From Candidatus Eiseniibacteriota bacterium (GTDB taxonomy: Bacteria > Eisenbacteria > RBG-16-71-46 > DASYSL01): a DNA stretch of 64,000 nucleotides. Positions 1 to 64,000 of this stretch are shown piece after piece. Each line of letters opens with the position of its first letter. The first letter of the stretch is position 1. The translations under genes and the position numbers were made by a program. The stretch lies in NCBI GenBank assembly GCA_046598045.1, contig JBKJJJ010000127.1, forward strand, positions 9,419 through 73,418, in the 5' to 3' direction. The notes under the pieces are model-generated. The model made no database searches. It saw only the letters and a program-made list of their open reading frames with translations, and was not told where the DNA came from.

Positions 1-618
1 GGGCGCGAGATCCTCGAGCAGCGCGAAGCCCATCGCGGGAAACACTTCGCCGGCCTCGCGCGGGCGGCGGCTCGCGAGCAGCGCGCCGGTCGCCTTGTCC
101 CACGCGGTCTGGACGAACAGGCGCGAGAACGCCGGGTGCGATGCGTCGGCGGCCGCGTGGTGGAGCACGACCTCGAGCGCGGCAGTGGCCGCGATCGTGC
201 GCGGCCCGGGCGAGCGGTTCGTGAGCGTCAGGCGGCGCACCTCGAGCGCGCGGCCCGGCACGACGGCAATGTCGAGCACGGCCTCGATGCCGTGTTCCTC
301 GCGCTCGAGCGTAAACCTGCCCGGGGTCCAGCGTGCGGACGCCGTCCCCGATCGTGGCGCGATCGGCTCGACACCGACCGACCACAGTGCGCCGCTCTCG
401 GCGTCCTGCAGGTAGATCAGCGTGCCCTCCCGGTCCTCGACCGGGTCGGCGGACCAGCGCGTGAGCGCGAAGTCTTCGAACGTCGTGCCGCCACAGCCTG
501 CGGCCGTGACGAGCGTGACGAACTCGCCGTCCGCGAGACGGGCGGCAATGCGCGGCGCCCGGAGCGTCGGCGTCGCGCCCCGGGCGGCGAGGATGGACGA
601 GGGCGGAGGAGGCGTCAT
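1..618 (-). CDS. Partial (N-terminal part only; gene continues past window start) GH94-family glycoside phosphorylase, cellobiose/1,2-beta-oligoglucan phosphorylase-like
   Basis: Reverse-strand translation begins MTPPPPSSILAARG... at an ATG overlapping the upstream stop (ATGA). The motif TLIYLQDAESGALWSV matches the conserved GH94 N-terminal beta-sandwich motif (compare YVYLRDDDSGDYWS in chitobiose/cellobiose phosphorylases). RLTLTNRS matches the TVTNTSD block. The frame is not in the ORF track because it is truncated by the window edge. Confidence 0.5.
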   Translation of the reverse strand, partial: MTPPPPSSILAARGATPTLRAPRIAARLADGEFVTLVTAAGCGGTTFEDFALTRWSADPVEDREGTLIYLQDAESGALWSVGVEPIAPRSGTASARWTPGRFTLEREEHGIEAVLDIAVVPGRALEVRRLTLTNRSPGPRTIAATAALEVVLHHAAADASHPAFSRLFVQTAWDKATGALLASRRPREAGEVFPAMGFALLEDLAP

Positions 619-2231
619 GGCGCCTGGCGCACGCGGACGAAGCGGGTCGAGGCCGAGCCCTGGTCGGTCGTCAGGCGCACGTAGTAGACGCCCGCGGCGA
701 GGTCCCCCGCCGTGAGCGCGATCGACTGCTCCCCGGCAGGGCGATCGGCGTCGAGCAACGATTGCAGGTGGCGGCCGCGCAGGTCATAGAGATCGAGCCG
801 CACGTGCCCCGGCTGCGGGAGGCGATAGCGCACCGTGCCCGTCCCGCTCAGCGGGTTCGGGGCCACGCCGGCGAGCGACACGCCAGCGAGCGCACCCGGC
901 TCGACGCCGGTGTTGCTGCCCGTGAAGCCCGCGCGCGCGAGTCCCGTGCGCAGGTCGAGGTTCTGGTACGTGCGCGCCCACACGGAGCCGTTGCGATAGT
1001 TCTCCATCATGAGCACGATCGGGCCCTGGTCGATGCCGAGGTAGTCGGTGTCGACCCAGCCGTAGTAAGGATTGAACGCGTCCTTGAAGCCGTACGGCCC
1101 CCACGTAGTGGCGCGCCAGTTGTCCCACAGGTTGTGCAGCAAGGGGACCGAGAGCTCGGGCGTGAACACGATCGAGCTCAGGCCCGCGGTCGGCGTGATC
1201 GTGCCGTTGTCGCTCTGCGACGGCGGCGCGCCGTGGGCGGCGTAACCGAACGGATCGTCGGACGCCGTCAGTCCCCACAGGCTGTCGCTGTAGCCGGTCC
1301 ACGCCCCCGGGTTCGCGATGCAGTACGAGTGCTGCGCCAGGGTCGCGCGCCGCGAATTCTCGGCGTAGTTCGAGCTTTGCGCGCGCATGTAATTGTCCTG
1401 CATCCCGCTGAAGTCGATCCAGCAATGCGAATACTGGTGCGTGAACAGGGGCGGGCAGATCAGGAACGACTGCCCGTACAAGGTCTGCCACAGGTAGTTG
1501 CTCGTCCACTTGCTCCACGCCGTCGTGGGCACGGGGTGCGTCGGGGAGCCGAGCGCGAGGATGTAGAGGATCATCGCCTCGTTGTAGCCGACCCACTGTC
1601 CGAAACCGCCGAAGCCGGTTCCCGGCTTCCAGCCCTGCAGGATGCCCTGGTTGAAATTGCGCGCGAAGTTCCAGTCGGCGCGGTAGTAGATCGAGTCCGC
1701 GAGCTGGCGGATCAGGACCTCCTGCGAATCGGCGCCGGTGAAGTACATCTTCGTGTCGAGGATGCCGGCGAACAGCAGCGCGGTGTCGATCGTCGAGAGC
1801 TCGCTGTCCCACGTGCGCGTCGCCGTGTTCATGTCGAGGAAGTGGTAGTACAGGCCCTTGTAGCCGATCGTGCCGCTCGCCGCGCTGCTCTGCGGCCCGG
1901 TCCAGAACGTGTTGAGCGTGGTCAGGACGCGGCCCTTCACCTGCTCGCGCGTGAGCCAGCCGTGGTCCACGCCGACGCACAGCGCCGAGAGGCCGAAGCC
2001 CGTGGCCGCGATGCTCGCCGGCGAGCCGGCCGTGCTGCGGTCCTTGACCAGGCCGTTCGCGGGGTTCGCCTGCTCCCAGAAATACATCACGCCCGTGTGC
2101 TGCACGGTGTCCACCAGCGCAGCGGTCGTCTGCGCGGCGGCGGGCCTCGCCGCGGGGAGGAGCAGCAGCGCCGTGAGCCAGAACGATGCGGCCCAGCGGA
2201 CCCTGTTCGGAAGACGTCGGCTTCGATTCAT
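615..2231 (-). CDS. Secreted six-hairpin glycoside hydrolase, DUF3131/GH144-like (putative endo-beta-1,2-glucanase family), with C-terminal T9SS sorting domain
   Basis: 538 aa. The N-terminal signal peptide is MNRSRRLPNRVRWAASFWLTALLLLPAARPAAAQ. The central region (GLYYHFLD, DTALLFAGIL, aromatic-rich) resembles the glucoamylase-like DUF3131 fold. The C-terminal roughly 80 aa (LAGVAPNPLSGTGTVRYRL...GVYYVRL...RFVRV) is a typical T9SS type-A CTD. Family assignment is from memory of motifs, not a search. Confidence 0.55.
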   Translation of the reverse strand: MNRSRRLPNRVRWAASFWLTALLLLPAARPAAAQTTAALVDTVQHTGVMYFWEQANPANGLVKDRSTAGSPASIAATGFGLSALCVGVDHGWLTREQVKGRVLTTLNTFWTGPQSSAASGTIGYKGLYYHFLDMNTATRTWDSELSTIDTALLFAGILDTKMYFTGADSQEVLIRQLADSIYYRADWNFARNFNQGILQGWKPGTGFGGFGQWVGYNEAMILYILALGSPTHPVPTTAWSKWTSNYLWQTLYGQSFLICPPLFTHQYSHCWIDFSGMQDNYMRAQSSNYAENSRRATLAQHSYCIANPGAWTGYSDSLWGLTASDDPFGYAAHGAPPSQSDNGTITPTAGLSSIVFTPELSVPLLHNLWDNWRATTWGPYGFKDAFNPYYGWVDTDYLGIDQGPIVLMMENYRNGSVWARTYQNLDLRTGLARAGFTGSNTGVEPGALAGVSLAGVAPNPLSGTGTVRYRLPQPGHVRLDLYDLRGRHLQSLLDADRPAGEQSIALTAGDLAAGVYYVRLTTDQGSASTRFVRVRQAP

Positions 2232-2256
2232 GGATGATCCTCGCGTCGGTGCATGC

Positions 2257-3276
2257 CTAGAAGTCGATGCCCACCGAGAACCGATGCGCTTGATCGAGCC
2301 GCCCCTGGTCGGTGTAGGCGTAATCGAGGTGGAACCCGAGCGCGTTGTTCATCTCGCCCTGGAAACCGGCCCCCAGCGTGAGGCCGGCCTCGGAGTCCCG
2401 GAGGAACAGCTGCTGCCAACCCGCCCGGAGCGCGAACGCCTTCTTGTAAGCGTACTCCGCGCCGAGGTTCATGCTCTCGGAATTGTCGCTCGGGTGAAGC
2501 GCATCGACCGCCAACCGCAGGCTGCTGGCCGCATTGAGCCGGACCGGCAACGCGAGGCCGAAGCGCAGCGTGATCGGCACGCTGAACCGGTCGGTGAAAT
2601 ACGTCGCCGGGATCGTGCCGTTGTCGCCGGAAGAGTTCGGGTCCTGGTCGAAGGTGACGCTCAGGTCGCGACCGTCATAGCGCCCGCCGACGCCGAGGTT
2701 CGAGACCGCCGCGCCCAGCACCAGGCCGTTGTCGTTCACGCGATAGATCGTGCCGAGGTCGACCACGCCGCTCGCGAGCGTGCTGTGCCAGATGCGCTCC
2801 TGCAGGTACGTGATGCGCGCGCCCACCGAGAACCGGTCGGTGATGGGGCGCGCCCAACCCAACCCCAGCGCCACGTCGGAGACGTCGAACGTCTCGCCCG
2901 TGCCGAACGGTTGGCCCACGGTGCGCACGTCGATCGCCCCCGAGTTGAGCGCGGTCAGGCTCGCCACCACCGTGCCGGCATGGCCGATCGGGATCGCGGT
3001 CGACACATGGTTGTAGTCGATGTCCGCGATCCAGCGCATGTGCGAGAACGACACCTCGTGCTTGCTCGTGCGCGCGATCGCCGCCGGGTTGAAGTAGTAC
3101 GCCTCGAGCCCGAGATCGGCCGCCGCTCCGGCGTTGCCCATCGCGGCGATGCGGGCGTTCGGCTCGAGCGTGAGGAACGATCCGACCGTCGTGCCGGTCT
3201 TGTTCTGCGCCTGCGCGGCGCCCGAGAAGAGCGCCAGCGCCACGAGGACGCCCAGGCCCGGCCCGCGCGCCCTCAC
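2257..3276 (-). CDS. Outer-membrane beta-barrel protein of the PorV/PorQ (T9SS-associated, FadL-like) family
   Basis: The ORF-track frame 2257..3753 has an Arg-rich N-terminal extension overlapping the upstream gene. The real start is probably the GTG at 3276 (GTGA overlap with the upstream stop), giving VRARGPGLGVLVALALFSGAAQA as signal peptide. Mature region motifs GSFLTLEPNARIAAMGNAGAAADLGLEAYYFNPAAIA and the alternating beta-strand pattern to a C-terminal F resemble PorV/PorQ/UPF0164 barrels. Confidence 0.5.
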   Translation of the reverse strand: MRARGPGLGVLVALALFSGAAQAQNKTGTTVGSFLTLEPNARIAAMGNAGAAADLGLEAYYFNPAAIARTSKHEVSFSHMRWIADIDYNHVSTAIPIGHAGTVVASLTALNSGAIDVRTVGQPFGTGETFDVSDVALGLGWARPITDRFSVGARITYLQERIWHSTLASGVVDLGTIYRVNDNGLVLGAAVSNLGVGGRYDGRDLSVTFDQDPNSSGDNGTIPATYFTDRFSVPITLRFGLALPVRLNAASSLRLAVDALHPSDNSESMNLGAEYAYKKAFALRAGWQQLFLRDSEAGLTLGAGFQGEMNNALGFHLDYAYTDQGRLDQAHRFSVGIDF

Positions 3277-6200
3277 TTGATCACCGCGAACTTTCCGATC
3301 GCCGGCTTCGCCCCGGGACCTTCGACCTGGTAGACGTAGAGCCCCGGCGCGACGTCGAGGTTGTCCTTGCTCCGCAGGTCCCAGGCCACGAACGCATCCG
3401 CCGAGCCGTCCTGCCGGAGCGTCTGTACGAGGTCGCCGCGCACGTTGTAGATGCGCACCACCGCGTTGAGCGGGATGCCGCGGAACTCGAGCCTTCGTAC
3501 GCCGCGGCCCGACGTGGCGAAGCGCTCCGGCTCGAACGAGGCCGCGCCGACGTAGGGGTTCGGGACGACGTACGGTTGATTCGTCACCGCCTGCCCCGCG
3601 CCGCGCACGACCTGGTCGCCCGAGGTCGTGAAGCGGAACACATCGTCGGCCGCGAGCGGGCGCGCGAGGGTCGCGCGGAACACGTCCCCCGCCGCCGGCG
3701 GACGGAGCGGCCCGTTGGCGCCGATGCCCGCGGTGTCGATCTCGACGCGCCACGTGATCGCCGCCGTGCCCGGCGCGGCCAGCGTGCGCGTCACGATGTC
3801 GATGCGCTCGTCGAGGCGCGAGAGTGTCTGGTCGTTGTTGAGGTCCCTGAAGATGAAGTCGAGCTTGCGTTCACCCGCGGGTTCGAGCGCGAACACCTCG
3901 AACTTCGCGGGGCGCGCCGGCGCGGGGAACTGGGCGAGCCCCGTGTCCTTGACGACGTCGGAGAAGCGCACCTCGATGTCCTCCGGGTAGCCCGGCCGCT
4001 TCAGGTTCCGCGACAGCACCGGCTGGTAGCTCATCTTTCCGGTCGCGTTCGTCGGGCTGCCCGGGAGGAACCCGGCGGTCGCGACCCGCACCAGCGAGTC
4101 CGAAGTCACGATCGGCAGCAGGCCGTCGCCGACCGGACCGATGCCCACGCCGTCGAAGTCCATGCCGAAGTTGAACAGCGTCGTGCCCGCGGTGCTGTCG
4201 AACAGCGCGTAGGTCTCCGCGCGCACGCTGTCGGTGTCGCTGGCCGCGAACGTGACGTGGAACACGTGGCCATCGGGCACCTCGGGCGCGGTCACGACCT
4301 GCACGACCACGCTGCCGACGCCGCGGCCGGCGATGTGGTCGGCGCCGCCTGCCTCGGCACGCGCGTAGCCCGACACCTTGGGCTCGGGACGCACGTGCAC
4401 CGCGTTCTTCGGCAGGATCAGCCCGCCCCGCGGAGTGCGCGAGATCGGAATCGCATTCTCGGACGGATAGAACGAGGCCGAGTCGTTGCTCACCGGCTCG
4501 TACCCGAAGTCGTACGCCGTCACCGCGTAGTAGTAGTCCTGCCCGTTGGTCACCGTGGTGTCGGTCCACGTGTGCTGGATCCCGGTGTCCGACCCGAGGA
4601 AGTAGGACACGCCGGAGATCGTGGTGCGCGAGTAGCCCTCCTTGCCGTCGACGAGGTCGAATTGCGCGATCGGCTTGCCGTTGCCCGCCAGCGGGCCCGA
4701 GCCGTTGCCGGTCGAGATCACCTGGTTGTCGAGGAAGTCCGGGTCGGTCGAGCGGTAGATGCGGTAGCCCTCGAAATCGTAGTCGTTGGTCACCGGGTCG
4801 ATTCCGCGCTCGGCGACGTCGTCCCAGGAGAGGCGCACGTGCCCGTCCCCCGCCTCGGCCCTGAGCGTGGGCACCGGCGGCGGCACGGCGAACTGGTAGT
4901 TCGCGTTGTAGATCTGCTGCACGGTCTTGACGTTCTCGCGCAGCTCGCGCAGGTCGGAGCCGTAGGCGAGCGCAAGGCTGAAGCGCTCGGTCTGCCCCGC
5001 CCTGAGCTGGAACGGCCCCGAGGCAAACAGGAACCCGAGGTTGTAATTCGCGGCCAGCGCCGAGTCGAAGCGCGCCCCCACGCTCGGGTCGGTGAACTTC
5101 TCGAACAGGCGCTGCGGCCAGTTGTTGCTGTCGGTGTAGAACAGCACGTTGTCCGACGTCGGGTCCGGGTTCCCGACGCCCGACTTGATGCGGTTCATCT
5201 TGAAGCCGGTGAGCCCGATCTGGTCCGACTCGTTGAGGTCGGTGCGGTCGAAGTTCGGCTCGCCCTCGGTCGGGATGCCGTCGCCCTCGCCCGCGTCCTG
5301 GGTCCCCGGCACGCCGTCGCCGCCGACGTCGCTGTACTGCGTCGTCCAGTCCATGTCCTCGTCACCCGTGAACCACGTGCCGAACTTGAACGCCGGGCGG
5401 TTGTCGAGCGGGCCGTACGCGGTCTCGAACTTCGCGAGGTCGTAGTGCGTCGTCACGTAGTCGCGGATCGCGGCCTGGCCGTCGATGCGCGTGCCGGGCC
5501 CGCCGTCCCGGCTCTCGTCGGTGATGCCGTCGTTGTCGTCGTCCAACCCGTTGAACTTGTTGCCCGGCGTCTCGAGGTAGGCGTAACCGAGGTAGCCGGT
5601 CTTGCCGCAGTTGCCCGAGAGGTCGCGACCATGGCCGTTCTTGTCCCACGTGTAGACCAGGTTGAGGCCCGAGGACTTGTCGAAGTACGCGTTGTCGTCG
5701 TCGGACTCGTAGATGCCGTCGCACGACAGCGACGAGCCGCCCACGCCCGAGTCCATGTACAGCCCGAAGATGATGTCGTCGTTGTAGTCGGTCGTGCTCT
5801 CGTTGGTGATGTCGTAGTGCCAGAAGATGACGTTGCCGGCCTGCGGGTTCGCCCACTGGAACCCGCGCACCTGCACGCGCAGGCCGAGCCCCTTGCGCGT
5901 CGAGTCCCGGCTGTCGGGGTAGTAGTCCCACGCGTCGTAGTACTGGTCGTCCATCACGGTGAAGCTCTCCTGGTCGGCCGCCGGGCGCTTGCCGAAGTAG
6001 CCGTTCCAGCTGCCGTCCCAGCCCGGATCCGAGGGATCGAGCAGCTTGTCGGGCCACTGGCCAGGCCACGTGCGCGGATCGTTGCTGATCGCCGGCGAGC
6101 GCCCGCGATTGATCGTCGGGTCGGGCTGGAAATACCCGGGCCGCGGCTCGAAGCGCATGATGTTGTTCGTGTACGGGCTCGCGGCCTGGCGCTCGCGGAA

Positions 6201-6557
6201 GCCGGTCTCCATGATGTACTGGTCGAGCCCGGAGACGTCCTTGATCTTCGCGAGCACGAACGGGGTGACGCCGTCGGAGTAGTTCATGCCCGTGCCCTTG
6301 GGCACTTCGACCGAGTGGAACACGGACAGGTCGACGTTGCCCGGGTCGGCCGGGTAGTCGCCCACCATCCCGAAGTTCCAGAACAGGGTGCGGATGCGCG
6401 CCGCGTCGTGGGTGCCGGAGCGCTCGGCGTCGGCGCGGCCGCGCTGGTCGGCCGGCACCGGCGTGACCACTTGCGCGCCCGCGGGGCGCGCGCTCGCCGC
6501 GGCGCAGAGCGCGAGCGCCAGCGCGGCCGCCACGATGATGCGAGGACGCAAGCTCAC
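3273..6557 (-). CDS. Large secreted protein (about 1094 aa) with an FN3 domain, thrombospondin-type-3-like DxDxDG calcium-binding motifs and a T9SS C-terminal sorting domain; function unknown
   Basis: The ORF-track frame 3273..9149 is a run-on through the upstream TonB receptor. The real start is inferred at the GTG at 6557 (in frame, GTGA overlap with the receptor stop), giving signal peptide VSLRPRIIVAAALALALCAAASARPAGAQ. Motifs present are GLDDDNDGITDESRDGG and GDGVPGTQDAGEGDGIPTEGEPNFDRTD (Ca-binding type), PPPVPTLRAEAGDGHVRLSWDDV...YYYAVTAYDFG (FN3), and a C-terminus GLYVYQVEGPGAKPAIGKFAVIK (T9SS CTD). Confidence 0.6.
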   Translation of the reverse strand: MSLRPRIIVAAALALALCAAASARPAGAQVVTPVPADQRGRADAERSGTHDAARIRTLFWNFGMVGDYPADPGNVDLSVFHSVEVPKGTGMNYSDGVTPFVLAKIKDVSGLDQYIMETGFRERQAASPYTNNIMRFEPRPGYFQPDPTINRGRSPAISNDPRTWPGQWPDKLLDPSDPGWDGSWNGYFGKRPAADQESFTVMDDQYYDAWDYYPDSRDSTRKGLGLRVQVRGFQWANPQAGNVIFWHYDITNESTTDYNDDIIFGLYMDSGVGGSSLSCDGIYESDDDNAYFDKSSGLNLVYTWDKNGHGRDLSGNCGKTGYLGYAYLETPGNKFNGLDDDNDGITDESRDGGPGTRIDGQAAIRDYVTTHYDLAKFETAYGPLDNRPAFKFGTWFTGDEDMDWTTQYSDVGGDGVPGTQDAGEGDGIPTEGEPNFDRTDLNESDQIGLTGFKMNRIKSGVGNPDPTSDNVLFYTDSNNWPQRLFEKFTDPSVGARFDSALAANYNLGFLFASGPFQLRAGQTERFSLALAYGSDLRELRENVKTVQQIYNANYQFAVPPPVPTLRAEAGDGHVRLSWDDVAERGIDPVTNDYDFEGYRIYRSTDPDFLDNQVISTGNGSGPLAGNGKPIAQFDLVDGKEGYSRTTISGVSYFLGSDTGIQHTWTDTTVTNGQDYYYAVTAYDFGYEPVSNDSASFYPSENAIPISRTPRGGLILPKNAVHVRPEPKVSGYARAEAGGADHIAGRGVGSVVVQVVTAPEVPDGHVFHVTFAASDTDSVRAETYALFDSTAGTTLFNFGMDFDGVGIGPVGDGLLPIVTSDSLVRVATAGFLPGSPTNATGKMSYQPVLSRNLKRPGYPEDIEVRFSDVVKDTGLAQFPAPARPAKFEVFALEPAGERKLDFIFRDLNNDQTLSRLDERIDIVTRTLAAPGTAAITWRVEIDTAGIGANGPLRPPAAGDVFRATLARPLAADDVFRFTTSGDQVVRGAGQAVTNQPYVVPNPYVGAASFEPERFATSGRGVRRLEFRGIPLNAVVRIYNVRGDLVQTLRQDGSADAFVAWDLRSKDNLDVAPGLYVYQVEGPGAKPAIGKFAVIK

Positions 6558-9247
6558 GATCCGCCTCCCTTGACGCCGCCGCCCGCGAACCTCAGGCCGA
6601 CCTCGATCCGCCGCGGCGCGTAGTAGCGCGTCGGGTCGGCGAGCAGCGGCGCATCGGTCGAGAAGCGCGAATAGTACGGGCTGCCCGAAGTCGAAAACAC
6701 GCCGCCGTTGAAGAACCGCTGGTCGAACAGGTTGAACACGCGCACGAACGCGTGCGCGGGCATGTGCCCGACCGACAGGTCCTTCTCCGCGCGCAGGTCC
6801 ACGAGGAACGACCCGGGCTTGCGGCCCGAGTTCGCCTCGAGCCCGTTGCCGAAGCCCGCGTCGACCGCGGGCGTGAAGGGCTGTCCGCTGACCACGCGCA
6901 CGATCGTCGACAGCAGGTAGTTGTCCGCCTTGCCGTAGCTCGAGGTCAGGTTGAGCGTGTGCCGCTGGTCCCAGTTGAACGGGATCTCGCGCGGTCGCGG
7001 GTCCTCGCCGTTGGTCGCTCGGGTCGCGGTCTCGCGCGGGTCGCTCGAGTTTCCGGTCGCCTTCTGCCACGTGTAGTCGAGCGTCAGGCCAAAGGGGCCG
7101 GACGGCCTCAGGTCGAACGCGACCGTGAAGCCGAGCACGCTGCCGAAGTCGATGTTCGTCAGCCGGGCGTACTCGGCGTCGTTGTAGGTCTGGATGAACT
7201 CGACGCCGAGCAGGTCCCTGATGTCCTTGTAGAACACGGTCAGGTCCGCGCCCAGGTTCTCGCTGATCGCGGTCTTGTATCCGCCCTCGTACTGGATCGT
7301 GCGCTCGGGCTTGATGTCCGGGTTGCCGAGGACGCCGATCTGGGCCTCGCTCTGCGGCGTCGCCTGCAGCTTCGCGAGCACCGAGTAGTCGGCGTTCGTG
7401 AAGATATCCCCGAGCGACGGGAACTGCGTGAAGTGCCCGTAGGCGAAATGCGCCGCGGACCTGGGGCCGGTCGGCCACGACACGCCGATGCGGGGGGAGA
7501 TCGCGAACTTGGACGTGGTCGCGACCGGCTGCGAGAGCGGCGCGCCGGGGAGCGCGTTCGCCGGGTTCGCGAGGTCGCTCGGGATCGTCGAACGCGCGTC
7601 GAACAGATCGAAGCGCACTCCGGCGCGCAACGTAAGGTCGTTGAATTCGAGCTGGTCCTGGCCGAACGCGGAGGCCACGAGCGGGAAGTACGTGCGGTAG
7701 CCCGCGAAGTTCGGCGGCTCGTCGACGTGACGATACAGGCTGTCGCCGAACACGGTGATCGTGCCGGGAGGCCCGAACGTGACGCGCGGCAACTGGAACT
7801 CGGCGCCGAACTTGAGCTGGCTGACCTCGGAGGCCTGGCGGACGTAGGAGGTCTTGAACAGCAGCGTGTTCGTGTTCTGGATGAAACGATTGAGGTTGAT
7901 GCCCTGGAACACTGCGTTGTCCTGGAAGTTCGCCGAGCTGTGCGGAGCTCCGGCCGCGTCGTACCGTGCATCGTACAGGTTGGCGAACGCCCAGTCGTGA
8001 TAGTCGAAGTAATTCTGGCGGATCGCGAGCGTGGCGAAGCTCTTCTTGTCGAACGTGCGGTTGAAGTCGAGGCCGTGCACGATCGAGTAGGTGTGCTTCT
8101 TCGTCCGGCCGTCGGGCAGCAGGCGGTACGCCCAGTCGACCGACTGCGCGTCGATCAGATTGACGATCGCCTGGTAGCCGAGTTCGAGGTTCGGGACCGA
8201 GCGGTTCGACACCTTGAACACGCCTGACCACTCGCGCGACGTCCCGAGCGGGACCCGCGCGCCGTCGCCGGTCGGCCGGTAGATGCTCGAGTCCGGAGCC
8301 GACTGGTCCGTCGGCACGAACACGCGCTGCCCGTACGCGAAGTCGTCGAACACGGAGCGGCGCGCGTTGACGAGGTAGTTCGTGTGGTGGAGCGGCGTCG
8401 GCCCGCTCAGGCTGAGCTGGTAGCTCTGCGTGCCGGTCGGACGGAACGAGTAGCCCTCGAGGGCGCGGCGCGACGCGGCGTTGAACGCCAGGAAACCGCC
8501 GCCGTAGACCTCCGCGTTCCACTCGAACTTGTCCGCGCCACGCTTCAGGATCGCGTTGACCACGCCACTCTGCGCCTGCCCGTACTCGGCGTCGAATGTG
8601 CCGCTGATGACCTGCACCTCCTCGAGCAACGAGCGGTCGAGGCGGAGCGACGACTTGTTGTCGTAGGCGTTGTTCACCGAGATGCCGTCGACCTGGTACT
8701 GGACCTCGCCGATGCGCCCGCCGCGGAAGTGGCCGTCGACAACGCCGGCCTGCAGGTTCACCACGTCGTCGAGGCTCTGCACCGGGAGTTTGGCGATCTC
8801 CTGCGCGGACACGGTCGCGATCGAGTTCGTGCGCGAGACCTCGACCACGGGCCGCGTCGCCTTGACCACGACCTCGCCGATCTGGAGCGCCTCTTCCTTG
8901 AGCGAGACGTCGAAGCGGGCGGTCAGGTCGGCCGAGACCGTGACGCCCGTCGTGACCACCGCACCGTAGCCGAGCAGGTTCACGCGCACGTCGTAGCTGC
9001 CGGGCGGGAGGTTGAGAATCGAGTAACGGCCGTCGATGTCGGTCGCGGCGCCGGTGCGCAGGGCGGGCAGCGCGACGCTCGCCCCCACCAGCGGCTGGCC
9101 CTTGGCGTCGGTCACGCGGCCGGCGAGCTTGCCGGTCGTGCCCGCCCAAGCCGAGTCCGCAAGAAACGTGGGTGCGGCCACGCCGGCCGCCATCCCCGCG
9201 AGCGCGAGGATGGCGACCAGCAAGCGCCTTCTCGACGCGCCGATCAC
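6554..9247 (-). CDS. TonB-dependent outer-membrane receptor with N-terminal carboxypeptidase-regulatory-like domain
   Basis: 897 aa. Signal peptide MIGASRRRLLVAILALAGMAAGVAA. GRVTDAKGQPLVGASVAL...TDIDGRYSILNLPPGSYDVRVNLLGY is a CarbopepD_reg_2 domain. Plug region VVVKATRP...IATVSAQEIAKLP...DDVVNLQAGV follows. A long beta-barrel ends ...RRIEVGLRFAGGG. The start codon is GTG, overlapping the upstream stop as GTGA. Confidence 0.85.
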   Translation of the reverse strand: MIGASRRRLLVAILALAGMAAGVAAPTFLADSAWAGTTGKLAGRVTDAKGQPLVGASVALPALRTGAATDIDGRYSILNLPPGSYDVRVNLLGYGAVVTTGVTVSADLTARFDVSLKEEALQIGEVVVKATRPVVEVSRTNSIATVSAQEIAKLPVQSLDDVVNLQAGVVDGHFRGGRIGEVQYQVDGISVNNAYDNKSSLRLDRSLLEEVQVISGTFDAEYGQAQSGVVNAILKRGADKFEWNAEVYGGGFLAFNAASRRALEGYSFRPTGTQSYQLSLSGPTPLHHTNYLVNARRSVFDDFAYGQRVFVPTDQSAPDSSIYRPTGDGARVPLGTSREWSGVFKVSNRSVPNLELGYQAIVNLIDAQSVDWAYRLLPDGRTKKHTYSIVHGLDFNRTFDKKSFATLAIRQNYFDYHDWAFANLYDARYDAAGAPHSSANFQDNAVFQGINLNRFIQNTNTLLFKTSYVRQASEVSQLKFGAEFQLPRVTFGPPGTITVFGDSLYRHVDEPPNFAGYRTYFPLVASAFGQDQLEFNDLTLRAGVRFDLFDARSTIPSDLANPANALPGAPLSQPVATTSKFAISPRIGVSWPTGPRSAAHFAYGHFTQFPSLGDIFTNADYSVLAKLQATPQSEAQIGVLGNPDIKPERTIQYEGGYKTAISENLGADLTVFYKDIRDLLGVEFIQTYNDAEYARLTNIDFGSVLGFTVAFDLRPSGPFGLTLDYTWQKATGNSSDPRETATRATNGEDPRPREIPFNWDQRHTLNLTSSYGKADNYLLSTIVRVVSGQPFTPAVDAGFGNGLEANSGRKPGSFLVDLRAEKDLSVGHMPAHAFVRVFNLFDQRFFNGGVFSTSGSPYYSRFSTDAPLLADPTRYYAPRRIEVGLRFAGGGVKGGGS

Positions 9248-11160
9248 TTCACGAACGTGAGCTTGCCCGACAGCGATGCGCGTTCGGCGCCGCTCGCGGG
9301 ATCCGTGACGTGCAGGCGGTAGAACACGACGCCCGACGCCGCCGAGCGCGGCACGGAGACGCGGCCGATGCCGGCTTCGTGCAACCCGAGGTCGCGGTGG
9401 GCGATCAGCCGCCCGGCCAGGTCGAAGGTCTCGAGCGCGAGCGCGCTCTTCTCCGCGAGCCGGAACTGGATCGCCGATTCAGCGCGTCCCGGGTTCGGCG
9501 CCGCGCCGAGGATCGTGTACGCGGCGACCGGTTTCGGACCGGGATCCCCCACGCCCACGATATACGTCGGATCGGCATACGCCCAGATCGGGCAGCACTG
9601 GTTCTGGCGCTCGCGCATGAACCAAGTGCGGGTCGCGTAGCTGTCCGTATACGGCGTGAACGAGTCGCCGTCGTTCATGTTGATGCCGAGGTGAATGATC
9701 CCGTCGCCGAGCCCGTTCGGATAGCCGAGCTTGGTCAGGTCCACGCCGAGTTCCGCCGTGTAGCCCTGGTCCGGCGAGGTGCCGACCGTGTCGACGACCG
9801 TCCCCGGCTTGAGCTGGAGCGCCACCTGCGCGCCGAACGCCGTGTCGCGCAGGAAGGGGAGGAAGTCCCGGGCGATCGCCGACCCGCTCGCCCCGACCTG
9901 GAACGAGAGCGTGCGATTCTTGAGCTCGTGGTCGGAGCCCTGCAGCGTCTTCTCCGTGAGGATGATGTTGAAGCCGTCCCAGCGATCGGGATCGGCGACG
10001 TACTGCACCGCCTGATCCCGCACGTCGAACGCGAAGTACAGCCAGTTGCCCTTGATGATGTACTTGATGGTCGCATCGCCGGGATCGGCGACGAACGCCA
10101 CGCCGCCGTTGATCGTCGGCTGGAACTGGCCGGAGCGGTACTTCGCAACACCGGGATAGCTTGCGCGCAGGGCATCGTCGCCATAGCGCATGTCGAAACT
10201 CGGCGCCGCGGCCCACACGGGGTCGTTCAGGTTGCCGTCGACCACGGGCGCGGCGAGCGCGCCCGCACTCGGGATGATCAATTCGGGTGCAATCACGGGG
10301 GTTGGCCCCGAGGCAACGTTCACGCTCGGCTTGGCATTGACCCGAACCTCGCCATACCACCCGACATTGCCCCACGGGTCCTGCCACCACACGCGGTTCG
10401 AGCTGAACTTCGTCACGTCGAGCGGCCAGAACCAGTCGGTGTCGTAGATCGAGATGTTCCACTCCATGACGTCGCCGGCGGGCTGCGTCACGTCGTAGCC
10501 CATCGGAGTCAGGTTGAAGCGCATCTCGACCGTGTAACCGCCGTCCAGCTGCGTGGTCTTCGGCGAGAACGCGTGCAGCGTGTCCTCGTTGACCGTTCCG
10601 TCGACGATGTAACCCGCGTCCCAGTTCGCGATCTGCTCGGCAGTACGCGCGGAGCCGCGCGGGTTCTCGCCCCAGCTGCCGTAGAACGTCGGGACCTGGC
10701 CGAGCGGCGGCGTGCCGACGATCGTCTGGTCGTCCCACGACCAGAAGTACTCCGCGACGGGCTTCGGAAAGTTCGGGCTCGAGTGGTCCTTGAGATCCAT
10801 GATGAAGCCGTCGAAACGGTTGAACATCGGGCCGCCGCCGACCGACTGGTCCTTGACCCGCGCGCCCATGTAGAGCTGGTTGCCGACGGTGAGGAACTTG
10901 AGCGTGACCGCCGTGGAGTCGATCGGGAGCTTGCCGGCCTCGACCTTGTAGCCGCTGCCCGGCACGCCACTGTCGATGCCGAAGCGGATCTGGATCGAGT
11001 CGGCGAACGCCCAGGCCGCCTCGTTCATGTTGCCGTCGAGCGTGATCGGGGCGCCGTTCGTCGAGCGGGCCCAGATCGCGTCCTTGCGCTGCGCCAGTGC
11101 CGGCGTGGCCATCAACAGCAGGAGCCCGAGGCCGAGCCAGGATGTCAGTCGATTCTTCAT
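9244..11160 (-). CDS. Secreted protein with CBM9/DOMON-like carbohydrate-binding domains and T9SS C-terminal sorting domain
   Basis: The ORF-track frame 9244..11757 carries a 199-aa Arg/Pro-rich spurious extension. The real start is the ATG at 11160 (MKNRLTSWLGLGLLLLMATPALAQ) overlapping the LacI stop (ATGA). Two repeats of the form LDGNMNEAAWAFADSIQI and VDGNLNDPVWAAAPSFDM are typical of carbohydrate-binding family 9-like modules. The C-terminus ...GVVFYRLHVTDP...GKLTFVK is a T9SS CTD. Confidence 0.6.
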   Translation of the reverse strand: MKNRLTSWLGLGLLLLMATPALAQRKDAIWARSTNGAPITLDGNMNEAAWAFADSIQIRFGIDSGVPGSGYKVEAGKLPIDSTAVTLKFLTVGNQLYMGARVKDQSVGGGPMFNRFDGFIMDLKDHSSPNFPKPVAEYFWSWDDQTIVGTPPLGQVPTFYGSWGENPRGSARTAEQIANWDAGYIVDGTVNEDTLHAFSPKTTQLDGGYTVEMRFNLTPMGYDVTQPAGDVMEWNISIYDTDWFWPLDVTKFSSNRVWWQDPWGNVGWYGEVRVNAKPSVNVASGPTPVIAPELIIPSAGALAAPVVDGNLNDPVWAAAPSFDMRYGDDALRASYPGVAKYRSGQFQPTINGGVAFVADPGDATIKYIIKGNWLYFAFDVRDQAVQYVADPDRWDGFNIILTEKTLQGSDHELKNRTLSFQVGASGSAIARDFLPFLRDTAFGAQVALQLKPGTVVDTVGTSPDQGYTAELGVDLTKLGYPNGLGDGIIHLGINMNDGDSFTPYTDSYATRTWFMRERQNQCCPIWAYADPTYIVGVGDPGPKPVAAYTILGAAPNPGRAESAIQFRLAEKSALALETFDLAGRLIAHRDLGLHEAGIGRVSVPRSAASGVVFYRLHVTDPASGAERASLSGKLTFVK

Positions 11161-12209
11161 GAGTGTCGCCTCCTGCGATCCGAGTGATTCGGGAACGCCG
11201 CTCTGGGGTCTTCGGGCGCACCACAGGAACGTCGGATCACGAGTTGCGTTCCGACGAGTTCGTGGCGCGGCACGTCGCCCGGGACGCCTTCCTTCACCTC
11301 GATCAGGCGATGGACGGCGCGGGCGCCGAGTTCGATCAGGTCCACGTGTACGGTGGTGAGGGCCGGCGTGAGGTAGCGGGCCATGGCGATGTCGTCGAAG
11401 CCGGCGATCGCGAGGTCGTCGGGCACACGGAGCCCCGCCTCGGACAGCGCGCTCATCGCGCCGACCGCCATGTAGTCGTTGCCGAAGAACGCGGCGGTCG
11501 GCCGGGGCGAAAGCTCGAGCAGGGTCTCGACGGCGCGATAGCCCGAGGGCTCGGTGAAGTCGCCCTCGATCTCGAGCTGTGCGTCGTGCGCGATCCCCGC
11601 CTCCGCGAGCGCGGCGCGATAGCCCGCGACGCGCTGCTGGGCGTCGATATTGTGCCTGGGCCCGGTCACGGTCGCGATGCGCCGGTGCCCGAGTCCGACG
11701 AGATGGCGCACGACCTGGAACGCGCCGTCCTGGTTCGCGATCGAGATCGTGTCCCACGTCGCGACGCCGAACCCCGGATCGAGCACGACCACCGGAAATT
11801 CCCCGGCCGCGTCGTGCATCGCCGCCGCGGAATCGAAGTCGGGCGCCATGACGAGCAGGCCGTCCACCCGGCCGCGCATCGAGCGCATCGCCGCCACCAG
11901 TCCATGCGTGTCGGAATGCGAACTCGAGACCAGCAGGTGAAAGCCCTCGCGCCGGGCGGCGAGGTCGATGCCACGAATGAGTTCGGAGAAGAAGTCGCCG
12001 TAGAGGTCGGGCAGGAGCACGCCGAAGGCGTGGGTGCGGCTGGTGATCAGGCTGCGGGCGACGCCGTTCGGCCAGTACTTGAGGCGCCCCGCGACGTCCT
12101 TGACCCGATGGCGCGTCTCGTCGGAGACGAGCTCGCTGTCGTTGAAAACCCGGGACACGGTGGCCACCGAGACTCCTGCCTCACGCGCGACGTCTTTGAT
12201 GTTGGCCAT
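11157..12209 (-). CDS. LacI-family transcriptional regulator
   Basis: MANIKDVAREAGVSVATVSRVFN... is a canonical LacI HTH, followed by a periplasmic-binding-like sugar-binding core. The start is the ATG at 12209 (the ORF-track 5' extension is Arg-rich junk). The stop overlaps the downstream gene start as ATGA. Confidence 0.85.
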   Translation of the reverse strand: MANIKDVAREAGVSVATVSRVFNDSELVSDETRHRVKDVAGRLKYWPNGVARSLITSRTHAFGVLLPDLYGDFFSELIRGIDLAARREGFHLLVSSSHSDTHGLVAAMRSMRGRVDGLLVMAPDFDSAAAMHDAAGEFPVVVLDPGFGVATWDTISIANQDGAFQVVRHLVGLGHRRIATVTGPRHNIDAQQRVAGYRAALAEAGIAHDAQLEIEGDFTEPSGYRAVETLLELSPRPTAAFFGNDYMAVGAMSALSEAGLRVPDDLAIAGFDDIAMARYLTPALTTVHVDLIELGARAVHRLIEVKEGVPGDVPRHELVGTQLVIRRSCGAPEDPRAAFPNHSDRRRRHS

Positions 12210-12282
12210 GAGGAGAGCTCCCGGCCCCCGAGCCCGCCCGGGGAGAGCCCGGGCGGGACGGGACCGTGCCTGGAGACGCTGT

Positions 12283-13083
12283 CTAGCGGTAGTCGGCCTT
12301 GATCTTGCCCCAGGTCGTGCCGTTCGCAGGCGTCGGGCCGGCGTCGTAGCAGATGTTCGACCACTCGGCGAGCATGTCCGACGTGCTGCCGTTCTGGCCC
12401 CAGAGGATCTGCACGTAACCACCGGCGTACGCCGGGGACAGGATGCCCCACACGCCGTGCGGGGGATCTTCCGCCGGGTTGCCGTGATCGAACGCGATCG
12501 GGCCGCTCGAGTAGGTGCCGCCGTAGGTCACCGTGTAGGTGATGGTCGCGGGGTCGACGAACGAGACCGAATGCGGATTGTAGTCGATCTGGAGCGTGAT
12601 CGGCGTGCCCTTGACATACGCCAGGCCATAGGCACCCGTGAACGAGTAGAACGGCAGGCGACCGCCGAAGCAGGCGATCTCGCCGTCCGTCGAGCGGACG
12701 TTGAACCTGCCATCGACATCGGGCGAGTACCACGGCGAGAGACGAAGCCCCGCCTCGGCGTTGCCGGTGCCGCTGATGACCAGCGTCGCGCAATAGGAGA
12801 ACTTGTCGTTGTTGCTGAATGTGGTCGGCGTGGCGCCGCCGTCGGACGAGAAGCTCCAGTTGTGGAGATTGGCGTAGCCGAAGCAACCGGCGTCGGCGTC
12901 CTTGATCCGGATCGCGCCCGGGTAGGCGTTGATCGTGGTCAGGGCTGAACCCGGACAGTCGTTGAAGATGCGGGTCTTGATGACGGCACCGTTGACGGCC
13001 GGCGTGGCCGAAGCCAGGTTCGCCGAAACCGCGAGTGTCGCCAGCACGAGCGCCGTCACGGCACTGTAGCCAATGCGCTTCAT
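12283..13083 (-). CDS. Hypothetical secreted protein (Cys-containing, beta-rich), unknown function
   Basis: The start is the ATG at 13083 (MKRIGYSAVTALVLATLAVSANLASA signal peptide). It has four Cys and an aromatic/Gly/Thr-rich composition. No recognisable catalytic motif. Confidence 0.45.
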   Translation of the reverse strand: MKRIGYSAVTALVLATLAVSANLASATPAVNGAVIKTRIFNDCPGSALTTINAYPGAIRIKDADAGCFGYANLHNWSFSSDGGATPTTFSNNDKFSYCATLVISGTGNAEAGLRLSPWYSPDVDGRFNVRSTDGEIACFGGRLPFYSFTGAYGLAYVKGTPITLQIDYNPHSVSFVDPATITYTVTYGGTYSSGPIAFDHGNPAEDPPHGVWGILSPAYAGGYVQILWGQNGSTSDMLAEWSNICYDAGPTPANGTTWGKIKADYR

Positions 13084-13361
13084 CGTTGGGGATCCTCCTC
13101 TTGAAGGACGATTTTCTGAGACAAGGTTCGACGATGGTTCCAAACGAGAGTCGATGCAGCGGTGATTCGGCGATGCTCGCCGGAGGCCAGCATGAGGCGT
13201 GCGTCGCCGGGGGAAACCGGAGGAAGTCGATGCGAAATCGAGGGATGGCCTTCCGTTCCGATTACTGTTGTAAACGTTTACATGGCAGGGGTGACAGTGT
13301 CAACGAGGAATCCGGGGAATCGGCCCTCGAGGGGGATCAGTTTTCCCCCGACACTGGCTAA

Positions 13362-14345
13362 CTAATGCAGTTGCTTCACCGCCGCGGTCAGGGCCGGGAC
13401 GATCTCGAACGCGTCGCCGACGATCCCGTAGTCCGCGATCTTGAAGATCGGGGCGTCGGCATCCTTGTTGATGGCCACGATGCAGCGCGACGACGACATT
13501 CCGGCGAGGTGCTGGATCGCGCCCGAGATCGCGATCGCGACGTAGAGCTTGGGCGAGACCGTCTTGCCGGTCTGGCCGACCTGGTCGCCATGCGGCCGCC
13601 AGCCGGCGTCGACCACGGCGCGCGAGGCCCCCACCGTGCCGCCGAGCGCGGCCGCGAGGTCTTCGATCAAATTGAAGTGCTCGGGTCCCTTGAGCCCGCG
13701 CCCGCCGGAGACGATCACGTCCGCCTCGGTCAGGTCGGCCGGGCCGCCGGTGGCCGCCGAGAGCGCGGTGACGACCAGCTTCGAGTCCTGCGCCGCGTCG
13801 AACGCGAGCGCGAGCGGCGTCACCGGCGCGGCCGCGCCCGGGCGGTGCTCGGTGAGCGGGAATACCTTCGGCCGCAGGCTCGCGAGCGCGACCGCCGAGC
13901 GGAAGCCCACCCTCTGGATCGCCTTGCCCGCGTACACCGGGCGCGTTGCGACCAGCCTGCCGCCCTCGAGGTCGAGGTGGGTGCAGTCGGACGCGAGCCC
14001 GGCCTGGAGGCGTGCCGCGACGCGCGGGGCGAGATCCTTGCCCATCGCGCCCGCGGAGAACAGCACGGTGGCCGCGCCCGACTTCTGCTGCGCGGCCACG
14101 ACCGCCGCCGCGTAGCCCTCGGGCTGGTAGCGGGCGAACGCGGGATCGGCGACAAACCACACCTGGTCCGCACCATGGACTCCGGCCTGGCCTGCCTTCG
14201 CCTCGGCGCCCGGCGCGCCCACGAGCACGGCGACGACCTCGCCGCCGAGTCCGGCGTCCGCGAGGCGGCGCGCCTCGGCGACGGCCTCGAACGAGGTCTT
14301 CCTGATCTCCCCTTCTCTCTGCTCGAGAAACACGAGGACGCCCAT
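13362..14345 (-). CDS. etfA: Electron transfer flavoprotein alpha subunit
   Basis: 327 aa. The FAD-binding C-terminal motif ...[40 protein letters not shown]... is characteristic of EtfA. The start overlaps the EtfB stop by 1 nt. Confidence 0.9.
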
Positions 14346-15109
14346 CAGATCACCTTCGCTTCTTCACGCAGGAGACGCACCAGTTCGGGCACCGCGGCCA
14401 CCCCCTCGCCCACGATGCGACCCGCGCTGCGCGCGGCCGGGAGCGTGAGGGAGAGCACCTCGAGCGAGGGCTCGCCGAGCCCGGCGGCGCGTTCCTCGAT
14501 CGGCTTCTTCTTGGCCGCCATGATGCCCTTGAGCGACGGGTAACGCGGCTCGTTGAGGCCCTTCTGGGCCGCGACCACCGCGGGCAGCGTGAAGGAGACC
14601 TCCTCGACGCCGCCCTCGATCTCGCGATGCGCGTGCGCCTTCGTGCCCGGAGCGACGGCGCCCTCGAGCGTGAGCCTGGTCACCACGGTCGCGCACGGCA
14701 GCGCGAGCAATTCGGCGAGCATGGGCGCGACCTGCGCGGCGTCGTCGTCCGCGGCCTGCTTGCCGCAGAACACCAGGTCAAAGCCCTTGCCCGTGATCTC
14801 GGCGGCGAGCGCACGTGCAACCTGCAACGTGTCGACCTCGCCGTCGGCGATCAGCAGCACGGCCGAGTCCGCGCCCATCGCGAGCCCGTTGCGGATCGTC
14901 GGGGCGAATCCCTGCGGCCCGACCGTGAGCAGCACGACTTCGCCGGCGCCGGCGGCCTCCTTGAGCTTGAGCGCCTCTTCGAGCGCGAACTCGTCGTACG
15001 GGTTGATCACCATGGAGACGCCGGCGGGATCGAGGCGCTTGCCGCCCCCCTCGATCCTGACGCGCGTGTCCGTCGCGGGCACGGGCTTGAGACAGACGGC
15101 GATTTTCAC
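14345..15109 (-). CDS. etfB: Electron transfer flavoprotein beta subunit
   Basis: 254 aa. MKIAVCLKPVPATDTRVRI...VINPYDEFALEEALKLKE... is the canonical EtfB N-terminus. Confidence 0.9.
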   Translation of the reverse strand: MKIAVCLKPVPATDTRVRIEGGGKRLDPAGVSMVINPYDEFALEEALKLKEAAGAGEVVLLTVGPQGFAPTIRNGLAMGADSAVLLIADGEVDTLQVARALAAEITGKGFDLVFCGKQAADDDAAQVAPMLAELLALPCATVVTRLTLEGAVAPGTKAHAHREIEGGVEEVSFTLPAVVAAQKGLNEPRYPSLKGIMAAKKKPIEERAAGLGEPSLEVLSLTLPAARSAGRIVGEGVAAVPELVRLLREEAKVI

Positions 15110-15202
15110 GTGGGGTTCCTTGGTCGGAAAATGGTCGTACGCTGGGCAGAGCGCATCCTGCCGATCGGCGCTCGGGCGGTCAAGGGCCTTGCGGGTGCGG
15201 CT

Positions 15203-15853
15203 TTAACGGCCCTTCTCGAGTGCGAGGCGCACGCCGCACGCGACCAACACGAGCCCGGTCAGCCGATCGAACGCCGCCTGCACGGCGGGCCGGGCGAGCC
15301 AGCGCGCGAGCGGACGGGTGGCGGCAATCAGCGCCGCGAACCACAGGAGACCCTCGAGCGCGTGCACGCCCGCGAGCAGCAGGCTGAACCCCGTCGTGTT
15401 GACCCCCGGAGGCACGAACTGCGGGAGGAATGTCGCATAGAACACGCCGACCTTGGGATTGAGCAGGTTCGTCAGGAGGCCGCGCCCGAACCAACTCCCG
15501 CCCCCGGGCGCCGGGGGCGCCGGGGTCGCCGCGGCCGCCTCCGGGCCAGGCGCCGCCCTGCCGTGACCGGCGCGCAGCAGGAGCCGAAGGCCCAGGTAGA
15601 GGAGGTAGGCCGCGCCCGCGACACGCAGCGCCGTGTAGGCTGCGCGCGAGGCGGCAAACAGCGCGCCGATCCCCACGGCGGCGACGACGCCCCACACGAG
15701 GCAACCGAGGACGATGCCGAACCCGGCCTGCCAGGCGCGGCGGGGCCCTTCGACCGTGGCGGTGCGGAGCACGAGCGCGGTGTCGAGCCCGGGAGTGATC
15801 GTGAGCAGCCCGGCGGCAAGGGCGAAGGCGGCAAGGGCGGCAGGGGGCGTCAT
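15203..15853 (-). CDS. LysE/RhtB-family amino-acid efflux translocator
   Basis: 216 aa, six predicted TM segments. ITPGLDTALVL and FLPQFV motifs are typical of the LysE family. Confidence 0.8.
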   Translation of the reverse strand: MTPPAALAAFALAAGLLTITPGLDTALVLRTATVEGPRRAWQAGFGIVLGCLVWGVVAAVGIGALFAASRAAYTALRVAGAAYLLYLGLRLLLRAGHGRAAPGPEAAAATPAPPAPGGGSWFGRGLLTNLLNPKVGVFYATFLPQFVPPGVNTTGFSLLLAGVHALEGLLWFAALIAATRPLARWLARPAVQAAFDRLTGLVLVACGVRLALEKGR

Positions 15854-15972
15854 GGCCCCGGGAGGTTACCCGCACGAGAGCCCCGAAGCCAAGCTGTTGT
15901 GCTACAATTTTGGGCCGGATTCGCGCACCGGTTCCCCACTCTTGGAACCGTGCCCGACCGCGGGAGCGACGA

Positions 15973-18900
15973 GTGACCCCAGCCCGCAAGCGACATTCGC
16001 CGACGACTTCGTCGACTTCGACCGTCCTGCGATCGAAACTGGTGCGCCCGAACGAGGGGCCGCGCCTGCTGGATCGCAGCCGGTTGGTCGACGGGCTCGC
16101 CGCGCATGCCGATCGACCGCTCTCGCTCGTCGTGGCCGACGCCGGCTACGGCAAGACCACCGTGCTGGTCGCGGCAAGTCGGCGACTTCGGCGCCCCGTC
16201 CTGTGGTACTCCCTGCTCGCCTCCGACGCCGATCCCGTGGTGTTCGGTCGCCACCTCCTCGCGGTGTTCCGCGCCGACGACCCGCGCTTCGGACGGGATT
16301 TCGAACGCGCGCTCGAGGAGCTCAAGCCGGGCCCACGCGCCGGCGAGTTGCTCGGCGGCGTCCTTGCGAACGCGGTCGCGGCGCTCAAGGGGCCCGCGCG
16401 CCTGCTGGTACTCGACGACTTCCACGAGGTTTCGCAGGCGCCGGGCGTGCTGGCGATCGTCGAGACCCTGCTCCGGCAACCCTCGGATCGGCTGCAACTC
16501 TGGATCGCGAGCCGGACGCCGCCGCCGCTCGCGATCGATCGCCTCCGCGTGCGGGGCGACGTCTTCGAAATCGACTCCAACCAGCTGGCATTCACGCGGG
16601 AGGAAATCGCGCGACTGTTCGGCGACGTGTTCGCCCGGCCCACCGGCGAAGAGGAGGCGGCCGCGCTGGAATCGGCGACGCGGGGCTGGCCGACCGCACT
16701 CCACCTGGTGCATGCGGCGCTCGAGCGGTCCCCCGGCGCGTCCGTGACCGAGGCCCTGCGGGCGGTCTCGGAATCTCCTCTCGACCTGCACTCGTACTTT
16801 TCCTCCGAGGTGTACGCGCGGCTCGATGAGGACTCCCGGCGCGTGATCGGGCGCACCTCCGCGCTCGACCACTTCGACACCGGGCTCGCCGAGGTGCTCG
16901 CCGGCGTCGCCGGCACGCGCCCGATCCTCGCCGGGCTCACCCGACGCGGGCTGCTGCGAAGTTTCGGCTCCGGGGCCGCAACGACGTTCGCCTGCCCGGA
17001 CCTGGTGCGCACATTCGTCCGGGGCACGATCGAGGAGGCGGGCGGCCCGGAGTCGTTGCGCCGCCTCGAAGCCGACACCGCGCTGGCCTTGCGCGCCCGA
17101 GGCGAAACCGAGCGCGCCTTGCGGCACGCGCTGCGTTCCGGCGATGCGGACGTCGCCTGCGCGCTCACCGGTGAGATCGCGTCGGCGCTGCTGCGCGAAG
17201 GCCGTGCGGCAGCCCTGCTCGAGTACCTGGCCGCCCTGCCCGTAGCCCGGGTCGACGCCGACGCGACCCTGAGGCGCTTTCGCGCCGACGCGCACCAGGC
17301 GGTAGGCCAATGGAACGAAGCGGCGGTCGATTACGAGGCCGCGCTCGCCGCCGCCCGCGCGCTGCCGGACCGCGAGGCGGAGGCGCGCGCGCTGCTCGGG
17401 CTCGGCAAGGTGTGGAACCTGCGGGGGCACCACGAGCAGGTGCTCGGTCTCGCCGAACGCGCGCTCGCCGGCGCGCGCGACCTCCCGCTCGACGTCCGTG
17501 CCCGGTTCCTGCAGACCAAGGCGGCAGCGCACTTCTACCTCGGGCAGTTCTCCGCCTCGGTGGCCCTTCTCGACCAGGTGCGCGCATTGCTCGGCTCCTC
17601 CCCGGACCCCGACTTGATCGTGCCGACCGTGCACAACCTGGCCATCGCCTACGCGGCCCAGGGGCGCTATCGCGAGGCCTCCGTCGAGTTCCGGGCTGCG
17701 CTCGCCCAGGTGCGCGGCGCGGCGTCGCCGCGGGCTCCGCTGTATCTTTCCAATCTCGCAACGCTCCTGCTTGAGATCGGCGAATGGAGCGAAGCCCGCG
17801 CCGCCGCCGAGGAGGGCCTGGCCGCCGCCCAGCGTTTCTCCAACCGCATGCACGAGACCATGTGTCACGAGGCGCTGGCCGAGGTGCTGGCGCACACCGG
17901 GGACCTCGACGGGGCGCTCGCGTCCCTGCGCCGCGCCGAGGAGCTCAATGCCGATTTGCGCATGGACGTCCTCGCAGCCGACCTCCTGGCCCTGCGCGGC
18001 CGGATCTTCTGCGCGCGCGGACAGTATCGCCGCGCGGTCGAATTCATGACGCGCGCGCTCGATCACCTGGCGGAGCGCCCGGACGCGCCCCGCCGGACCT
18101 CGTTCGTGACCCAGCTGGCCTGGTGCGAGCTACGGGCCGGTCGGCCCACCGTGGCCCGCGATCGGCTCCGCGCGGAGGTCTCTGCGGTGGACCAGGGCGA
18201 GAACGAGGACCAGCGGATGCGGGTCCACTACTGGCTCGCGGAGTCGCAGCTCGCACTCGGCGAGGCCCCGGACGAAGCCGCCCGCCACCTCGCGATCGCA
18301 CTCGCGTGCGTGCGGGTTCGCGGGTACGAGCACTTCCTGCGCGTCCAGGCCCGCGAGGAGCCGGCGCCGATGCTGCACGCGCTCGAACTCGGCATCGAGG
18401 TCGACGCCTGTGCGGGCGCGCTGGTCGAGGCCGGGGCGACCGTCGAGGCGCCGCTGCTCACGCTCCTCGGCGCGGCCCCGATCGCGGTCGGGGAAGCGGT
18501 GCTGACCGTGCTCGCCGAGATCGGGGGCGACGCCGCACTCGAGGAACTGCCCGCAATCGCGCGCGCGCGGCGTGCGCTCGCGCCGGCGGCGCGCACGGCG
18601 CTGCGGCACATCGAGGAGCGGGTCCGCCGCGGCCGTGCGCCCGGCGCGGGAGGCAGGGCGCGCCCCGGCGTTGCGTCGGTCGACGGCCCCGGCGCGGCAC
18701 GGCTGGTCCTGTTCGGGCCGCCGCGGCTCGAGATCGACGGCCGGCCGGTGCCCGCCTCCGCGTGGCGCACGCAGCGGGCGTTCCACGTCATGCTCGCCCT
18801 CGCGCTCCAGCCCCGGGGGATGTCCCGCGAACTGCTCATCGAATCATTTTGGCCGGGACGTCAGGCGGCGGCCGGACGTCGGAACTTCCACCCTACGCTG

Positions 18901-19536
18901 TCGTACCTCCGGGCCCTGCTACCGCGCACCGGAGAACCCCCGCTCGCGCGCGATGGCGAGACCTATCGCCTCAATCCGGATTACGCCTGGTCGTGCGATC
19001 TGTGGGAATTCGATGCCGCCTACAGCGAGGCCAGGCGCGGCGCAGGCGGCGGCGCGAGCGAGGCGGCGTCCGAGCGGGTGGTGGCGCTCGCCGACCGGCC
19101 GCTGCTCGAAGGCATCTACGGATCGTGGGCCGAGGAGTCCCAGGCGCGCGCACGGGACCGTGTCGAACAGGCATGGCGCACGCTCGGCGGGTTGCGCGTC
19201 GTGCGCGGCGACCACGAGGCCGCGCTCGCCGCGTTCCGACGCGCGTCGGAACTCGACGAGTTTCGCGAGTCGACGCGGGTCGCGCTCGTCGAGTGCCTCG
19301 TACGACTCGGGAATCGCCGGGCAGCGATCGTCGAGGCCGAACGGCTGCGCGAGATCCTCGCGCGCGAGCTGGGGGTCGATCCCCTGCCCGAGACCGAGGA
19401 GGCGCTGGCCCGCGCGCTCGAGGGTACGAGCTTGATCCGCAATGGGAAGAAACTTCGCCAGAGCCCAGCAGGACAATCGCTTACGAAGTCTGATCAAGTC
19501 AGGCTCAAGCCTACCATGGAAGGATCTCGACGATGA
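15973..19536 (+). CDS. STAND-type signal-transduction regulator: N-terminal P-loop NTPase (NB-ARC/AAA), central TPR array, C-terminal OmpR-type winged helix plus BTAD (SARP DNA-binding module at the C-terminus)
   Basis: Walker A is LVVADAGYGKTTVLVAAS. There are multiple TPR-like helical repeats (about residues 400-800). The C-terminus LVLFGPPRLEIDGRPVP...QRAFHVMLALALQPRGMSRELLIESFWPG...YRLNPDYAWSCDLWEFD matches SARP/AfsR-type wHTH, then the BTAD (LREILARELGVDPLPETEEALARAL). The start is placed at the in-frame GTG at 15973, which is preceded by GGGAG. The ORF-track start at 15910 is an alternative. The stop overlaps the next gene start (ATGA). Confidence 0.75.
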   Translation: MTPARKRHSPTTSSTSTVLRSKLVRPNEGPRLLDRSRLVDGLAAHADRPLSLVVADAGYGKTTVLVAASRRLRRPVLWYSLLASDADPVVFGRHLLAVFRADDPRFGRDFERALEELKPGPRAGELLGGVLANAVAALKGPARLLVLDDFHEVSQAPGVLAIVETLLRQPSDRLQLWIASRTPPPLAIDRLRVRGDVFEIDSNQLAFTREEIARLFGDVFARPTGEEEAAALESATRGWPTALHLVHAALERSPGASVTEALRAVSESPLDLHSYFSSEVYARLDEDSRRVIGRTSALDHFDTGLAEVLAGVAGTRPILAGLTRRGLLRSFGSGAATTFACPDLVRTFVRGTIEEAGGPESLRRLEADTALALRARGETERALRHALRSGDADVACALTGEIASALLREGRAAALLEYLAALPVARVDADATLRRFRADAHQAVGQWNEAAVDYEAALAAARALPDREAEARALLGLGKVWNLRGHHEQVLGLAERALAGARDLPLDVRARFLQTKAAAHFYLGQFSASVALLDQVRALLGSSPDPDLIVPTVHNLAIAYAAQGRYREASVEFRAALAQVRGAASPRAPLYLSNLATLLLEIGEWSEARAAAEEGLAAAQRFSNRMHETMCHEALAEVLAHTGDLDGALASLRRAEELNADLRMDVLAADLLALRGRIFCARGQYRRAVEFMTRALDHLAERPDAPRRTSFVTQLAWCELRAGRPTVARDRLRAEVSAVDQGENEDQRMRVHYWLAESQLALGEAPDEAARHLAIALACVRVRGYEHFLRVQAREEPAPMLHALELGIEVDACAGALVEAGATVEAPLLTLLGAAPIAVGEAVLTVLAEIGGDAALEELPAIARARRALAPAARTALRHIEERVRRGRAPGAGGRARPGVASVDGPGAARLVLFGPPRLEIDGRPVPASAWRTQRAFHVMLALALQPRGMSRELLIESFWPGRQAAAGRRNFHPTLSYLRALLPRTGEPPLARDGETYRLNPDYAWSCDLWEFDAAYSEARRGAGGGASEAASERVVALADRPLLEGIYGSWAEESQARARDRVEQAWRTLGGLRVVRGDHEAALAAFRRASELDEFRESTRVALVECLVRLGNRRAAIVEAERLREILARELGVDPLPETEEALARALEGTSLIRNGKKLRQSPAGQSLTKSDQVRLKPTMEGSRR

Positions 19537-22187
19537 CTCTCCGGGCCCCGACTCCGCGCCTCTCTCACCTCACGCATCCCTGCTCTGCCGGGCGGCGCGG
19601 GCGGGGCCTCGGGCTGTTCCTCGCTACGACCGCGCTCGCTCTCGCATGCGCATTCCCCCCGGCGCATGCAGGGCCTTACGTCTGGGACCAGGACGGAGAC
19701 GGCGTCGACGATCGCATGGAGACCGTGCAGGTCCTCGGCTATCGCTTCGCCTTCGAGAACGCCGACTCGCTGGGACGGCAGCGCTTCGAGGTGTCACGGG
19801 ACGCCGGCGGATTCCTGTTCGGCGTGTACGTCGTGTACGACCACCAGCCGACCCCGGCCGATCTCGCCGCGCTCAGCGCGCTCGGCATGCCGGTGATGCA
19901 TCGCCTCGAGGCGGTGCCTGCCGTGCGCAGCACCGCCACGCTCGGCCAGGCGACGCTCGCGCGCAACCTGGCTGGCGTCGAACGCATCGAGGTCATCCCG
20001 GTTCTCTATCCCGACCTCCACAACGCCACCGCCGCGCTCGGTGTGCGTGACCCCTCGGAGGTCGTGTTCCCGACCTGGGAGACGGCCGGTCTCGCGGGCG
20101 CCGGTGTCGAGGGGCCCCCGGTCGGGGGGGTTCCCACGCGGCGCGGCCAGGGCATCGTGGTCGCGATCCTCGACACCGGGATCAACGACGCCCCGGATAA
20201 CGGGTATCCCGGGCACGAAGCGGTCGCCGGGCGCGTCCTCGGCGGGGCCGACTTCACGCACGGCGACTCGCTGCTCGACACCCCGCGATCGGGAAGCGTG
20301 AACCCCGCGGATCATGGCGGCCCGGCGACGGGCGCGCACGCAACCCACGTCGCGGGGATCGTGGCGGGCACCGGCGGCGGCAGCGGCTACGCCGTGGGCC
20401 TCGCGCCCCTGGCCCGACTGGTCGACGTCAGGGTGCTCGGGGATCTCGGCAAGGGTAGCGCCGTCGCCGAGGCGATCGACTGGTGCATCGCCAATCGCGC
20501 GCGCGACTGGGGCGATCCCGATCCCTCCAACCGCGGGATCGACGTGATCAACCTGTCGCTCTCGAGCGTGGACCTGAGCGATGGAAACGACGTGGCCTCG
20601 CGCGCCGCGGCGCGCGCGGTGCAGAGCGGAATCGTGGTGGTCGCCTCGATGGGCAACGACGCGCTGAGAGCCCACGTGCCCTCGCCGGCCGCGGGCGACG
20701 GAGTGATCGCCGTGGGCGCGTGGGACATCCAGCGCAGCGGGGCTCCGGGGGATGATCGTCCGGCGACGTTCAACAACACCGGCCCGCGCGCGGACGACGG
20801 CGATGGCGACCCCAGCGACGAGCAGAAGCCGACCCTGCTCGCCCCCGGAGTCGGCATACTGGCGCCCGACGGGGACCCGACCAGCGACGGCGCCCAGTAC
20901 CGCCGCGCGAGCGGCACGAGCGCGGCGGCGGCCATGGTCAGCGGCGTGGTCGCGCTCGAGGCCTCGGCCCACCCGGGGATGTCTCCGGGGGCGATCACCC
21001 GTCTGCTCACGACCACGGCCCGCCGGGAACTCCCAGGGCTGGCCCCCGGGACCTCCGGCGTCGACCCGCGCTGGGACTCGGCGCGCGGCTTCGGGTTGGC
21101 GGACGCCTATGCCGCCGAGCTCGAGGCGGTCGCCCCGGGGCACACCCAGGTCCGCCGGCTCCAGCTCACGACGAGCCCGGACTCGATCGCGGCCGAGCTC
21201 TGGTCCCAGCGCGAGCGCGGTGCGCTCTACCTGGTGCTCGAGCGCGCGGCCGACGCCTCTGGCTCGCCCGGAGCTTTCGCCGCCTACGACTCGTTCCTGT
21301 GCGTGGGAGACTCATCGCTCGCCGACGTGTCGAACCGGTTCGTCTACGCCCGGGGCTGGCCCATCGCGTCGGCGGAGCGCGGGCGGGCGTACTGGTACCG
21401 CGCGGCCTACACCGAGGACGGGATGCGTTTCGCGGGGCCGGCAAGGCGTCTCGCCACGCCGATCGGAACCAGCCGGGCCACGCTCGAGGCGATCATCGTC
21501 CACAACGCGTACGACCATGACCTCAACGCGGTGTTCGAAGGCGTGAGCGGCTATGCCGGCTCTCCCGGCATCCTGACGTGGCCGCTCCCGGGGAGTTCCG
21601 CAGCGATCGCGAGCGACTGGGTTTCGGGGGTTTCGGCGACGGGCAACGTCTCCCAGACCTTCCGCGTGGAGATCCCTGTCGGCGCCGCCGAGAACTACCT
21701 CCCGCCGTCGGATTCGTCGCCCTGGACGCTGCGCGTGGGCGAGGGTGGCTACTTGAATCGATCCGGCCGCATCGAGCGCTTTCGGCTGACCTGGCACGGC
21801 CCCGACGGTGACGTCGTGTACGAGGGCTCCCCCTCTCCGGCGCCGACGATCGAGGGCCAGACCACGCGCGTCAGGATCCCGGCCGCGGTGACGGGCGTGC
21901 CCGATTTGGACACCCGGCAGCCGACCGGGCTCGCCGTCTTCCCGAACCCCGCGCGGACGAGCACGGCTCTCGAATTCTCGGTGCGCGCGGGCGACGCCAC
22001 CCGGGTGGACATCTTCGATCTCGCCGGCCGCCACGTCGGCGCGACGCCGCTCGCACCCAGCGGTTCAGGCCTTGTCGGCGCGCGTTGGATCGCCCGCGAC
22101 GTCCGCGGGGCAGCGCTTGCCCCGGGGGTCTACTTCGCTCGCGCAGGCCGTTCTCCGGCGCGCCGCCTGGTCCTGCTCGCGCCTTAG
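19533..22187 (+). CDS. Secreted subtilisin-like serine protease (peptidase S8) with T9SS C-terminal sorting domain (protease 1 of 3)
   Basis: Signal peptide is followed by a catalytic triad context VVAILDTGIND (Asp), HGGPATGAHATHVAGIVAG (His) and GTSAAAAMVSGVVAL (Ser). The C-terminus LAVFPNPARTSTALEFSV...GVYFARAG is a T9SS CTD. Confidence 0.85.
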   Translation: MTLRAPTPRLSHLTHPCSAGRRGRGLGLFLATTALALACAFPPAHAGPYVWDQDGDGVDDRMETVQVLGYRFAFENADSLGRQRFEVSRDAGGFLFGVYVVYDHQPTPADLAALSALGMPVMHRLEAVPAVRSTATLGQATLARNLAGVERIEVIPVLYPDLHNATAALGVRDPSEVVFPTWETAGLAGAGVEGPPVGGVPTRRGQGIVVAILDTGINDAPDNGYPGHEAVAGRVLGGADFTHGDSLLDTPRSGSVNPADHGGPATGAHATHVAGIVAGTGGGSGYAVGLAPLARLVDVRVLGDLGKGSAVAEAIDWCIANRARDWGDPDPSNRGIDVINLSLSSVDLSDGNDVASRAAARAVQSGIVVVASMGNDALRAHVPSPAAGDGVIAVGAWDIQRSGAPGDDRPATFNNTGPRADDGDGDPSDEQKPTLLAPGVGILAPDGDPTSDGAQYRRASGTSAAAAMVSGVVALEASAHPGMSPGAITRLLTTTARRELPGLAPGTSGVDPRWDSARGFGLADAYAAELEAVAPGHTQVRRLQLTTSPDSIAAELWSQRERGALYLVLERAADASGSPGAFAAYDSFLCVGDSSLADVSNRFVYARGWPIASAERGRAYWYRAAYTEDGMRFAGPARRLATPIGTSRATLEAIIVHNAYDHDLNAVFEGVSGYAGSPGILTWPLPGSSAAIASDWVSGVSATGNVSQTFRVEIPVGAAENYLPPSDSSPWTLRVGEGGYLNRSGRIERFRLTWHGPDGDVVYEGSPSPAPTIEGQTTRVRIPAAVTGVPDLDTRQPTGLAVFPNPARTSTALEFSVRAGDATRVDIFDLAGRHVGATPLAPSGSGLVGARWIARDVRGAALAPGVYFARAGRSPARRLVLLAP

Positions 22188-22399
22188 CCCCGGCTTCAAA
22201 ACCCGGCTCGCACCACCAGCTCCCCGGCTCGCTCCTCCAGCTCACTGGCCCGCCCGCTCAAGTCATTCTCAAGTCCCTCCCCCTAGTCTCGCCGCAGTTG
22301 GGAGCGCCGGCAATGAGCCGGTCTTGACCGGGTGGCAGGCGGGACTCGGGTCCCGCCGCCACCGGTACGCGAGCGACGCCACGGCGTCGAGGGGGAACA

Positions 22400-25300
22400 T
22401 TGATCATGGTGCGACACGCCTTACTCCGGGCCCTGGGCTTGTCCGCGCTGCTGGGGACGCTCGTTGCGTCGCCATCGGCCGCGGCGTGGATGTGGGATCA
22501 GAACGCGAATCGGATCGATGACCGCATGGAGGCCGTCGAGACCGACGGACCCCTGGCAGCGCGCGTGGACGGCGCCATAGACGGACGCCTGCGCATCGCC
22601 CTGCTGAACGCCGCTGCGCCCTACGTCTACGGTGTCTACGTCGGGTACGACCACCATCCGGGCGACGGCGACGCCGCCGCGCTCGCCGCCACCGGCGCGC
22701 CGGTGCAGGTGCGCTACGAGAACATCGACTACATCCGCACCCAGGTGACACTCGCCCAGGCGCAGGCGATCGCCCAGCTCCAGGGCGTCACGCGCGTCGA
22801 GACCATTCCCATGCTCTATCCCGTGAACGACATCGCGACCCAGGTGCTCCGCGCGCGGCCGTCGGGCGGGCAGCTGTTCCCCAGCGTGTGGGGCGATCTC
22901 GGAGTGACCGGCCGCGGCGTCTCGGTCGCGATCCTCGATACCGGCGTCAACGACGCTCCGGACTCGACGAACGGATACCCGGGCCACGAATCGCTGCGCG
23001 GCAAGTTCGTCGGGGGCGGAAGCTTCTTCTCCGGCCAGCCGGCCCTCAACACGCCGCTGAACAGCAGCGAAAACCCGAAGCATGCGCAGGACCCCGAGCT
23101 CACCTTCCACGGCACGCACGTCGCGGGCACGGCCATCGGCTCCGGCGGGCCGAACGGCGTGCTGGGCGGCGCGGCCCCGGGCCTGTACGCGGGCCTGGCC
23201 CCGGACGCGCGCCTGATCGACTGCAAGGTCCTCTCCGACGCCGGGCTGGGGTTCGGCGCAGCGGATGCACTCGACTGGCTGATTCACCACAAGAACGACA
23301 GCTGGGGCCTCTCGGGCGCCGACTCCATCTATCGCGGGGTGGACGTCGCGAACATGTCGCTCGGCGGCACCGACAACTCCGACGGCACCGACGCCAGCAG
23401 CGCCGCCGTCAACGCGGCCTCGCGCGCCGGGATCGTGGTCTGCGTCGCCACCGGCAACGACGGCAAGACGAACTATATCGCCTCGCCCTGCGCCGCGGAC
23501 CTGGCGCTCAGCGTGGGCGCTTTCACCGACAACAACACGATCGGACGCGAGGACGACCTCGTCGCGAGCTACAGCAACGAGGGCCCCCGCCTCGACGACC
23601 GCGACGCCGACCACGTGGACGAGATGAAGCCCTCGGTCCTGGGCTCGGGCACGGGCGTCCTGTCGGCGCTCGGTGATCCCACGACCAATGGACGCCAGTA
23701 CCACCACATCAACGGCACGAGCATGGCCACCCCGACGATCGCGGGCGTGTGCGCGCTCATCCTCTCCGCGCGGCCGAACCTGTCGCCCGACGACGTGCGG
23801 CGGATCATCCAGGACACCGCCGAACACCGGACCGACCGCGGCAAGCAGGCAGCGGGCGCGTCCAATCCCTACGGGATCGACCCGAACTACCATCCCTCGT
23901 GGGGCTGGGGCATGCCCGACGCCTACGCCGCCGTGCGCGAGGCGACGAACCCGAGCACGACCCAGATCGTGCGCATGACCCTCACGCCCCAGCGTGGCCC
24001 GGACGCGGTCCGCGTCGCCTGGTCGACCCAGCGCGAGGTCGATCTCTCGCGCTTCGTGGTCGAGCGCGCGCCGGACGTCGTCGGCGGCCCGGGCGCGTTC
24101 CAGTCGATCTACACGCAGACGGTCGCGAATCCGCAGTGGCAGATCCGCGGGATCGCGAATCGCCACCCCTACGCCTACGTCGACGGGGATCCGACGCTGG
24201 ACCCGGGCGCGAAGTACTGGTATCGGCTGCGCTGGATCGACACCAGCGGGTTCACCTACCAGGAACCCGCGCTGTCGGTGCGCATCGCCGACAGCCCGGT
24301 CGTGGCGCGCTTGCTCTACTCGTGGACCCACAACTACTCGGACGGCGACCTCGCCATTCGCGTCGGCACCGGGACCTCGACGCTGTATCCGATCTGGTTT
24401 CGCGCCGGCCTGGGGGCCCCCGCGGCGGACTCGATGAAGACGCGTTCGGGCGTAGCCTTCACCGGGACCAAGCAGTACTACTTCCACGTCGATCTCACGA
24501 CGGCCGACCTGGTCGAAGGGTTCCTGCCGCCGAGCGCGGCGAACCCCTGGTTCCTGGGCGTCAAGGAGGGCGGCTTCGTCAACACGAAGGGCACCGTGAA
24601 CGACTTCTCGATCCAGGTCTTCGGGCCGAGCGGGACGACCACGTATGCCGCTCCGAATCCGGCGACCCAGACGGTCGAGAAGACCGAGACCGTGTTCTGG
24701 ATCCCGGCCGACCCGGCCGCGTCGACGAACCACGCTCCGGTCTTCCAGGCGGTCGGACCGCAGACCATCGGCGAAGGCCTGATGCGCCGCTTCACGGTGC
24801 AGGCGTCGGATGCCGACGGCGACCTCCTCACCTACAGCGCGCTCTCGCTCCCTCCCGGCGCGCTGTTCGACACCGGCACTCACCGCTTCGAGTGGACGCC
24901 CGGGTATGCGGCGGCCGGCTCGTACACGGTGAGGTTCGTCGCCACGGACAACCACGTCCCGGCCGCGGCGGCCGACACCGAGGTGGTCGCGATCACGGTC
25001 ACCGACCGCAGCCCGAGCAGCAACCTGCCCCCGGCGTTCGACGTGATCTCCGATCGCTCCGCGATCGTCGGGGAGCCGGTGAGCTTCCGCGTCACGGCGC
25101 GCGATCCCGAGGGCTCGGCTCTGACCTACAGCTTGGTGGACCCGGGGTCGCTCGGGCAGCTCGATCCGGCGACCGGGGCGTTCAGCGTCACGATGTCGAA
25201 CAGCGGCTACTTCCGCTTCGGCTTCGTCGCCACCGATCCGGGCGGACTCACCGACTCGATGACGGTCGTGGTCTCGGCGATCGACCCGGTGATCGGCCCC

Positions 25301-25954
25301 GCCCCGCTGTCGGCCTGCGAGGAGAACGCGCAGGTGTTCACGGGCGTGGTCGGCATGGGCGTCCCCGAAGTCGCCCCGGGCCAGGTGGAACTGCCGTTCA
25401 CCTCGCCGGCGGGGATCCAGCGCATCCAGGCCACGCTGTCGTGGTTCGGCAGCCCGGCCGTGGATCTCGATCTCTACCTGCTCGACGCGAGCCACAACGT
25501 CGTGAAGGCGGCCGCCTCGAGCAACCCCAGCGAGAACCTCGTCTACAGCACGCCGGTGGCGGGCAACTACTTCTGGCGCGTCGTCAGCTACGCGAGCCCG
25601 GACACCGCGAACTTCCAGATCGCCATGAGCCAGTGCGTCACCTCACCGCTGGTCGGCGTGGCCGGAGGCGGGGCGGCCCGGGTCTCGTTCGCGCGCACCG
25701 TGCCGAACCCGTTTACGCTCTCGACGCGGGTGTCATTCTCGATGCCGGCGGCGGGCCATGCGACGCTCAAGCTCTATGACGTTGCCGGTCGCCTGGTGCG
25801 CACGCTCGAGGACTCCGACCTGCCGGCGGGAACGCACTCGCGGGTGTGGGACCGCCGAACCGACCGTGGCACGACCGCGACCGCGGGCCTGTACTTCTAC
25901 CAGCTCGAAGTGGGCGGAAAGCGCTTCGGGCAGAAGGTGATCCTCGCGCGCTGA
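22400..25954 (+). CDS. Secreted subtilisin-like serine protease (S8) with FN3-like, tandem Ig/cadherin-like, PPC (pre-peptidase C-terminal) domains and T9SS CTD (protease 2 of 3)
   Basis: VSVAILDTGVNDAPD, HGTHVAGTAIG and GTSMATPTIAGVCALI form the triad. The domain after the catalytic core has AWSTQREVDLSRFVVER...YWYRLRWID (FN3-like). Two He_PIG/cadherin-like repeats follow (LTYSALSLPPGALFD..., LTYSLVDPGSLGQLD...). The PPC domain is LDLYLLDASHNVVKAAASSNPSENLVYSTPVAGNYFWRVVSY. The CTD is VPNPFTLSTRVSFSM...GLYFYQLEVGGKRFGQKVIL. Confidence 0.85.
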   Translation: MIMVRHALLRALGLSALLGTLVASPSAAAWMWDQNANRIDDRMEAVETDGPLAARVDGAIDGRLRIALLNAAAPYVYGVYVGYDHHPGDGDAAALAATGAPVQVRYENIDYIRTQVTLAQAQAIAQLQGVTRVETIPMLYPVNDIATQVLRARPSGGQLFPSVWGDLGVTGRGVSVAILDTGVNDAPDSTNGYPGHESLRGKFVGGGSFFSGQPALNTPLNSSENPKHAQDPELTFHGTHVAGTAIGSGGPNGVLGGAAPGLYAGLAPDARLIDCKVLSDAGLGFGAADALDWLIHHKNDSWGLSGADSIYRGVDVANMSLGGTDNSDGTDASSAAVNAASRAGIVVCVATGNDGKTNYIASPCAADLALSVGAFTDNNTIGREDDLVASYSNEGPRLDDRDADHVDEMKPSVLGSGTGVLSALGDPTTNGRQYHHINGTSMATPTIAGVCALILSARPNLSPDDVRRIIQDTAEHRTDRGKQAAGASNPYGIDPNYHPSWGWGMPDAYAAVREATNPSTTQIVRMTLTPQRGPDAVRVAWSTQREVDLSRFVVERAPDVVGGPGAFQSIYTQTVANPQWQIRGIANRHPYAYVDGDPTLDPGAKYWYRLRWIDTSGFTYQEPALSVRIADSPVVARLLYSWTHNYSDGDLAIRVGTGTSTLYPIWFRAGLGAPAADSMKTRSGVAFTGTKQYYFHVDLTTADLVEGFLPPSAANPWFLGVKEGGFVNTKGTVNDFSIQVFGPSGTTTYAAPNPATQTVEKTETVFWIPADPAASTNHAPVFQAVGPQTIGEGLMRRFTVQASDADGDLLTYSALSLPPGALFDTGTHRFEWTPGYAAAGSYTVRFVATDNHVPAAAADTEVVAITVTDRSPSSNLPPAFDVISDRSAIVGEPVSFRVTARDPEGSALTYSLVDPGSLGQLDPATGAFSVTMSNSGYFRFGFVATDPGGLTDSMTVVVSAIDPVIGPAPLSACEENAQVFTGVVGMGVPEVAPGQVELPFTSPAGIQRIQATLSWFGSPAVDLDLYLLDASHNVVKAAASSNPSENLVYSTPVAGNYFWRVVSYASPDTANFQIAMSQCVTSPLVGVAGGGAARVSFARTVPNPFTLSTRVSFSMPAAGHATLKLYDVAGRLVRTLEDSDLPAGTHSRVWDRRTDRGTTATAGLYFYQLEVGGKRFGQKVILAR

Positions 25955-26038
25955 GCGCGAGCGGATGGGGGCGATCGGTCTTCGTGCGGACCCCGTTGGG
26001 CCCGGAATCCACGGGATCGGCGGAGATCGGTCGTTGAG

Positions 26039-26076
26039 GCGGGCCGGGGAGCAATCCCCGGCCCGCGTCGTTGTTG
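26039..26076 (+). terminator. Putative intrinsic terminator after protease 2 (approximate coordinates)
   Basis: An 11-bp GC stem gcgggccgggg / ccccggcccgc with a 6-nt loop is followed by gtcgttgttg. A TTGACA hexamer follows immediately, which may be a -35 element for protease 3. Confidence 0.4.
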
Positions 26077-26201
26077 ACACGGAGGCCGGATCCGGGGGAA
26101 ACTCATTCGATTTTGTCGCCATTCCCTCTTTTGCGGAATCGTGTCCGGGTCCCCCCTCGGCCTCGCCGTCCGTGCCCCCCTGATCAGGAGATCCTGGACG
26201 C

Positions 26202-29200
26202 ATGCGTGTTCGCCCGAGCCTCGCGCCGAGTCGTCTTGCATTGCTGGCCGCACTCACCCTCGCTCTGCTCCCGACCTTCGCCCTGGCCCAGGTTCGCATG
26301 CCGCTCGAGGATCTGGAGCGCGGCCTGAGGGCTGCCGAAGGCGGGCAGGAGATTCCGATCGCGAACCGTCCGTTCGCACGCCAGGTCTCGGTCAATGACC
26401 GGCTGTTCGATCGTGCGCCCTCGGGCGCGGAGCCGCCGGCCTACCAGGCGCCCGAGGAGTTCGGCGTCGTGCTCGAGTACGACGGTGGCCGGGTCGCGCT
26501 CGAGGCCGCCGGCGTGCGCGTCCAGAGCGAGGTCGGCAACATCTTCACGGCGCGCATGAAGCGCGACGAGATCGCGCTCCTGCGCAACGTGCGCGGCCTG
26601 AAGTCGGCGCGCCTCGCGCACTACACGCGGCCGAACCTCAACGTGAGCGCGGTCGACGTGCGCTCGGACCTCGAGCACGCGGCGGTGGGCTCGCCCCCCG
26701 TGTACAACGGGCGCGCGGGCCTCAACATGATCCTCGGCGACGTGGACACGGGGATCGACTTCACGCGCCCGGACTTCATGGACGGGCTGGGCAAGACGCG
26801 CATCCTCTATATCTGGGACCAGACCGACGCAGTCGGGCCCGGACCGGGCGCGTTCGGCTATGGCTCGGAGTGGACGAAGACCCAGATCGACAACACGCCT
26901 GGCGCGGTCCGCCAGACCGACAGCGACGGCCACGGCACGGCCGTCGCCGGAGTCCTGATCGGCAACGGCTCGCTCACCGGCTGCTCCGCCCCGGCGTACC
27001 GCTACGTGGGCATGGCGCCGCTCGCGCAGATCATCGAGGTCAAGACGAACTTCTCGGACGCGGGCATCATCGATGGCGTGAACTACATCTTCCAGAAGGC
27101 CGCGGCGCTCGGGAAGGACGCGGTCGTGAACCTCTCGCTCGGCAGCCAGTTCGGGCCGCACGACGGCTCGGACACGTTCGCCTCGGCGATCAGCGCGCTG
27201 ACCGGCCCGGGCAAGATCGTGGTCGCCTCGGCCGGCAACGAGCAGGCGGACAAGCTCCACGGCAAGCTCACCACGACCTCGACCACGCCGGGCGTCGATC
27301 GCGTCACGATCACGGTGCCGGCCTACACGGCGAACGCGGGCACGTTCAACGACTACTTCCTGGTCACCGGCTGGTACGACCCCACGGCGAGCTACACGAT
27401 TCGCGTCAAGGCCCCGAACGGGACGGACTCGCTGTCGTGCGGCTTCGGCGCCAACAAGGACAAGAACACCGTCAGCGGCAAGATCTTCATCGCGAACCAG
27501 AGCACGCTCTACGGCTACGGCGGCACGCCGAAGGGCCGGCAGTTCGAGGTCGAGGTCTACGACTCGCTCTCGACGCGCCGCCCGACAGCCGGCACGTGGG
27601 AGATCTCGATCGTCTCCAACGGCGCGCCGAACATCGGCAAGCGCGTCGACACGTGGATCTACCAGGCGCTGCTCGGCGCCGCGGGCGCGAGCCCGGTGAC
27701 CGCTATCAGTCTCGACAACACCACCGTGGTCGGGAGCCCGGCGGACGGCGACAGCGTGTTCGCGGTCGGCGCCCACACCACGAAGGCCTCGTGGTTCTCG
27801 TGCGCCCAAAACGGCACGTGCGCCTACTCGGTCCCGCCGACGCTCAACGCGATCGCCTCGTTCTCCTGCATCGGCCCGCGCAGGGACGGCGTGCTCAAGC
27901 CCGAGATCACGGCCCCCGGCTTCGGCGTGGCCACGACCCACTCGGCGCAGGCCCCCGCGATCGGCATCTGCGGCGACGTCGATGACGGCGTGCACGAGGT
28001 CGAGGCCGGCACGAGCTTCTCCGCCCCGCACGTCGCGGGCGCGGCCTCGCTGTTCCTCTCGGCCTACCCGGGCTCGTCGCCGAGCCGGGTCAAGCAGGCG
28101 TTCGAGGCGCACGCGCGCACGGACGGCTTCACCGGCGCGGTGCCGAACAACACCTGGGGTTACGGCAAGCTCGACATCTACGGCACGTTCGACCACACCG
28201 CTCCGGCCGTGGCGGTGACCTCGCCGAGCGGCGGCGAGTCGTGGGCGGTCGGCTCGAGCCACAACATCACCTGGACCGCGAGCGACGCCTCGGGCGTCAC
28301 CTCGGTCGACCTCGCCTACTCGACCGACGGCGGCGGCAGCTACCCGAACGCAATCGCCACCGGGATCGCGAACTCGGGCTCGTACTCGTGGTCGGTGCCC
28401 AACGCGGTCACCTCGACGGCGCGCGTGCGGGTCACGGCGCACGACCCGTTCAACAACACGGCGGCCGCCCAGAGCGCGGCGAACTTCGCGATCGTCGACG
28501 GCACGCCGCCGACGGCGAGCGTGGTCGCCCCGAACGGCGGCGAATCGTGGGGCGCGGGCTCCTCGCAGACGATCCAGTGGACCGCGAGCGACAACCTGGC
28601 GGTGACCGGGGTCGACCTCGCGTACTCGACCGACGGCGGCGCGACCTACCCGAACGTGATCGCGACCGGCCTGGCGAACAGCGGCAGCTACGCCTGGACG
28701 CTGCCGGCGATCTACACGACGACCGCGCGGGTCAAGGTCACCGCCTACGACGCATCGGCGAACGCGGGCGTGGGCACGAGCGCGAACAACTTCTCGATCG
28801 TCGACCTGACGCCGCCGACGGTGACCGTCACCTCGCCGGTGGGCGGCGGATCGGTCGAGGCGGGCTCGAACACGAACGTGGCCTACACCTACGGCGACAA
28901 CGTGGGCGTGACCTCGTTCGACATCGAGTACTCGGCGGACAACGGCGGCAGCTGGGCGACGCTCGCGACCGGCGTCGCCGGGTCGCCCTACCTGTGGGCC
29001 GTGCCCGCAACGCTCGTGCCGCAGGCGAAGCTGCGCGTCACCGCGCACGACGCCGCCGCGAACACGGGTAACTTCACGACCGGCGCGTTCTCGATCGTGG
29101 ACACGACCCCGCCCGCGATCTCGCTGATCGCCCCGAATGGCGGGGAGACCTGGACCGAGGGCGACAGCCGCCTGATCGACTGGACGGCGAGCGACGTCAT

Positions 29201-29717
29201 GGGCGTCGACTCGGTGCGCGTCGAGTACTCGCTCCATGGCACCGGCGGGCCATGGCTGGCGGTCGCGACCGTGGCACCGGACACCAGCGGCTACCAGTGG
29301 ACGGTGCCCGTGGGCGTCAGCGACTCGGCGCTGGTGCGCGTGACCGCGTTCGACACGTCGGTCAACGGCGGCCTGGATCAGAGCAACGCGCTGTTCTCGA
29401 TCCTGGGCTCGGCTGTGGGCGTGGCGCCGACGGGCGACGTGGCGTTCGCCCTCCTGCCGCCGGCCCCGAATCCGGGCAGCGGCGCGATGACGCTGCGCTA
29501 CCGCCTGCCGCAGACGGCGGACGCATCGCTCGAGATCTTCTCGCCTTCGGGCCAGCGTGTGTGGTCCGCATTCGAGGCCGCGAAGTCGGCGGGTGAGCAC
29601 GTGGTGACCTGGAGCGGTCGCGATGCGGGCGGCGCGCGCGTGCCGGCCGGGCTCTATTTCGTGCGGCTCAGGACACAGTTCGGCAACCGCAGCGCAAAGC
29701 TGGTGCGCCTGAAGTAG
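26202..29717 (+). CDS. Secreted subtilisin-like serine protease (S8) followed by four tandem Kre9/KNH-like (about 100 aa) beta-sandwich repeats and a T9SS CTD (protease 3 of 3)
   Basis: Signal peptide is MRVRPSLAPSRLALLAALTLALLPTFALAQ. Triad context is LGDVDTGIDFTRPDF, DSDGHGTAVAGVLIG and GTSFSAPHVAGAASLF. The repeats are of the form P.GGESW.(A/E)GS...I.WTASD...V..VDLAYSTDGG.S(Y/W)..IATG.ANSGSY.W..P. The CTD is LLPPAPNPGSGAMTLRYRL...GLYFVRLRTQFGNRSAKLVRLK. Confidence 0.85.
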   Translation: MRVRPSLAPSRLALLAALTLALLPTFALAQVRMPLEDLERGLRAAEGGQEIPIANRPFARQVSVNDRLFDRAPSGAEPPAYQAPEEFGVVLEYDGGRVALEAAGVRVQSEVGNIFTARMKRDEIALLRNVRGLKSARLAHYTRPNLNVSAVDVRSDLEHAAVGSPPVYNGRAGLNMILGDVDTGIDFTRPDFMDGLGKTRILYIWDQTDAVGPGPGAFGYGSEWTKTQIDNTPGAVRQTDSDGHGTAVAGVLIGNGSLTGCSAPAYRYVGMAPLAQIIEVKTNFSDAGIIDGVNYIFQKAAALGKDAVVNLSLGSQFGPHDGSDTFASAISALTGPGKIVVASAGNEQADKLHGKLTTTSTTPGVDRVTITVPAYTANAGTFNDYFLVTGWYDPTASYTIRVKAPNGTDSLSCGFGANKDKNTVSGKIFIANQSTLYGYGGTPKGRQFEVEVYDSLSTRRPTAGTWEISIVSNGAPNIGKRVDTWIYQALLGAAGASPVTAISLDNTTVVGSPADGDSVFAVGAHTTKASWFSCAQNGTCAYSVPPTLNAIASFSCIGPRRDGVLKPEITAPGFGVATTHSAQAPAIGICGDVDDGVHEVEAGTSFSAPHVAGAASLFLSAYPGSSPSRVKQAFEAHARTDGFTGAVPNNTWGYGKLDIYGTFDHTAPAVAVTSPSGGESWAVGSSHNITWTASDASGVTSVDLAYSTDGGGSYPNAIATGIANSGSYSWSVPNAVTSTARVRVTAHDPFNNTAAAQSAANFAIVDGTPPTASVVAPNGGESWGAGSSQTIQWTASDNLAVTGVDLAYSTDGGATYPNVIATGLANSGSYAWTLPAIYTTTARVKVTAYDASANAGVGTSANNFSIVDLTPPTVTVTSPVGGGSVEAGSNTNVAYTYGDNVGVTSFDIEYSADNGGSWATLATGVAGSPYLWAVPATLVPQAKLRVTAHDAAANTGNFTTGAFSIVDTTPPAISLIAPNGGETWTEGDSRLIDWTASDVMGVDSVRVEYSLHGTGGPWLAVATVAPDTSGYQWTVPVGVSDSALVRVTAFDTSVNGGLDQSNALFSILGSAVGVAPTGDVAFALLPPAPNPGSGAMTLRYRLPQTADASLEIFSPSGQRVWSAFEAAKSAGEHVVTWSGRDAGGARVPAGLYFVRLRTQFGNRSAKLVRLK
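28213..29400 (+). repeat. Four tandem in-frame repeats of roughly 300 nt (about 100 aa) inside the protease 3 gene (approximate boundaries)
   Basis: The protein-level repeats begin TSPSGGESWAVGSS..., VAPNGGESWGAGSS..., TSPVGGGSVEAGSN... and IAPNGGETWTEGDS.... Copies are divergent at the nucleotide level. Confidence 0.6.
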
Positions 29718-29740
29718 GCACCCGGCATCGGCACTCCACG

Positions 29741-29780
29741 GGGCGGTCCGCGCTCGGGCGCGGGCCGCCCCTTCTGCCAT
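29741..29780 (+). terminator. Putative GC-rich terminator hairpin after protease 3 (approximate coordinates)
   Basis: The stem ggggcgg...ccgcccc encloses an inner palindrome tccgcgctcgggcgcggg and is followed by ttctgcc. It has no strong U-tract, so this is a weak call. Confidence 0.35.
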
Positions 29781-29902
29781 GCGGCGTTCCTCGGGATCAA
29801 CCCGTGCGGCTGAGGGTGCTGGCATGCGGGCATGGCAACTCCAAGGGGCCCTGCGGCGTAGTCGGCGAGTCCCCACCGACCTTCCAGCCCGGGAGTCCGC
29901 CC

Positions 29903-31639
29903 ATGCGTGTCCCTGCCTCACGGCGATCGAACCTGCTCGTTCCGTTCACCGCCGTGTTCCTGTTGTTCGCCGTCCCCCCCGCGCGGTCGGCCACGCGCCT
30001 CGACCCGGCTGTGCAGTACGCGAGCGACGTCGATACCCTGCTCGCCCGCGTGCGCGCGGGGCGTGGCGCCGAGGCGCTCGTCCTGTTGCGCCGCGCACTC
30101 CTTGTCTCGCCCGACGACTCCTACCTCTGGCACCTGAGGGGCGACCTCGCCGCCGACCAGCACGAGCCCGCGGAGGCGGCGTTCGCGTATCGCCAGGCGC
30201 TCGCGCTCGGATCCCAGACGCGCGCGGGGGTGGCCGAGGACCTGGCGCGCGCGCTGGCCAAGGGCGGCGAGCGTGACAGCGCACTCGCCTGGCTCGAGCG
30301 CTCGGTGGCGTGGGGCAACGAGCACCGGCCGGACCTGGCCGCCGACAGCGCGTTCACCTCCCTGTGGAAGGACCCGCGCTACCGCGCGGCGACGGGGCAG
30401 CTCCCCGACCGCAAGTTCACGCGCGACGAGGGCTGGCGCTATGACCTTGCGTATCTCGTGTCCGAGGTGAAGCGAATGCACTATCGCTATCGGGTCGAGC
30501 CACTTCCGCCCGGCTTCGAAGACGCCGTTCGGGACCTCGACCGGCGTATTCCCGGACTCCCCGACGGACAGGTCCTGCTCGCCATGCAGCGGCTGCTGGT
30601 GCGGATCGGGGACGGCCACAGCACGCTCTACCCGGTGAGCGACCGCACGGGCCCGTGGCCGGTGGTGCCGGTGCGCATGTACCTGTTCAGCGACGGCGCA
30701 TGGATCGTGGACGCCGACTCGTCGCACGTCGGCGCGATCGGCCAGCGCGCGACGGCGATGAACGGCGTGGCAATCGACCGGGTCCTCGCGCGCCTGACGG
30801 AGGTGGTGCCCCACGACAATCCGATGGGCGTCCTCTGGATGGGACCCCTGTTTCTGTCCATGCCCGATGTTCTTGTCCAGCTTGGCATTGGGAACGACTC
30901 CTCAAGCATCACTTTCGACCTGGTCGATCGCGCGGGGACCGCTTCGCGCCTGACGGTGAGCACGCCGACGACTGCGCACGGCGGCAATCCGCACACGCAC
31001 ATTCCGCGGCTCGGTCCGTCCCGCGCCCCGGGCGCGGGTCCCGTGCCGCGCTGGCTCGCGCACGCGGACGACGCCTACTGGTTTGGACCGCTCGAGGATT
31101 CGTCGATCGTCTACATGCAGTTCAACCAGGTGCAGAACGACCCGCGCGAGCGCCTGCGCGACTTCGCGAACCGGCTCACGGCGTATGTCACCGAGCACGA
31201 CACGCGCGACCTGATCGTCGACGTACGGCACAACAACGGCGGGAACGGGAACCTGAACGTGTTGCTCGAGCGCGCGCTCGTGCGCTTCGAAGGCGGACGA
31301 CCGGGGCGGCGTTTGTGGGTGATCGCGGGGCGTGGCACGTTCTCGGCGGCGCAGTCGTTCATCAACGACGTCGAGCGCCTGACCAACGCGACGTTCGCCG
31401 GCGAACCCAGCGGGTCACGTCCGAACTTCGTCGGCGAATCGACGTCGTTGCGGCTGCCGTGGAGCGGAGCCATCGGGAGCGTCTCGACGCGCTTCCACAG
31501 CTTCCGCGACGCGGATGAGCGATTGTGGATCGCGCCGCGCGTGCCCATTCCGCTCTCGTCGGCGGACTACTTCGCGAACCGCGACCCGGCGCTCGACGCG
31601 GTGGTCGCGGCGGCGAAGGCGCGGCGGCCGATCCCCTAG
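29903..31639 (+). CDS. Secreted S41-family (C-terminal processing / tricorn-core-like) serine peptidase with N-terminal TPR-like domain
   Basis: The start is the ATG at 29903 (MRVPASRRSNLLVPFTAVFLLFAVPPARSA). An N-terminal TPR-like helical region is followed by S41 blocks IVDVRHNNGGNGNL (compare DLRNNGGG) and GRGTFSAAQSF (Ser nucleophile context). It is convergent with the next gene and overlaps it by 4 nt. Confidence 0.7.
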   Translation: MRVPASRRSNLLVPFTAVFLLFAVPPARSATRLDPAVQYASDVDTLLARVRAGRGAEALVLLRRALLVSPDDSYLWHLRGDLAADQHEPAEAAFAYRQALALGSQTRAGVAEDLARALAKGGERDSALAWLERSVAWGNEHRPDLAADSAFTSLWKDPRYRAATGQLPDRKFTRDEGWRYDLAYLVSEVKRMHYRYRVEPLPPGFEDAVRDLDRRIPGLPDGQVLLAMQRLLVRIGDGHSTLYPVSDRTGPWPVVPVRMYLFSDGAWIVDADSSHVGAIGQRATAMNGVAIDRVLARLTEVVPHDNPMGVLWMGPLFLSMPDVLVQLGIGNDSSSITFDLVDRAGTASRLTVSTPTTAHGGNPHTHIPRLGPSRAPGAGPVPRWLAHADDAYWFGPLEDSSIVYMQFNQVQNDPRERLRDFANRLTAYVTEHDTRDLIVDVRHNNGGNGNLNVLLERALVRFEGGRPGRRLWVIAGRGTFSAAQSFINDVERLTNATFAGEPSGSRPNFVGESTSLRLPWSGAIGSVSTRFHSFRDADERLWIAPRVPIPLSSADYFANRDPALDAVVAAAKARRPIP

Positions 31640-32862
31640 AGCGCCTTCCGTGGCGGCAGCGCGAGGTTCGCGAACAGGAGCCCGGCGGCGAGCGCGCCCG
31701 CGACCGTGACCAGCGTGAACAGCAACTCCACCCCCGGGATCACCTGGCGCTCGACCAGCGAAGCGATGCTGCGCACGCCGAGCGTGCCCGGCACGAGCAT
31801 GAGCAGCGCGGGCACGACCGGCACGGCGGCCGGCCGGCGGGTGAGGCGCGCGTAGGCGTTGCCGAACAGGCCGGTGGCGAACGCGGCCGCGAGCATGCCG
31901 AGGTCGGGCCCGCCTATGGTCGAGCCGATGCGCGCGACGCCGTAGGCGACGGCGCCCGAGAACAGGATCACCCAGCCGTCCTTCGGGCGGGCGCGGAAGC
32001 CGATCGTGAGCGCGATCGGCGACAGCGCGAGCGCGAGCAGCTCCGTCCAGAACGGCAGGTGCTCCGTCGGCAGCGCGAGCACCTGCGCTCCGGCCAGGGG
32101 CGCGAAGCGCGCGCCGATCGCGAGCCCGAAGCCGATCGCGAGGAACGTCATCCCGGCGCCGGCGAGGCGCGCGGTGCCCGAAACCAGGTTCTTGGTCGCG
32201 AGCTCGGTGAGCGCGACCGTGAGCGCGAAACCGGGCACGAGCACGATCAGCCCGCTCACGGCCGCGACCGGCGCGGCCATCGGTCCGATCGCCCACGCCC
32301 ACGCGACCGCCGCGAGCCCGGCGGCGATCGACGCCAGCCAGTCGAACACGCGGGCCGCCGCGGCATTGCGCGCCGCGAGCTGGGCGAGCACGCCGGTCTG
32401 CAGCCCGATCGCCGCCGCCGAGACGATCTCGCGCGGGCCGCCGCCGAGGAAGCGCGCGACCGTCGCGGAGGCGAGCCCGAACGCCAGCACGGACAGCCAC
32501 GGCGGATAGCGGCCCGGCGTGGCCTCGATCGCGAGCAGCCGCGTGCGCGCGGCCGCCACGTCGAGCCGGCCCGTGCCGAGGGCGTCGATCAGCTCGTCGA
32601 GCTGGCTCATGCGTTCGAGGTTGACGGCCGCGGGCTCGACCCGCAGCAGCGCGGTGCGCGCCTCCTCGGGCGGGCCGAACGACGCCAGCAGCGAGGTCGG
32701 CGAGGAATACACCCGGGCCTCGAGGCCGAGCCGCGGCGAGAGCGCGCGGATCGCGTCCTCGAGGCGGTGGGCCGGTGCGCCCGCGACGTGAAGCGCGTGG
32801 CCGAGCGCGAGGACGAACGCCTCGGCCTCGCGTCGCTCGGCGCTGCCCGCTGGCGAATTCAT
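31636..32862 (-). CDS. ThrE-family threonine/serine exporter (fused DUF1212 + DUF3815 type)
   Basis: 408 aa. The N-terminal soluble part RLEDAIRALSPRLGLEARVYSSPTSLLASF is followed by about 10 TM segments. The RBS is GGAGGctccATG. Confidence 0.7.
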   Translation of the reverse strand: MNSPAGSAERREAEAFVLALGHALHVAGAPAHRLEDAIRALSPRLGLEARVYSSPTSLLASFGPPEEARTALLRVEPAAVNLERMSQLDELIDALGTGRLDVAAARTRLLAIEATPGRYPPWLSVLAFGLASATVARFLGGGPREIVSAAAIGLQTGVLAQLAARNAAAARVFDWLASIAAGLAAVAWAWAIGPMAAPVAAVSGLIVLVPGFALTVALTELATKNLVSGTARLAGAGMTFLAIGFGLAIGARFAPLAGAQVLALPTEHLPFWTELLALALSPIALTIGFRARPKDGWVILFSGAVAYGVARIGSTIGGPDLGMLAAAFATGLFGNAYARLTRRPAAVPVVPALLMLVPGTLGVRSIASLVERQVIPGVELLFTLVTVAGALAAGLLFANLALPPRKAL

Positions 32863-32881
32863 GGAGCCTCCAAAATCAAAA

Positions 32882-32908
32882 GGGCCGCGCCCGATCGGAC
32901 GCGGCCCT
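32882..32908 (-). terminator. Intrinsic-terminator-like hairpin on the minus strand immediately upstream of the thrE-like RBS (approximate coordinates)
   Basis: An 8-bp GC stem (gggccgcg / cgcggccc) is followed on the minus strand by CUUUUGAUUUUGG. The next bases are the GGAGG Shine-Dalgarno of the exporter gene. Confidence 0.45.
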
Positions 32909-32937
32909 GGTTCAGCTTCGGCTTTGGCCGCGCGGGC

Positions 32938-33069
32938 CTAGAAACCGGCCCGGGCTAGTCCTGCGGTCACCAATGCGAGCCCCAAGACGAGCCCGACGGT
33001 GAGCAGGATGGCGTAGGCGACCCGCGTCAACACGGGTCGCGTGGTTTCGGCCGATGGCGCGTGACGCAC
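32938..33069 (-). CDS. Small hydrophobic ORF (about 43 aa), possible leader or small membrane protein (coordinates +/-1)
   Basis: GGAGGtccccGTG gives VRHAPSAETTRPVLTRVAYAILLTVGLVLGLALVTAGLARAGF then a stop. It has a strong SD and one predicted TM helix. It is below the size cutoff of the ORF track. Confidence 0.35.
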   Translation of the reverse strand: MRHAPSAETTRPVLTRVAYAILLTVGLVLGLALVTAGLARAGF

Positions 33070-33175
33070 GGGGACCTCCTGTCACGTCTCGAGAGACACG
33101 GCTGGGGACTCATCCGAGAGTCCCTTACGGCGAACGCAGTCTCCACGCGAAGCGCCTGCGGGTCAAGCAGAACCG

Positions 33176-34135
33176 TCACGCAGCTTCGGCGCGCAGCCCG
33201 TCTTCGTCGTTGCGCGGCTCGACCGCTTCCATCGCGAGACGGATTTCCGTCGCCGAGCCCGCGATCCAGGATTCGAGCCCCGCGAGCCGTTCCGGCTTCG
33301 CCTCGCGCGCGATGCTCTCGAACAGAGCGGCCGCGCGGCTCGCGCCGAGGGTCTCGCACAGGCAGGAGAGGGCGTGCGCATGGATCTCGACCTGCGACGC
33401 GTCGCCCGCGCCGTACGCGAAGCGCAGGCGCGCGAGCGGCTGCTGCGTGCGCGCCACGAACGCGTCGGCGAGCATCGCGCGCAGCTCGGGATTGCCCATG
33501 CTCGAGGACTCGATCTTCGTGGCATCGAGCACCGGCAGTTCGCGCCAGGCATCGTTCGGGGCCCACGCCGGCTCGGGCTCGGGCACCCAGGCGGCAGGAT
33601 CCTCGTCCACCCACGCGACGGCCGACTCCATGGCCGGGGCGACCCCGAACGTGGACTCCATCTCGGGAACCGGCGCGACCTCGGCGACCAGCGAGGCGGG
33701 CGCCTCTTCGGGGTGGTGCACCCATTTTTCGACCGGGGCACACGTCAGTTCGAGGTCCATCGGCTTGCCCAGGAAATCGTCCCTGCCCGCGGACCGGCAG
33801 CGTTCCCGCTCGCCCTCGCGCACACGGCCGGTGAGCGCGATGAGCGGGGTGCGGTGACCGCCGCTTTCGGCGGAGCGAATCCACGTTGCGACTTGGGCGC
33901 CGTCGCTCCCGGTCGCGTCCTGCGAGTTTGGCTCGTCCATGAATCCTCCGAAGTGATGGGCCACGATGGATATCGGCCCCACCCCGGAAGACTTGAACCC
34001 CCCTGCGACCAGGGTGTGACTCCGTCCTTCGCCAGCCGCGGGACGATCGGCTTCGACCATCCTCGAAATCGGATACGATGCGAGCCATGCCCCCTCCGTC
34101 CGGACCCCCCCTGACTCCGCGTTTCGAGAACGCAT
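33176..34135 (-). CDS. Receiver-domain (degenerate) plus Hpt-domain phosphotransfer protein
   Basis: The receiver-like segment has FMD (Asp57 equivalent), PLIALTG (Thr87) and FLGKP (Lys109), but the N-terminal acidic pair is replaced by VEADRP. The C-terminal Hpt-like four-helix segment is AHALSCLCETLGASRAAALFESIARE. The start is uncertain (34135 or 34057). Confidence 0.5.
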   Translation of the reverse strand: MRSRNAESGGVRTEGAWLASYPISRMVEADRPAAGEGRSHTLVAGGFKSSGVGPISIVAHHFGGFMDEPNSQDATGSDGAQVATWIRSAESGGHRTPLIALTGRVREGERERCRSAGRDDFLGKPMDLELTCAPVEKWVHHPEEAPASLVAEVAPVPEMESTFGVAPAMESAVAWVDEDPAAWVPEPEPAWAPNDAWRELPVLDATKIESSSMGNPELRAMLADAFVARTQQPLARLRFAYGAGDASQVEIHAHALSCLCETLGASRAAALFESIAREAKPERLAGLESWIAGSATEIRLAMEAVEPRNDEDGLRAEAA

Positions 34136-35520
34136 CCGAGTGCCCCGCCGACCCGATTGCGCTGCTCGAGCCGGAGAGCTCCGAAGCAGCGGCCCCCGCG
34201 GAACCGGCCGGGCCGCCCGTCTCGACCGGCGACGTCTTCCGCACGTGGTGGCCGCTCGCCGCGAGCTGGCTCCTGATGGGGTTCGAGCTGCCGGTCGTGA
34301 GCGCGGTCATGGCCCGCCTGCCCATGCCGACGCTCTCGCTCGCCGCCTACGGCGGCGTTGTCTTTCCGCTCGCGCTCCTGATCGAGTCGCCGATCATCAT
34401 GCTGCTCTCGGCCTCGACCGCGCTGTCGAAGGACCTCGCCTCGCATCGCCTGGTGGGGCGCTTCATGTGGACGGCGGGACTCTCGTTCACCGCGCTCCAC
34501 GTGCTGGTCGCTTTCACCCCGCTCTACGACGTGGTCGTGGGCGGGCTGCTCGGCGCCCCCGAGGCGATTCGCGCGCCGGCGCGGCTCGGCCTCATGATCA
34601 TGACGCCGTGGACGATCGCGATCGCCTACCGGCGCTACTCGCAGGGGCTCCTGATCCGCTTCGGCCGCTCGAAACTGGTGGGCGTCGGGACCGCGGTGCG
34701 CCTCGCGACGAACGCGCTCGTGCTCACCGCCGGCGCGGCCCACGGCCGCCTGCCGGGCATCGCGGTCGGCACGATGGCGGTCGCGTCGGGCGTGGTCGCC
34801 GAGGCGATCTTCGCCGGGCTGTGCGCGCGGCCGGTGGAACGGGACCTGCTGCCGCTCGCGCCGCCGGTCGAGCCGCCGCTTACGCAGCAGCGCTTCCTCG
34901 CGTTCTACGTGCCGCTCATGCTCACGCCGCTGATCGCGTTCCTCGCGATGCCGCTGTCGAGTGCAGCGATCAGCCGCATGCCGCGCGCGCTCGACTCGCT
35001 CGCGGTGTGGCCGGCCCTGACCGGGCTCGTGTTCACCCTGCGCAGCGTGGGCTTCGCGCTCAACGAGGTCGTGGTCTCGATGCTCGAGCGCCCGGGTGCG
35101 CTGCCCGCGCTCCGGCGTTTCGCGTTCACGCTCGGCGCCGGCACGTCGGGCGCCCTGCTCGTGCTCGCGCTCACGCCGCTCGGCCGGCTGTGGTTCGGGC
35201 ACGTCGCGGGCCTGCCGCCGGCGCTGGTCGCGCTCGCCACGATCGGGCTCCTGTTCTCGATCCCCATGCCCGGCCTGTCGGCGATCCAGAGCCTGTTCCA
35301 GGGCGCGCTCGTCCACGCGCACAGGACGCGCGGGGTCACCGAGTCGGTCGCGATCCTGCTGCTCGTCACCGGCGCGACGCTGGTCTCGGGCGTCGTCTAT
35401 GGGCGCGTGGCCGGGCTGTATGTGGGGCTGGTCTCGTTCGTGCTCGGCAACGGGGCGCAGGCCGCGTGGTTGATGTGGCGCGCGAAGGCCCTGGACTCGC
35501 GGACGGAGGCGGCGGGATGA
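34078..35520 (+). CDS. Polytopic inner-membrane protein (about 12 TM), possibly MOP/MATE-superfamily transporter
   Basis: 480 aa of hydrophobic segments after a Pro/Ala-rich N-terminus. There is weak resemblance to MATE N-terminal helices. The start is uncertain. As drawn, 34078 overlaps the divergent gene start by about 58 nt, so a later start (for example the GTG near 34219) is possible. Confidence 0.45.
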   Translation: MRAMPPPSGPPLTPRFENASECPADPIALLEPESSEAAAPAEPAGPPVSTGDVFRTWWPLAASWLLMGFELPVVSAVMARLPMPTLSLAAYGGVVFPLALLIESPIIMLLSASTALSKDLASHRLVGRFMWTAGLSFTALHVLVAFTPLYDVVVGGLLGAPEAIRAPARLGLMIMTPWTIAIAYRRYSQGLLIRFGRSKLVGVGTAVRLATNALVLTAGAAHGRLPGIAVGTMAVASGVVAEAIFAGLCARPVERDLLPLAPPVEPPLTQQRFLAFYVPLMLTPLIAFLAMPLSSAAISRMPRALDSLAVWPALTGLVFTLRSVGFALNEVVVSMLERPGALPALRRFAFTLGAGTSGALLVLALTPLGRLWFGHVAGLPPALVALATIGLLFSIPMPGLSAIQSLFQGALVHAHRTRGVTESVAILLLVTGATLVSGVVYGRVAGLYVGLVSFVLGNGAQAAWLMWRAKALDSRTEAAG

Positions 35521-35676
35521 GCGCACGCTCTGCCGGGCGCCGGGCCGCCGTGCGCCGGGGCGCCGGGCCGCCTGGCCCCGGACGAATTCGCCTCTTGCGC
35601 CCGGGAGGGCGCTGGCGGACGATGACGCAGGTTTTACACCATGATGCGCATCAGCCCGTCTCACAGGAGGCCTTCC

Positions 35677-35931
35677 ATGTTCCAGCCAGGCGAGGAGAAG
35701 CCCGACTTCTCCGACGTAGAGTCCGGCGGATCCTCGACCGCGCCCAGCGCGAACCCCGTCCCGGCGGAATCCACGTACACCGTGGTTTCCGGGGACAGCC
35801 TGTCGAAGATCTCGAAGCATTTTTACGGCGACGCGAACCAGTGGCGCCGGATCTGGGAAGCGAACCAGGACCAGATCAAGAATCCGGATCTCATCCACCC
35901 CGGACAGGTCCTCAAGATTCCGCAGGCCTAG
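35677..35931 (+). CDS. Small LysM-domain protein
   Basis: The start is placed at the ATG at 35677 behind AGGAGG plus a 6-nt spacer. YTVVSGDSLSKISKHFYGDANQWRRIWEANQDQIKNPDLIHPGQVLKIP is a canonical LysM. Confidence 0.75.
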   Translation: MFQPGEEKPDFSDVESGGSSTAPSANPVPAESTYTVVSGDSLSKISKHFYGDANQWRRIWEANQDQIKNPDLIHPGQVLKIPQA

Positions 35932-35964
35932 AGCCCAGCGTTTCACCCCAGGGAGGGAAATCGC

Positions 35965-36414
35965 ATGCGTCGCCATGTTTCCGCCGGCCTTTTGGGCCTG
36001 GCCGCAGTTCTGTCGTTGATCGTGGTCGGTTGCCAGAAGAAGCCGGAGCCGCCCCCCGCCGCCGTCTCCACCACACCCGCACCCGCGCCCTTCAAGGTCA
36101 CCGGCATCGAACTCGGCAAGGCGCTGACGGCCGACAAGAAGATCGCCGCCACCATGGGAACGTTCGCCACGCGTGACACGATCTACGCCGTGATCGCGAG
36201 CGAGGGCACGTCGCAGAGCACGAAGGTCGGCGCGCGCTGGACGTTCCAGGACACGCTGGTCGTGGCCGAGGACTCGCAGGACCTCGCGCCGACAGGACCG
36301 GCCTGGACGGAGTTCCACATCCTCAAGCCGACGCGCTGGCCGAAGGGCAAGTACGCGGTCGAGGTCACGGTCGACGGCGCCCCGGCGGGCCGCAAGGAGT
36401 TCCAGATCCAGTAG
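35965..36414 (+). CDS. Small lipoprotein, unknown function
   Basis: MRRHVSAGLLGLAAVLSLIVVGC is a signal peptide with lipobox VVGC. The RBS is GGGAGGGAAATCGCATG. The mature part is a beta-rich 125 aa. Confidence 0.65.
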   Translation: MRRHVSAGLLGLAAVLSLIVVGCQKKPEPPPAAVSTTPAPAPFKVTGIELGKALTADKKIAATMGTFATRDTIYAVIASEGTSQSTKVGARWTFQDTLVVAEDSQDLAPTGPAWTEFHILKPTRWPKGKYAVEVTVDGAPAGRKEFQIQ

Positions 36415-36444
36415 TTCGCTCCTGGACCAAGGGGTCACACACCG

Positions 36445-36483
36445 AGGGCGCTCTCCTTTGAAGGAGGGCGCCTTCGTTCGTTG
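36445..36483 (+). terminator. Putative intrinsic terminator after the lipoprotein gene (approximate coordinates)
   Basis: An imperfect hairpin gggcgctctcc-tttgaa-ggagggcgcc is followed by ttcgttcgttg. Confidence 0.4.
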
Positions 36484-36504
36484 AAGGCAGAGCGGGCGGA
36501 GCCC

Positions 36505-36580
36505 ATGCAAGTTTTGCATTGCAGTCTTGTAAGAAATTTGGCTTACTCCGTACGTTTTTGCCGATAAGAGAATGGTTGCC
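36505..36580 (+). promoter_or_regulatory. AT-rich island with an inverted repeat in the 320-nt leader/intergenic region upstream of the giant gene; likely promoter/operator
   Basis: Local composition drops far below the 70% GC background (catgcaagttttgcattgcagtcttgtaagaaatttggcttactccgtacgtttttgccgataagagaatgg). It contains the inverted repeat TGCAAgtttTTGCA and TTGCAT / TAAGAAAT -35/-10-like hexamers. Confidence 0.35.
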
Positions 36581-36803
36581 GGACAAGGAGTCCGGGAGCC
36601 GCGACACCCCACGTGCGGGGGGTACGCAGCTGCAACCACGAACGGATTCGACACGCCCGTCTCTCGGACGGCCGCAGGATGCGCACACGCATCCTCCTGC
36701 CCCGGCCGTCCCGTGCCCCCCGTTCCACGCACCGACAACTGCTGGCCGTCCGGTCCCACTCGCTTCGTGGCGCCCCCCTGGGCGTTACCCTGGAGGTGAT
36801 GGC

Positions 36804-39800
36804 GTGATTTCGTCCGTGTACCGTCGTGCGCTCGTCCTGGTCCTCGGCCTGCTCGCCATCCCGGCGATCGCCTCCGCGCAATTCACGATCCAGCGCACCT
36901 CCTCGCCCATCTTCTACAACGACGTGGGCAACAGCCCGAGCCTGCGTTGCATGTACGCGTCCTACGAGGTCACGAACACGGGCGGGTCGACGATCGCGGA
37001 CGTGTGGGTCGACATCGGGAGCTTCACCGGTGGCGTCGTGGGCCGCGCGTCGAGCGAGGACGGCGTGGTCGAGCTCGGCGCGATGGCCCCCGGGCAGCGG
37101 AAGACGGCCTACTTCTATCTGCAGGCAAACACGACCACGGGCGTCGCGCAGGGTCACACCGTGCACGTCTACGCGAGCCGCCCTCCCGCCTCTGCGGCGC
37201 TCACGCAGTCGTACACGATCACGTCGGTCCAGAGCACGATTGCGGCCAACGCGAACAAGGTCACGACCGTGGTCAGCGGCCCGAACCCACCGCAGGTCGG
37301 CGGCATCGTGACCATCACCGTGTCCGGCCACACCGGGACGATCGGGTCTCCCCCGGTCCTGGCATTCTCGCCCGCCACCGACATCCTCTGGTCGGCTGCC
37401 GTGTTCGAGATGATCAGCACCCGGATCACGTTCTCGGGGAGCCCCAATGCGGGCGTCGTCACCGACAGCTTGATCGTCGCACCGGCCGACCCGGGGAACA
37501 CGGACTACGTGGCGGTCTACACCATGCGCGCCGCAGGCACGACCGTGGCCCCCACGGCCGTCACGCCGATCGGCTACTTCGCCAGCGGCGCCAACGTCAA
37601 GCACACCGACACCGGGAACTACGGCGGCTTCGCTCCGATCCCGCCGCCCGAGAGCAAGCTCACGCTCACCAAGTCCGCGACGCCGACCTACATCGTCGAC
37701 GGCGGCGTCTCGACCTACACGATCCACATCGTCAACAGCGGCTTCGCGGACGGAACGCTCGACGACATCAAAGATGTGCTCCCGGGCGCCTCGACGATCG
37801 TGCCCGGCAGCTCGACCTTCAACGGCCTGCCGATCGGCGACCCGTCGGTGGCGGGCCGGACCGCGTTCTGGTACGGCCCGTTCACGTTGCTGGCGAACTC
37901 CTCCCGCGACCTGATCTACCAGGCTTCGTTCCCGGCCACGGCCGGCACGTTCGTCAACCAGGCGCTCGCCCACGTGGGCTCGGCGATCATCGACACCACG
38001 CTCGCGCTGAGCGACAGCCTGCCGGGCAAGGCGCCGATCGTGGTCTACGTGCATAACGCGGACATCTCGATCACCAAGGGGGACGTGCCGGACCCGGTCG
38101 GCCCCGACTCGACTTTGACCTACACGCTCGTGGTCTCGAACGCCGGCCCGGACACCGCGTTCACCACCAGCGCGCTCGACACGCTGCCAGCCGGCGTGGC
38201 GTTCGTCAACGCCAGCGCGACCCAGGGCACGGCCTCGGAAGCCTCGGGGGTGGTCCAGGTCGCGATCGGCACGCTCGCCCCGGGCGCAAGCTCGACGATC
38301 ACGATCGTGGTCACGCCGAGCGCGGTCGGCACGCTGGTCAACACGGCACGCGCCACCAACGCGCGCGTCGACTACGTGCCCGGCAACAACACGGCCACCA
38401 CGACCACGACCGTCAGGCTGCCGCCGCTGCCCGACATGCAAATCATCAAACGCGCCGCGCCCGCGATGTTCACGGTGGGACAGACCGTGGCCTACATCCT
38501 GTCGCTGACCAACATCGGCACCGGCCCCACGGAGGGCGCGATCGCGGTCGTCGACACGCTTCCGGCCGGCCTGAGCTACGTCTCGGGCAGTGGCCCGGGC
38601 TGGAGCGTGAGCGAGAGCGGTGGCGTGGTCACCGCCACCAACCCCGGCCCGATCGCGCTCGGCGACAGCGCCCTGGTCACGATCCAGGCGACGGTGAGGG
38701 CGGCGGCCTTCCCGGGCGTGCTCAATCTCGCGCGCGTGACCACGTTCCGGGACTCGGACGCGGCCAACGACACCAGCTCGGTCGTGAACGCGGTGTTGGG
38801 CGCGCCCGACCTCCAACTTGCCAAGCGGCACGCGGGCGACTTCACGGTCGGCTCGCCGGGCCAGTACACGATCACGGTGACGAACGTCGGCAACCTGCCC
38901 ACGACCAGCACGATCACGGTCGTCGACACGCTGCCCTCGGGCCTCGGTTACATCGCCGCCGCCGGTGCGGGGTGGACCACGAACGAAACCTCCGGCATCG
39001 TCACTGCGACCTATGCGAGCCTGATTCTGCCGGGGGACAGCACCTCGTTCACCCTCGATGTCACGGTCGGCCCGGCGGCAGCGCCGTGGGCCGTCAACAC
39101 TGCGGTCTCGACGGTGACGGGCGACGTCGGCGCGGCCAATGATCGCGGCGTCGACTCGACGCGCGTGATCGGGTTCCCCGACGTGCAGATGATCAAGCGC
39201 GCCGTGGGCGCGCCGTTCACCGTCGGCGGCATCGCGACATGGACGCTGACGGCGACCAACGTCGGATCCGGCGCGACCACCGGGCCGATCACGATCACCG
39301 ATACGCTCGCGCCAGGGCTGACCTTCGGGTCTGCCGCCGGCACGGGCTTCAGCACCTCGTTCGCCGACCCGACAGTGACCGCGACCTACGCGGCCGCGCT
39401 CGCCCCCGGGGACAGCGCGACGGTGACGCTCACCGCCCGGGTCTCTGCCGCTGCGTCGCCCGCGGTCGCCAACACCGCGCTCGCGAACACGCCGGGCGAC
39501 ACCAGCGCCGCGAACGACTCGAGCACCGCGACGAGCGCGGTCAATGACGCGCCCGATGTCCGGCTCGCCAAGCGGCACGCCGGTGACTTCACCGTCGGCG
39601 TGAACGGCCAGTACGTCATCAAGGTCTACAACGAAGGCTCGGCTCCGACGACGGGTACGGTCACCGTGCTCGACACGCTGCCCTCCGGCCTCGGCTTCGT
39701 CGCCGGGACGGGCGCGGGCTGGACGGTGAACGAGGCGCTCGGCATCGTGACCGCGACCAATGCGGGGCCGATTGCCGCCGGCGACAGCGCGAGCTTCACG

Positions 39801-42800
39801 CTCGACGTCTCGGTCGGACCCACGGCGATGCCCTCGGTCGTCAATGCGGCCGTCGCGTCCGCCACCGGCGATCTCAATGGCGGCAACGACCGCGGGATCG
39901 ATCCCACGAACGTATCCGCGGCGCTCACGCCCGACCTGCAGGTGGTCAAGCGCGCGCTCGCGCCGCCGTTCACCGTGGGCGGCACCGCGAGCTACGCGAT
40001 CACGGTCACGAACGTCGGCTCCGCCGCGACGACCGGTACGATCACGCTCAGCGACACCCTCCCCGCCGGGCTGACGTGGATCTCGGGCAGCGGCGCGGGC
40101 TGGATCGTCACCCAGTCGCTCGGCACCGTCACCGCCACCAACGCCGGCCCGATCGCGCCCGGCGATAGCGCGCTGGTCACGCTGACCGTGCAGGTCGGCG
40201 CAGCGGCCGCGCCATCGGTGATCAACTCCGCCACCGGCAGCACGCCGGGCGACGCGAGCCCGGGCAACGACACCGGCAGCAGCACGACCGCGGTCAATGA
40301 CGCGCCGGACCTGCGCCTCTCGAAGTCGCACGCCTCGGACTTCACCGTGGGCACGAATGGCCAGTACCGCATCACGCTCTTCAATGACGGCTCGATTCCC
40401 ACCACCGGCACGATCACCGTGCTCGACACGCTCCCCTTCGGCCTCGGCTTCGTCGCCGGGACGGGCGCGGGCTGGAGCGTCAACGAGGCGCTCGGCATCG
40501 TGACCGCGACCAATGCGGGCCCGATCGCCGTCGGCGACAGCGCGAGCTTCACGCTCGACGTCACGGTCGGCCCTGCCGCGTTCCCCGGGGTGACCAACTC
40601 CGCGGTGGCGCAGACCGCGGGCGACATCGACGGCGGCAACGATCGCGGAGTCGACCCCACGATCGTCCAGCCGGCGCCGGTCTTCCCGCCGGACCTGCAG
40701 ATCGTCAAACGCGCACCAGGCGCGCCGTTCACGGTGGGCGGCAGCGCCACCTACGTGCTCTCGGTCACCAACGTGGGCACCGGTCCGACCACGGGCGGCA
40801 TCACGGTGACCGACGTCCTCCCCACCGGGATGACCTTTGTCTCGGGCAGCGGAGCAGGCTGGATCGTCACTGCAGCGCTCGGCACGGTCACCGCGACCAA
40901 CGCGGGCCCGATCGCGTCCGGCGACAGCTCGCTGGTCTCGATCATCACGTCGGTCGGCGCGGCCGCGTTGCCTTCGGTCTCGAACAGCGCGAGCGTGGCG
41001 ACGGCCGGCGACGGCAATGCTGCGAACGACAACGGATCGAACACGAGCGCGGTCAACGGCGCCCCGGATCTCGCGATGGGCAAGCGCCACTTCGGCGCGT
41101 TCACGGTCGGACAGCCGGGCGTCTACACGCTGACCGTCCGCAATGTGGGCAGCATCGCGACCACCGGCACGATCACGGTCGTCGACAGCCTGCCGGCCGG
41201 CCTCACCTACGTGACCGGCAACGGCGCGGGCTGGGCCTTCGGCGCAGCCGGCCAGGTCGTGACCGCGACCAACGCCGGGCCGATCGCGGCCGGCGACAGC
41301 CTCTCCTTCACGCTCACGGTGGCGGTCGGCAATGCCGCCCTGCCGGGCGTGACCAACGTCGCGGTCGCCCGGACGCCGGGGGATGCCAGCCCCGCGAATG
41401 ATCGCGCGACCGATGCGACCGCGATCAGCGGCGCGCCCGACGTCGCATTGCTCAAGCGCCACGTGGGTTCGTTCACGGTGGGCGCGAACGCCGCGTACCA
41501 GATCGCGGTGCTCAACCTCGGCACCGCGGCAACCGCGGGCACGATCACCGTGCGCGACACGCTGCCCACCGGCCTCACGTTCGTGTCGCTTACGGGGGCA
41601 GGCTGGAGCAGCTCGCTCTCGGGCAACGTGGTCACCGCCACGAACCCAGGCCCGATCGCGCCGGCCGACAGCGCCACGTTCACGCTCACCGTGCTCGTCG
41701 GCCCGGCGGCGTATCCGTCGGTCCTGAACGCGGCCGTGGCGCAGGTCGCCGGCGACAACAACCCGGGCAACGACCGCGGCAGTGACGTGCCGGCACCGGT
41801 CGTCTACGCGTCGCAGCTCGCGCTCGAGAAGCGCGCCGCGCCCTCGATCGTCGAGCCTGCGGACGTGGTCACCTACACGCTCGTCCTCTCGAACCTGGGC
41901 GTCTCGCAGGTGCCCGGAGTGGTGGTGCGCGACACGCTGCCGGTCGGCTTCCGCTTCGCCGACGGCACCGCGTCGGTCAACGGCACGCCGATCGCCGACC
42001 CGGCAGGAGCGCCGGGTGCGGGGCTCGCGTTCAACGTCGGCACCGTGCCGGCGAACGGCGCGATCACGCTGCGCTACCGCGCGCTGGTCGGGACGTCGGC
42101 CGTACTGGGCGACGGCATCAACCGTGCCTACGCGGAGAACGCCGGACTCAACCTGCGCTCGAACACCGCCGCGGCGAAGGTCACGATCCACGGCGGCGTG
42201 TTCGCCGACGACGGCGTGCTCGCCGGCAAGGTGTGGGCGGATTGCGACTGCGATTCGAACCGCGCACAGGGCAAGGAGGAACTCGGGGTGCCCGGCGTGC
42301 GGGTCTACCTCGAGGACGGCCGCTCGGCGATCACCGACGTCGAGGGCAAGTACCACTTCGAGGCGGTCGCGCCGCGCCTGCACACGGTCAAGCTCGACAA
42401 GACGACGCTGCCCCAGGGCGCGCACATCGAGGTCGTGAACACGCGCGACGGCATGAGCCCGGGCACGCGCTTTGCGGACGTCAAGGACGGCGAGCTCTAC
42501 CGCGCCGACTTCGCGCTCGCGGGCTGCGACCCGGCGTTCGTGTCCGAGCTCAAGGCCCGGCGCGAGCTGGGCGAGGTGCGCGCGGCGATCCAGACCGCGC
42601 AGCCGACGACCGCTGCCAACGTGGAGCCGGGCGCGACGCGCGTGCTCGACGGCACGCCGTGGGCGGGGGAAGCGGGCGCGCGCAGCGACGACGGCGCGTT
42701 CTATCACGTGATGCCCGGGCATCTCAATGACGGCGCCGCGGGCTCCGATCCGCGCAACTTGCTGTCGGCGGCGAGCTCGCTCGTGCCCGACGCGCCGGGC

Positions 42801-45800
42801 ACGCCGGGGCTGCTCGCCGGCCACATCAGGAACGCGGCCCCGGGGCTCGAGATCTCGGTCCCCCGCCGCCCGGCGCCGGCCGACGGCCACACGCTCGTGC
42901 CGGTGACGGTGCGCGTGCCCGGGGATGCGCCGGTGGCGGTCACGCTCGACAGTGATCTCGGCCTCTGGCAGGTCGCCGACCAGGATCCGAAGCACGACGG
43001 CATCCAGACCAGCGTCACGCACCAGGCCACGTTCCTGCTGGTCGCCCCGGCCTCCGCCGGCGCGGGCACGGTGCGCGTGACCGAGGACACGGACCTGAAG
43101 GGCAAGGTCACGTCGGACGGCCCGACCGCCCTGAGCGGCGTGCGCGAGGCCGAGGCCGGCCTCGTGTTCATCCCGAGCCCGCGGCCGTGGCTGGTCACGG
43201 GCACGATCGAGGGCCGCTACGACGGGCGCTCGGTCCACGCCGACGAGCTCGCTCCGGGGCAGATTCGGGACCGCTTCGAGGACGCGTTCACGGTCGTTCG
43301 TTCGGACAACAGCGACGGCACATCGAACCTCGGCGCGCGCGGCGCGATGTTCGCGAAGGGCACGATCGGCGGCAACGTGGGCGTGACCTTCCGCTTCGAC
43401 TCCGAGCACGCGGCGGACCGTCGCCGCTTCGACGACATTCGCCCGGACGAGGGCGAGGCGAACTTCGGCGACGCGTCGGTCTCGGGCTTCGAGGCGCAGT
43501 CGACCGAGCGCCTGTACGCGCGCCTCGAGCGCGGCCGCTCGTACGCTCTGTACGGCGATTTCCAGACCGCGGCGCTCGACCCGATCCGCGTGCTCGGCGC
43601 GTACTTCCGCGGCGTCAACGGCGGACGCGCGCACCTCGAGAACGGGCGCGCGGCGGTGGACGCGTTCGCGACGCATGACAAGGACCGCCAGGTCGTCGAC
43701 GAGATCGACGGCCGCGGCATCTCGGGCCCGTATCCGCTGTCGCGCAAGGACGGCGTGCTCAACAGCGAGCGCGTCGAGATCGTCACGCGCGACCGCAACA
43801 ACCCGTCGGTGATCCTCGCCCGCAAGGTGATGACGCGCTTCGCGGATTACACGATCGAGCCCTTCACCGGGCGCCTCCTGTTCCGCGCGCCGGTCGAGGC
43901 GCTGGACGAGCGCCTGAACCCGGTCTCGGTGCGCGTGACCTACGAGGTCGAGGGCGGCGGCGACCGCTTCTGGACCGCGGGCGGCAGCGCGAATCTCAAG
44001 CCGGTCGATGGCGTCGAGCTGATGGGCTCGTACGTCAAGGAGGACGACCCGGCGCGCGAGCACGTGCAGTACGGTGCCGGCGCCACCGTGAAGCTCCTCG
44101 CGCGCACGTTCGTGACGGGCGAGTGGGCGCGCACCGACAGCGCGGGCACGGGCGCGGCGAACGCGTATCGCGGGGAGATCCGCCACCAGGCGGACCACCT
44201 CGACCTGCGCGGCTTCGCGGTGCGCACCGATGCCGGCTTCGACAACCCCTCGTCCGGCTACGCGGCCGGACGCCAGGAATGGGGCGGCGGCGCGCGCTAC
44301 CTGCTGGGCGGACGCTCGTCCGCCACGGCCGAGGGCGTGCTGACGAAGGACCTCGCGACCGGCGGACGCCGGAAGGGCGCGTCGCTCGGCCTCGAGCGCC
44401 GCCTCTCGGACGGCGTGTCGCTCGGCATCGGTTATCGCTGGGCGCGCGAGAGCTCGCTGCCGGCGGGCGGCGGCAACGCCGTGCCGACTCCGAACGAGAC
44501 CGACGCCGCGCGCGCACGGCTCACGGCGCAGTTCAACCCGCGCACGAGCCTGTTCGCCGAGTACGAGAACGACCTCGGCGCGGGCAACGCGAAACGCTTC
44601 GAGGTGGGCGGCGACCGGCGCCTCACCGACCATGTGCGGGCGTACGCGCGCCACGAATTCCTGAACGGCTTCGCGGGCCCGTACGCGCTCGACGACCGCC
44701 AGGGCCTCAACACCACCGTCTTCGGGTTCGCGGCCGACGGCCAGTCCGACCTCTCGGCGTTCAGCGAGTACCGCGTGCGCGACGCGTTCGCGGGGCGCAA
44801 CGCCGAGGCCGCGATGGGCCTGAGGGACCGCTTCCGCCTCTCCCCCGCCGTGCGCGTCCTGCTGTCGGTCGAGCGGGTCACGCCGACGAAGGGCGCGCCG
44901 GCGAGCGACGGCATGACCGCGATCGCGAGCGGACTCGAGTGGACCGGCGACCCGCTGACCAAGGGCTCGCTGCGGCTCGAGTACCGCAAGTCGCAGGACC
45001 AGCCGCAATGGCTCGCGTCGGGCGGCCTGGCGCGCAAGCTCGGCCGGGACTGGACGGGCCTCGCGCGCTCGATGTGGAGCTGGGCGCCGAGCCAGCAGCG
45101 CACGGTGGCGCGCGACGAGATCGCGTTCGCGCTGCGCGAGACCGATCGCAACCACTGGAACGTGCTCGGCCGCATCGAGCACCGCCTGGACGAGCAGCAG
45201 CTCGAGCCCGGATTCGACAGCCGCCACGAGGTGTTCCTCGCCTCCACGCGGCTCAACCTCCGCGCCTCGCGCCCGCTCACGCTGATGGGCCGCGCGGCCG
45301 GCAAGTGGACATTCGACGACGCCGGCGCCCGCACGATCGACGGCCGCGGCGCGCTGGCCTCGCTGCGCGCGCTCTACGACCTGTCCCCGCGGCTCGACCT
45401 CGCGCTGGCGGCGCGCTCGCGCTTCGACGGCTCGTTCGACCGCCGCACCGACGGGCTCGGCGCCGAGCTCGGCGTGCTGGTGACGAAGAACCTCAGGCTT
45501 TCGGGTGGCTACAACGCATTCGGGTTCCACGATCCGGACTTCGCCTCGCTCGAGCGCACGGACAAGGGTCCGTTCCTCGCGTTCGGCTTCAAGTTCGACG
45601 AGGGCCTGTTCGGGGGTGGGCACGACGCGGTGCCGGCGGCGGCTTCGGCCCCGGCCGAGGGCGTCCAGCGCGGGGCAATCGCGACCGCGCCGAGGGACAC
45701 GCTGTCGGCCAACTGGGCGCGCGTCAGCGACCCCGCGATCGCGGGCGACCTGCGCACGATCGACGCCTGGCGCGCGCGGGTCGACGCCCAGCCCGATTCG

Positions 45801-46745
45801 CTCGGCATCTACGGGCGCGCCAAGGCGAGGGCCTGGCTCACGCTCGCCCGCGCCGAATACACCGACAACGACCGCACCGGCGACGCCGAGCGCGCGCTGG
45901 CGAACGCCGTGGCGCTCTACCATGCAATGAACGGGGCGAGCGGCATCGATTCGGCCGCGTTCGCAGCCGCCTCGGCGCGGTCCCTCCCGCGCCCCGAGCA
46001 CCTGGCCGCGGGCGACATCGACGCGCGGATCGCGACGTTGAAGACGCACCCCGGATTCCACTGCGCCGAGGAGGAGGTCGCGCGTTACGAGGTCGAGCTC
46101 GCCTGGGCCGGGAACGAGGACCGGGACCAGGGCGCATGCAAGGCCACGCCGCACGAACAGGAAGCGCAGCGCCTTGCCGAGTCGATCGAGGCCAAGGAGG
46201 CGGAGTGCGTCAAGCCGGTCGCGATTCCCGTCCCGGTGGATACGACGCAGGCCCCGCCGGTCATGCCGAACTCGGAAATCGAGGAGATCCAGGCTGCGCT
46301 GGCCGAGATCCCGAGCGGGATCCACTTTGCGCTCAATCGCAATGACCTGAGCGCCACGTCCAGGGACGTCCTCGCGAGGATCGGCGTGGTGATGGCGAAG
46401 TACCCGCACATCAAGGTCGATCTCAAGGGCCACACCGATTCGCGCGGCTCGGTCGCGTACAACCTCGCGCTGTCGAAGCGCCGCGCGGACGCGGTGCAGA
46501 ATGGGCTCGAAGCGGTGGGCGTGGACTCCGCGCGCATCACCACGTCGTTCGCCGGCAAGGGCGAGTTGCTCACGGCGGAGAAGGACGTGCGCGACCTCGC
46601 GCTCAACCGGCGCGTGGACTTCCACTACTATGACCCGACCGGGACCGAGATCATCGCGAAGAAGCAGACCGGGGACATCCAGATCGAGAAGCCGAAGCCG
46701 GCCAGGCGGCCCGCGCGCAAGCGGGCCGTGAAGACCACGCGGTAG
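36804..46745 (+). CDS. Giant cell-surface protein (3313 aa): signal peptide, N-terminal domain, about 11 DUF11 repeats, SdrD-B/CnaB-like domain, long beta-rich (putative beta-barrel) region, C-terminal OmpA-like peptidoglycan-binding domain
   Basis: The start is the GTG at 36804 behind GGAGG (7-nt spacer), giving VISSVYRRALVLVLGLLAIPAIASAQ. The ORF-track frame is open from 36519. DUF11 repeats have the form PDLQLAKRHAGDFTVG..GQYTITVTNVG..PTTGTITVVDTLPSGLG...GAGW...GIVTAT. The SdrD-B-like segment is GKVWADCDCDSNRAQGKEELGVPGVRVYLEDGRSAITDVEGKYHF. The OmpA_C segment is IHFALNRNDLSATSRDVLARIGVVMAKYPHIKVDLKGHTDSRGSVAYNLALSKRRADAVQNGL. Confidence 0.85.
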   Translation: MISSVYRRALVLVLGLLAIPAIASAQFTIQRTSSPIFYNDVGNSPSLRCMYASYEVTNTGGSTIADVWVDIGSFTGGVVGRASSEDGVVELGAMAPGQRKTAYFYLQANTTTGVAQGHTVHVYASRPPASAALTQSYTITSVQSTIAANANKVTTVVSGPNPPQVGGIVTITVSGHTGTIGSPPVLAFSPATDILWSAAVFEMISTRITFSGSPNAGVVTDSLIVAPADPGNTDYVAVYTMRAAGTTVAPTAVTPIGYFASGANVKHTDTGNYGGFAPIPPPESKLTLTKSATPTYIVDGGVSTYTIHIVNSGFADGTLDDIKDVLPGASTIVPGSSTFNGLPIGDPSVAGRTAFWYGPFTLLANSSRDLIYQASFPATAGTFVNQALAHVGSAIIDTTLALSDSLPGKAPIVVYVHNADISITKGDVPDPVGPDSTLTYTLVVSNAGPDTAFTTSALDTLPAGVAFVNASATQGTASEASGVVQVAIGTLAPGASSTITIVVTPSAVGTLVNTARATNARVDYVPGNNTATTTTTVRLPPLPDMQIIKRAAPAMFTVGQTVAYILSLTNIGTGPTEGAIAVVDTLPAGLSYVSGSGPGWSVSESGGVVTATNPGPIALGDSALVTIQATVRAAAFPGVLNLARVTTFRDSDAANDTSSVVNAVLGAPDLQLAKRHAGDFTVGSPGQYTITVTNVGNLPTTSTITVVDTLPSGLGYIAAAGAGWTTNETSGIVTATYASLILPGDSTSFTLDVTVGPAAAPWAVNTAVSTVTGDVGAANDRGVDSTRVIGFPDVQMIKRAVGAPFTVGGIATWTLTATNVGSGATTGPITITDTLAPGLTFGSAAGTGFSTSFADPTVTATYAAALAPGDSATVTLTARVSAAASPAVANTALANTPGDTSAANDSSTATSAVNDAPDVRLAKRHAGDFTVGVNGQYVIKVYNEGSAPTTGTVTVLDTLPSGLGFVAGTGAGWTVNEALGIVTATNAGPIAAGDSASFTLDVSVGPTAMPSVVNAAVASATGDLNGGNDRGIDPTNVSAALTPDLQVVKRALAPPFTVGGTASYAITVTNVGSAATTGTITLSDTLPAGLTWISGSGAGWIVTQSLGTVTATNAGPIAPGDSALVTLTVQVGAAAAPSVINSATGSTPGDASPGNDTGSSTTAVNDAPDLRLSKSHASDFTVGTNGQYRITLFNDGSIPTTGTITVLDTLPFGLGFVAGTGAGWSVNEALGIVTATNAGPIAVGDSASFTLDVTVGPAAFPGVTNSAVAQTAGDIDGGNDRGVDPTIVQPAPVFPPDLQIVKRAPGAPFTVGGSATYVLSVTNVGTGPTTGGITVTDVLPTGMTFVSGSGAGWIVTAALGTVTATNAGPIASGDSSLVSIITSVGAAALPSVSNSASVATAGDGNAANDNGSNTSAVNGAPDLAMGKRHFGAFTVGQPGVYTLTVRNVGSIATTGTITVVDSLPAGLTYVTGNGAGWAFGAAGQVVTATNAGPIAAGDSLSFTLTVAVGNAALPGVTNVAVARTPGDASPANDRATDATAISGAPDVALLKRHVGSFTVGANAAYQIAVLNLGTAATAGTITVRDTLPTGLTFVSLTGAGWSSSLSGNVVTATNPGPIAPADSATFTLTVLVGPAAYPSVLNAAVAQVAGDNNPGNDRGSDVPAPVVYASQLALEKRAAPSIVEPADVVTYTLVLSNLGVSQVPGVVVRDTLPVGFRFADGTASVNGTPIADPAGAPGAGLAFNVGTVPANGAITLRYRALVGTSAVLGDGINRAYAENAGLNLRSNTAAAKVTIHGGVFADDGVLAGKVWADCDCDSNRAQGKEELGVPGVRVYLEDGRSAITDVEGKYHFEAVAPRLHTVKLDKTTLPQGAHIEVVNTRDGMSPGTRFADVKDGELYRADFALAGCDPAFVSELKARRELGEVRAAIQTAQPTTAANVEPGATRVLDGTPWAGEAGARSDDGAFYHVMPGHLNDGAAGSDPRNLLSAASSLVPDAPGTPGLLAGHIRNAAPGLEISVPRRPAPADGHTLVPVTVRVPGDAPVAVTLDSDLGLWQVADQDPKHDGIQTSVTHQATFLLVAPASAGAGTVRVTEDTDLKGKVTSDGPTALSGVREAEAGLVFIPSPRPWLVTGTIEGRYDGRSVHADELAPGQIRDRFEDAFTVVRSDNSDGTSNLGARGAMFAKGTIGGNVGVTFRFDSEHAADRRRFDDIRPDEGEANFGDASVSGFEAQSTERLYARLERGRSYALYGDFQTAALDPIRVLGAYFRGVNGGRAHLENGRAAVDAFATHDKDRQVVDEIDGRGISGPYPLSRKDGVLNSERVEIVTRDRNNPSVILARKVMTRFADYTIEPFTGRLLFRAPVEALDERLNPVSVRVTYEVEGGGDRFWTAGGSANLKPVDGVELMGSYVKEDDPAREHVQYGAGATVKLLARTFVTGEWARTDSAGTGAANAYRGEIRHQADHLDLRGFAVRTDAGFDNPSSGYAAGRQEWGGGARYLLGGRSSATAEGVLTKDLATGGRRKGASLGLERRLSDGVSLGIGYRWARESSLPAGGGNAVPTPNETDAARARLTAQFNPRTSLFAEYENDLGAGNAKRFEVGGDRRLTDHVRAYARHEFLNGFAGPYALDDRQGLNTTVFGFAADGQSDLSAFSEYRVRDAFAGRNAEAAMGLRDRFRLSPAVRVLLSVERVTPTKGAPASDGMTAIASGLEWTGDPLTKGSLRLEYRKSQDQPQWLASGGLARKLGRDWTGLARSMWSWAPSQQRTVARDEIAFALRETDRNHWNVLGRIEHRLDEQQLEPGFDSRHEVFLASTRLNLRASRPLTLMGRAAGKWTFDDAGARTIDGRGALASLRALYDLSPRLDLALAARSRFDGSFDRRTDGLGAELGVLVTKNLRLSGGYNAFGFHDPDFASLERTDKGPFLAFGFKFDEGLFGGGHDAVPAAASAPAEGVQRGAIATAPRDTLSANWARVSDPAIAGDLRTIDAWRARVDAQPDSLGIYGRAKARAWLTLARAEYTDNDRTGDAERALANAVALYHAMNGASGIDSAAFAAASARSLPRPEHLAAGDIDARIATLKTHPGFHCAEEEVARYEVELAWAGNEDRDQGACKATPHEQEAQRLAESIEAKEAECVKPVAIPVPVDTTQAPPVMPNSEIEEIQAALAEIPSGIHFALNRNDLSATSRDVLARIGVVMAKYPHIKVDLKGHTDSRGSVAYNLALSKRRADAVQNGLEAVGVDSARITTSFAGKGELLTAEKDVRDLALNRRVDFHYYDPTGTEIIAKKQTGDIQIEKPKPARRPARKRAVKTTR
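38050..41900 (+). repeat. Tandem array of DUF11-type repeat units inside the giant gene, organised as an alternating A/B di-domain unit of about 750 nt repeated at least 4 times (approximate boundaries)
   Basis: A-type units begin APD(L/V)(Q/R)LAKRHAGDFTVG near 38806, 39551, 40302 and 41061, giving periods of 745, 751 and 759 nt. B-type units (KRA.GAPFTVGG...NVG.G.TTG.IT) sit between them. Confidence 0.7.
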
Positions 46746-46770
46746 CCCAGGGGCCGATCGCAAACAAAGC

Positions 46771-46805
46771 GGGCCGCCGGAGCGATCCGGCGGCCCGTTT
46801 GCTTT
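46771..46805. terminator. Bidirectional intrinsic terminator between the convergent giant gene and the thioredoxin-TPR gene
   Basis: A perfect 10-bp stem gggccgccgg / ccggcggccc with loop agcgat is flanked by aaacaaagc upstream and gtttgcttt downstream, so it has U-tracts in both orientations. Confidence 0.7.
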
Positions 46806-46825
46806 CCCCCTCCCGCAGCCGGCCG

Positions 46826-48223
46826 CTACTGCCCGGCGGCCGGCGGACCCAGGAGCGCGTCCCGCCGCTTGGTCAACGTGGCGAGCGTCGAGCGGCTGCG
46901 CTGCGCCTCGGGAAGCGCGTTGAGATACGCGATCGCCACCTCGTACGTCTTGCGCGCGGACACGGCGTCGCCCTTGCCCGTGAACGCATCGGCGCGTGCG
47001 AGATAGCTGCGCAGCTTGCGCGGCCCGTAGGCCCGCGCGAGCGCCCGGTCGGTTGCCGCCAGCGCGTCATCCCAGCGCTTGAGCGCGTTGTAGGCGATCG
47101 CCAGCCGGGCCGGCGGATTGTAATCGTTCGGTAGCGCCTGCTCGGACGCCTGGAGCATCGGGATGGCCTTCTCAGGCTGTCCCAGCTCGAGGTACGCCGA
47201 GAGCCGGTGCGGATCGAACACCGCGCGCTCGTCCGCCGTCCTGGCGCGGGCCGCGGCGCCCTCGAGGAAAGCGGCCCATTGCTCTGCGACCGCGTGCGCC
47301 CCGGTCGAATCGTGCGCCTCGGAGCGGGCGTCGTGCAACACGCCGTACGTGCCGCTGCGGTCATCGTCCGACATCAGGATCGAGGGGTCGGCCAGGTAGT
47401 CCCGCGTCCTCGCCTCGTAGCGCGCGATCAGCGCGGCACGCCCTTCCGCCGTGTCCGGCAACGCCAGCGCCGCCCCGAGCGCGCTGCCCGTGATGCTCGC
47501 GCCCGAGGTCGTGCGTCCGAGGCGCGGCAGCACGGTCTCGGCGAGCGCGAGCGAGGCGCGGCTCTGGTCGGTGGTCGAGAGCGCGTACATGAGCGATTCG
47601 ACCGCGCGTGCGTAGCTCGCGTCTCCCGGCGCGAGCGCCGGCAACGCCTCCTGGTAGGCCGTGGCCGCGGCCGCATAGTTGCCGTCGCCGTACAGGCGAT
47701 CCGCACGCGCGAGCGGTCCCCCGGGCGCCGCGAGTGCGGCGCGCGCGTCGTCGAGGAAGGCGTGGAGCTGGGGTAGCGTCATGCCGCCGACCCAACGCCG
47801 GACGACGGTCTCGCTCTCGGCGTTCACCACGTAGAACGTGGGAAGCGCCTCGGTCGGGAGCTTCTTGAGCGCGGCCTGGTTCCTGGATTTCTCGTTATCA
47901 AGCGCCAGCCAGACAAACTGCCCGGCCCGGCTCGAGAGGGACGCGTCCGTGAAGACGAACGCCCTCATCGAGCGACACGTGTGTCACCAGGGTGCCCACG
48001 ACTCGACGAAGATCGGAACGTGCCGCGCGCGCGCGATCGTCACCGCCCGCGCGTAATTGTCGGCGATGAACGGCACGGCCTCGGGACGCGCGGCCGCCTT
48101 CGCGACCGGCTTCGCGGCGTGCTTCGCGGGGTGCTTCGCGGCCACCGCGGCCTGCGCTGGCGCACTCGAGCCGGCCACGGCGGCGAACGCGAGGATGAGG
48201 AGCGATCCAACTCGAGCCAGCAT
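46826..48223 (-). CDS. Secreted thioredoxin-fold plus TPR protein with an in-frame TGA at the first Cys of the W-C-x-x-C motif; candidate selenoprotein (alternatively a pseudogene or sequencing error)
   Basis: Two ORF-track ORFs (47984..48346 and 46826..47968) are in the same frame and are separated only by the TGA at 47984..47986. The read-through product is MLARVGSLLILAFAAVAGSSAPAQA...VPIFVESWAPW-[TGA]-HTCRSMRAFVFTDASL..., that is WAPW(U)HTC, a TlpA/DsbE-like WCxxC motif with Sec at the nucleophilic position, followed by about 300 aa of TPR repeats. The start is assigned to the ATG (codon 48221..48223) behind GGAGGTG (7-nt spacer). Confidence 0.5.
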
Positions 48224-48411
48224 GCTTGCACCTCCAATGCGGGAGAACGACCGTCGGCAGCATGCCCCAGCGCCAGGACGCGCGCAACGGCCGCGCGATA
48301 TCGGCCCCGGCGCCCCGTCCCGGCGACTCAGGGCGATCCGCAACAACCGGTTGCCAGTCTGTCGCTTATGGCTCCGAAGCGCGCGTCCCGCTGATCCGCT
48401 AGGATACGCGG

Positions 48412-49842
48412 ATGACCGCGCCCGCCTCCCCTTCCAGGCCCGCCACGAGCGACCTGCGCGAGTTGTTCGCGCTCGCCGCGCCGGTGGTGTTCGTCCAGGT
48501 CGGCCTGATGACCATGGGCGTCGTCGACACGATCCTGGTCGGGCGCGTCTCCGCGGCCGCGCTGGCGGCGGTCGCGCTCGGCAACATGTACTTCATGACG
48601 GTCGCGATGCTCGGCATGGGCGTCCTGTTCGCGCTCGACACGGTGGTGTCCCAGGCCGTGGGCGCGGGCGACCAGGCGGGCATCGCGCGCGGCGTCCAGC
48701 GCGGCCTCGTGCTCGCGGTGGCGATGACCGTGCCCTCGCTGCTGCCGCTGCTGCTCGCGCAGCCGGTCTTCGCGGCGCTCGGGCAGCCCGCGGCCGTGGT
48801 GCCGATCGCCGCGAAGTACGTGTGGGTCTCGATTCCGGGGCTCCTGCCATTCTTCGGGTTCATCGTGCTCCGGCAGTCGCTCCAGGCCATGGGCAAGCTC
48901 CGGCCGATCGTGCTCGCGATCGTGTTCGCCAACTTGCTCAACGCCCTCCTGTGCTGGATGTTCATCTTCGGCAAGCTGGGCGCCCCCGCGCTGGGCGCGG
49001 TCGGCACTGCGGTCGCCTCGACGACCGGACGCTGGGCGATGGCGCTGTTCCTGCTCGGCGCCGCGTGGAAGGACCTGCGCCCGGCGCTCAAGCCGCTCAC
49101 GCGCGCCGCGCTCGAGGCGGAGCCGCTCCGGCGCATGGTGCGGCTCGGGCTGCCGATCGGGCTCCAGTTCATGCTCGAGGTCGGCGTCTTCAGCCTGGTC
49201 GGCGTGTTCATGGGCCGCATGAGCGCGATCGCGCTCGCCGGGCACCAGGTCGCGATCACGCTCGCGAGCCTGACGTTCATGGTCCCGCTCGGCATCTCGG
49301 TCTCGGGTGCGGTGCTGGTCGGACGCGCCGTCGGGCGGCGCGACGAGGGCGGCGCCCGCCGCGCGGCGAAGCTCGCGATCGCGACCAGCACGATTTTCAT
49401 GGCGTGTTCGGCCCTGACGCTCCTTTTCTTCCCGGGACTGTTCGCGCGGCTCTACACGACGGACGCGGCGGTGATCGCCGTCGCCGCGAGCCTGATCCCG
49501 ATCGCGGGCGTGTTCCAGGTGTTCGACGGCATCCAGGTGACCTCGGGCGGCGTGCTGCGAGGGTTCGGCGAGACGCGCTCGCCGATGATCGCGAACCTCG
49601 TCGGCTACTGGGTGATCGGATTCCCGGTCAGCCTGCTGCTCGCGTTTCGCTTTGGGCTCGGTCCGCGCGGGCTGTGGTGGGGATTCGTGGTCGGGTTGGG
49701 ATCGGTCGCGATCTTCCTGTTATCGCGGGTGCGCCTCAAGCTGGCGCACGTCCCGGAGCCGGTGACGATCGACCGGCCGCCTCCGCCGTCGGGCATCGCG
49801 CAGCCGGATCCGTTCGCCGTGGCGGAACATCCAGCGGGTTGA
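48412..49842 (+). CDS. MATE-family multidrug/toxin efflux transporter (NorM-like)
   Basis: 476 aa, 12 TM. LFALAAPVVFVQVGLMTMGVVDTILVGRVSAAALAAVALGNMYF is a canonical MATE N-terminal block. The pseudo-twofold repeat is evident. Confidence 0.85.
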   Translation: MTAPASPSRPATSDLRELFALAAPVVFVQVGLMTMGVVDTILVGRVSAAALAAVALGNMYFMTVAMLGMGVLFALDTVVSQAVGAGDQAGIARGVQRGLVLAVAMTVPSLLPLLLAQPVFAALGQPAAVVPIAAKYVWVSIPGLLPFFGFIVLRQSLQAMGKLRPIVLAIVFANLLNALLCWMFIFGKLGAPALGAVGTAVASTTGRWAMALFLLGAAWKDLRPALKPLTRAALEAEPLRRMVRLGLPIGLQFMLEVGVFSLVGVFMGRMSAIALAGHQVAITLASLTFMVPLGISVSGAVLVGRAVGRRDEGGARRAAKLAIATSTIFMACSALTLLFFPGLFARLYTTDAAVIAVAASLIPIAGVFQVFDGIQVTSGGVLRGFGETRSPMIANLVGYWVIGFPVSLLLAFRFGLGPRGLWWGFVVGLGSVAIFLLSRVRLKLAHVPEPVTIDRPPPPSGIAQPDPFAVAEHPAG

Positions 49843-49896
49843 GGCCCCGCGCCGCGCGGGCGCGGGGCCTCGTTCGCTGCCGGAGACCCTGGTCGG

Positions 49897-51609
49897 TCAG
49901 CCGCCGACGGCGCTGACCCTCACCATGCGCTTCGCCGCGTTCAGCCCGGGGCCGACCGCGCGATAGAAGAACACGCCCGGCGCCACCTTGCTGCCCGCGT
50001 CGTCCCGGCCATCCCACGTCGCCGCGTGCGTCCCCGCGGGCAGCTCGGTCGAGAGCAGGTGCTTCACCTCGCGGCCCGCGACGTCGAAGATCACGATCTC
50101 GGTGTGGCCCGCCGTAGGCAGCGTGAAACCGATCGAGGTCGTGACCGTGAACGGGTTCGGCCACGCGTCGCGCAGCGCCACGCTCCCGCCCCCGCCACCC
50201 GGATCGACCGAGGTGACGCGCGGCTGGAACCAGCCGATGTCCTCGAACGCGAACTTCGTCAGGTCGACGGTGCTCGAGAGGCCGTCGGTGATGAACGGCT
50301 CCATCAGGAGGCTCGGCTCCGCGCTCGGGTCCCAGTGCGAGATCGACGAGCCCGGCTCGACCGGGTTCGGGGTGTAGAGCAGCACGCGCCCGTTGTCGTC
50401 GGCGCCCGCGAGGAACGCGGGGTTCGGCCCGATCGACATGGTGACTCCGCCGCCGAGCTGCCCCTTGATCGCGGTGCCGTCCGCCTGCGAGACGCTGACC
50501 GTCGGGATCGTGATGCTCGGGTCGGTGCCGCCCATCGCGGGCGGCGTGCCGGCCACGTTGTTCACGATCACGACCGCGATTGCGCCGGCCGCCTGCGCGC
50601 CGGCCGTCTTCTGGACGAAAGCACAGTTGCCGCGGTCGATGAGCGCGATCTTGCCCACCATCGCGCCGCCGTTGACCAGCGCGGTGCAGCCATCGGACGT
50701 CGGCACGAGGCCGTCATCGGCGAGCACGACCGATCCGCTGACCGTCGCGGCGCCGGCGGAGGGGCCGAAGTCGGCGGTGCCGTAGACCTTGAGCCCCGCG
50801 ATCCCCGCCGGCGTGAGCACGCGCACCTCGGTGCGCGGGCCGAGCACGGTCGGCGCGACCACCTTGACCGCGGAGCCGTCCCATCCCACGTGGCCGGTGT
50901 TGAGCGCCGAGGTCGCGCGCTGGGCGTTGCTCATGGTGTTCCAGCGCAGCCCCACCGAGTTGTCGAAGACGAAGCGCTGGTAGATGTCCGGGAAGTTGTT
51001 GAAAAACGCGCCGGTGCTCAGGCTGCCGTACTGGGCGAAGCCCAGGCCATGGCCGAGCTCGTGCAGCACGACCGGCAACAGCTCGATCTTGCCGACGGGC
51101 TCGTTGCCGTCGACGCCGTAGTACCACGTCTGGCCGCCGAGGCAGCCGCCCCCGTCGAGCGTGGAATTGAACTGCGCATTGATATCGTTGCCGAGAGGGT
51201 CCTCGTCGACGCCCGCGAGCCGGCTCGCGAGGGCAATCGGATACCAGGTCCCCGTGAACTCCGCGTTCGGAAAGTCGCGCAGCAGCGTGACCGCGCCCGC
51301 GCTGCCGAGAGCCGCGCTCGTGGCGTCGCAGCTCAAGGGGTTGAACTGCGCCGACACCTTGATCGTCACCGCCGAGGGCAGAATGTTGCCCCAGATGCCG
51401 GCCGCATTCTGGAACACGAACAGGCGCTGCGCGCCGAGCGTCGTCCCCGGGTTGCCGCCGACAGGCGCCGCGGCGGTCGGATCATTGAAGCCCTCGCCCG
51501 CACCATCCGAGTTGACGATCACGATCGTCGCCGCTCGCGCGACGAGGGGAATGGAGAGAGTCATGAAGACGAGGAGGGCGGCCGGCGTGAACCTGCGGAG
51601 CTCGCCCAT
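49897..51609 (-). CDS. Secreted zinc metalloprotease (HExxH) with PA (protease-associated) domain and T9SS CTD
   Basis: The start is the ATG at 51609 (MGELRRFTPAALLVFMTLSIPLVARAA). The zinc-binding motif is VVLHELGHGLGF. The PA domain is GKIALIDRGNCAFVQKTAGAQAAGAIAVVIVNN. The C-terminus AWPNPFTVTTSIGFTL...GVFFYRAVGPG is a T9SS CTD. Confidence 0.7.
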   Translation of the reverse strand: MGELRRFTPAALLVFMTLSIPLVARAATIVIVNSDGAGEGFNDPTAAAPVGGNPGTTLGAQRLFVFQNAAGIWGNILPSAVTIKVSAQFNPLSCDATSAALGSAGAVTLLRDFPNAEFTGTWYPIALASRLAGVDEDPLGNDINAQFNSTLDGGGCLGGQTWYYGVDGNEPVGKIELLPVVLHELGHGLGFAQYGSLSTGAFFNNFPDIYQRFVFDNSVGLRWNTMSNAQRATSALNTGHVGWDGSAVKVVAPTVLGPRTEVRVLTPAGIAGLKVYGTADFGPSAGAATVSGSVVLADDGLVPTSDGCTALVNGGAMVGKIALIDRGNCAFVQKTAGAQAAGAIAVVIVNNVAGTPPAMGGTDPSITIPTVSVSQADGTAIKGQLGGGVTMSIGPNPAFLAGADDNGRVLLYTPNPVEPGSSISHWDPSAEPSLLMEPFITDGLSSTVDLTKFAFEDIGWFQPRVTSVDPGGGGGSVALRDAWPNPFTVTTSIGFTLPTAGHTEIVIFDVAGREVKHLLSTELPAGTHAATWDGRDDAGSKVAPGVFFYRAVGPGLNAAKRMVRVSAVGG

Positions 51610-52166
51610 CACTGGACCTCGTGCTTCGGCGCGGGCGCCGCGGCCTGGGTCTGTGCATCCTTCCGGAAGCGCGCGGCCGCCTCGGGCCCGTGCACGCAAT
51701 CGCGCACCAGCTTGCCGTCCGGACCGATGCGCGCCACCTCGTACTCCTGGAATCGCTCGTCGAGCCGCGCCAGCGTGGCGCCGTTGGCGAGCCGCTCCGT
51801 GGTGATGCCGCGCGCGGGATCATCATCGGGCGCGGCCTGGTGGATGCCGGACTGGGCGTCGAGCGCCTGCACCTGCTCGGCGGTCGGACGCACGAGGCGT
51901 CCGGTCGCCGGATCGATCGCGGCCTTCATGCCGAAGGTTCCGCGCGTCGTCGCAACCTTCGCGGCGCGCACGCGCGTAACGTGCGCCTTGGCGTGCGCGG
52001 CCTTGGCGTGCGTCGCCTTGGCGTGCGTCGCCTTGCGCGCGGTCGGGAGCAACGTGTGCGCCCCTGCGGCCTGGGCCGGCGGCGTGGATGCGATCATGAT
52101 CAGGGCGGTGAGCGCTCCGGCGATGCTGACCCGGAGCGTGGGGGGCTGAGCAATCCATCGCTTCAT
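51609..52166 (-). CDS. Small secreted protein (185 aa) with His-Ala-Lys tandem repeats, unknown function; translationally coupled to the metalloprotease
   Basis: This is the C-terminal part of the spurious ORF-track frame 51609..53153. The real start is the ATG at 52166 (MKRWIAQPPTLRVSIAGALTALIMIASTPPAQA). ATHAKATHAKAAHAKAH is encoded by three 15-nt tandem repeats (gccttggcgtgcg.. family, about 51976..52022). The stop overlaps the metalloprotease ATG by 1 nt. Confidence 0.55.
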   Translation of the reverse strand: MKRWIAQPPTLRVSIAGALTALIMIASTPPAQAAGAHTLLPTARKATHAKATHAKAAHAKAHVTRVRAAKVATTRGTFGMKAAIDPATGRLVRPTAEQVQALDAQSGIHQAAPDDDPARGITTERLANGATLARLDERFQEYEVARIGPDGKLVRDCVHGPEAAARFRKDAQTQAAAPAPKHEVQ

Positions 52167-52388
52167 GGCGCGTGATCTCCTCGTAGGTCGGCGCGGGACT
52201 GCAGGGTGTCGATCAAGCGTAGCACGGTCCGCAGGTCGTTGAAGAATTGCACTTTGCCCGCTCCGGCGGCCCCTGGCAGGGCCCGTTACAAAGCGCTGCA
52301 TGCCCGGGGCCCGGCTGCCGATACCCCGGGGGTACCGCGCGGCGGACGGTTTTCCGCCGGCGCCTGGGACGATTCCACGGAGGCCGCG

Positions 52389-54044
52389 ATGGCGCAATTC
52401 GACAGCGCCTTTCAGGACGAACTCGCAGATCTCGATCGCAGGAACTGGTCGCTGTGGTTCGTGAACGGGTTGCTGCTCGTGTTCATGGCGGCGGTGATCA
52501 CATCGCTGTACCTCCCCCGCATCTGGGGCCTGATCGTGCCCGAGTTTCCGGCTCCCGAGACCCGGGGCATCCTGGTCACCGGAATGTGTGGCCTGGTGCT
52601 CGTCTTCATGCTCTACATGCTGCTCAAGCAGCGCCAGATGCAGACGCTGCGTAACGACCTGATCCGGGCGCGCGTGAAGGAGGAGGTCCTGCGTTCGCGG
52701 CTCTCCGAGATCACCTCGTTGTTCGACATGTCGACCTCGGTCAACATGCAGCTCAGCGTCGACTCCATCCTCGACATCATCACCCGCCGGGTGCTGACCT
52801 GCCTCGAGGCGGACCAGTCGTCGATCCTGCTGCTGAACGTCGAGAACCAGCACCTCGAGGCCCGCTCGGTGCATGGCGTCGACTCGGACTTCGTCAAGGA
52901 CGCGCGCATCAAGCTGGGCGAGGGCATTGCCGGCTACGTCGCGCAGCACGGCGAGCCCATGGTGCTCAACGACGAGGACATCCAGCGGCGCTTCGCGTCC
53001 TCGAAGAAGACCGGCCGCAACATCACGTCGGCGCTGTGCATCCCGCTGATGATCAAGGGGCGCGCGATCGGCGTGCTCAACATCAACCGGATCGACCGCG
53101 ACCGCTCGTTCAGCGCGGGTGACGCTCGCGTCCTCGCCGTGTTCGGCGAGCACGCGGCGGTGGCGATCCAGCGCGTCGAGGAATACCGCGCGCTCGACAC
53201 GCGGGCCTCACTCCTCGAGGACGCGAACCGGCGCCTGGCCGAGGTCAACCGGATGAAGGAGATCTTCCTCTACACGGTGAGCCACGAGCTCAAGACGCCG
53301 CTGACGTGCATCATCGCGTATGCCGAGTTCCTGCGGCAGGACGAGAACGCGATCGATCCGGACCAGCGCCGGACGTTCTCGCGCATCCTCTACGACCAGG
53401 CGAACCGGCTGCTCGAGCTGGTCAACGACATCATGGACCTGTCCCGCCTCGAGGGCGGAGCGGCGCGGCTCAACCTGACGCCGACCAGCATGAATTCGAT
53501 CGTGGATTCGAGCGTGCAGGCGCTGGAGACGCTCGCGGTGCGCAAGGGCATCCACCTCGCGCACGAGCTGGCGGGTGAGATGCCGGTGATTCCGGTCGAC
53601 GCCTCGAAACTGCGCCAGGTGATCGTCAACCTGCTCAACAATGCGATCAAGTTCACCGAGGCCGGCGGCACGATTACGATCGGCACGCGCATCTGGGACG
53701 GCAGCGTGATCGTCGAGGTGTCCGATTCGGGCATTGGGATCCCGGCGCGCGACCTGACGCGCATCTTCGACCTGTTCGCGCGCTCCGACGTGGCGGTCAG
53801 CCGTCACTACGAGGGGCTCGGCCTGGGTCTCCACCTGGTCAAGCGCCTGGTGGAGCTGCACGGCGGCCGCGTCTGGGTCGAGAGCACACCCGGCAAGGGC
53901 AGCCGATTCTCGTTCAGCCTGCCGATGGCGCAGGCGATGCCTACGGGTGCCGTGGAACCGGCCAAGGACGGATCGATGTCGGGCCCCGAGCCGATGCCGG
54001 CGATCTCGGCGAACGGGGCGGACGCGGGAGAGCGCGCGGCCTAG
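52389..54044 (+). CDS. Membrane sensor histidine kinase with GAF domain (two TM helices, GAF, HisKA, HATPase_c)
   Basis: The start is placed at the ATG at 52389 behind GGAGG. TM helices are [20 protein letters not shown] and [18 protein letters not shown]. The GAF region has a ...[19 protein letters not shown]... signature. The H-box is [15 protein letters not shown]1 and G2 boxes are present ([21 protein letters not shown]). Confidence 0.8.
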
Positions 54045-54430
54045 AGTGGGCGGTCCATCTCGCGGGGCTTGAGCAGCTCGCTGATGCGCTCACGCAGGAG
54101 CGAAATTCCGCCCGGCTTGCGCAGCAACCCGGACGCGCCGTGTTCGAGCGCGTAGGCGTCGTCCACCGCGCGGTCGCCGGTGTGCAGGATGACCGGGATC
54201 CAGGTCCCCGCCTGGCGCACGTCAACCAGCAACGCGCCGGCCCGGCCACCGTCCGTGCGCGGCTCGAGCACGATCACCTCGGGCGAGAGGTCGTTGACCG
54301 CGGCAACCGCCTCCTCGACGGTGTCGGCCCCATAGAACGACCAACCCTCCCGTTCGATCATCGCCGACAACTCCTCCTTGACCACAGGATCGTCGTCGAT
54401 CACGAGGATGCGCGGACCTCCGGGCTTCAA
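54041..54430 (-). CDS. Single-domain CheY-like response regulator
   Basis: The start is assigned to the in-frame TTG at 54430 behind AAGGAG (5-nt spacer), giving [20 protein letters not shown]...[10 protein letters not shown]...IPVILHTGD...LLRKP. It is convergent with the kinase gene and overlaps it by 4 nt. The ORF-track N-terminal extension was rejected. Confidence 0.7.
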
Positions 54431-54494
54431 GGCGACTCCTTTGCAAGGGTGCGGAAATTCGGGATCCCCGGGCTCGCAATCACCGGCCGGAGGG

Positions 54495-55793
54495 TCACTC
54501 TTCCCGGTTGGATGCCAGGGCCTCGCGATTCGTGCGCAGGGGTTCATCGACGGTGAGGCGCGCCAGGTCGTCCATGGTCTCCCCACGGCGGACCAGCCGG
54601 GCCACGCCGCCCTCGAGCAGGACCTCGGGCAGCCGCGGGCGGCCGTTGTAATTGGAGCTCATGGTGTAGCCGTACGCCCCCGCGTCGAGGATCGCCACGC
54701 CGTCCCCGGGCGCGAGCGGCGGCAGGGCGCGCCCGCGTGCGAGGCAGTCGCCGGTCTCGCAGATCGGCCCCACCACGTCGGCGACGAACGTCCGGGCCGC
54801 CGTGCCCGGCTCGGTGAGCGGCACGATGCGGTGGAACGCGTCGTAGAGCGCGGGCCTCAGCAGGTCGTTCATCGCGACGTCGAGCACGACGAACGTGCGC
54901 GCAGGCCCCTTCTTGACGTCGAGCACGCGGCCGATCAGCGCGCCGGCGGCGCCCGCGACGTAGCGGCCCGGCTCGACCAGCGCGAACAGCCCGCGGCCCT
55001 TCACCGCCTCGCGCACCCGGCGCGCATAGGCTTCGAGCGGAAACGTGGCGCCCGTGCCCTCGTAGTCGATGCCGAACCCGCCGCCCAGGTCGAGCGTGTC
55101 GAGCCGGGCGCCGGCCGAGCGTCCCGCGTCCACGATCTCGAGCGCCTCGGCGAGCGCGGCCTCGAGCGGCGCCAGCTCCATGAGCTGCGAGCCGATGTGC
55201 ACGTGCAGCCCCGCGATCGCGAGGTGCGGGTAGGCCCCGGTGCGCGCGCAGGCGGAGAGCGCCTCGATCGGCGTCATGCCGAACTTGCTCTCCTTGAGTC
55301 CGGTCGCGATGTAGGGATGCGTGTGCGGGTCGACGTCGGGATTGACCCGCAGCAGCACGCGCTGCACCCGCCCGGCGCGCGCGGCGGCCGCATCGAGGCG
55401 CGCGAGCTCGGCCGGGCTGTCGGCGCTCACGAGGCCGATGCCGCAGGCGATCGCCTGGTCGAGCTCGGCGGCCGTCTTGCCGTTGCCGTTGAGCACCAGC
55501 AGCGCCGGATCGAATCCCGACGCCAGCGCGAGCTGGAGTTCCCCCCCGGAGGACACCTCGGCGCCCAGTCCGTGGGCGCGGGCGAGGGCGAGCAGCGCGG
55601 GGTTCGTGTTGGCCTTGACCGCATAGCAGGCGCGCGCCCACGAGCCGTCGAACGCCCGGCCGAGCGCCTCGGCGCGGGTCTTGATGCCGTCGCCGTCATA
55701 CACCCACGCGCTGCCCACCTCGGCGAGCACGTGGGCGAGCGACACCCCGCTCGCGCTGAGCTGTCCCTGCTGGTACCGGAATCCGGCGTCCAC
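54495..55793 (-). CDS. lysA: Diaminopimelate decarboxylase (PLP-dependent fold-type III decarboxylase)
   Basis: YAVKANTNPALL (PLP Lys), HVHIGSQ, GGGFGIDY and EPGRYVAG are present, with the CETGD catalytic Cys context. Substrate assignment within the ornithine/DAP/arginine decarboxylase family is by best motif fit. Confidence 0.75.
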   Translation of the reverse strand: MDAGFRYQQGQLSASGVSLAHVLAEVGSAWVYDGDGIKTRAEALGRAFDGSWARACYAVKANTNPALLALARAHGLGAEVSSGGELQLALASGFDPALLVLNGNGKTAAELDQAIACGIGLVSADSPAELARLDAAAARAGRVQRVLLRVNPDVDPHTHPYIATGLKESKFGMTPIEALSACARTGAYPHLAIAGLHVHIGSQLMELAPLEAALAEALEIVDAGRSAGARLDTLDLGGGFGIDYEGTGATFPLEAYARRVREAVKGRGLFALVEPGRYVAGAAGALIGRVLDVKKGPARTFVVLDVAMNDLLRPALYDAFHRIVPLTEPGTAARTFVADVVGPICETGDCLARGRALPPLAPGDGVAILDAGAYGYTMSSNYNGRPRLPEVLLEGGVARLVRRGETMDDLARLTVDEPLRTNREALASNREE

Positions 55794-55846
55794 GGCATTC
55801 TCCCTTCAATTGACACGCCCGCCTGCGCGGGGCAGGATGAGCGACC

Positions 55847-56350
55847 ATGATCATCCGTCGTGCGCCTCTCATGCAAGCCTCGATCGCAGTCCTCGCGGTC
55901 GCGCTCGCCCTCCTGGCCGTCGGCTGCACCGAGAAGCTGGTCCAGCCCCCGCCGCCGCCGACCGTGCTCGCGGTCCCCGACAGCATCCAGCAAATCTTCA
56001 CCGCAAATTGTGCGTTCAGCGGGTGTCACGGCGGCGCGACGCCGCAGCAGGGCCAGGACTTGAGCGACGCGGTGACGAGCTACGCGCACATCGTGGACGT
56101 GGCGTCGAACGAACGCAGCGCGTTCAAGCGCATCGCGCCGGGGGACAGCGCGAACAGCTACATCGTGATGAAGCTGCGGAACGACCCGCGCAAGGGCGGC
56201 CAGCCGATGCCGCTCGGGGCGTATCCGCTGGACGGCGTGCTGGTGTTGCGGATCGCGCTCTGGGCGCAGCAGGGCGCGCCGGGCGTGCCCACGATCGCTG
56301 CGCGCGTCCCGCACACGGGCGACGGCGACGCGCTCGCCGCCGCACACTGA
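55847..56350 (+). CDS. Lipoprotein with a planctomycete-type cytochrome-c-like domain (CX4CH variant haem-binding motif)
   Basis: The signal peptide has lipobox LLAVGC. IFTANCAFSGCHGG...QDLSD...PGDSANSYIVMKL...QPMPLG resembles the PSCyt1-type domain, but with C-x4-CH instead of C-x2-CH. A possible promoter TTGACA-17nt-CAGGAT lies about 25 nt upstream of the ATG. Confidence 0.45.
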   Translation: MIIRRAPLMQASIAVLAVALALLAVGCTEKLVQPPPPPTVLAVPDSIQQIFTANCAFSGCHGGATPQQGQDLSDAVTSYAHIVDVASNERSAFKRIAPGDSANSYIVMKLRNDPRKGGQPMPLGAYPLDGVLVLRIALWAQQGAPGVPTIAARVPHTGDGDALAAAH

Positions 56351-56356
56351 GCCAGG

Positions 56357-58453
56357 CTAGACCTTCCCGACCTCGACGAAATTGGTGTAGAACGTCGCGC
56401 CGCCGCCGGCATCCGTCAGGCGCAGCGACGTGGTCTGGTTCGCGTTGGCGCCGCCCTCGGTGAAGCGCGACCACCATCCGCGATAGCACGCGACCACGCC
56501 GGGGCCGGTCAGGTCCGACACCTCGGCGGTCGTGATCCACGAGCCGCGATCGTTCCACACGCGCACGCGGTCCCCGCTCGCAATGCCGCGGGCCTCCGCG
56601 TCGGCCGCGCTGAGGTAGAGCAGCGGGCCCTTCGCCAGCCGCCGGCCGCGCTCATTCTCGACCATCGAGGAGTTGATGAAGTAGCGCGACGCCGGGGTCA
56701 GGAAGTGGAGCGGCCACTTCGCGTGCTCGGCCGCCACGTCGGGGTGGGTGTCCTCGCTCGTGAGCGCGCCCAGCACCGGATCGAGGCCGTGCCCCTTCAT
56801 CAGGCTCGAGACGAACTCGACCTTGCCCGAAGGCGTGTCGAACTTCCCGTCGAGCCACGGCGAGTACACCGGCAGCCGCGGATCCTGCGGAGCCAAAGGC
56901 ACGCTGCGCTCGCGCTCGAGGCGCTCGGGGGTGATGCCCTTGAGCCGCGGGTTCGCCGGGTTGTCGAGCGCGATCGCGAGCACGTCGTCGAACGTCTGGT
57001 CGAAGCACGGATCGTCGAGCCCCATGCGGTGCGCGAGGTCCTGGAACACGTCGAACAGCGGGCGGCACTCGCCGGGCGCGGGCACGGCCGGGCGATTGAG
57101 CTGCAGGTGGTAGTGGCCGTACGCGAGATGCAGGTCCGAGTGCTCCATCTGCATGGTCGAGGGCAGGAGCACGTCGGCATGGAGCGCGGTGTCGGTCATG
57201 AACTGCTCGTGCACGACCGTGAACAGGTCCTCGCGCTCGAGCCCCTTGCGCACGCGCGACTGGTCCGGGTTCGACGCGCCCGGGTTCGCCGAGTAGACGA
57301 ACATGGCGCGCACGGGCGGATCCAATTCGGTCAGCGCCTGGCCCAGCAGCGACATGTTGATCGTGCGCGGGGTGCGCGGCTCGAGGTCCGGGCGGGCCAT
57401 GCCCTTGCGATTGAGCCCGAAGGCCGCGGACGTCGAGAGCCGCGCGCCACCGCCGGGCCGCGCCCAGTCCCCCACCAGCGCGGGCAGGAGCGCGACTGCG
57501 CGCACCATGGCCGCGCCGTTGGTGTGACGATTGAGGCCGTAGTTGAGCCGCACCAGCGCCGGCCGCGACTCCGGGGCCGCGTACAACGCGGCGAGCCGGC
57601 GAATGTCCTCCGCCGGGACGCCGGTGAGCTGCGCGGCGCGCTCGGGTGGGCACTCCTGGGCACGCGCGCGATACTCGCGCCAGCCCAGCGCGTGCGCCTC
57701 GAGCCACGGTTCGTCGTGCCAGCCGTGGGCGAAGATCTCGTGCGCCACCGCAAGCGCGAGTGCGGCGTCGGTGCCGGGCCGGACGCGGATGTGCCAGTCG
57801 GCCTTCTCCGCGGTCGGCGTCCTGAGCGGGTCGATCACCACGACCTGCGCGCCGCCCTTGCGCGCGTCCTCGATGAACGGCCAGTCGTGGATCGAGGTCG
57901 CGAGCACGTTCGCGCCCCAGAGCACGATCAGCTTCGTGAGCGGAATCGATTCGGGAGGCGGACCCTGGTTCGTGCCGTAGCACGACCAGAAGCCCTGGGT
58001 CCCCGTGGTCGAACAGATCGTCTCGTCGAGGCGCGACGCGCCGAGCGCGTGGAAGAATCTCCGGTCCATCGAGCCATTCTGGATGAGCCCCATCGTGCCG
58101 GCGTAGTGGTAGGGCAGGAGCGCCTCGCCGCCATGCTGGTCGATGATCGCGCGCAGCCGTGCGGCGACCAGGTCCAATGCCTCGTCCCAGCTCGCGCGGC
58201 GGAACTCGCCCTTGCCCTTCGCCCCGCTACGGATCTGGGGATAGAGCAGGCGCTCGGCGTGGTTCAGGCGCTCGTCGTAGCGATTGACCTTGTTGCACAG
58301 GAAGCCGCGCGTGACCGGGTGCGCGGGGTCGCCGTGGACGCGGACGACCTTGTCGCCTTCGACCTCGACCAGCAGTGCGCAGGTGTCGGGGCAGTCGTGC
58401 GGGCATACGGCCTTGAGGGTGCGGCGTTCGGGGGTCGCGGTGGCGGGCGTCAT
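56357..58453 (-). CDS. Molybdopterin (bis-MGD) oxidoreductase family catalytic subunit with N-terminal 4Fe-4S cysteine motif (nitrate reductase/formate dehydrogenase-like; substrate unknown)
   Basis: 698 aa. CPHDCPDTCALLVE (Cx2Cx3C...C) is followed by MGD-binding domains, with a C-terminal molydopterin-dinucleotide-binding domain (...GDRVRVWNDRGSWITTAEVSD...). Confidence 0.8.
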   Translation of the reverse strand: MTPATATPERRTLKAVCPHDCPDTCALLVEVEGDKVVRVHGDPAHPVTRGFLCNKVNRYDERLNHAERLLYPQIRSGAKGKGEFRRASWDEALDLVAARLRAIIDQHGGEALLPYHYAGTMGLIQNGSMDRRFFHALGASRLDETICSTTGTQGFWSCYGTNQGPPPESIPLTKLIVLWGANVLATSIHDWPFIEDARKGGAQVVVIDPLRTPTAEKADWHIRVRPGTDAALALAVAHEIFAHGWHDEPWLEAHALGWREYRARAQECPPERAAQLTGVPAEDIRRLAALYAAPESRPALVRLNYGLNRHTNGAAMVRAVALLPALVGDWARPGGGARLSTSAAFGLNRKGMARPDLEPRTPRTINMSLLGQALTELDPPVRAMFVYSANPGASNPDQSRVRKGLEREDLFTVVHEQFMTDTALHADVLLPSTMQMEHSDLHLAYGHYHLQLNRPAVPAPGECRPLFDVFQDLAHRMGLDDPCFDQTFDDVLAIALDNPANPRLKGITPERLERERSVPLAPQDPRLPVYSPWLDGKFDTPSGKVEFVSSLMKGHGLDPVLGALTSEDTHPDVAAEHAKWPLHFLTPASRYFINSSMVENERGRRLAKGPLLYLSAADAEARGIASGDRVRVWNDRGSWITTAEVSDLTGPGVVACYRGWWSRFTEGGANANQTTSLRLTDAGGGATFYTNFVEVGKV

Positions 58454-58499
58454 GGCGCATGAGCGTACGCCGCCGGGGCCCCCGCTTCAAGCCGCGGAC

Positions 58500-59183
58500 T
58501 CAGTCGTTCGGGGCGCGGCGCTCGAGCTGGCGCGAGCGCTCGAGCGCCCGGTCCCACTCCTCGGGCGTGTTGACGCCGGCCAGGCTCTCGAGTCCGCCGG
58601 GCCAGACGCCGTCCTTCTCGACCTCGAGATAGCGGATCCGCGGGCCCAGGTCCGTCAGGGCGCGCGCCGGGGAGCGCTCCCCGCGATTCCACGCCGCGCG
58701 CAGAACCGCCCCCGCATACACCGGCCGATAGGCCCCGATCAGCGGCTCGACGCCGCGCATGGTGCGGGGCACGACGGCCGCGGGCGGCACGACCGACAGC
58801 GTGGCGAGCGGCCCGTCCACCGGATCGAGCGCCAGTGCGAGCGCATCGAGATGGGCGTCCCCGATCAGCGGCAGGTCGGCCGGGATCACCCACGCCACGT
58901 CCGCGCGCGCGGTCGCCGCGCGCTCGAGCGCGGGCACGAGCCCGGCGAGCGGCCCGTCGCCGTTCGAGAGATCATCGACGCGCTCGAAGCGCGCGCCGTC
59001 CGGAGGCAGCGGAAACGCGTGCGGCACGGCAACGAAAATGCGCTCGGTGCGCACGCTCAGCAATTGGATCGCGCGTTCGAGCAGCGACATGCCGCCGAAC
59101 GTGCGCAACGCCTTGGGAGGGCCCGGGCCGAGCCGCATGCCCGAGCCACCGGCGAGGATGATGCCCGCGCGCACGAGGCTCAC
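58500..59183 (-). CDS. mobA: Molybdenum cofactor nucleotidyltransferase (MobA/MocA-like)
   Basis: The ORF-track frame 58500..59735 has a 184-aa Arg-rich N-terminal extension that overlaps the upstream gene. The real start is the GTG at 59183 (GTGA overlap), giving VSLVRAGIILAGGSGMRLGPGPPKALRTF..., the canonical MobA glycine-rich N-terminus. The neighbouring bis-MGD enzyme favours a guanylyltransferase (MobA) over a MocA assignment. Confidence 0.65.
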   Translation of the reverse strand: MSLVRAGIILAGGSGMRLGPGPPKALRTFGGMSLLERAIQLLSVRTERIFVAVPHAFPLPPDGARFERVDDLSNGDGPLAGLVPALERAATARADVAWVIPADLPLIGDAHLDALALALDPVDGPLATLSVVPPAAVVPRTMRGVEPLIGAYRPVYAGAVLRAAWNRGERSPARALTDLGPRIRYLEVEKDGVWPGGLESLAGVNTPEEWDRALERSRQLERRAPND

Positions 59184-59956
59184 GTGCGCACCCCGCGCCT
59201 TACGCTCGTCCACTCCTGGCGCCTCAAGTCGCCCCACAGCACCTCGCCCACGCCGCGCTCGACCAGTCCGAGCGCGAGGCGCTGCGCGACCGCCACCCGG
59301 ACCGGGCGGTCGGCCTGGTTGAGGAACACCGCATAGCGCCCGCCCGGCGGGACCGCCGCGCGGTAGCCGGCGGGGTCGGCGAGCGCCGCGTAATACGCGT
59401 CGTCCTCGATCCGCTCGCCCTCGGCGAGACCGAGGTGCGCGGCGAAGAGATCGTGGCGATGGACCGTGTCGGGGCCGAGCGGTGTTCCCCAGGCATCGAG
59501 CCCCGCGACCGCGACCACGAGCGAAGTGTCGAGCGGCACCGCCGGATCGCCCGCCACCGGCTCGGCCAGGGAGCGCCCGACCGAATCCCCGCACTTGATG
59601 AGCACCAGGTCCGCATTGCCCGCCCGCGCGAGCGCGTCGATCTCGTCGGGCCCGAGGGGATCGATCTGGCCGGGAGCCTCGGCCTTGCGACCGACCACCA
59701 GCAGTTCGCCGCCCAGAAAGCCCACCGGGGGCCACGCCGAGCGCGCGGCAGGCAGCAGCACCGTGCGCACCCCGGGGACGCCGCGCCCTTCATGGCGCGT
59801 GACGCGCGCAGTCGGGGCGAGCAGCGGCTTGCCGCCGGACTGCGCCCAGGCGAGGCCGAGCGTGGTGAGGAGGCTCATCTTGCCGCCACCACCGATCGCG
59901 GCAACGCGCGCTTCCCTCGGCACGGCGAGCAGTTCGGCAAGCGGTCGGGACGGCAT
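59180..59956 (-). CDS. YqeC-family P-loop protein (MobB-like accessory protein associated with molybdoenzyme maturation; annotated in other genomes as selenium-dependent hydroxylase accessory protein)
   Basis: The start is the ATG at 59956 (MPSRPLAELLAV...). RVAAIGGGGKMSLLTTLGLAWAQSGGKPLLAPTARV parallels the YqeC block VISFVGAGGKTTLMFALA...GKRVLVTTTTHI. DLVLIKCGDSVGRSL parallels the (W)ILVEADGSARKPL block. This is from remembered family features, not a search. Confidence 0.5.
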   Translation of the reverse strand: MPSRPLAELLAVPREARVAAIGGGGKMSLLTTLGLAWAQSGGKPLLAPTARVTRHEGRGVPGVRTVLLPAARSAWPPVGFLGGELLVVGRKAEAPGQIDPLGPDEIDALARAGNADLVLIKCGDSVGRSLAEPVAGDPAVPLDTSLVVAVAGLDAWGTPLGPDTVHRHDLFAAHLGLAEGERIEDDAYYAALADPAGYRAAVPPGGRYAVFLNQADRPVRVAVAQRLALGLVERGVGEVLWGDLRRQEWTSVRRGVRT

Positions 59957-60185
59957 GGCCGGATGGTCCCACGGTGGGTAGCTTTTTCCCAAGCGGCGAT
60001 TTGCAACCCCCCCCACCGGGGGGACTGACGAGCAACATGGACGGATTCTTGCCGGAAGTTTACAATTTTGCCCGTGCGGCCGCTCCGGACGCTACGGCCG
60101 ACACCACCCTGCCCGCGGACCCAGCGCGGCCGTGCCGCTCGCTCCGCGCGGGAGCGCCCGAACTCCCGCGCCTCCGGAGGTGGTC

Positions 60186-61571
60186 ATGCCTTCCCAACTC
60201 CATGGCGCCGCTGGCTTCCCCGCTGCTTGTGCTTTCGACGCTCATCGCGGGGCTCTCCACCCGGCCATGAGACGCCTCGTGGTCTCGCTTGCAGCGGGTT
60301 CGGCGCTCGCGATCGGGCTTCTCGTCGGGTTGCCCGGAACCTCCCGCGCGTCCGATTGCACGCGCGACACCACGGGCCTGGTCGCGCTCACCGACCTCGG
60401 TCCGGGGCTGTACCAGGGCCGCGTGGGAGGCCTGTATCCCGGCGGCGTCAACGGGCGGCCCGCCGCCCACGACATGGCCGGGATCGCGATCGCGCAGTCG
60501 ATCGTGCCGCTCGATACGCTGGGGAACTCCGACCCCGCCCAGGGAAGGATCGTCCTGATCTCGATCGGCATGAGCAACGCGACCCAGGAATTCCAGGCCT
60601 TCGTCCCGAAGGCGATGAGCGAACCCTCGCGCCACCCCCGCCTCGCGGTGATCGACTGCGCGCTGGGCGGCCAGTCGGCGGATCGCATTCGCGGGGCGAG
60701 CGCCGCCTACTGGGACTCGGTGGCGACACGTCTGCGGGGACATGGGTCCTCGCCCGCGCAGGCGCAGGTCGCGTGGATCAAGGAAGCCGACGCCGGGCCG
60801 ACCGGCGGCTTCCCGGCGGCCACGGACACGCTGCGGGACAACCTGGCAGCGGTCGTGCGCGTCCTGCAGCAGCGGTGCCCGAATCTCAAGCTGGTATTCC
60901 TCACCAGCCGCATCTATGCCGGCTACGCGACCACGAACCTCAATCCCGAGCCTTACGCCTACGAGTCGGGATTCGCGCTCAAGTGGTTGATCGAAGAACA
61001 ACTCGCCGGCGTCGACAGCCTCAATTTCGATCCCGCTGCGGGGCCGAAGGTCGCACCGTGGCTGGCGTGGGGGCCCTACCTGTGGGCGGACGGGACGCGC
61101 GGTCGTGCCGACGGATTGATCTGGCCCTGTTCCTGGTTCGCGGCGGACGGCACCCACCCGGGGACACTCGCGCGCAACGCTGTGGCCGACAGCCTGCTCG
61201 CGTTCTTCAAGCTCGACCCGGCTGCCACGCCCTGGTTTCTCGCCCCGGTCGTCGGCGTCCCCTCCGCGGGCTCCGCGCGCACATCCGGGCTGCGCATGAC
61301 GCTGGCTCCCGCCTCCAATCCGGCGCGAGGCCTGCTCGCCGTCGACGTCGAAGCCCCTGCCGGCCGTCCCTGGCGTGTCGAGTTGTTCGACGCGCGCGGC
61401 CGGCGCGTCGGCGAACTCGGCCGCGGAATCGGGCAGGCGAGCGGGCAGCGTGTCGCCACGCCACTGACCGCGTTGCGGACGGGGGGCGTCGCACCCGGTG
61501 CGTACCGACTGCGTCTCACGTGCGATGGCATGGCGACCAGCCGGGGCGTCGTGGTCATCGGCTCCCGCTAG
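60186..61571 (+). CDS. Secreted SGNH/GDSL-like hydrolase-fold protein with C-terminal T9SS-like sorting domain
   Basis: The start is placed at the ATG at 60186 behind GGAGG (5-nt spacer). The alternative ATG at 60267 has no SD. The N-terminus ...AMRRLVVSLAAGSALAIGLLVGLPGTSRA may be a Tat or Sec signal. ISIGMSNATQEF (block I, Ser nucleophile) and DGTHP (block V Asp-x-x-His) suggest an SGNH hydrolase. The C-terminal roughly 90 aa (LRMTLAPASNPARGLLAVDVEA...YRLRLTCDG...VVVIG) is CTD-like. Confidence 0.5.
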   Translation: MPSQLHGAAGFPAACAFDAHRGALHPAMRRLVVSLAAGSALAIGLLVGLPGTSRASDCTRDTTGLVALTDLGPGLYQGRVGGLYPGGVNGRPAAHDMAGIAIAQSIVPLDTLGNSDPAQGRIVLISIGMSNATQEFQAFVPKAMSEPSRHPRLAVIDCALGGQSADRIRGASAAYWDSVATRLRGHGSSPAQAQVAWIKEADAGPTGGFPAATDTLRDNLAAVVRVLQQRCPNLKLVFLTSRIYAGYATTNLNPEPYAYESGFALKWLIEEQLAGVDSLNFDPAAGPKVAPWLAWGPYLWADGTRGRADGLIWPCSWFAADGTHPGTLARNAVADSLLAFFKLDPAATPWFLAPVVGVPSAGSARTSGLRMTLAPASNPARGLLAVDVEAPAGRPWRVELFDARGRRVGELGRGIGQASGQRVATPLTALRTGGVAPGAYRLRLTCDGMATSRGVVVIGSR

Positions 61572-61720
61572 CTCCGCCGGAAACAACAGTCGCGCCGAGG
61601 GGCGGCGCGGACCTTCGCCGCGTCCCCCGCGGGCCAGGGCCGCCTTGCCTCGGACGCGGTTCTGGGGTAGTTTGGCGCGACATGTCGCGCCCCTGGCCCC
61701 ACATCCATCCTGAGGATTCC

Positions 61721-62812
61721 ATGTTTCCCATGCGGACCCGTGTTGGACTCGCGGGGGCCAAGGCCCCGGCTGCGCTCCTGCTGTGCACCATCGTCCTCGG
61801 ACTCGCCCTGGCGGCCTCCGCCAACGCGGGCCCGTGGACCCAGACGCGCAACGGATATTTCACGACCGCGCGCCTGTCCTGGCTCTCGACGTCCAAGTTC
61901 TACGATGCCGACGGCAACGTCGTGGATACGAGCACGCTCTTCAAGTACACGGCGCGCACGGTCCAGTTCGACACCGAGTACGGCGTGTCGAACCACCTGA
62001 CGTTCATGCTCGGCATGCCGGTGCAGTTCCTCGCCTACAAGCTCACCGCCGGGAACCCCGACAAGTTCAGCAACAACGGCTTCGGCGACCTCAACTTCGG
62101 GTTCAAGTACGGCTTGCTGAACCCGGCCGGCCGGGCCGCGGTCGCGCTCGAAATCGATGCCAATACGCCGACGGGCTACAACAGCCAGGGCCTTGGGCGG
62201 CCGCCCATGGGCCGCGGCAAGTTCAGCACGTTCGGCCGGCTGCACGCGGGCACGACGTTCGACCCGGCGCCCGTCTACGTGCAGGCCGAGGTCGGGTACC
62301 GCAGGTTCTTCGCCAAGAGGGACTCCACCCCGGCGATCACGGAGGCGAACGGCAAGGTTCGCGAGGTTCCGCCAGGACCCTACCCGCTCGTGTCGTCCGC
62401 CCTGGTCTATGGCGTGGAGGCGGGCGCGTTCGTCTCGCCGCGCATGCTGATCGTGGGTGAGTTTCACGCCGAGAAGAGCCTCGACTACACCAAGACCTAC
62501 TTCCAGGACCTGTCGGAGGCGGGCGCGCTCGTGCAGTACCGGCTCAAGCCGCACCTCGACGTCATGGCCGGCATGAGCACCTCGCTCAGCGGCAAGAACG
62601 CGACCAAGGGCACCCGGGTCCGCCTCGGCGTGACGCTCAAGGGCAACGGCCTCGGTCGCTACCGCGGCCAGACTGCTGCGGGCTACTCCGAAGGCGCGTT
62701 CCCGGGGGCTGCAAAGGCCATGGCCCCGGCGCCGGTCCCCGTGCCTGAGCCGGTATCGATCCCGACGCCCGCCGCCTCGGATTCATCGTCGACTCCGGAC
62801 CAGCCGAAGTAG
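61721..62812 (+). CDS. Putative outer-membrane beta-barrel (porin-like) protein with signal peptide
   Basis: This is the C-terminal part of ORF-track frame 60068..62812; the upstream part of that frame is Arg-rich shadow. The start is the ATG at 61721 (MFPMRTRVGLAGAKAPAALLLCTIVLGLALAASANA). The mature part has alternating hydrophobic/aromatic beta-strand periodicity and a Pro/Ser-rich C-terminal tail. Confidence 0.45.
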   Translation: MFPMRTRVGLAGAKAPAALLLCTIVLGLALAASANAGPWTQTRNGYFTTARLSWLSTSKFYDADGNVVDTSTLFKYTARTVQFDTEYGVSNHLTFMLGMPVQFLAYKLTAGNPDKFSNNGFGDLNFGFKYGLLNPAGRAAVALEIDANTPTGYNSQGLGRPPMGRGKFSTFGRLHAGTTFDPAPVYVQAEVGYRRFFAKRDSTPAITEANGKVREVPPGPYPLVSSALVYGVEAGAFVSPRMLIVGEFHAEKSLDYTKTYFQDLSEAGALVQYRLKPHLDVMAGMSTSLSGKNATKGTRVRLGVTLKGNGLGRYRGQTAAGYSEGAFPGAAKAMAPAPVPVPEPVSIPTPAASDSSSTPDQPK

Positions 62813-62873
62813 TCCCAACTCCCTACGGCCCGGAGCCCGCGCACCTCCGCCGTCCGGGCGCGAGGATGACCGA

Positions 62874-64000
62874 CTGAAGACGCTTCGGGGACTGCTCCCC
62901 TACCTCGCCCGCTATCGCGCCCGCTTCGCGGCGGGCGTGGTCTTCCTCCTGCTCACCAACGTGGTGGCCCTCGCCGCGCCCTGGATTCTCAAGCACGTGG
63001 TCGACGGACTCTCCGTGTCGGTCACGGCCGGGCGCCTCGGGCAGTACGCGGTCTGGATCGTCGCGATCGCGCTGGTCGGCGGGATCTTCCGCTACTTCAT
63101 GCGCGAGATCCTGATCGGCGTCTCGCGCCACGTCGAATACGACCTGCGCAACGACCTGTTCGCCCACCTCCAGCGCCAGCCGCAGTCGTTCTATCACTCG
63201 CAGCAGACCGGCGAGCTGATGTCGCGCGCCACCAGTGACATGAACGCCGTGCGCATGGTCCTGGGCCCCGGCATCATGCAGGGCCTCAACACGGTGGTGG
63301 TCGCGGTGGTCGCGATCGGGGTCATGATCTACATCTCCCCGCTGCTCACGCTGTTCGCGCTCCTGCCCATGCCCCTGCTCTCGTTCTCGGTCGCGTTCTT
63401 CGGCCAGCGCATCCACAAGGGCTTCGAGGAAGTGCAGGCGCACTTCGCGAAGATCTCGGCCATGTGCCAGGAGAACCTCTCCGGCGTGCGCGTGGTTCGC
63501 GCCTACGCGCAGGAGGAGAACCAGATCGCGCAGTTCTCCCTGCTCAACAAGGATTACGTGCGGAAGAACAGCTCGCTCATCCGCCTGTTCAGCTTCTTCT
63601 ACCCCGCGATGGGTTTCCTCGCCGGGCTCGGGCCGGTGATCGTGCTCGGGCTCGGCGGCTGGCTCGTGATCAAGAAACAGATCTCGCTCGGCGAGTTCGT
63701 GGCGTTCGGCGGCTACCTCTCGATGCTGACGTGGCCGATGATCGCGTTCGGCTGGGTGGTGAACCTGTTCCAGCGCGGCGCGGCCTCGTGGTCGCGCCTG
63801 CGGGCGATCCTCGAGACCCCGCCCGCGATCCAGGACCTCGAGGGCGCGTCCGATCCGCCCCTGGCCGAGGGCGCGATCGAACTTCGCCACCTGTCGTTCA
63901 CCTATCCGGGGTCGTCGCGCGCCGCGCTCACCGACGTGTCGATCTTGATCCCCGCCGGGCGCACGGTCGCGCTCGTGGGGCCGACCGGCTCGGGCAAGAG
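62874..64000 (+). CDS. ABC transporter, fused permease plus ATP-binding protein (MsbA-like exporter), 3' partial (runs off window); start codon uncertain
   Basis: The frame reads ...RLKTLRGLLPYLARYRARFAAGVVFLLLTNVVALAAPWILK... with 6 TM segments, then ...LSFTYPGSSRAALTDVSILIPAGRTVALVGPTGSGK (Walker A) at the window edge. There is no in-frame ATG/GTG/TTG upstream of TM1. The candidate is a CTG at 62874 behind GAGGA (7-nt spacer). An ATG at 62866 is in the +1 frame and hits TGA after 3 codons. Confidence 0.65.
   Translation, partial: MKTLRGLLPYLARYRARFAAGVVFLLLTNVVALAAPWILKHVVDGLSVSVTAGRLGQYAVWIVAIALVGGIFRYFMREILIGVSRHVEYDLRNDLFAHLQRQPQSFYHSQQTGELMSRATSDMNAVRMVLGPGIMQGLNTVVVAVVAIGVMIYISPLLTLFALLPMPLLSFSVAFFGQRIHKGFEEVQAHFAKISAMCQENLSGVRVVRAYAQEENQIAQFSLLNKDYVRKNSSLIRLFSFFYPAMGFLAGLGPVIVLGLGGWLVIKKQISLGEFVAFGGYLSMLTWPMIAFGWVVNLFQRGAASWSRLRAILETPPAIQDLEGASDPPLAEGAIELRHLSFTYPGSSRAALTDVSILIPAGRTVALVGPTGSGK

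Follow-up and report, generated by a model that had tools for sequence, protein, structure and literature searches.

Gene layout and the oxidoreductase

The window, by which we mean the whole 64-kb stretch of DNA analyzed here, carries three consecutive genes encoding a YqeC-family P-loop protein, a molybdenum cofactor (Moco) nucleotidyl transferase and a bis-MGD oxidoreductase (Table 1). Each lies where a preliminary description of the sequence had placed it, with the yqeC/mobA pair beside the oxidoreductase gene, and the GTGA overlap reported there between the first two genes is exact. From this overlap we predict that yqeC and mobA are translationally coupled, and the two proteins would be produced at about 1:1.

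Table 1. Features of the yqeC-mobA-oxidoreductase locus, in window positions.
Feature	Positions	Strand	Basis
yqeC, divergent YqeC-family P-loop protein, 258 aa, ATG start	59180-59956	minus	TIGR03172 + PF19842
GTGA overlap, TGA stop of yqeC + GTG start of mobA	59180-59183	minus	sequence read directly
mobA, divergent, putative MobA-type Moco nucleotidyl (guanylyl) transferase, 227 aa, GTG start	58500-59183	minus	PF12804 + motifs
Intergenic spacer, mobA to oxidoreductase gene, 46 nt, no predicted terminator	58454-58499	minus	sequence + terminator prediction
Cytoplasmic bis-MGD (DMSO-reductase-superfamily) oxidoreductase, 698 aa	56357-58453	minus	PF04879, PF00384, PF01568

The order of the trio is kept in all six sufficiently long contigs (the window, L001, L002, L004, L092 and the P0071 contig), among which YqeC identity is 50-74%, and in the P0071 contig the trio is intact although the flanking genes differ. 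Because it recurs in 6/6 informative contigs at this divergence and with altered flanks, the arrangement is not due to chance. L092 (9167-9170) and the P0054 contig share the 4-nt yqeC/mobA overlap, and the spacer that follows mobA is 46 nt in the P0071 and P0054 contigs and 69 nt in L092.

The oxidoreductase is placed in the DMSO-reductase superfamily by three Pfam domains (Molybdop_Fe4S4, Molybdopterin, Molydop_binding), four cysteines for the FeS site and a residue to ligate Mo. Its N-terminal [4Fe-4S] cysteines are C17, C21, C25 and C53, a Cx3Cx3C spacing (C17-x3-C21-x3-C25...C53) that replaces the Cx2Cx3C first proposed. Cys147 aligns at the Cys/Sec ligand position of FdhF and is the probable Mo ligand. 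None of the NCBIfam equivalogs matched above its cutoff, and the same holds for the equivalog or subfamily models of the named bis-MGD families FdhF, NasA/NasC/NarB, DmsA/YnfE, BisC, PhsA and NapA, the best scores being those for Fdh-alpha (253, cutoff 666), dmsA_ynfE (238, cutoff 778) and NasC (160, cutoff 1100). Among solved structures, the best matches are to HDCR FdhF (7qv7, 2e-53) and acetylene hydratase.

Proteins annotated as 'molybdopterin-dependent oxidoreductase' from Streptomyces, Allorhizobium/Agrobacterium vitis (pAtS4e), Ralstonia, Thioclava and Acidobacteria form a clade with 41-52% full-length identity to the window enzyme. All are cytoplasmic and share with it the FeS motif CP[HL]DCPD[TG]C...C and a conserved Cys at the Mo-ligand position; these Cys motifs are conserved in orthologues that are 41-45% identical. 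Unlike the window enzyme, none of the clade members lies beside YqeC or MobA. Proteobacterial copies are found in AraC-regulated operons with ferredoxin, FAD oxidoreductase and the Moco biosynthesis genes moaA or glp/moeA, and acidobacterial copies have a 4HBT thioesterase and peptidases as neighbors. Orthologues with 50-61% identity, in Acidobacteria and elsewhere, also lack a YqeC or MobA neighbor, so the oxidoreductase is not intrinsically dependent on them.

Such orthologues, among them P0158 (61% identity) and the acidobacterial ones, are compatible with a YqeC-MobA pair that is the sole MGD-forming machinery of the lineage and supplies every bis-MGD enzyme, its adjacency to the oxidoreductase gene being incidental. 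A second mobA or mobB was not seen in the ~150 kb of Eisenbacteria sequence examined, and E. coli mobAB are likewise stand-alone, overlapping genes. Incidental adjacency fits poorly with a trio that stays together at 50% YqeC identity despite changed flanks, with the short spacer lacking a terminator, and with related enzymes elsewhere that bring their own Moco genes; we regard a pair serving all bis-MGD enzymes as unlikely, though as a reading that deserves some weight. Its mechanism is the same as that of the dedicated pair we favor below, and the two differ only in the number of clients.

A motif-altered YqeC subfamily

Profile searches assign the P-loop protein to the YqeC family, as first suggested. 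It passes TIGR03172 marginally (80.8 bits, cutoff 73.05; canonical members score 115-195 bits) and PF19842 clearly on score (60.5 bits, cutoff 27.6), and it aligns with E. coli YqeC at 29% identity across 253 residues (tblastn, E 1e-17, E. coli residues 7-247). The homology to canonical YqeC proteins, encoded in yqeB-yqeC-mocA(ygfJ) loci (E. coli b2876, C. difficile CD2071), is full-length. HMM searches gave zero matches to MobB families, and no MobB was present among the top 50 Foldseek matches. The predicted structure (AF2, pLDDT 93.9) weakly resembles in fold the SIMIBI-class GTPases and ATPases FtsY/SRP54, NifH, MipZ and the MeaB-like domain of IcmF, and a SIMIBI-type P-loop fold is predicted for the canonical proteins as well.

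We compared the motifs of 25 members of the window protein's clade with those of 49 canonical YqeC sequences, in which G-x-G-G-K-[TS], T-T-T-T and E-A-D-G are invariant or near-invariant. The window protein deviates from all three, with a Walker A of GGGGK-M-S, a Walker-B-like K-C-G-D and L-A-P-T-A at the TTTT site, and retains N-Q-A-D. Two of the differences are fixed: T/S27 is replaced by M or K (GK-T/S to GK-M/K) and E121 by K (E-A-D-G to K-A-D-G) in 25/25 clade members, and the TTTT motif is gone from the clade. The P-loop Lys and N-x-x-D, which canonical members also carry, are kept. The E-to-K change is also present in a more distant relative, P0254, where the P-loop Lys and NKxD are missing as well. 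By these residues, the window protein belongs to a small, distinct, motif-altered YqeC subfamily. With the Mg-binding Thr/Ser and the Walker-B Glu lost and the Lys and N-x-x-D kept, it is most likely a nucleotide-binding, hydrolysis-poor adaptor. Hydrolysis is probably impaired; T/S28, the residue after the Met, might yet provide a Mg ligand.

Motif loss of this kind could also mark a decaying, non-functional relic of a former YqeC-MocA module, leaving only MobA and the oxidoreductase to matter. No other member of the clade is as degenerate as the window protein, which has K-C-G-D for K-A-D-G, GDP for HEP and A131 for K and barely passes the TIGR03172 cutoff. The reading frame is intact, however, and full-length in ~58 homologues (53-82% identity), the substitutions are fixed clade-wide (M/K27 and K121 in 25/25) rather than random, the 4-nt coupling is conserved and the structural model is very confident at the pLDDT given above, so decay strikes us as very improbable.

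The nucleotidyl transferase partner and its counterparts

The preliminary description had called the second gene MobA/MocA-like. Its assignment to the Moco nucleotidyl-transferase family stands at the domain level (PF12804, 74 bits, cutoff 27), and the MocA half of the label does not. The best NCBIfam match is to MobA (TIGR02665, 57.5 bits), below the cutoff of 151.85, and NF002741 (45.3 bits, cutoff 179) is also missed, so the protein is too divergent for the MobA equivalog models. The protein is not MocA-type, scoring 18.5 bits on TIGR03310 against a cutoff of 186.45 and carrying MobA-type motifs. Aligned against E. coli MobA and MocA, the motif stretches read IILAGGSGMRLG, DGPLAGLV, ADLP and VNTPEE, giving LAGG, GPLAG, DxP and VNTPEE in common with E. 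coli MobA; the equivalents in E. coli MocA are TAAG, GLLTS and IDTPDD. Reportedly, Neumann et al. found in 2011 that such motifs set G- versus C-nucleotide specificity. We infer that this transferase uses GTP, an assignment based on few motifs since the score is far under the MobA equivalog cutoff. Neither did the P-loop protein turn out to be a plain MobB nor the transferase to be unrelated to Moco synthesis, the two outcomes on which the original proposal would have fallen.

A different transferase accompanies canonical YqeC. Across 80 canonical loci the neighbors are YqeB, XdhC and MocA-type transferases, and a bis-MGD enzyme is adjacent in none. A YqeB or XdhC-family gene lies within 5 kb in 17/19 well-flanked loci (in L060, for example, at 367 bits against a cutoff of 220), and an NTP_transf_3 gene in 15/19. 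The NTP_transf_3 neighbors carry MocA-type [AG]AG and GxxSS-type motifs in 32/32 cases. Canonical and window loci thus have in common an adjoining NTP_transf_3 Moco nucleotidyl transferase gene, whereas in the window the partner is MobA-type rather than MocA-type, the neighboring enzyme is bis-MGD rather than XDH-family, and no YqeB or XdhC gene is nearby. The transferase motifs switch cleanly, from MocA-type beside canonical YqeC to MobA-type beside the altered clade.

Among the 150 representative clusters of YqeC (50% identity), 24 consist of fusions with NTP_transf_3, and 23 of these follow the gene order of the window. In one fusion, P0258 (458 aa), the C-terminal half passes the MocA equivalog (TIGR03310, 203.7 bits, cutoff 186.45); its AF2 model lacks a disordered linker (pLDDT 91.7), and a fixed YqeC-transferase interface is predicted with moderate confidence (pTM 0.71). 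P0258 combines a YqeC half that carries the canonical motifs with a transferase of MocA type (LAAG), in contrast to the separate genes and MobA-type transferase of the window. In fusions such as P0258 the YqeC domain precedes NTP_transf_3, just as yqeC precedes mobA in the window, and this shared order suggests that the YqeC and transferase activities work together.

E. coli MobA and MobB offer a close parallel, since there too a transferase-type gene overlaps a small P-loop gene, and natural MobA/MobB fusions exist (NF011056/NF011059). Fusions occur in both systems, and in both the P-loop partner seems to assist rather than to catalyze; MobB is viewed as a non-essential helper of MobA (PMC7759655). 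The two systems differ in that YqeC in the window has 258 aa against 175 aa for E. coli MobB, and in that the gene order is reversed relative to mobAB, with the P-loop gene first. An hhalign comparison of YqeC with MobB covered 33 columns around the P-loop only (probability 58%). A MobB origin by descent was rejected, the alignment being limited to the P-loop with neither a family nor a fold match. The earlier suggestion that YqeC-like proteins are generic MobB-like cofactor-insertion partners therefore holds as a functional analogy, in view of the fusions (24/150), the transferase neighbors (15/19) and the gene coupling, and fails as a statement about descent. These comparisons suggest that YqeC is a functional analogue, not a homologue, of MobB.

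Selenium and the proposed role of the operon

The preliminary description had noted that no YqeB or XDH-family gene lies in the window, and tblastn and HMM searches bear this out: homologues of YqeB (TIGR03309), XdhA/B/C, SelD, MobB, SsnA and YgfK were all absent from the 64 kb. Genes for YqeB, XdhC, SelD, XDH and cysteine-desulfurase-like proteins were found neither in the window nor in the related loci (L001-L004, L092, L093).

It had further proposed that the bis-MGD cofactor may be selenium-modified. YqeC would then help to place selenium or another labile chalcogen ligand on the cofactor of the oxidoreductase, extending the selenium-cofactor (SDMH) trait, which comprises SelD, YqeB and YqeC with an XDH-family hydroxylase, beyond such hydroxylases. 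The NCBIfam family bears the name 'selenium cofactor biosynthesis protein YqeC' and the window protein passes its cutoff; the organism probably uses selenium, as it encodes a secreted thioredoxin-like protein with UGA for the first Cys of CxxC and a hairpin downstream; and selB adjoins some canonical yqeC genes. Opposed to this are the absence of YqeB, XdhC, SelD and cysteine-desulfurase-like genes from the window and related loci, the loss of canonical NTPase residues in the clade, and an ordinary Cys as Mo ligand, conserved in orthologues without YqeC. To our knowledge, the C. difficile delta-yqeC strain is the only YqeC knockout. It shows no purine phenotype, unlike the delta-yqeB and selD mutants (PMC11448449), and the selenium trait is marked only by YqeB and YqeC together (PMC5029168). 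The proposal thus gained no positive support, given the missing genes, the Cys ligand and the degenerate YqeC motifs. A chalcogen-modified cofactor with a labile Se or S ligand would take selenium-cofactor systems outside the xanthine-dehydrogenase family for the first time, and we consider it highly improbable here.

We think it probable, instead, that yqeC, mobA and the oxidoreductase gene (mopB) form a three-gene operon in which a cytoplasmic bis-MGD oxidoreductase with a Cys ligand is coupled to the final step of its own cofactor synthesis. MobA, by its MobA-type motifs, would form MGD or bis-MGD by adding GMP to Mo-molybdopterin. YqeC, as a SIMIBI-class P-loop protein with the P-loop Lys and the N-x-x-D guanine-recognition motif but lacking both the Walker-B Glu and the Mg-binding Thr/Ser, would associate with MobA, perhaps with the apo-enzyme as well, and aid hand-over of the cofactor to the oxidoreductase as presumptive client. 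This role would parallel the one proposed for MobB with MobA, from a separate P-loop lineage. Family-wide, YqeC may work with a Moco nucleotidyl transferase, which in XDH/YqeB/XdhC contexts is usually of MocA type, and the window clade would have switched to the MGD branch, with selenium unnecessary for the explanation.

YqeC is one of two marker genes by which the 'third selenium utilisation trait' is scored in genomes. The subfamily described here is tied to a MobA-type transferase and a bis-MGD enzyme, and YqeB, XdhC, SelD and XDH were not found in the sequences examined. Together with the frequent fusions and the motif switch, this linkage suggests that the enzyme forming the Moco dinucleotide has YqeC as its P-loop partner. 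Members of the clade are automatically annotated as 'selenium cofactor biosynthesis protein YqeC' (e.g. P0040), so that the selenium-cofactor trait could be overcounted in soil phyla. The operon suggests that YqeC proteins aid Moco nucleotidyl transferases rather than being selenium-specific.

A three-gene module in Eisenbacteria

The window (G+C ~70%), whose nearest relatives are Candidatus Eisenbacteria metagenome-assembled genomes, encodes a YqeC-family P-loop protein, a MobA-like transferase and a bis-MGD oxidoreductase on the minus strand from 59956 down to 56357. Family HMMs and the sequence itself confirm the preliminary description of this arrangement, with the first two genes coupled by a GTGA overlap upstream of the third. 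The spacer between the mobA-like and oxidoreductase genes is 46 nt and lacks a terminator-like site. A promoter and terminator scan gave one promoter-like site (plus strand) and one terminator-like site inside the mobA-like gene, which is probably spurious. We searched the window for homologues of YqeB, XdhA/B/C, SelD, MobB, SsnA and YgfK and found none, bearing out the earlier claim that it holds no YqeB or XDH-family gene. Neither Rfam elements (including the Moco riboswitch) nor tRNAs (including tRNA-Sec) were found in the window.

Features of the window and of related loci
Feature	Location	Strand	Description
yqeC	59180-59956	minus	258 aa; TIGR03172 80.8 bits (cutoff 73.05), PF19842 60.5
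yqeC stop/mobA-like start overlap	59183-59180	minus	GTGA
mobA-like	58500-59183	minus	GTG start; 227 aa; PF12804 74 bits
Oxidoreductase	56357-58453	minus	698 aa; Molybdop_Fe4S4, Molybdopterin, Molydop_binding domains
Twin-arginine-like segment	58420-58453	minus	oxidoreductase residues 9-16
Predicted lipoprotein	55847-56350	plus	167 aa
lysA	54495-55793	minus	oxidoreductase neighbour (Eisenbacteria)
Thioredoxin-like TPR protein	46826-48226	minus	PF13899/PF00085 + TPR; secreted
In-frame TGA	47984-47986	minus	first Cys of CxxC
Subtilase, DUF11/OmpA and PA-domain protein regions	19494-29717; 36462-46745; 49897-51699	plus; plus; minus
Split oxidoreductase	L004:11298-14087		two frames
dapF neighbour	L094:6033-6977		Streptomyces
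M20 peptidase neighbour	L097:2005-3198
~193-aa protein	L060:11036-11614		between yqeC and XdhC/CoxI
yqeC-selB adjacency	L053:213-2249; L082:8026-9966		canonical loci

The trio is found in the same order in related loci L001, L002, L004 and L092 and in the P0071 contig (YqeC identity 50-74%), in the last amid quite different flanking genes. In the P0054 contig and L093 the first two genes overlap, and then the contig ends. None of these seven loci contains a gene for YqeB, XdhC, XDH, SelD, MobB or MoCF. A genome-collection scan with a single protein returned 3 loci, all from Eisenbacteria. The three genes form a conserved module and are not neighbours by chance.

In L004, a 224-kb Eisenbacteria contig, the orthologous oxidoreductase is split over two frames and the gene caller gives only 430 aa, the cause being a frameshift, which would make it a pseudogene, or a fault in the assembly. 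The predicted lipoprotein between the oxidoreductase and lysA genes, on the opposite strand, contains CAFSGCH, a C-x4-C-H motif, and matches no Pfam family; its position is conserved in L092 and L004. Elsewhere the window encodes three tandem subtilases, of which two end in an FlgD_ig domain; a 3427-aa protein that combines 11 DUF11 repeats with an OmpA domain at the C-terminus; and a PA-domain protein likewise ending in FlgD_ig. In L004 and L092, FlgD_ig is also present on 1350-aa proteins encoded upstream of yqeC; it appears to be a C-terminal tag for sorting or anchoring that is typical of the lineage.

An altered YqeC and a MobA-type transferase

The P-loop protein passes the TIGR03172 cutoff and matches no MobB model, settling its family; it is 29% identical to E. 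coli YqeC over the whole length (E 1e-17), and an exact-sequence look-up returned no record. Alignment of 25 clade sequences with 49 canonical YqeC proteins revealed that the motifs of the clade are altered. Walker A is G-x-G-G-K-T/S in the canonical proteins (T 47, S 2) and G-G-G-G-K-M/K in the clade (M 20, K 5), and the nearly invariant T-T-T-T strand is replaced by L-A/L-P-T. The Walker-B-like E-A-D-G (E 49/49) becomes K-A-D-G (K 25/25), altered further to K-C-G-D in the window protein. The histidine of H-E-P, mostly kept in canonical proteins (45/49), is mostly lost (G 15/25); N-[KQ]-x-D is kept in both. P0254, a more distant relative (41% identity), shares the E-to-K change; its P-loop lysine and N-K-x-D are lost as well.

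P-loop NTPases hold the Mg ion through the Ser/Thr of Walker A and the acidic residue of Walker B. As the clade has lost both, this lineage probably binds nucleotide with little or no hydrolysis. The GK-M signature occurs in only 4 of the best 150 representatives (50% identity) of a family with ~2,100 representatives at E<=1e-3, and by these motifs the clade is a distinct, small subfamily.

The AlphaFold2 model of the window YqeC is very confident (pLDDT 93.9, pTM 0.92). Foldseek comparison with solved structures gave weak matches (E>=6e-3, TM<=0.44), all to SIMIBI-class NTPases: the IcmF MeaB-like domain, FtsY/SRP54, NifH, MipZ and MeaB. A sequence search against solved structures gave no significant match. 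Homology to MobB was rejected, with no family match and no MobB among the top 50 Foldseek matches; profile comparison (hhalign) with E. coli MobB aligned 33 columns, covering the P-loop only.

The best NCBIfam match of the transferase is MobA (57.5 bits, versus 18.5 for MocA), both under cutoff. We aligned it with E. coli MobA and MocA at four motifs (see table). In 2011 Neumann et al. reportedly found that these positions set guanine versus cytosine specificity. By its motifs the transferase is MobA-type, though too divergent for the MobA equivalog models, and putative MGD formation fits the bis-MGD fold of the neighbouring enzyme. NTP_transf_3 genes near canonical YqeC have [AG]AG and G-x-x-x-S and are MocA-like in 32/32 cases.

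Motifs of the window transferase and of E. coli MobA and MocA
Motif	Window transferase	E. coli MobA	E. coli MocA
N-terminal nucleotide motif	IILAGGSGMRLG	VVLAGGKARRMG	IITAAGLSSRMG
Second motif	DGPLAGLV	PGPLAGML	QGLLTSVK
Catalytic D-x-P	ADLP	CDTP	GDMP
C-terminal motif	VNTPEE	VNTPEE	IDTPDD

Canonical YqeC loci and fusions

Family HMMs were used to annotate 80 metagenomic YqeC loci of the canonical type (canonical alignment A2). Their usual order is a MocA-type NTP_transf_3, YqeB (~270 aa; TIGR03309 367 bits in one locus), YqeC, a ~193-aa protein and XdhC/CoxI. The ~193-aa protein is conserved, with equivalents in ~20 canonical loci, and matches nothing in Pfam or NCBIfam. The cluster often has a ferritin/rubrerythrin-like gene ahead of it.

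In the 19 loci flanked by 2.5 kb or more on either side, genes within 5 kb encode YqeB/XdhC-family proteins (17/19), NTP_transf_3 (15/19), MoCF biosynthesis (6/19), the XDH Mo subunit (1/19) and SelD (0/19). We rejected bis-MGD enzymes as a general YqeC neighbour, as they lie within 5 kb in 3 of the 19 and are never adjacent; the enzyme in locus L008 belongs to another subfamily than the window enzyme (28% identity, without the FeS cysteines). In two of the metagenome loci, L053 and L082, canonical yqeC directly adjoins selB, which encodes the selenocysteine elongation factor, a selenium link without YqeB or XDH.

YqeC is fused to NTP_transf_3 in 24 of the best 150 representative clusters, P0258 and P0269 among them, with YqeC first in 23/24, matching the gene order in the window, and the order reversed in P0285. 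The P0258 fusion scores above the equivalog cutoffs of both YqeC and MocA, and its model (pLDDT 91.7, pTM 0.71) has no flexible linker. Taken with the adjacency and the translational coupling, the fusions indicate a physical partnership of YqeC with a Moco nucleotidyl transferase, presumably as a complex. Single fusions to a methyltransferase (P0282) and a LysR-HTH domain (P0320) were also observed.

The oxidoreductase and a proposed role of YqeC

The FeS motif of the oxidoreductase is C17-x3-C21-x3-C25...C53, correcting the Cx2Cx3C reported earlier, and in alignment Cys147 falls at the position of the Cys/Sec molybdenum ligand in FdhF. The enzyme has no signal peptide. Its N-terminal 'PERRTLKAV' resembles the twin-arginine RRxFLK with no hydrophobic region after it, and may be a vestigial Tat/chaperone-binding remnant or a coincidence.

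None of the named bis-MGD enzyme models (NCBIfam equivalogs) came near cutoff. Full-length orthologues with 41-45% identity occur in Streptomyces, Nonomuraea, Burkholderia, Agrobacterium/Allorhizobium vitis, Ralstonia, Bradyrhizobium, Paenibacillus and Thioclava, and with 49-52% identity in Acidobacteria; the FeS cysteines and ligand Cys are conserved. Annotated orthologues carry only the generic labels 'molybdopterin-dependent oxidoreductase' or 'molybdopterin oxidoreductase family protein'. The orthologue is the first gene of an AraC-flanked operon on Allorhizobium pAtS4e and on a Thioclava plasmid, together with genes for a ferredoxin and an FAD oxidoreductase and with moaA or glp; the acidobacterial copy comes after a 4HBT thioesterase gene amid peptidase genes. 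Neither YqeC nor MobA was found near the Allorhizobium, Thioclava and Acidobacteria orthologues examined or near P0158, a 61% identical relative. The association of the altered YqeC and its transferase with the oxidoreductase is restricted to the Eisenbacteria-type lineage.

Genes of amino-acid or peptide metabolism recur in the neighbourhood of the orthologues: lysA in Eisenbacteria, dapF in Streptomyces, an M20 peptidase in L097, and M28/M24/M14 peptidases with the thioesterase in Acidobacteria (L098, L099). These neighbours may hint at the substrate.

The preliminary description offered two readings of YqeC: a MobB-like partner, or a sign that the bis-MGD enzyme carries a selenium-modified cofactor. 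We found no positive evidence for the latter here, its one indirect support being that the organism probably makes selenoproteins. The in-frame TGA of the secreted thioredoxin-like TPR protein falls exactly on the first Cys of its CxxC (WAPW-U-HTC), and a stem-loop begins ~11 nt past it (dG -31.8 kcal/mol, z -1.87). A selenoprotein is plausible from this sequence; if it is real, the genome must somewhere encode Sec machinery, SelD included.

The MobB-like reading finds support for function, not for descent. In the best-supported interpretation, the trio is an operon in which the transferase would make MGD for the adjacent oxidoreductase, and possibly other enzymes too. YqeC would act as a P-loop adaptor to the transferase, stoichiometric and poor at hydrolysis; having evolved within the YqeC lineage, it would be analogous to MobB in function. 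We infer the nucleotide specificity, the complex and the loss of hydrolysis.

This adaptor role agrees with three published observations. A C. difficile delta-yqeC mutant has no phenotype, in contrast to the impaired delta-yqeB and selD mutants (PMC11448449). The selenium trait is marked only by YqeB and YqeC jointly, and each may have non-selenium roles (PMC5029168). Finally, mocA shares a cluster with yqeC in C. difficile and is its neighbour in E. coli (PMC11448449, PMC12623156). In the searchable literature YqeC still figures as a marker of the selenium cofactor whose mechanism is unknown (bioRxiv 10.1101/2025.04.24.650524), and we found there no mention of YqeC-transferase fusions or of a YqeC subfamily linked to MobA and a bis-MGD enzyme. 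For this clade the label 'selenium cofactor biosynthesis protein' is likely an over-annotation. The chief interest of the locus is that the enigmatic YqeC family gains a testable role.
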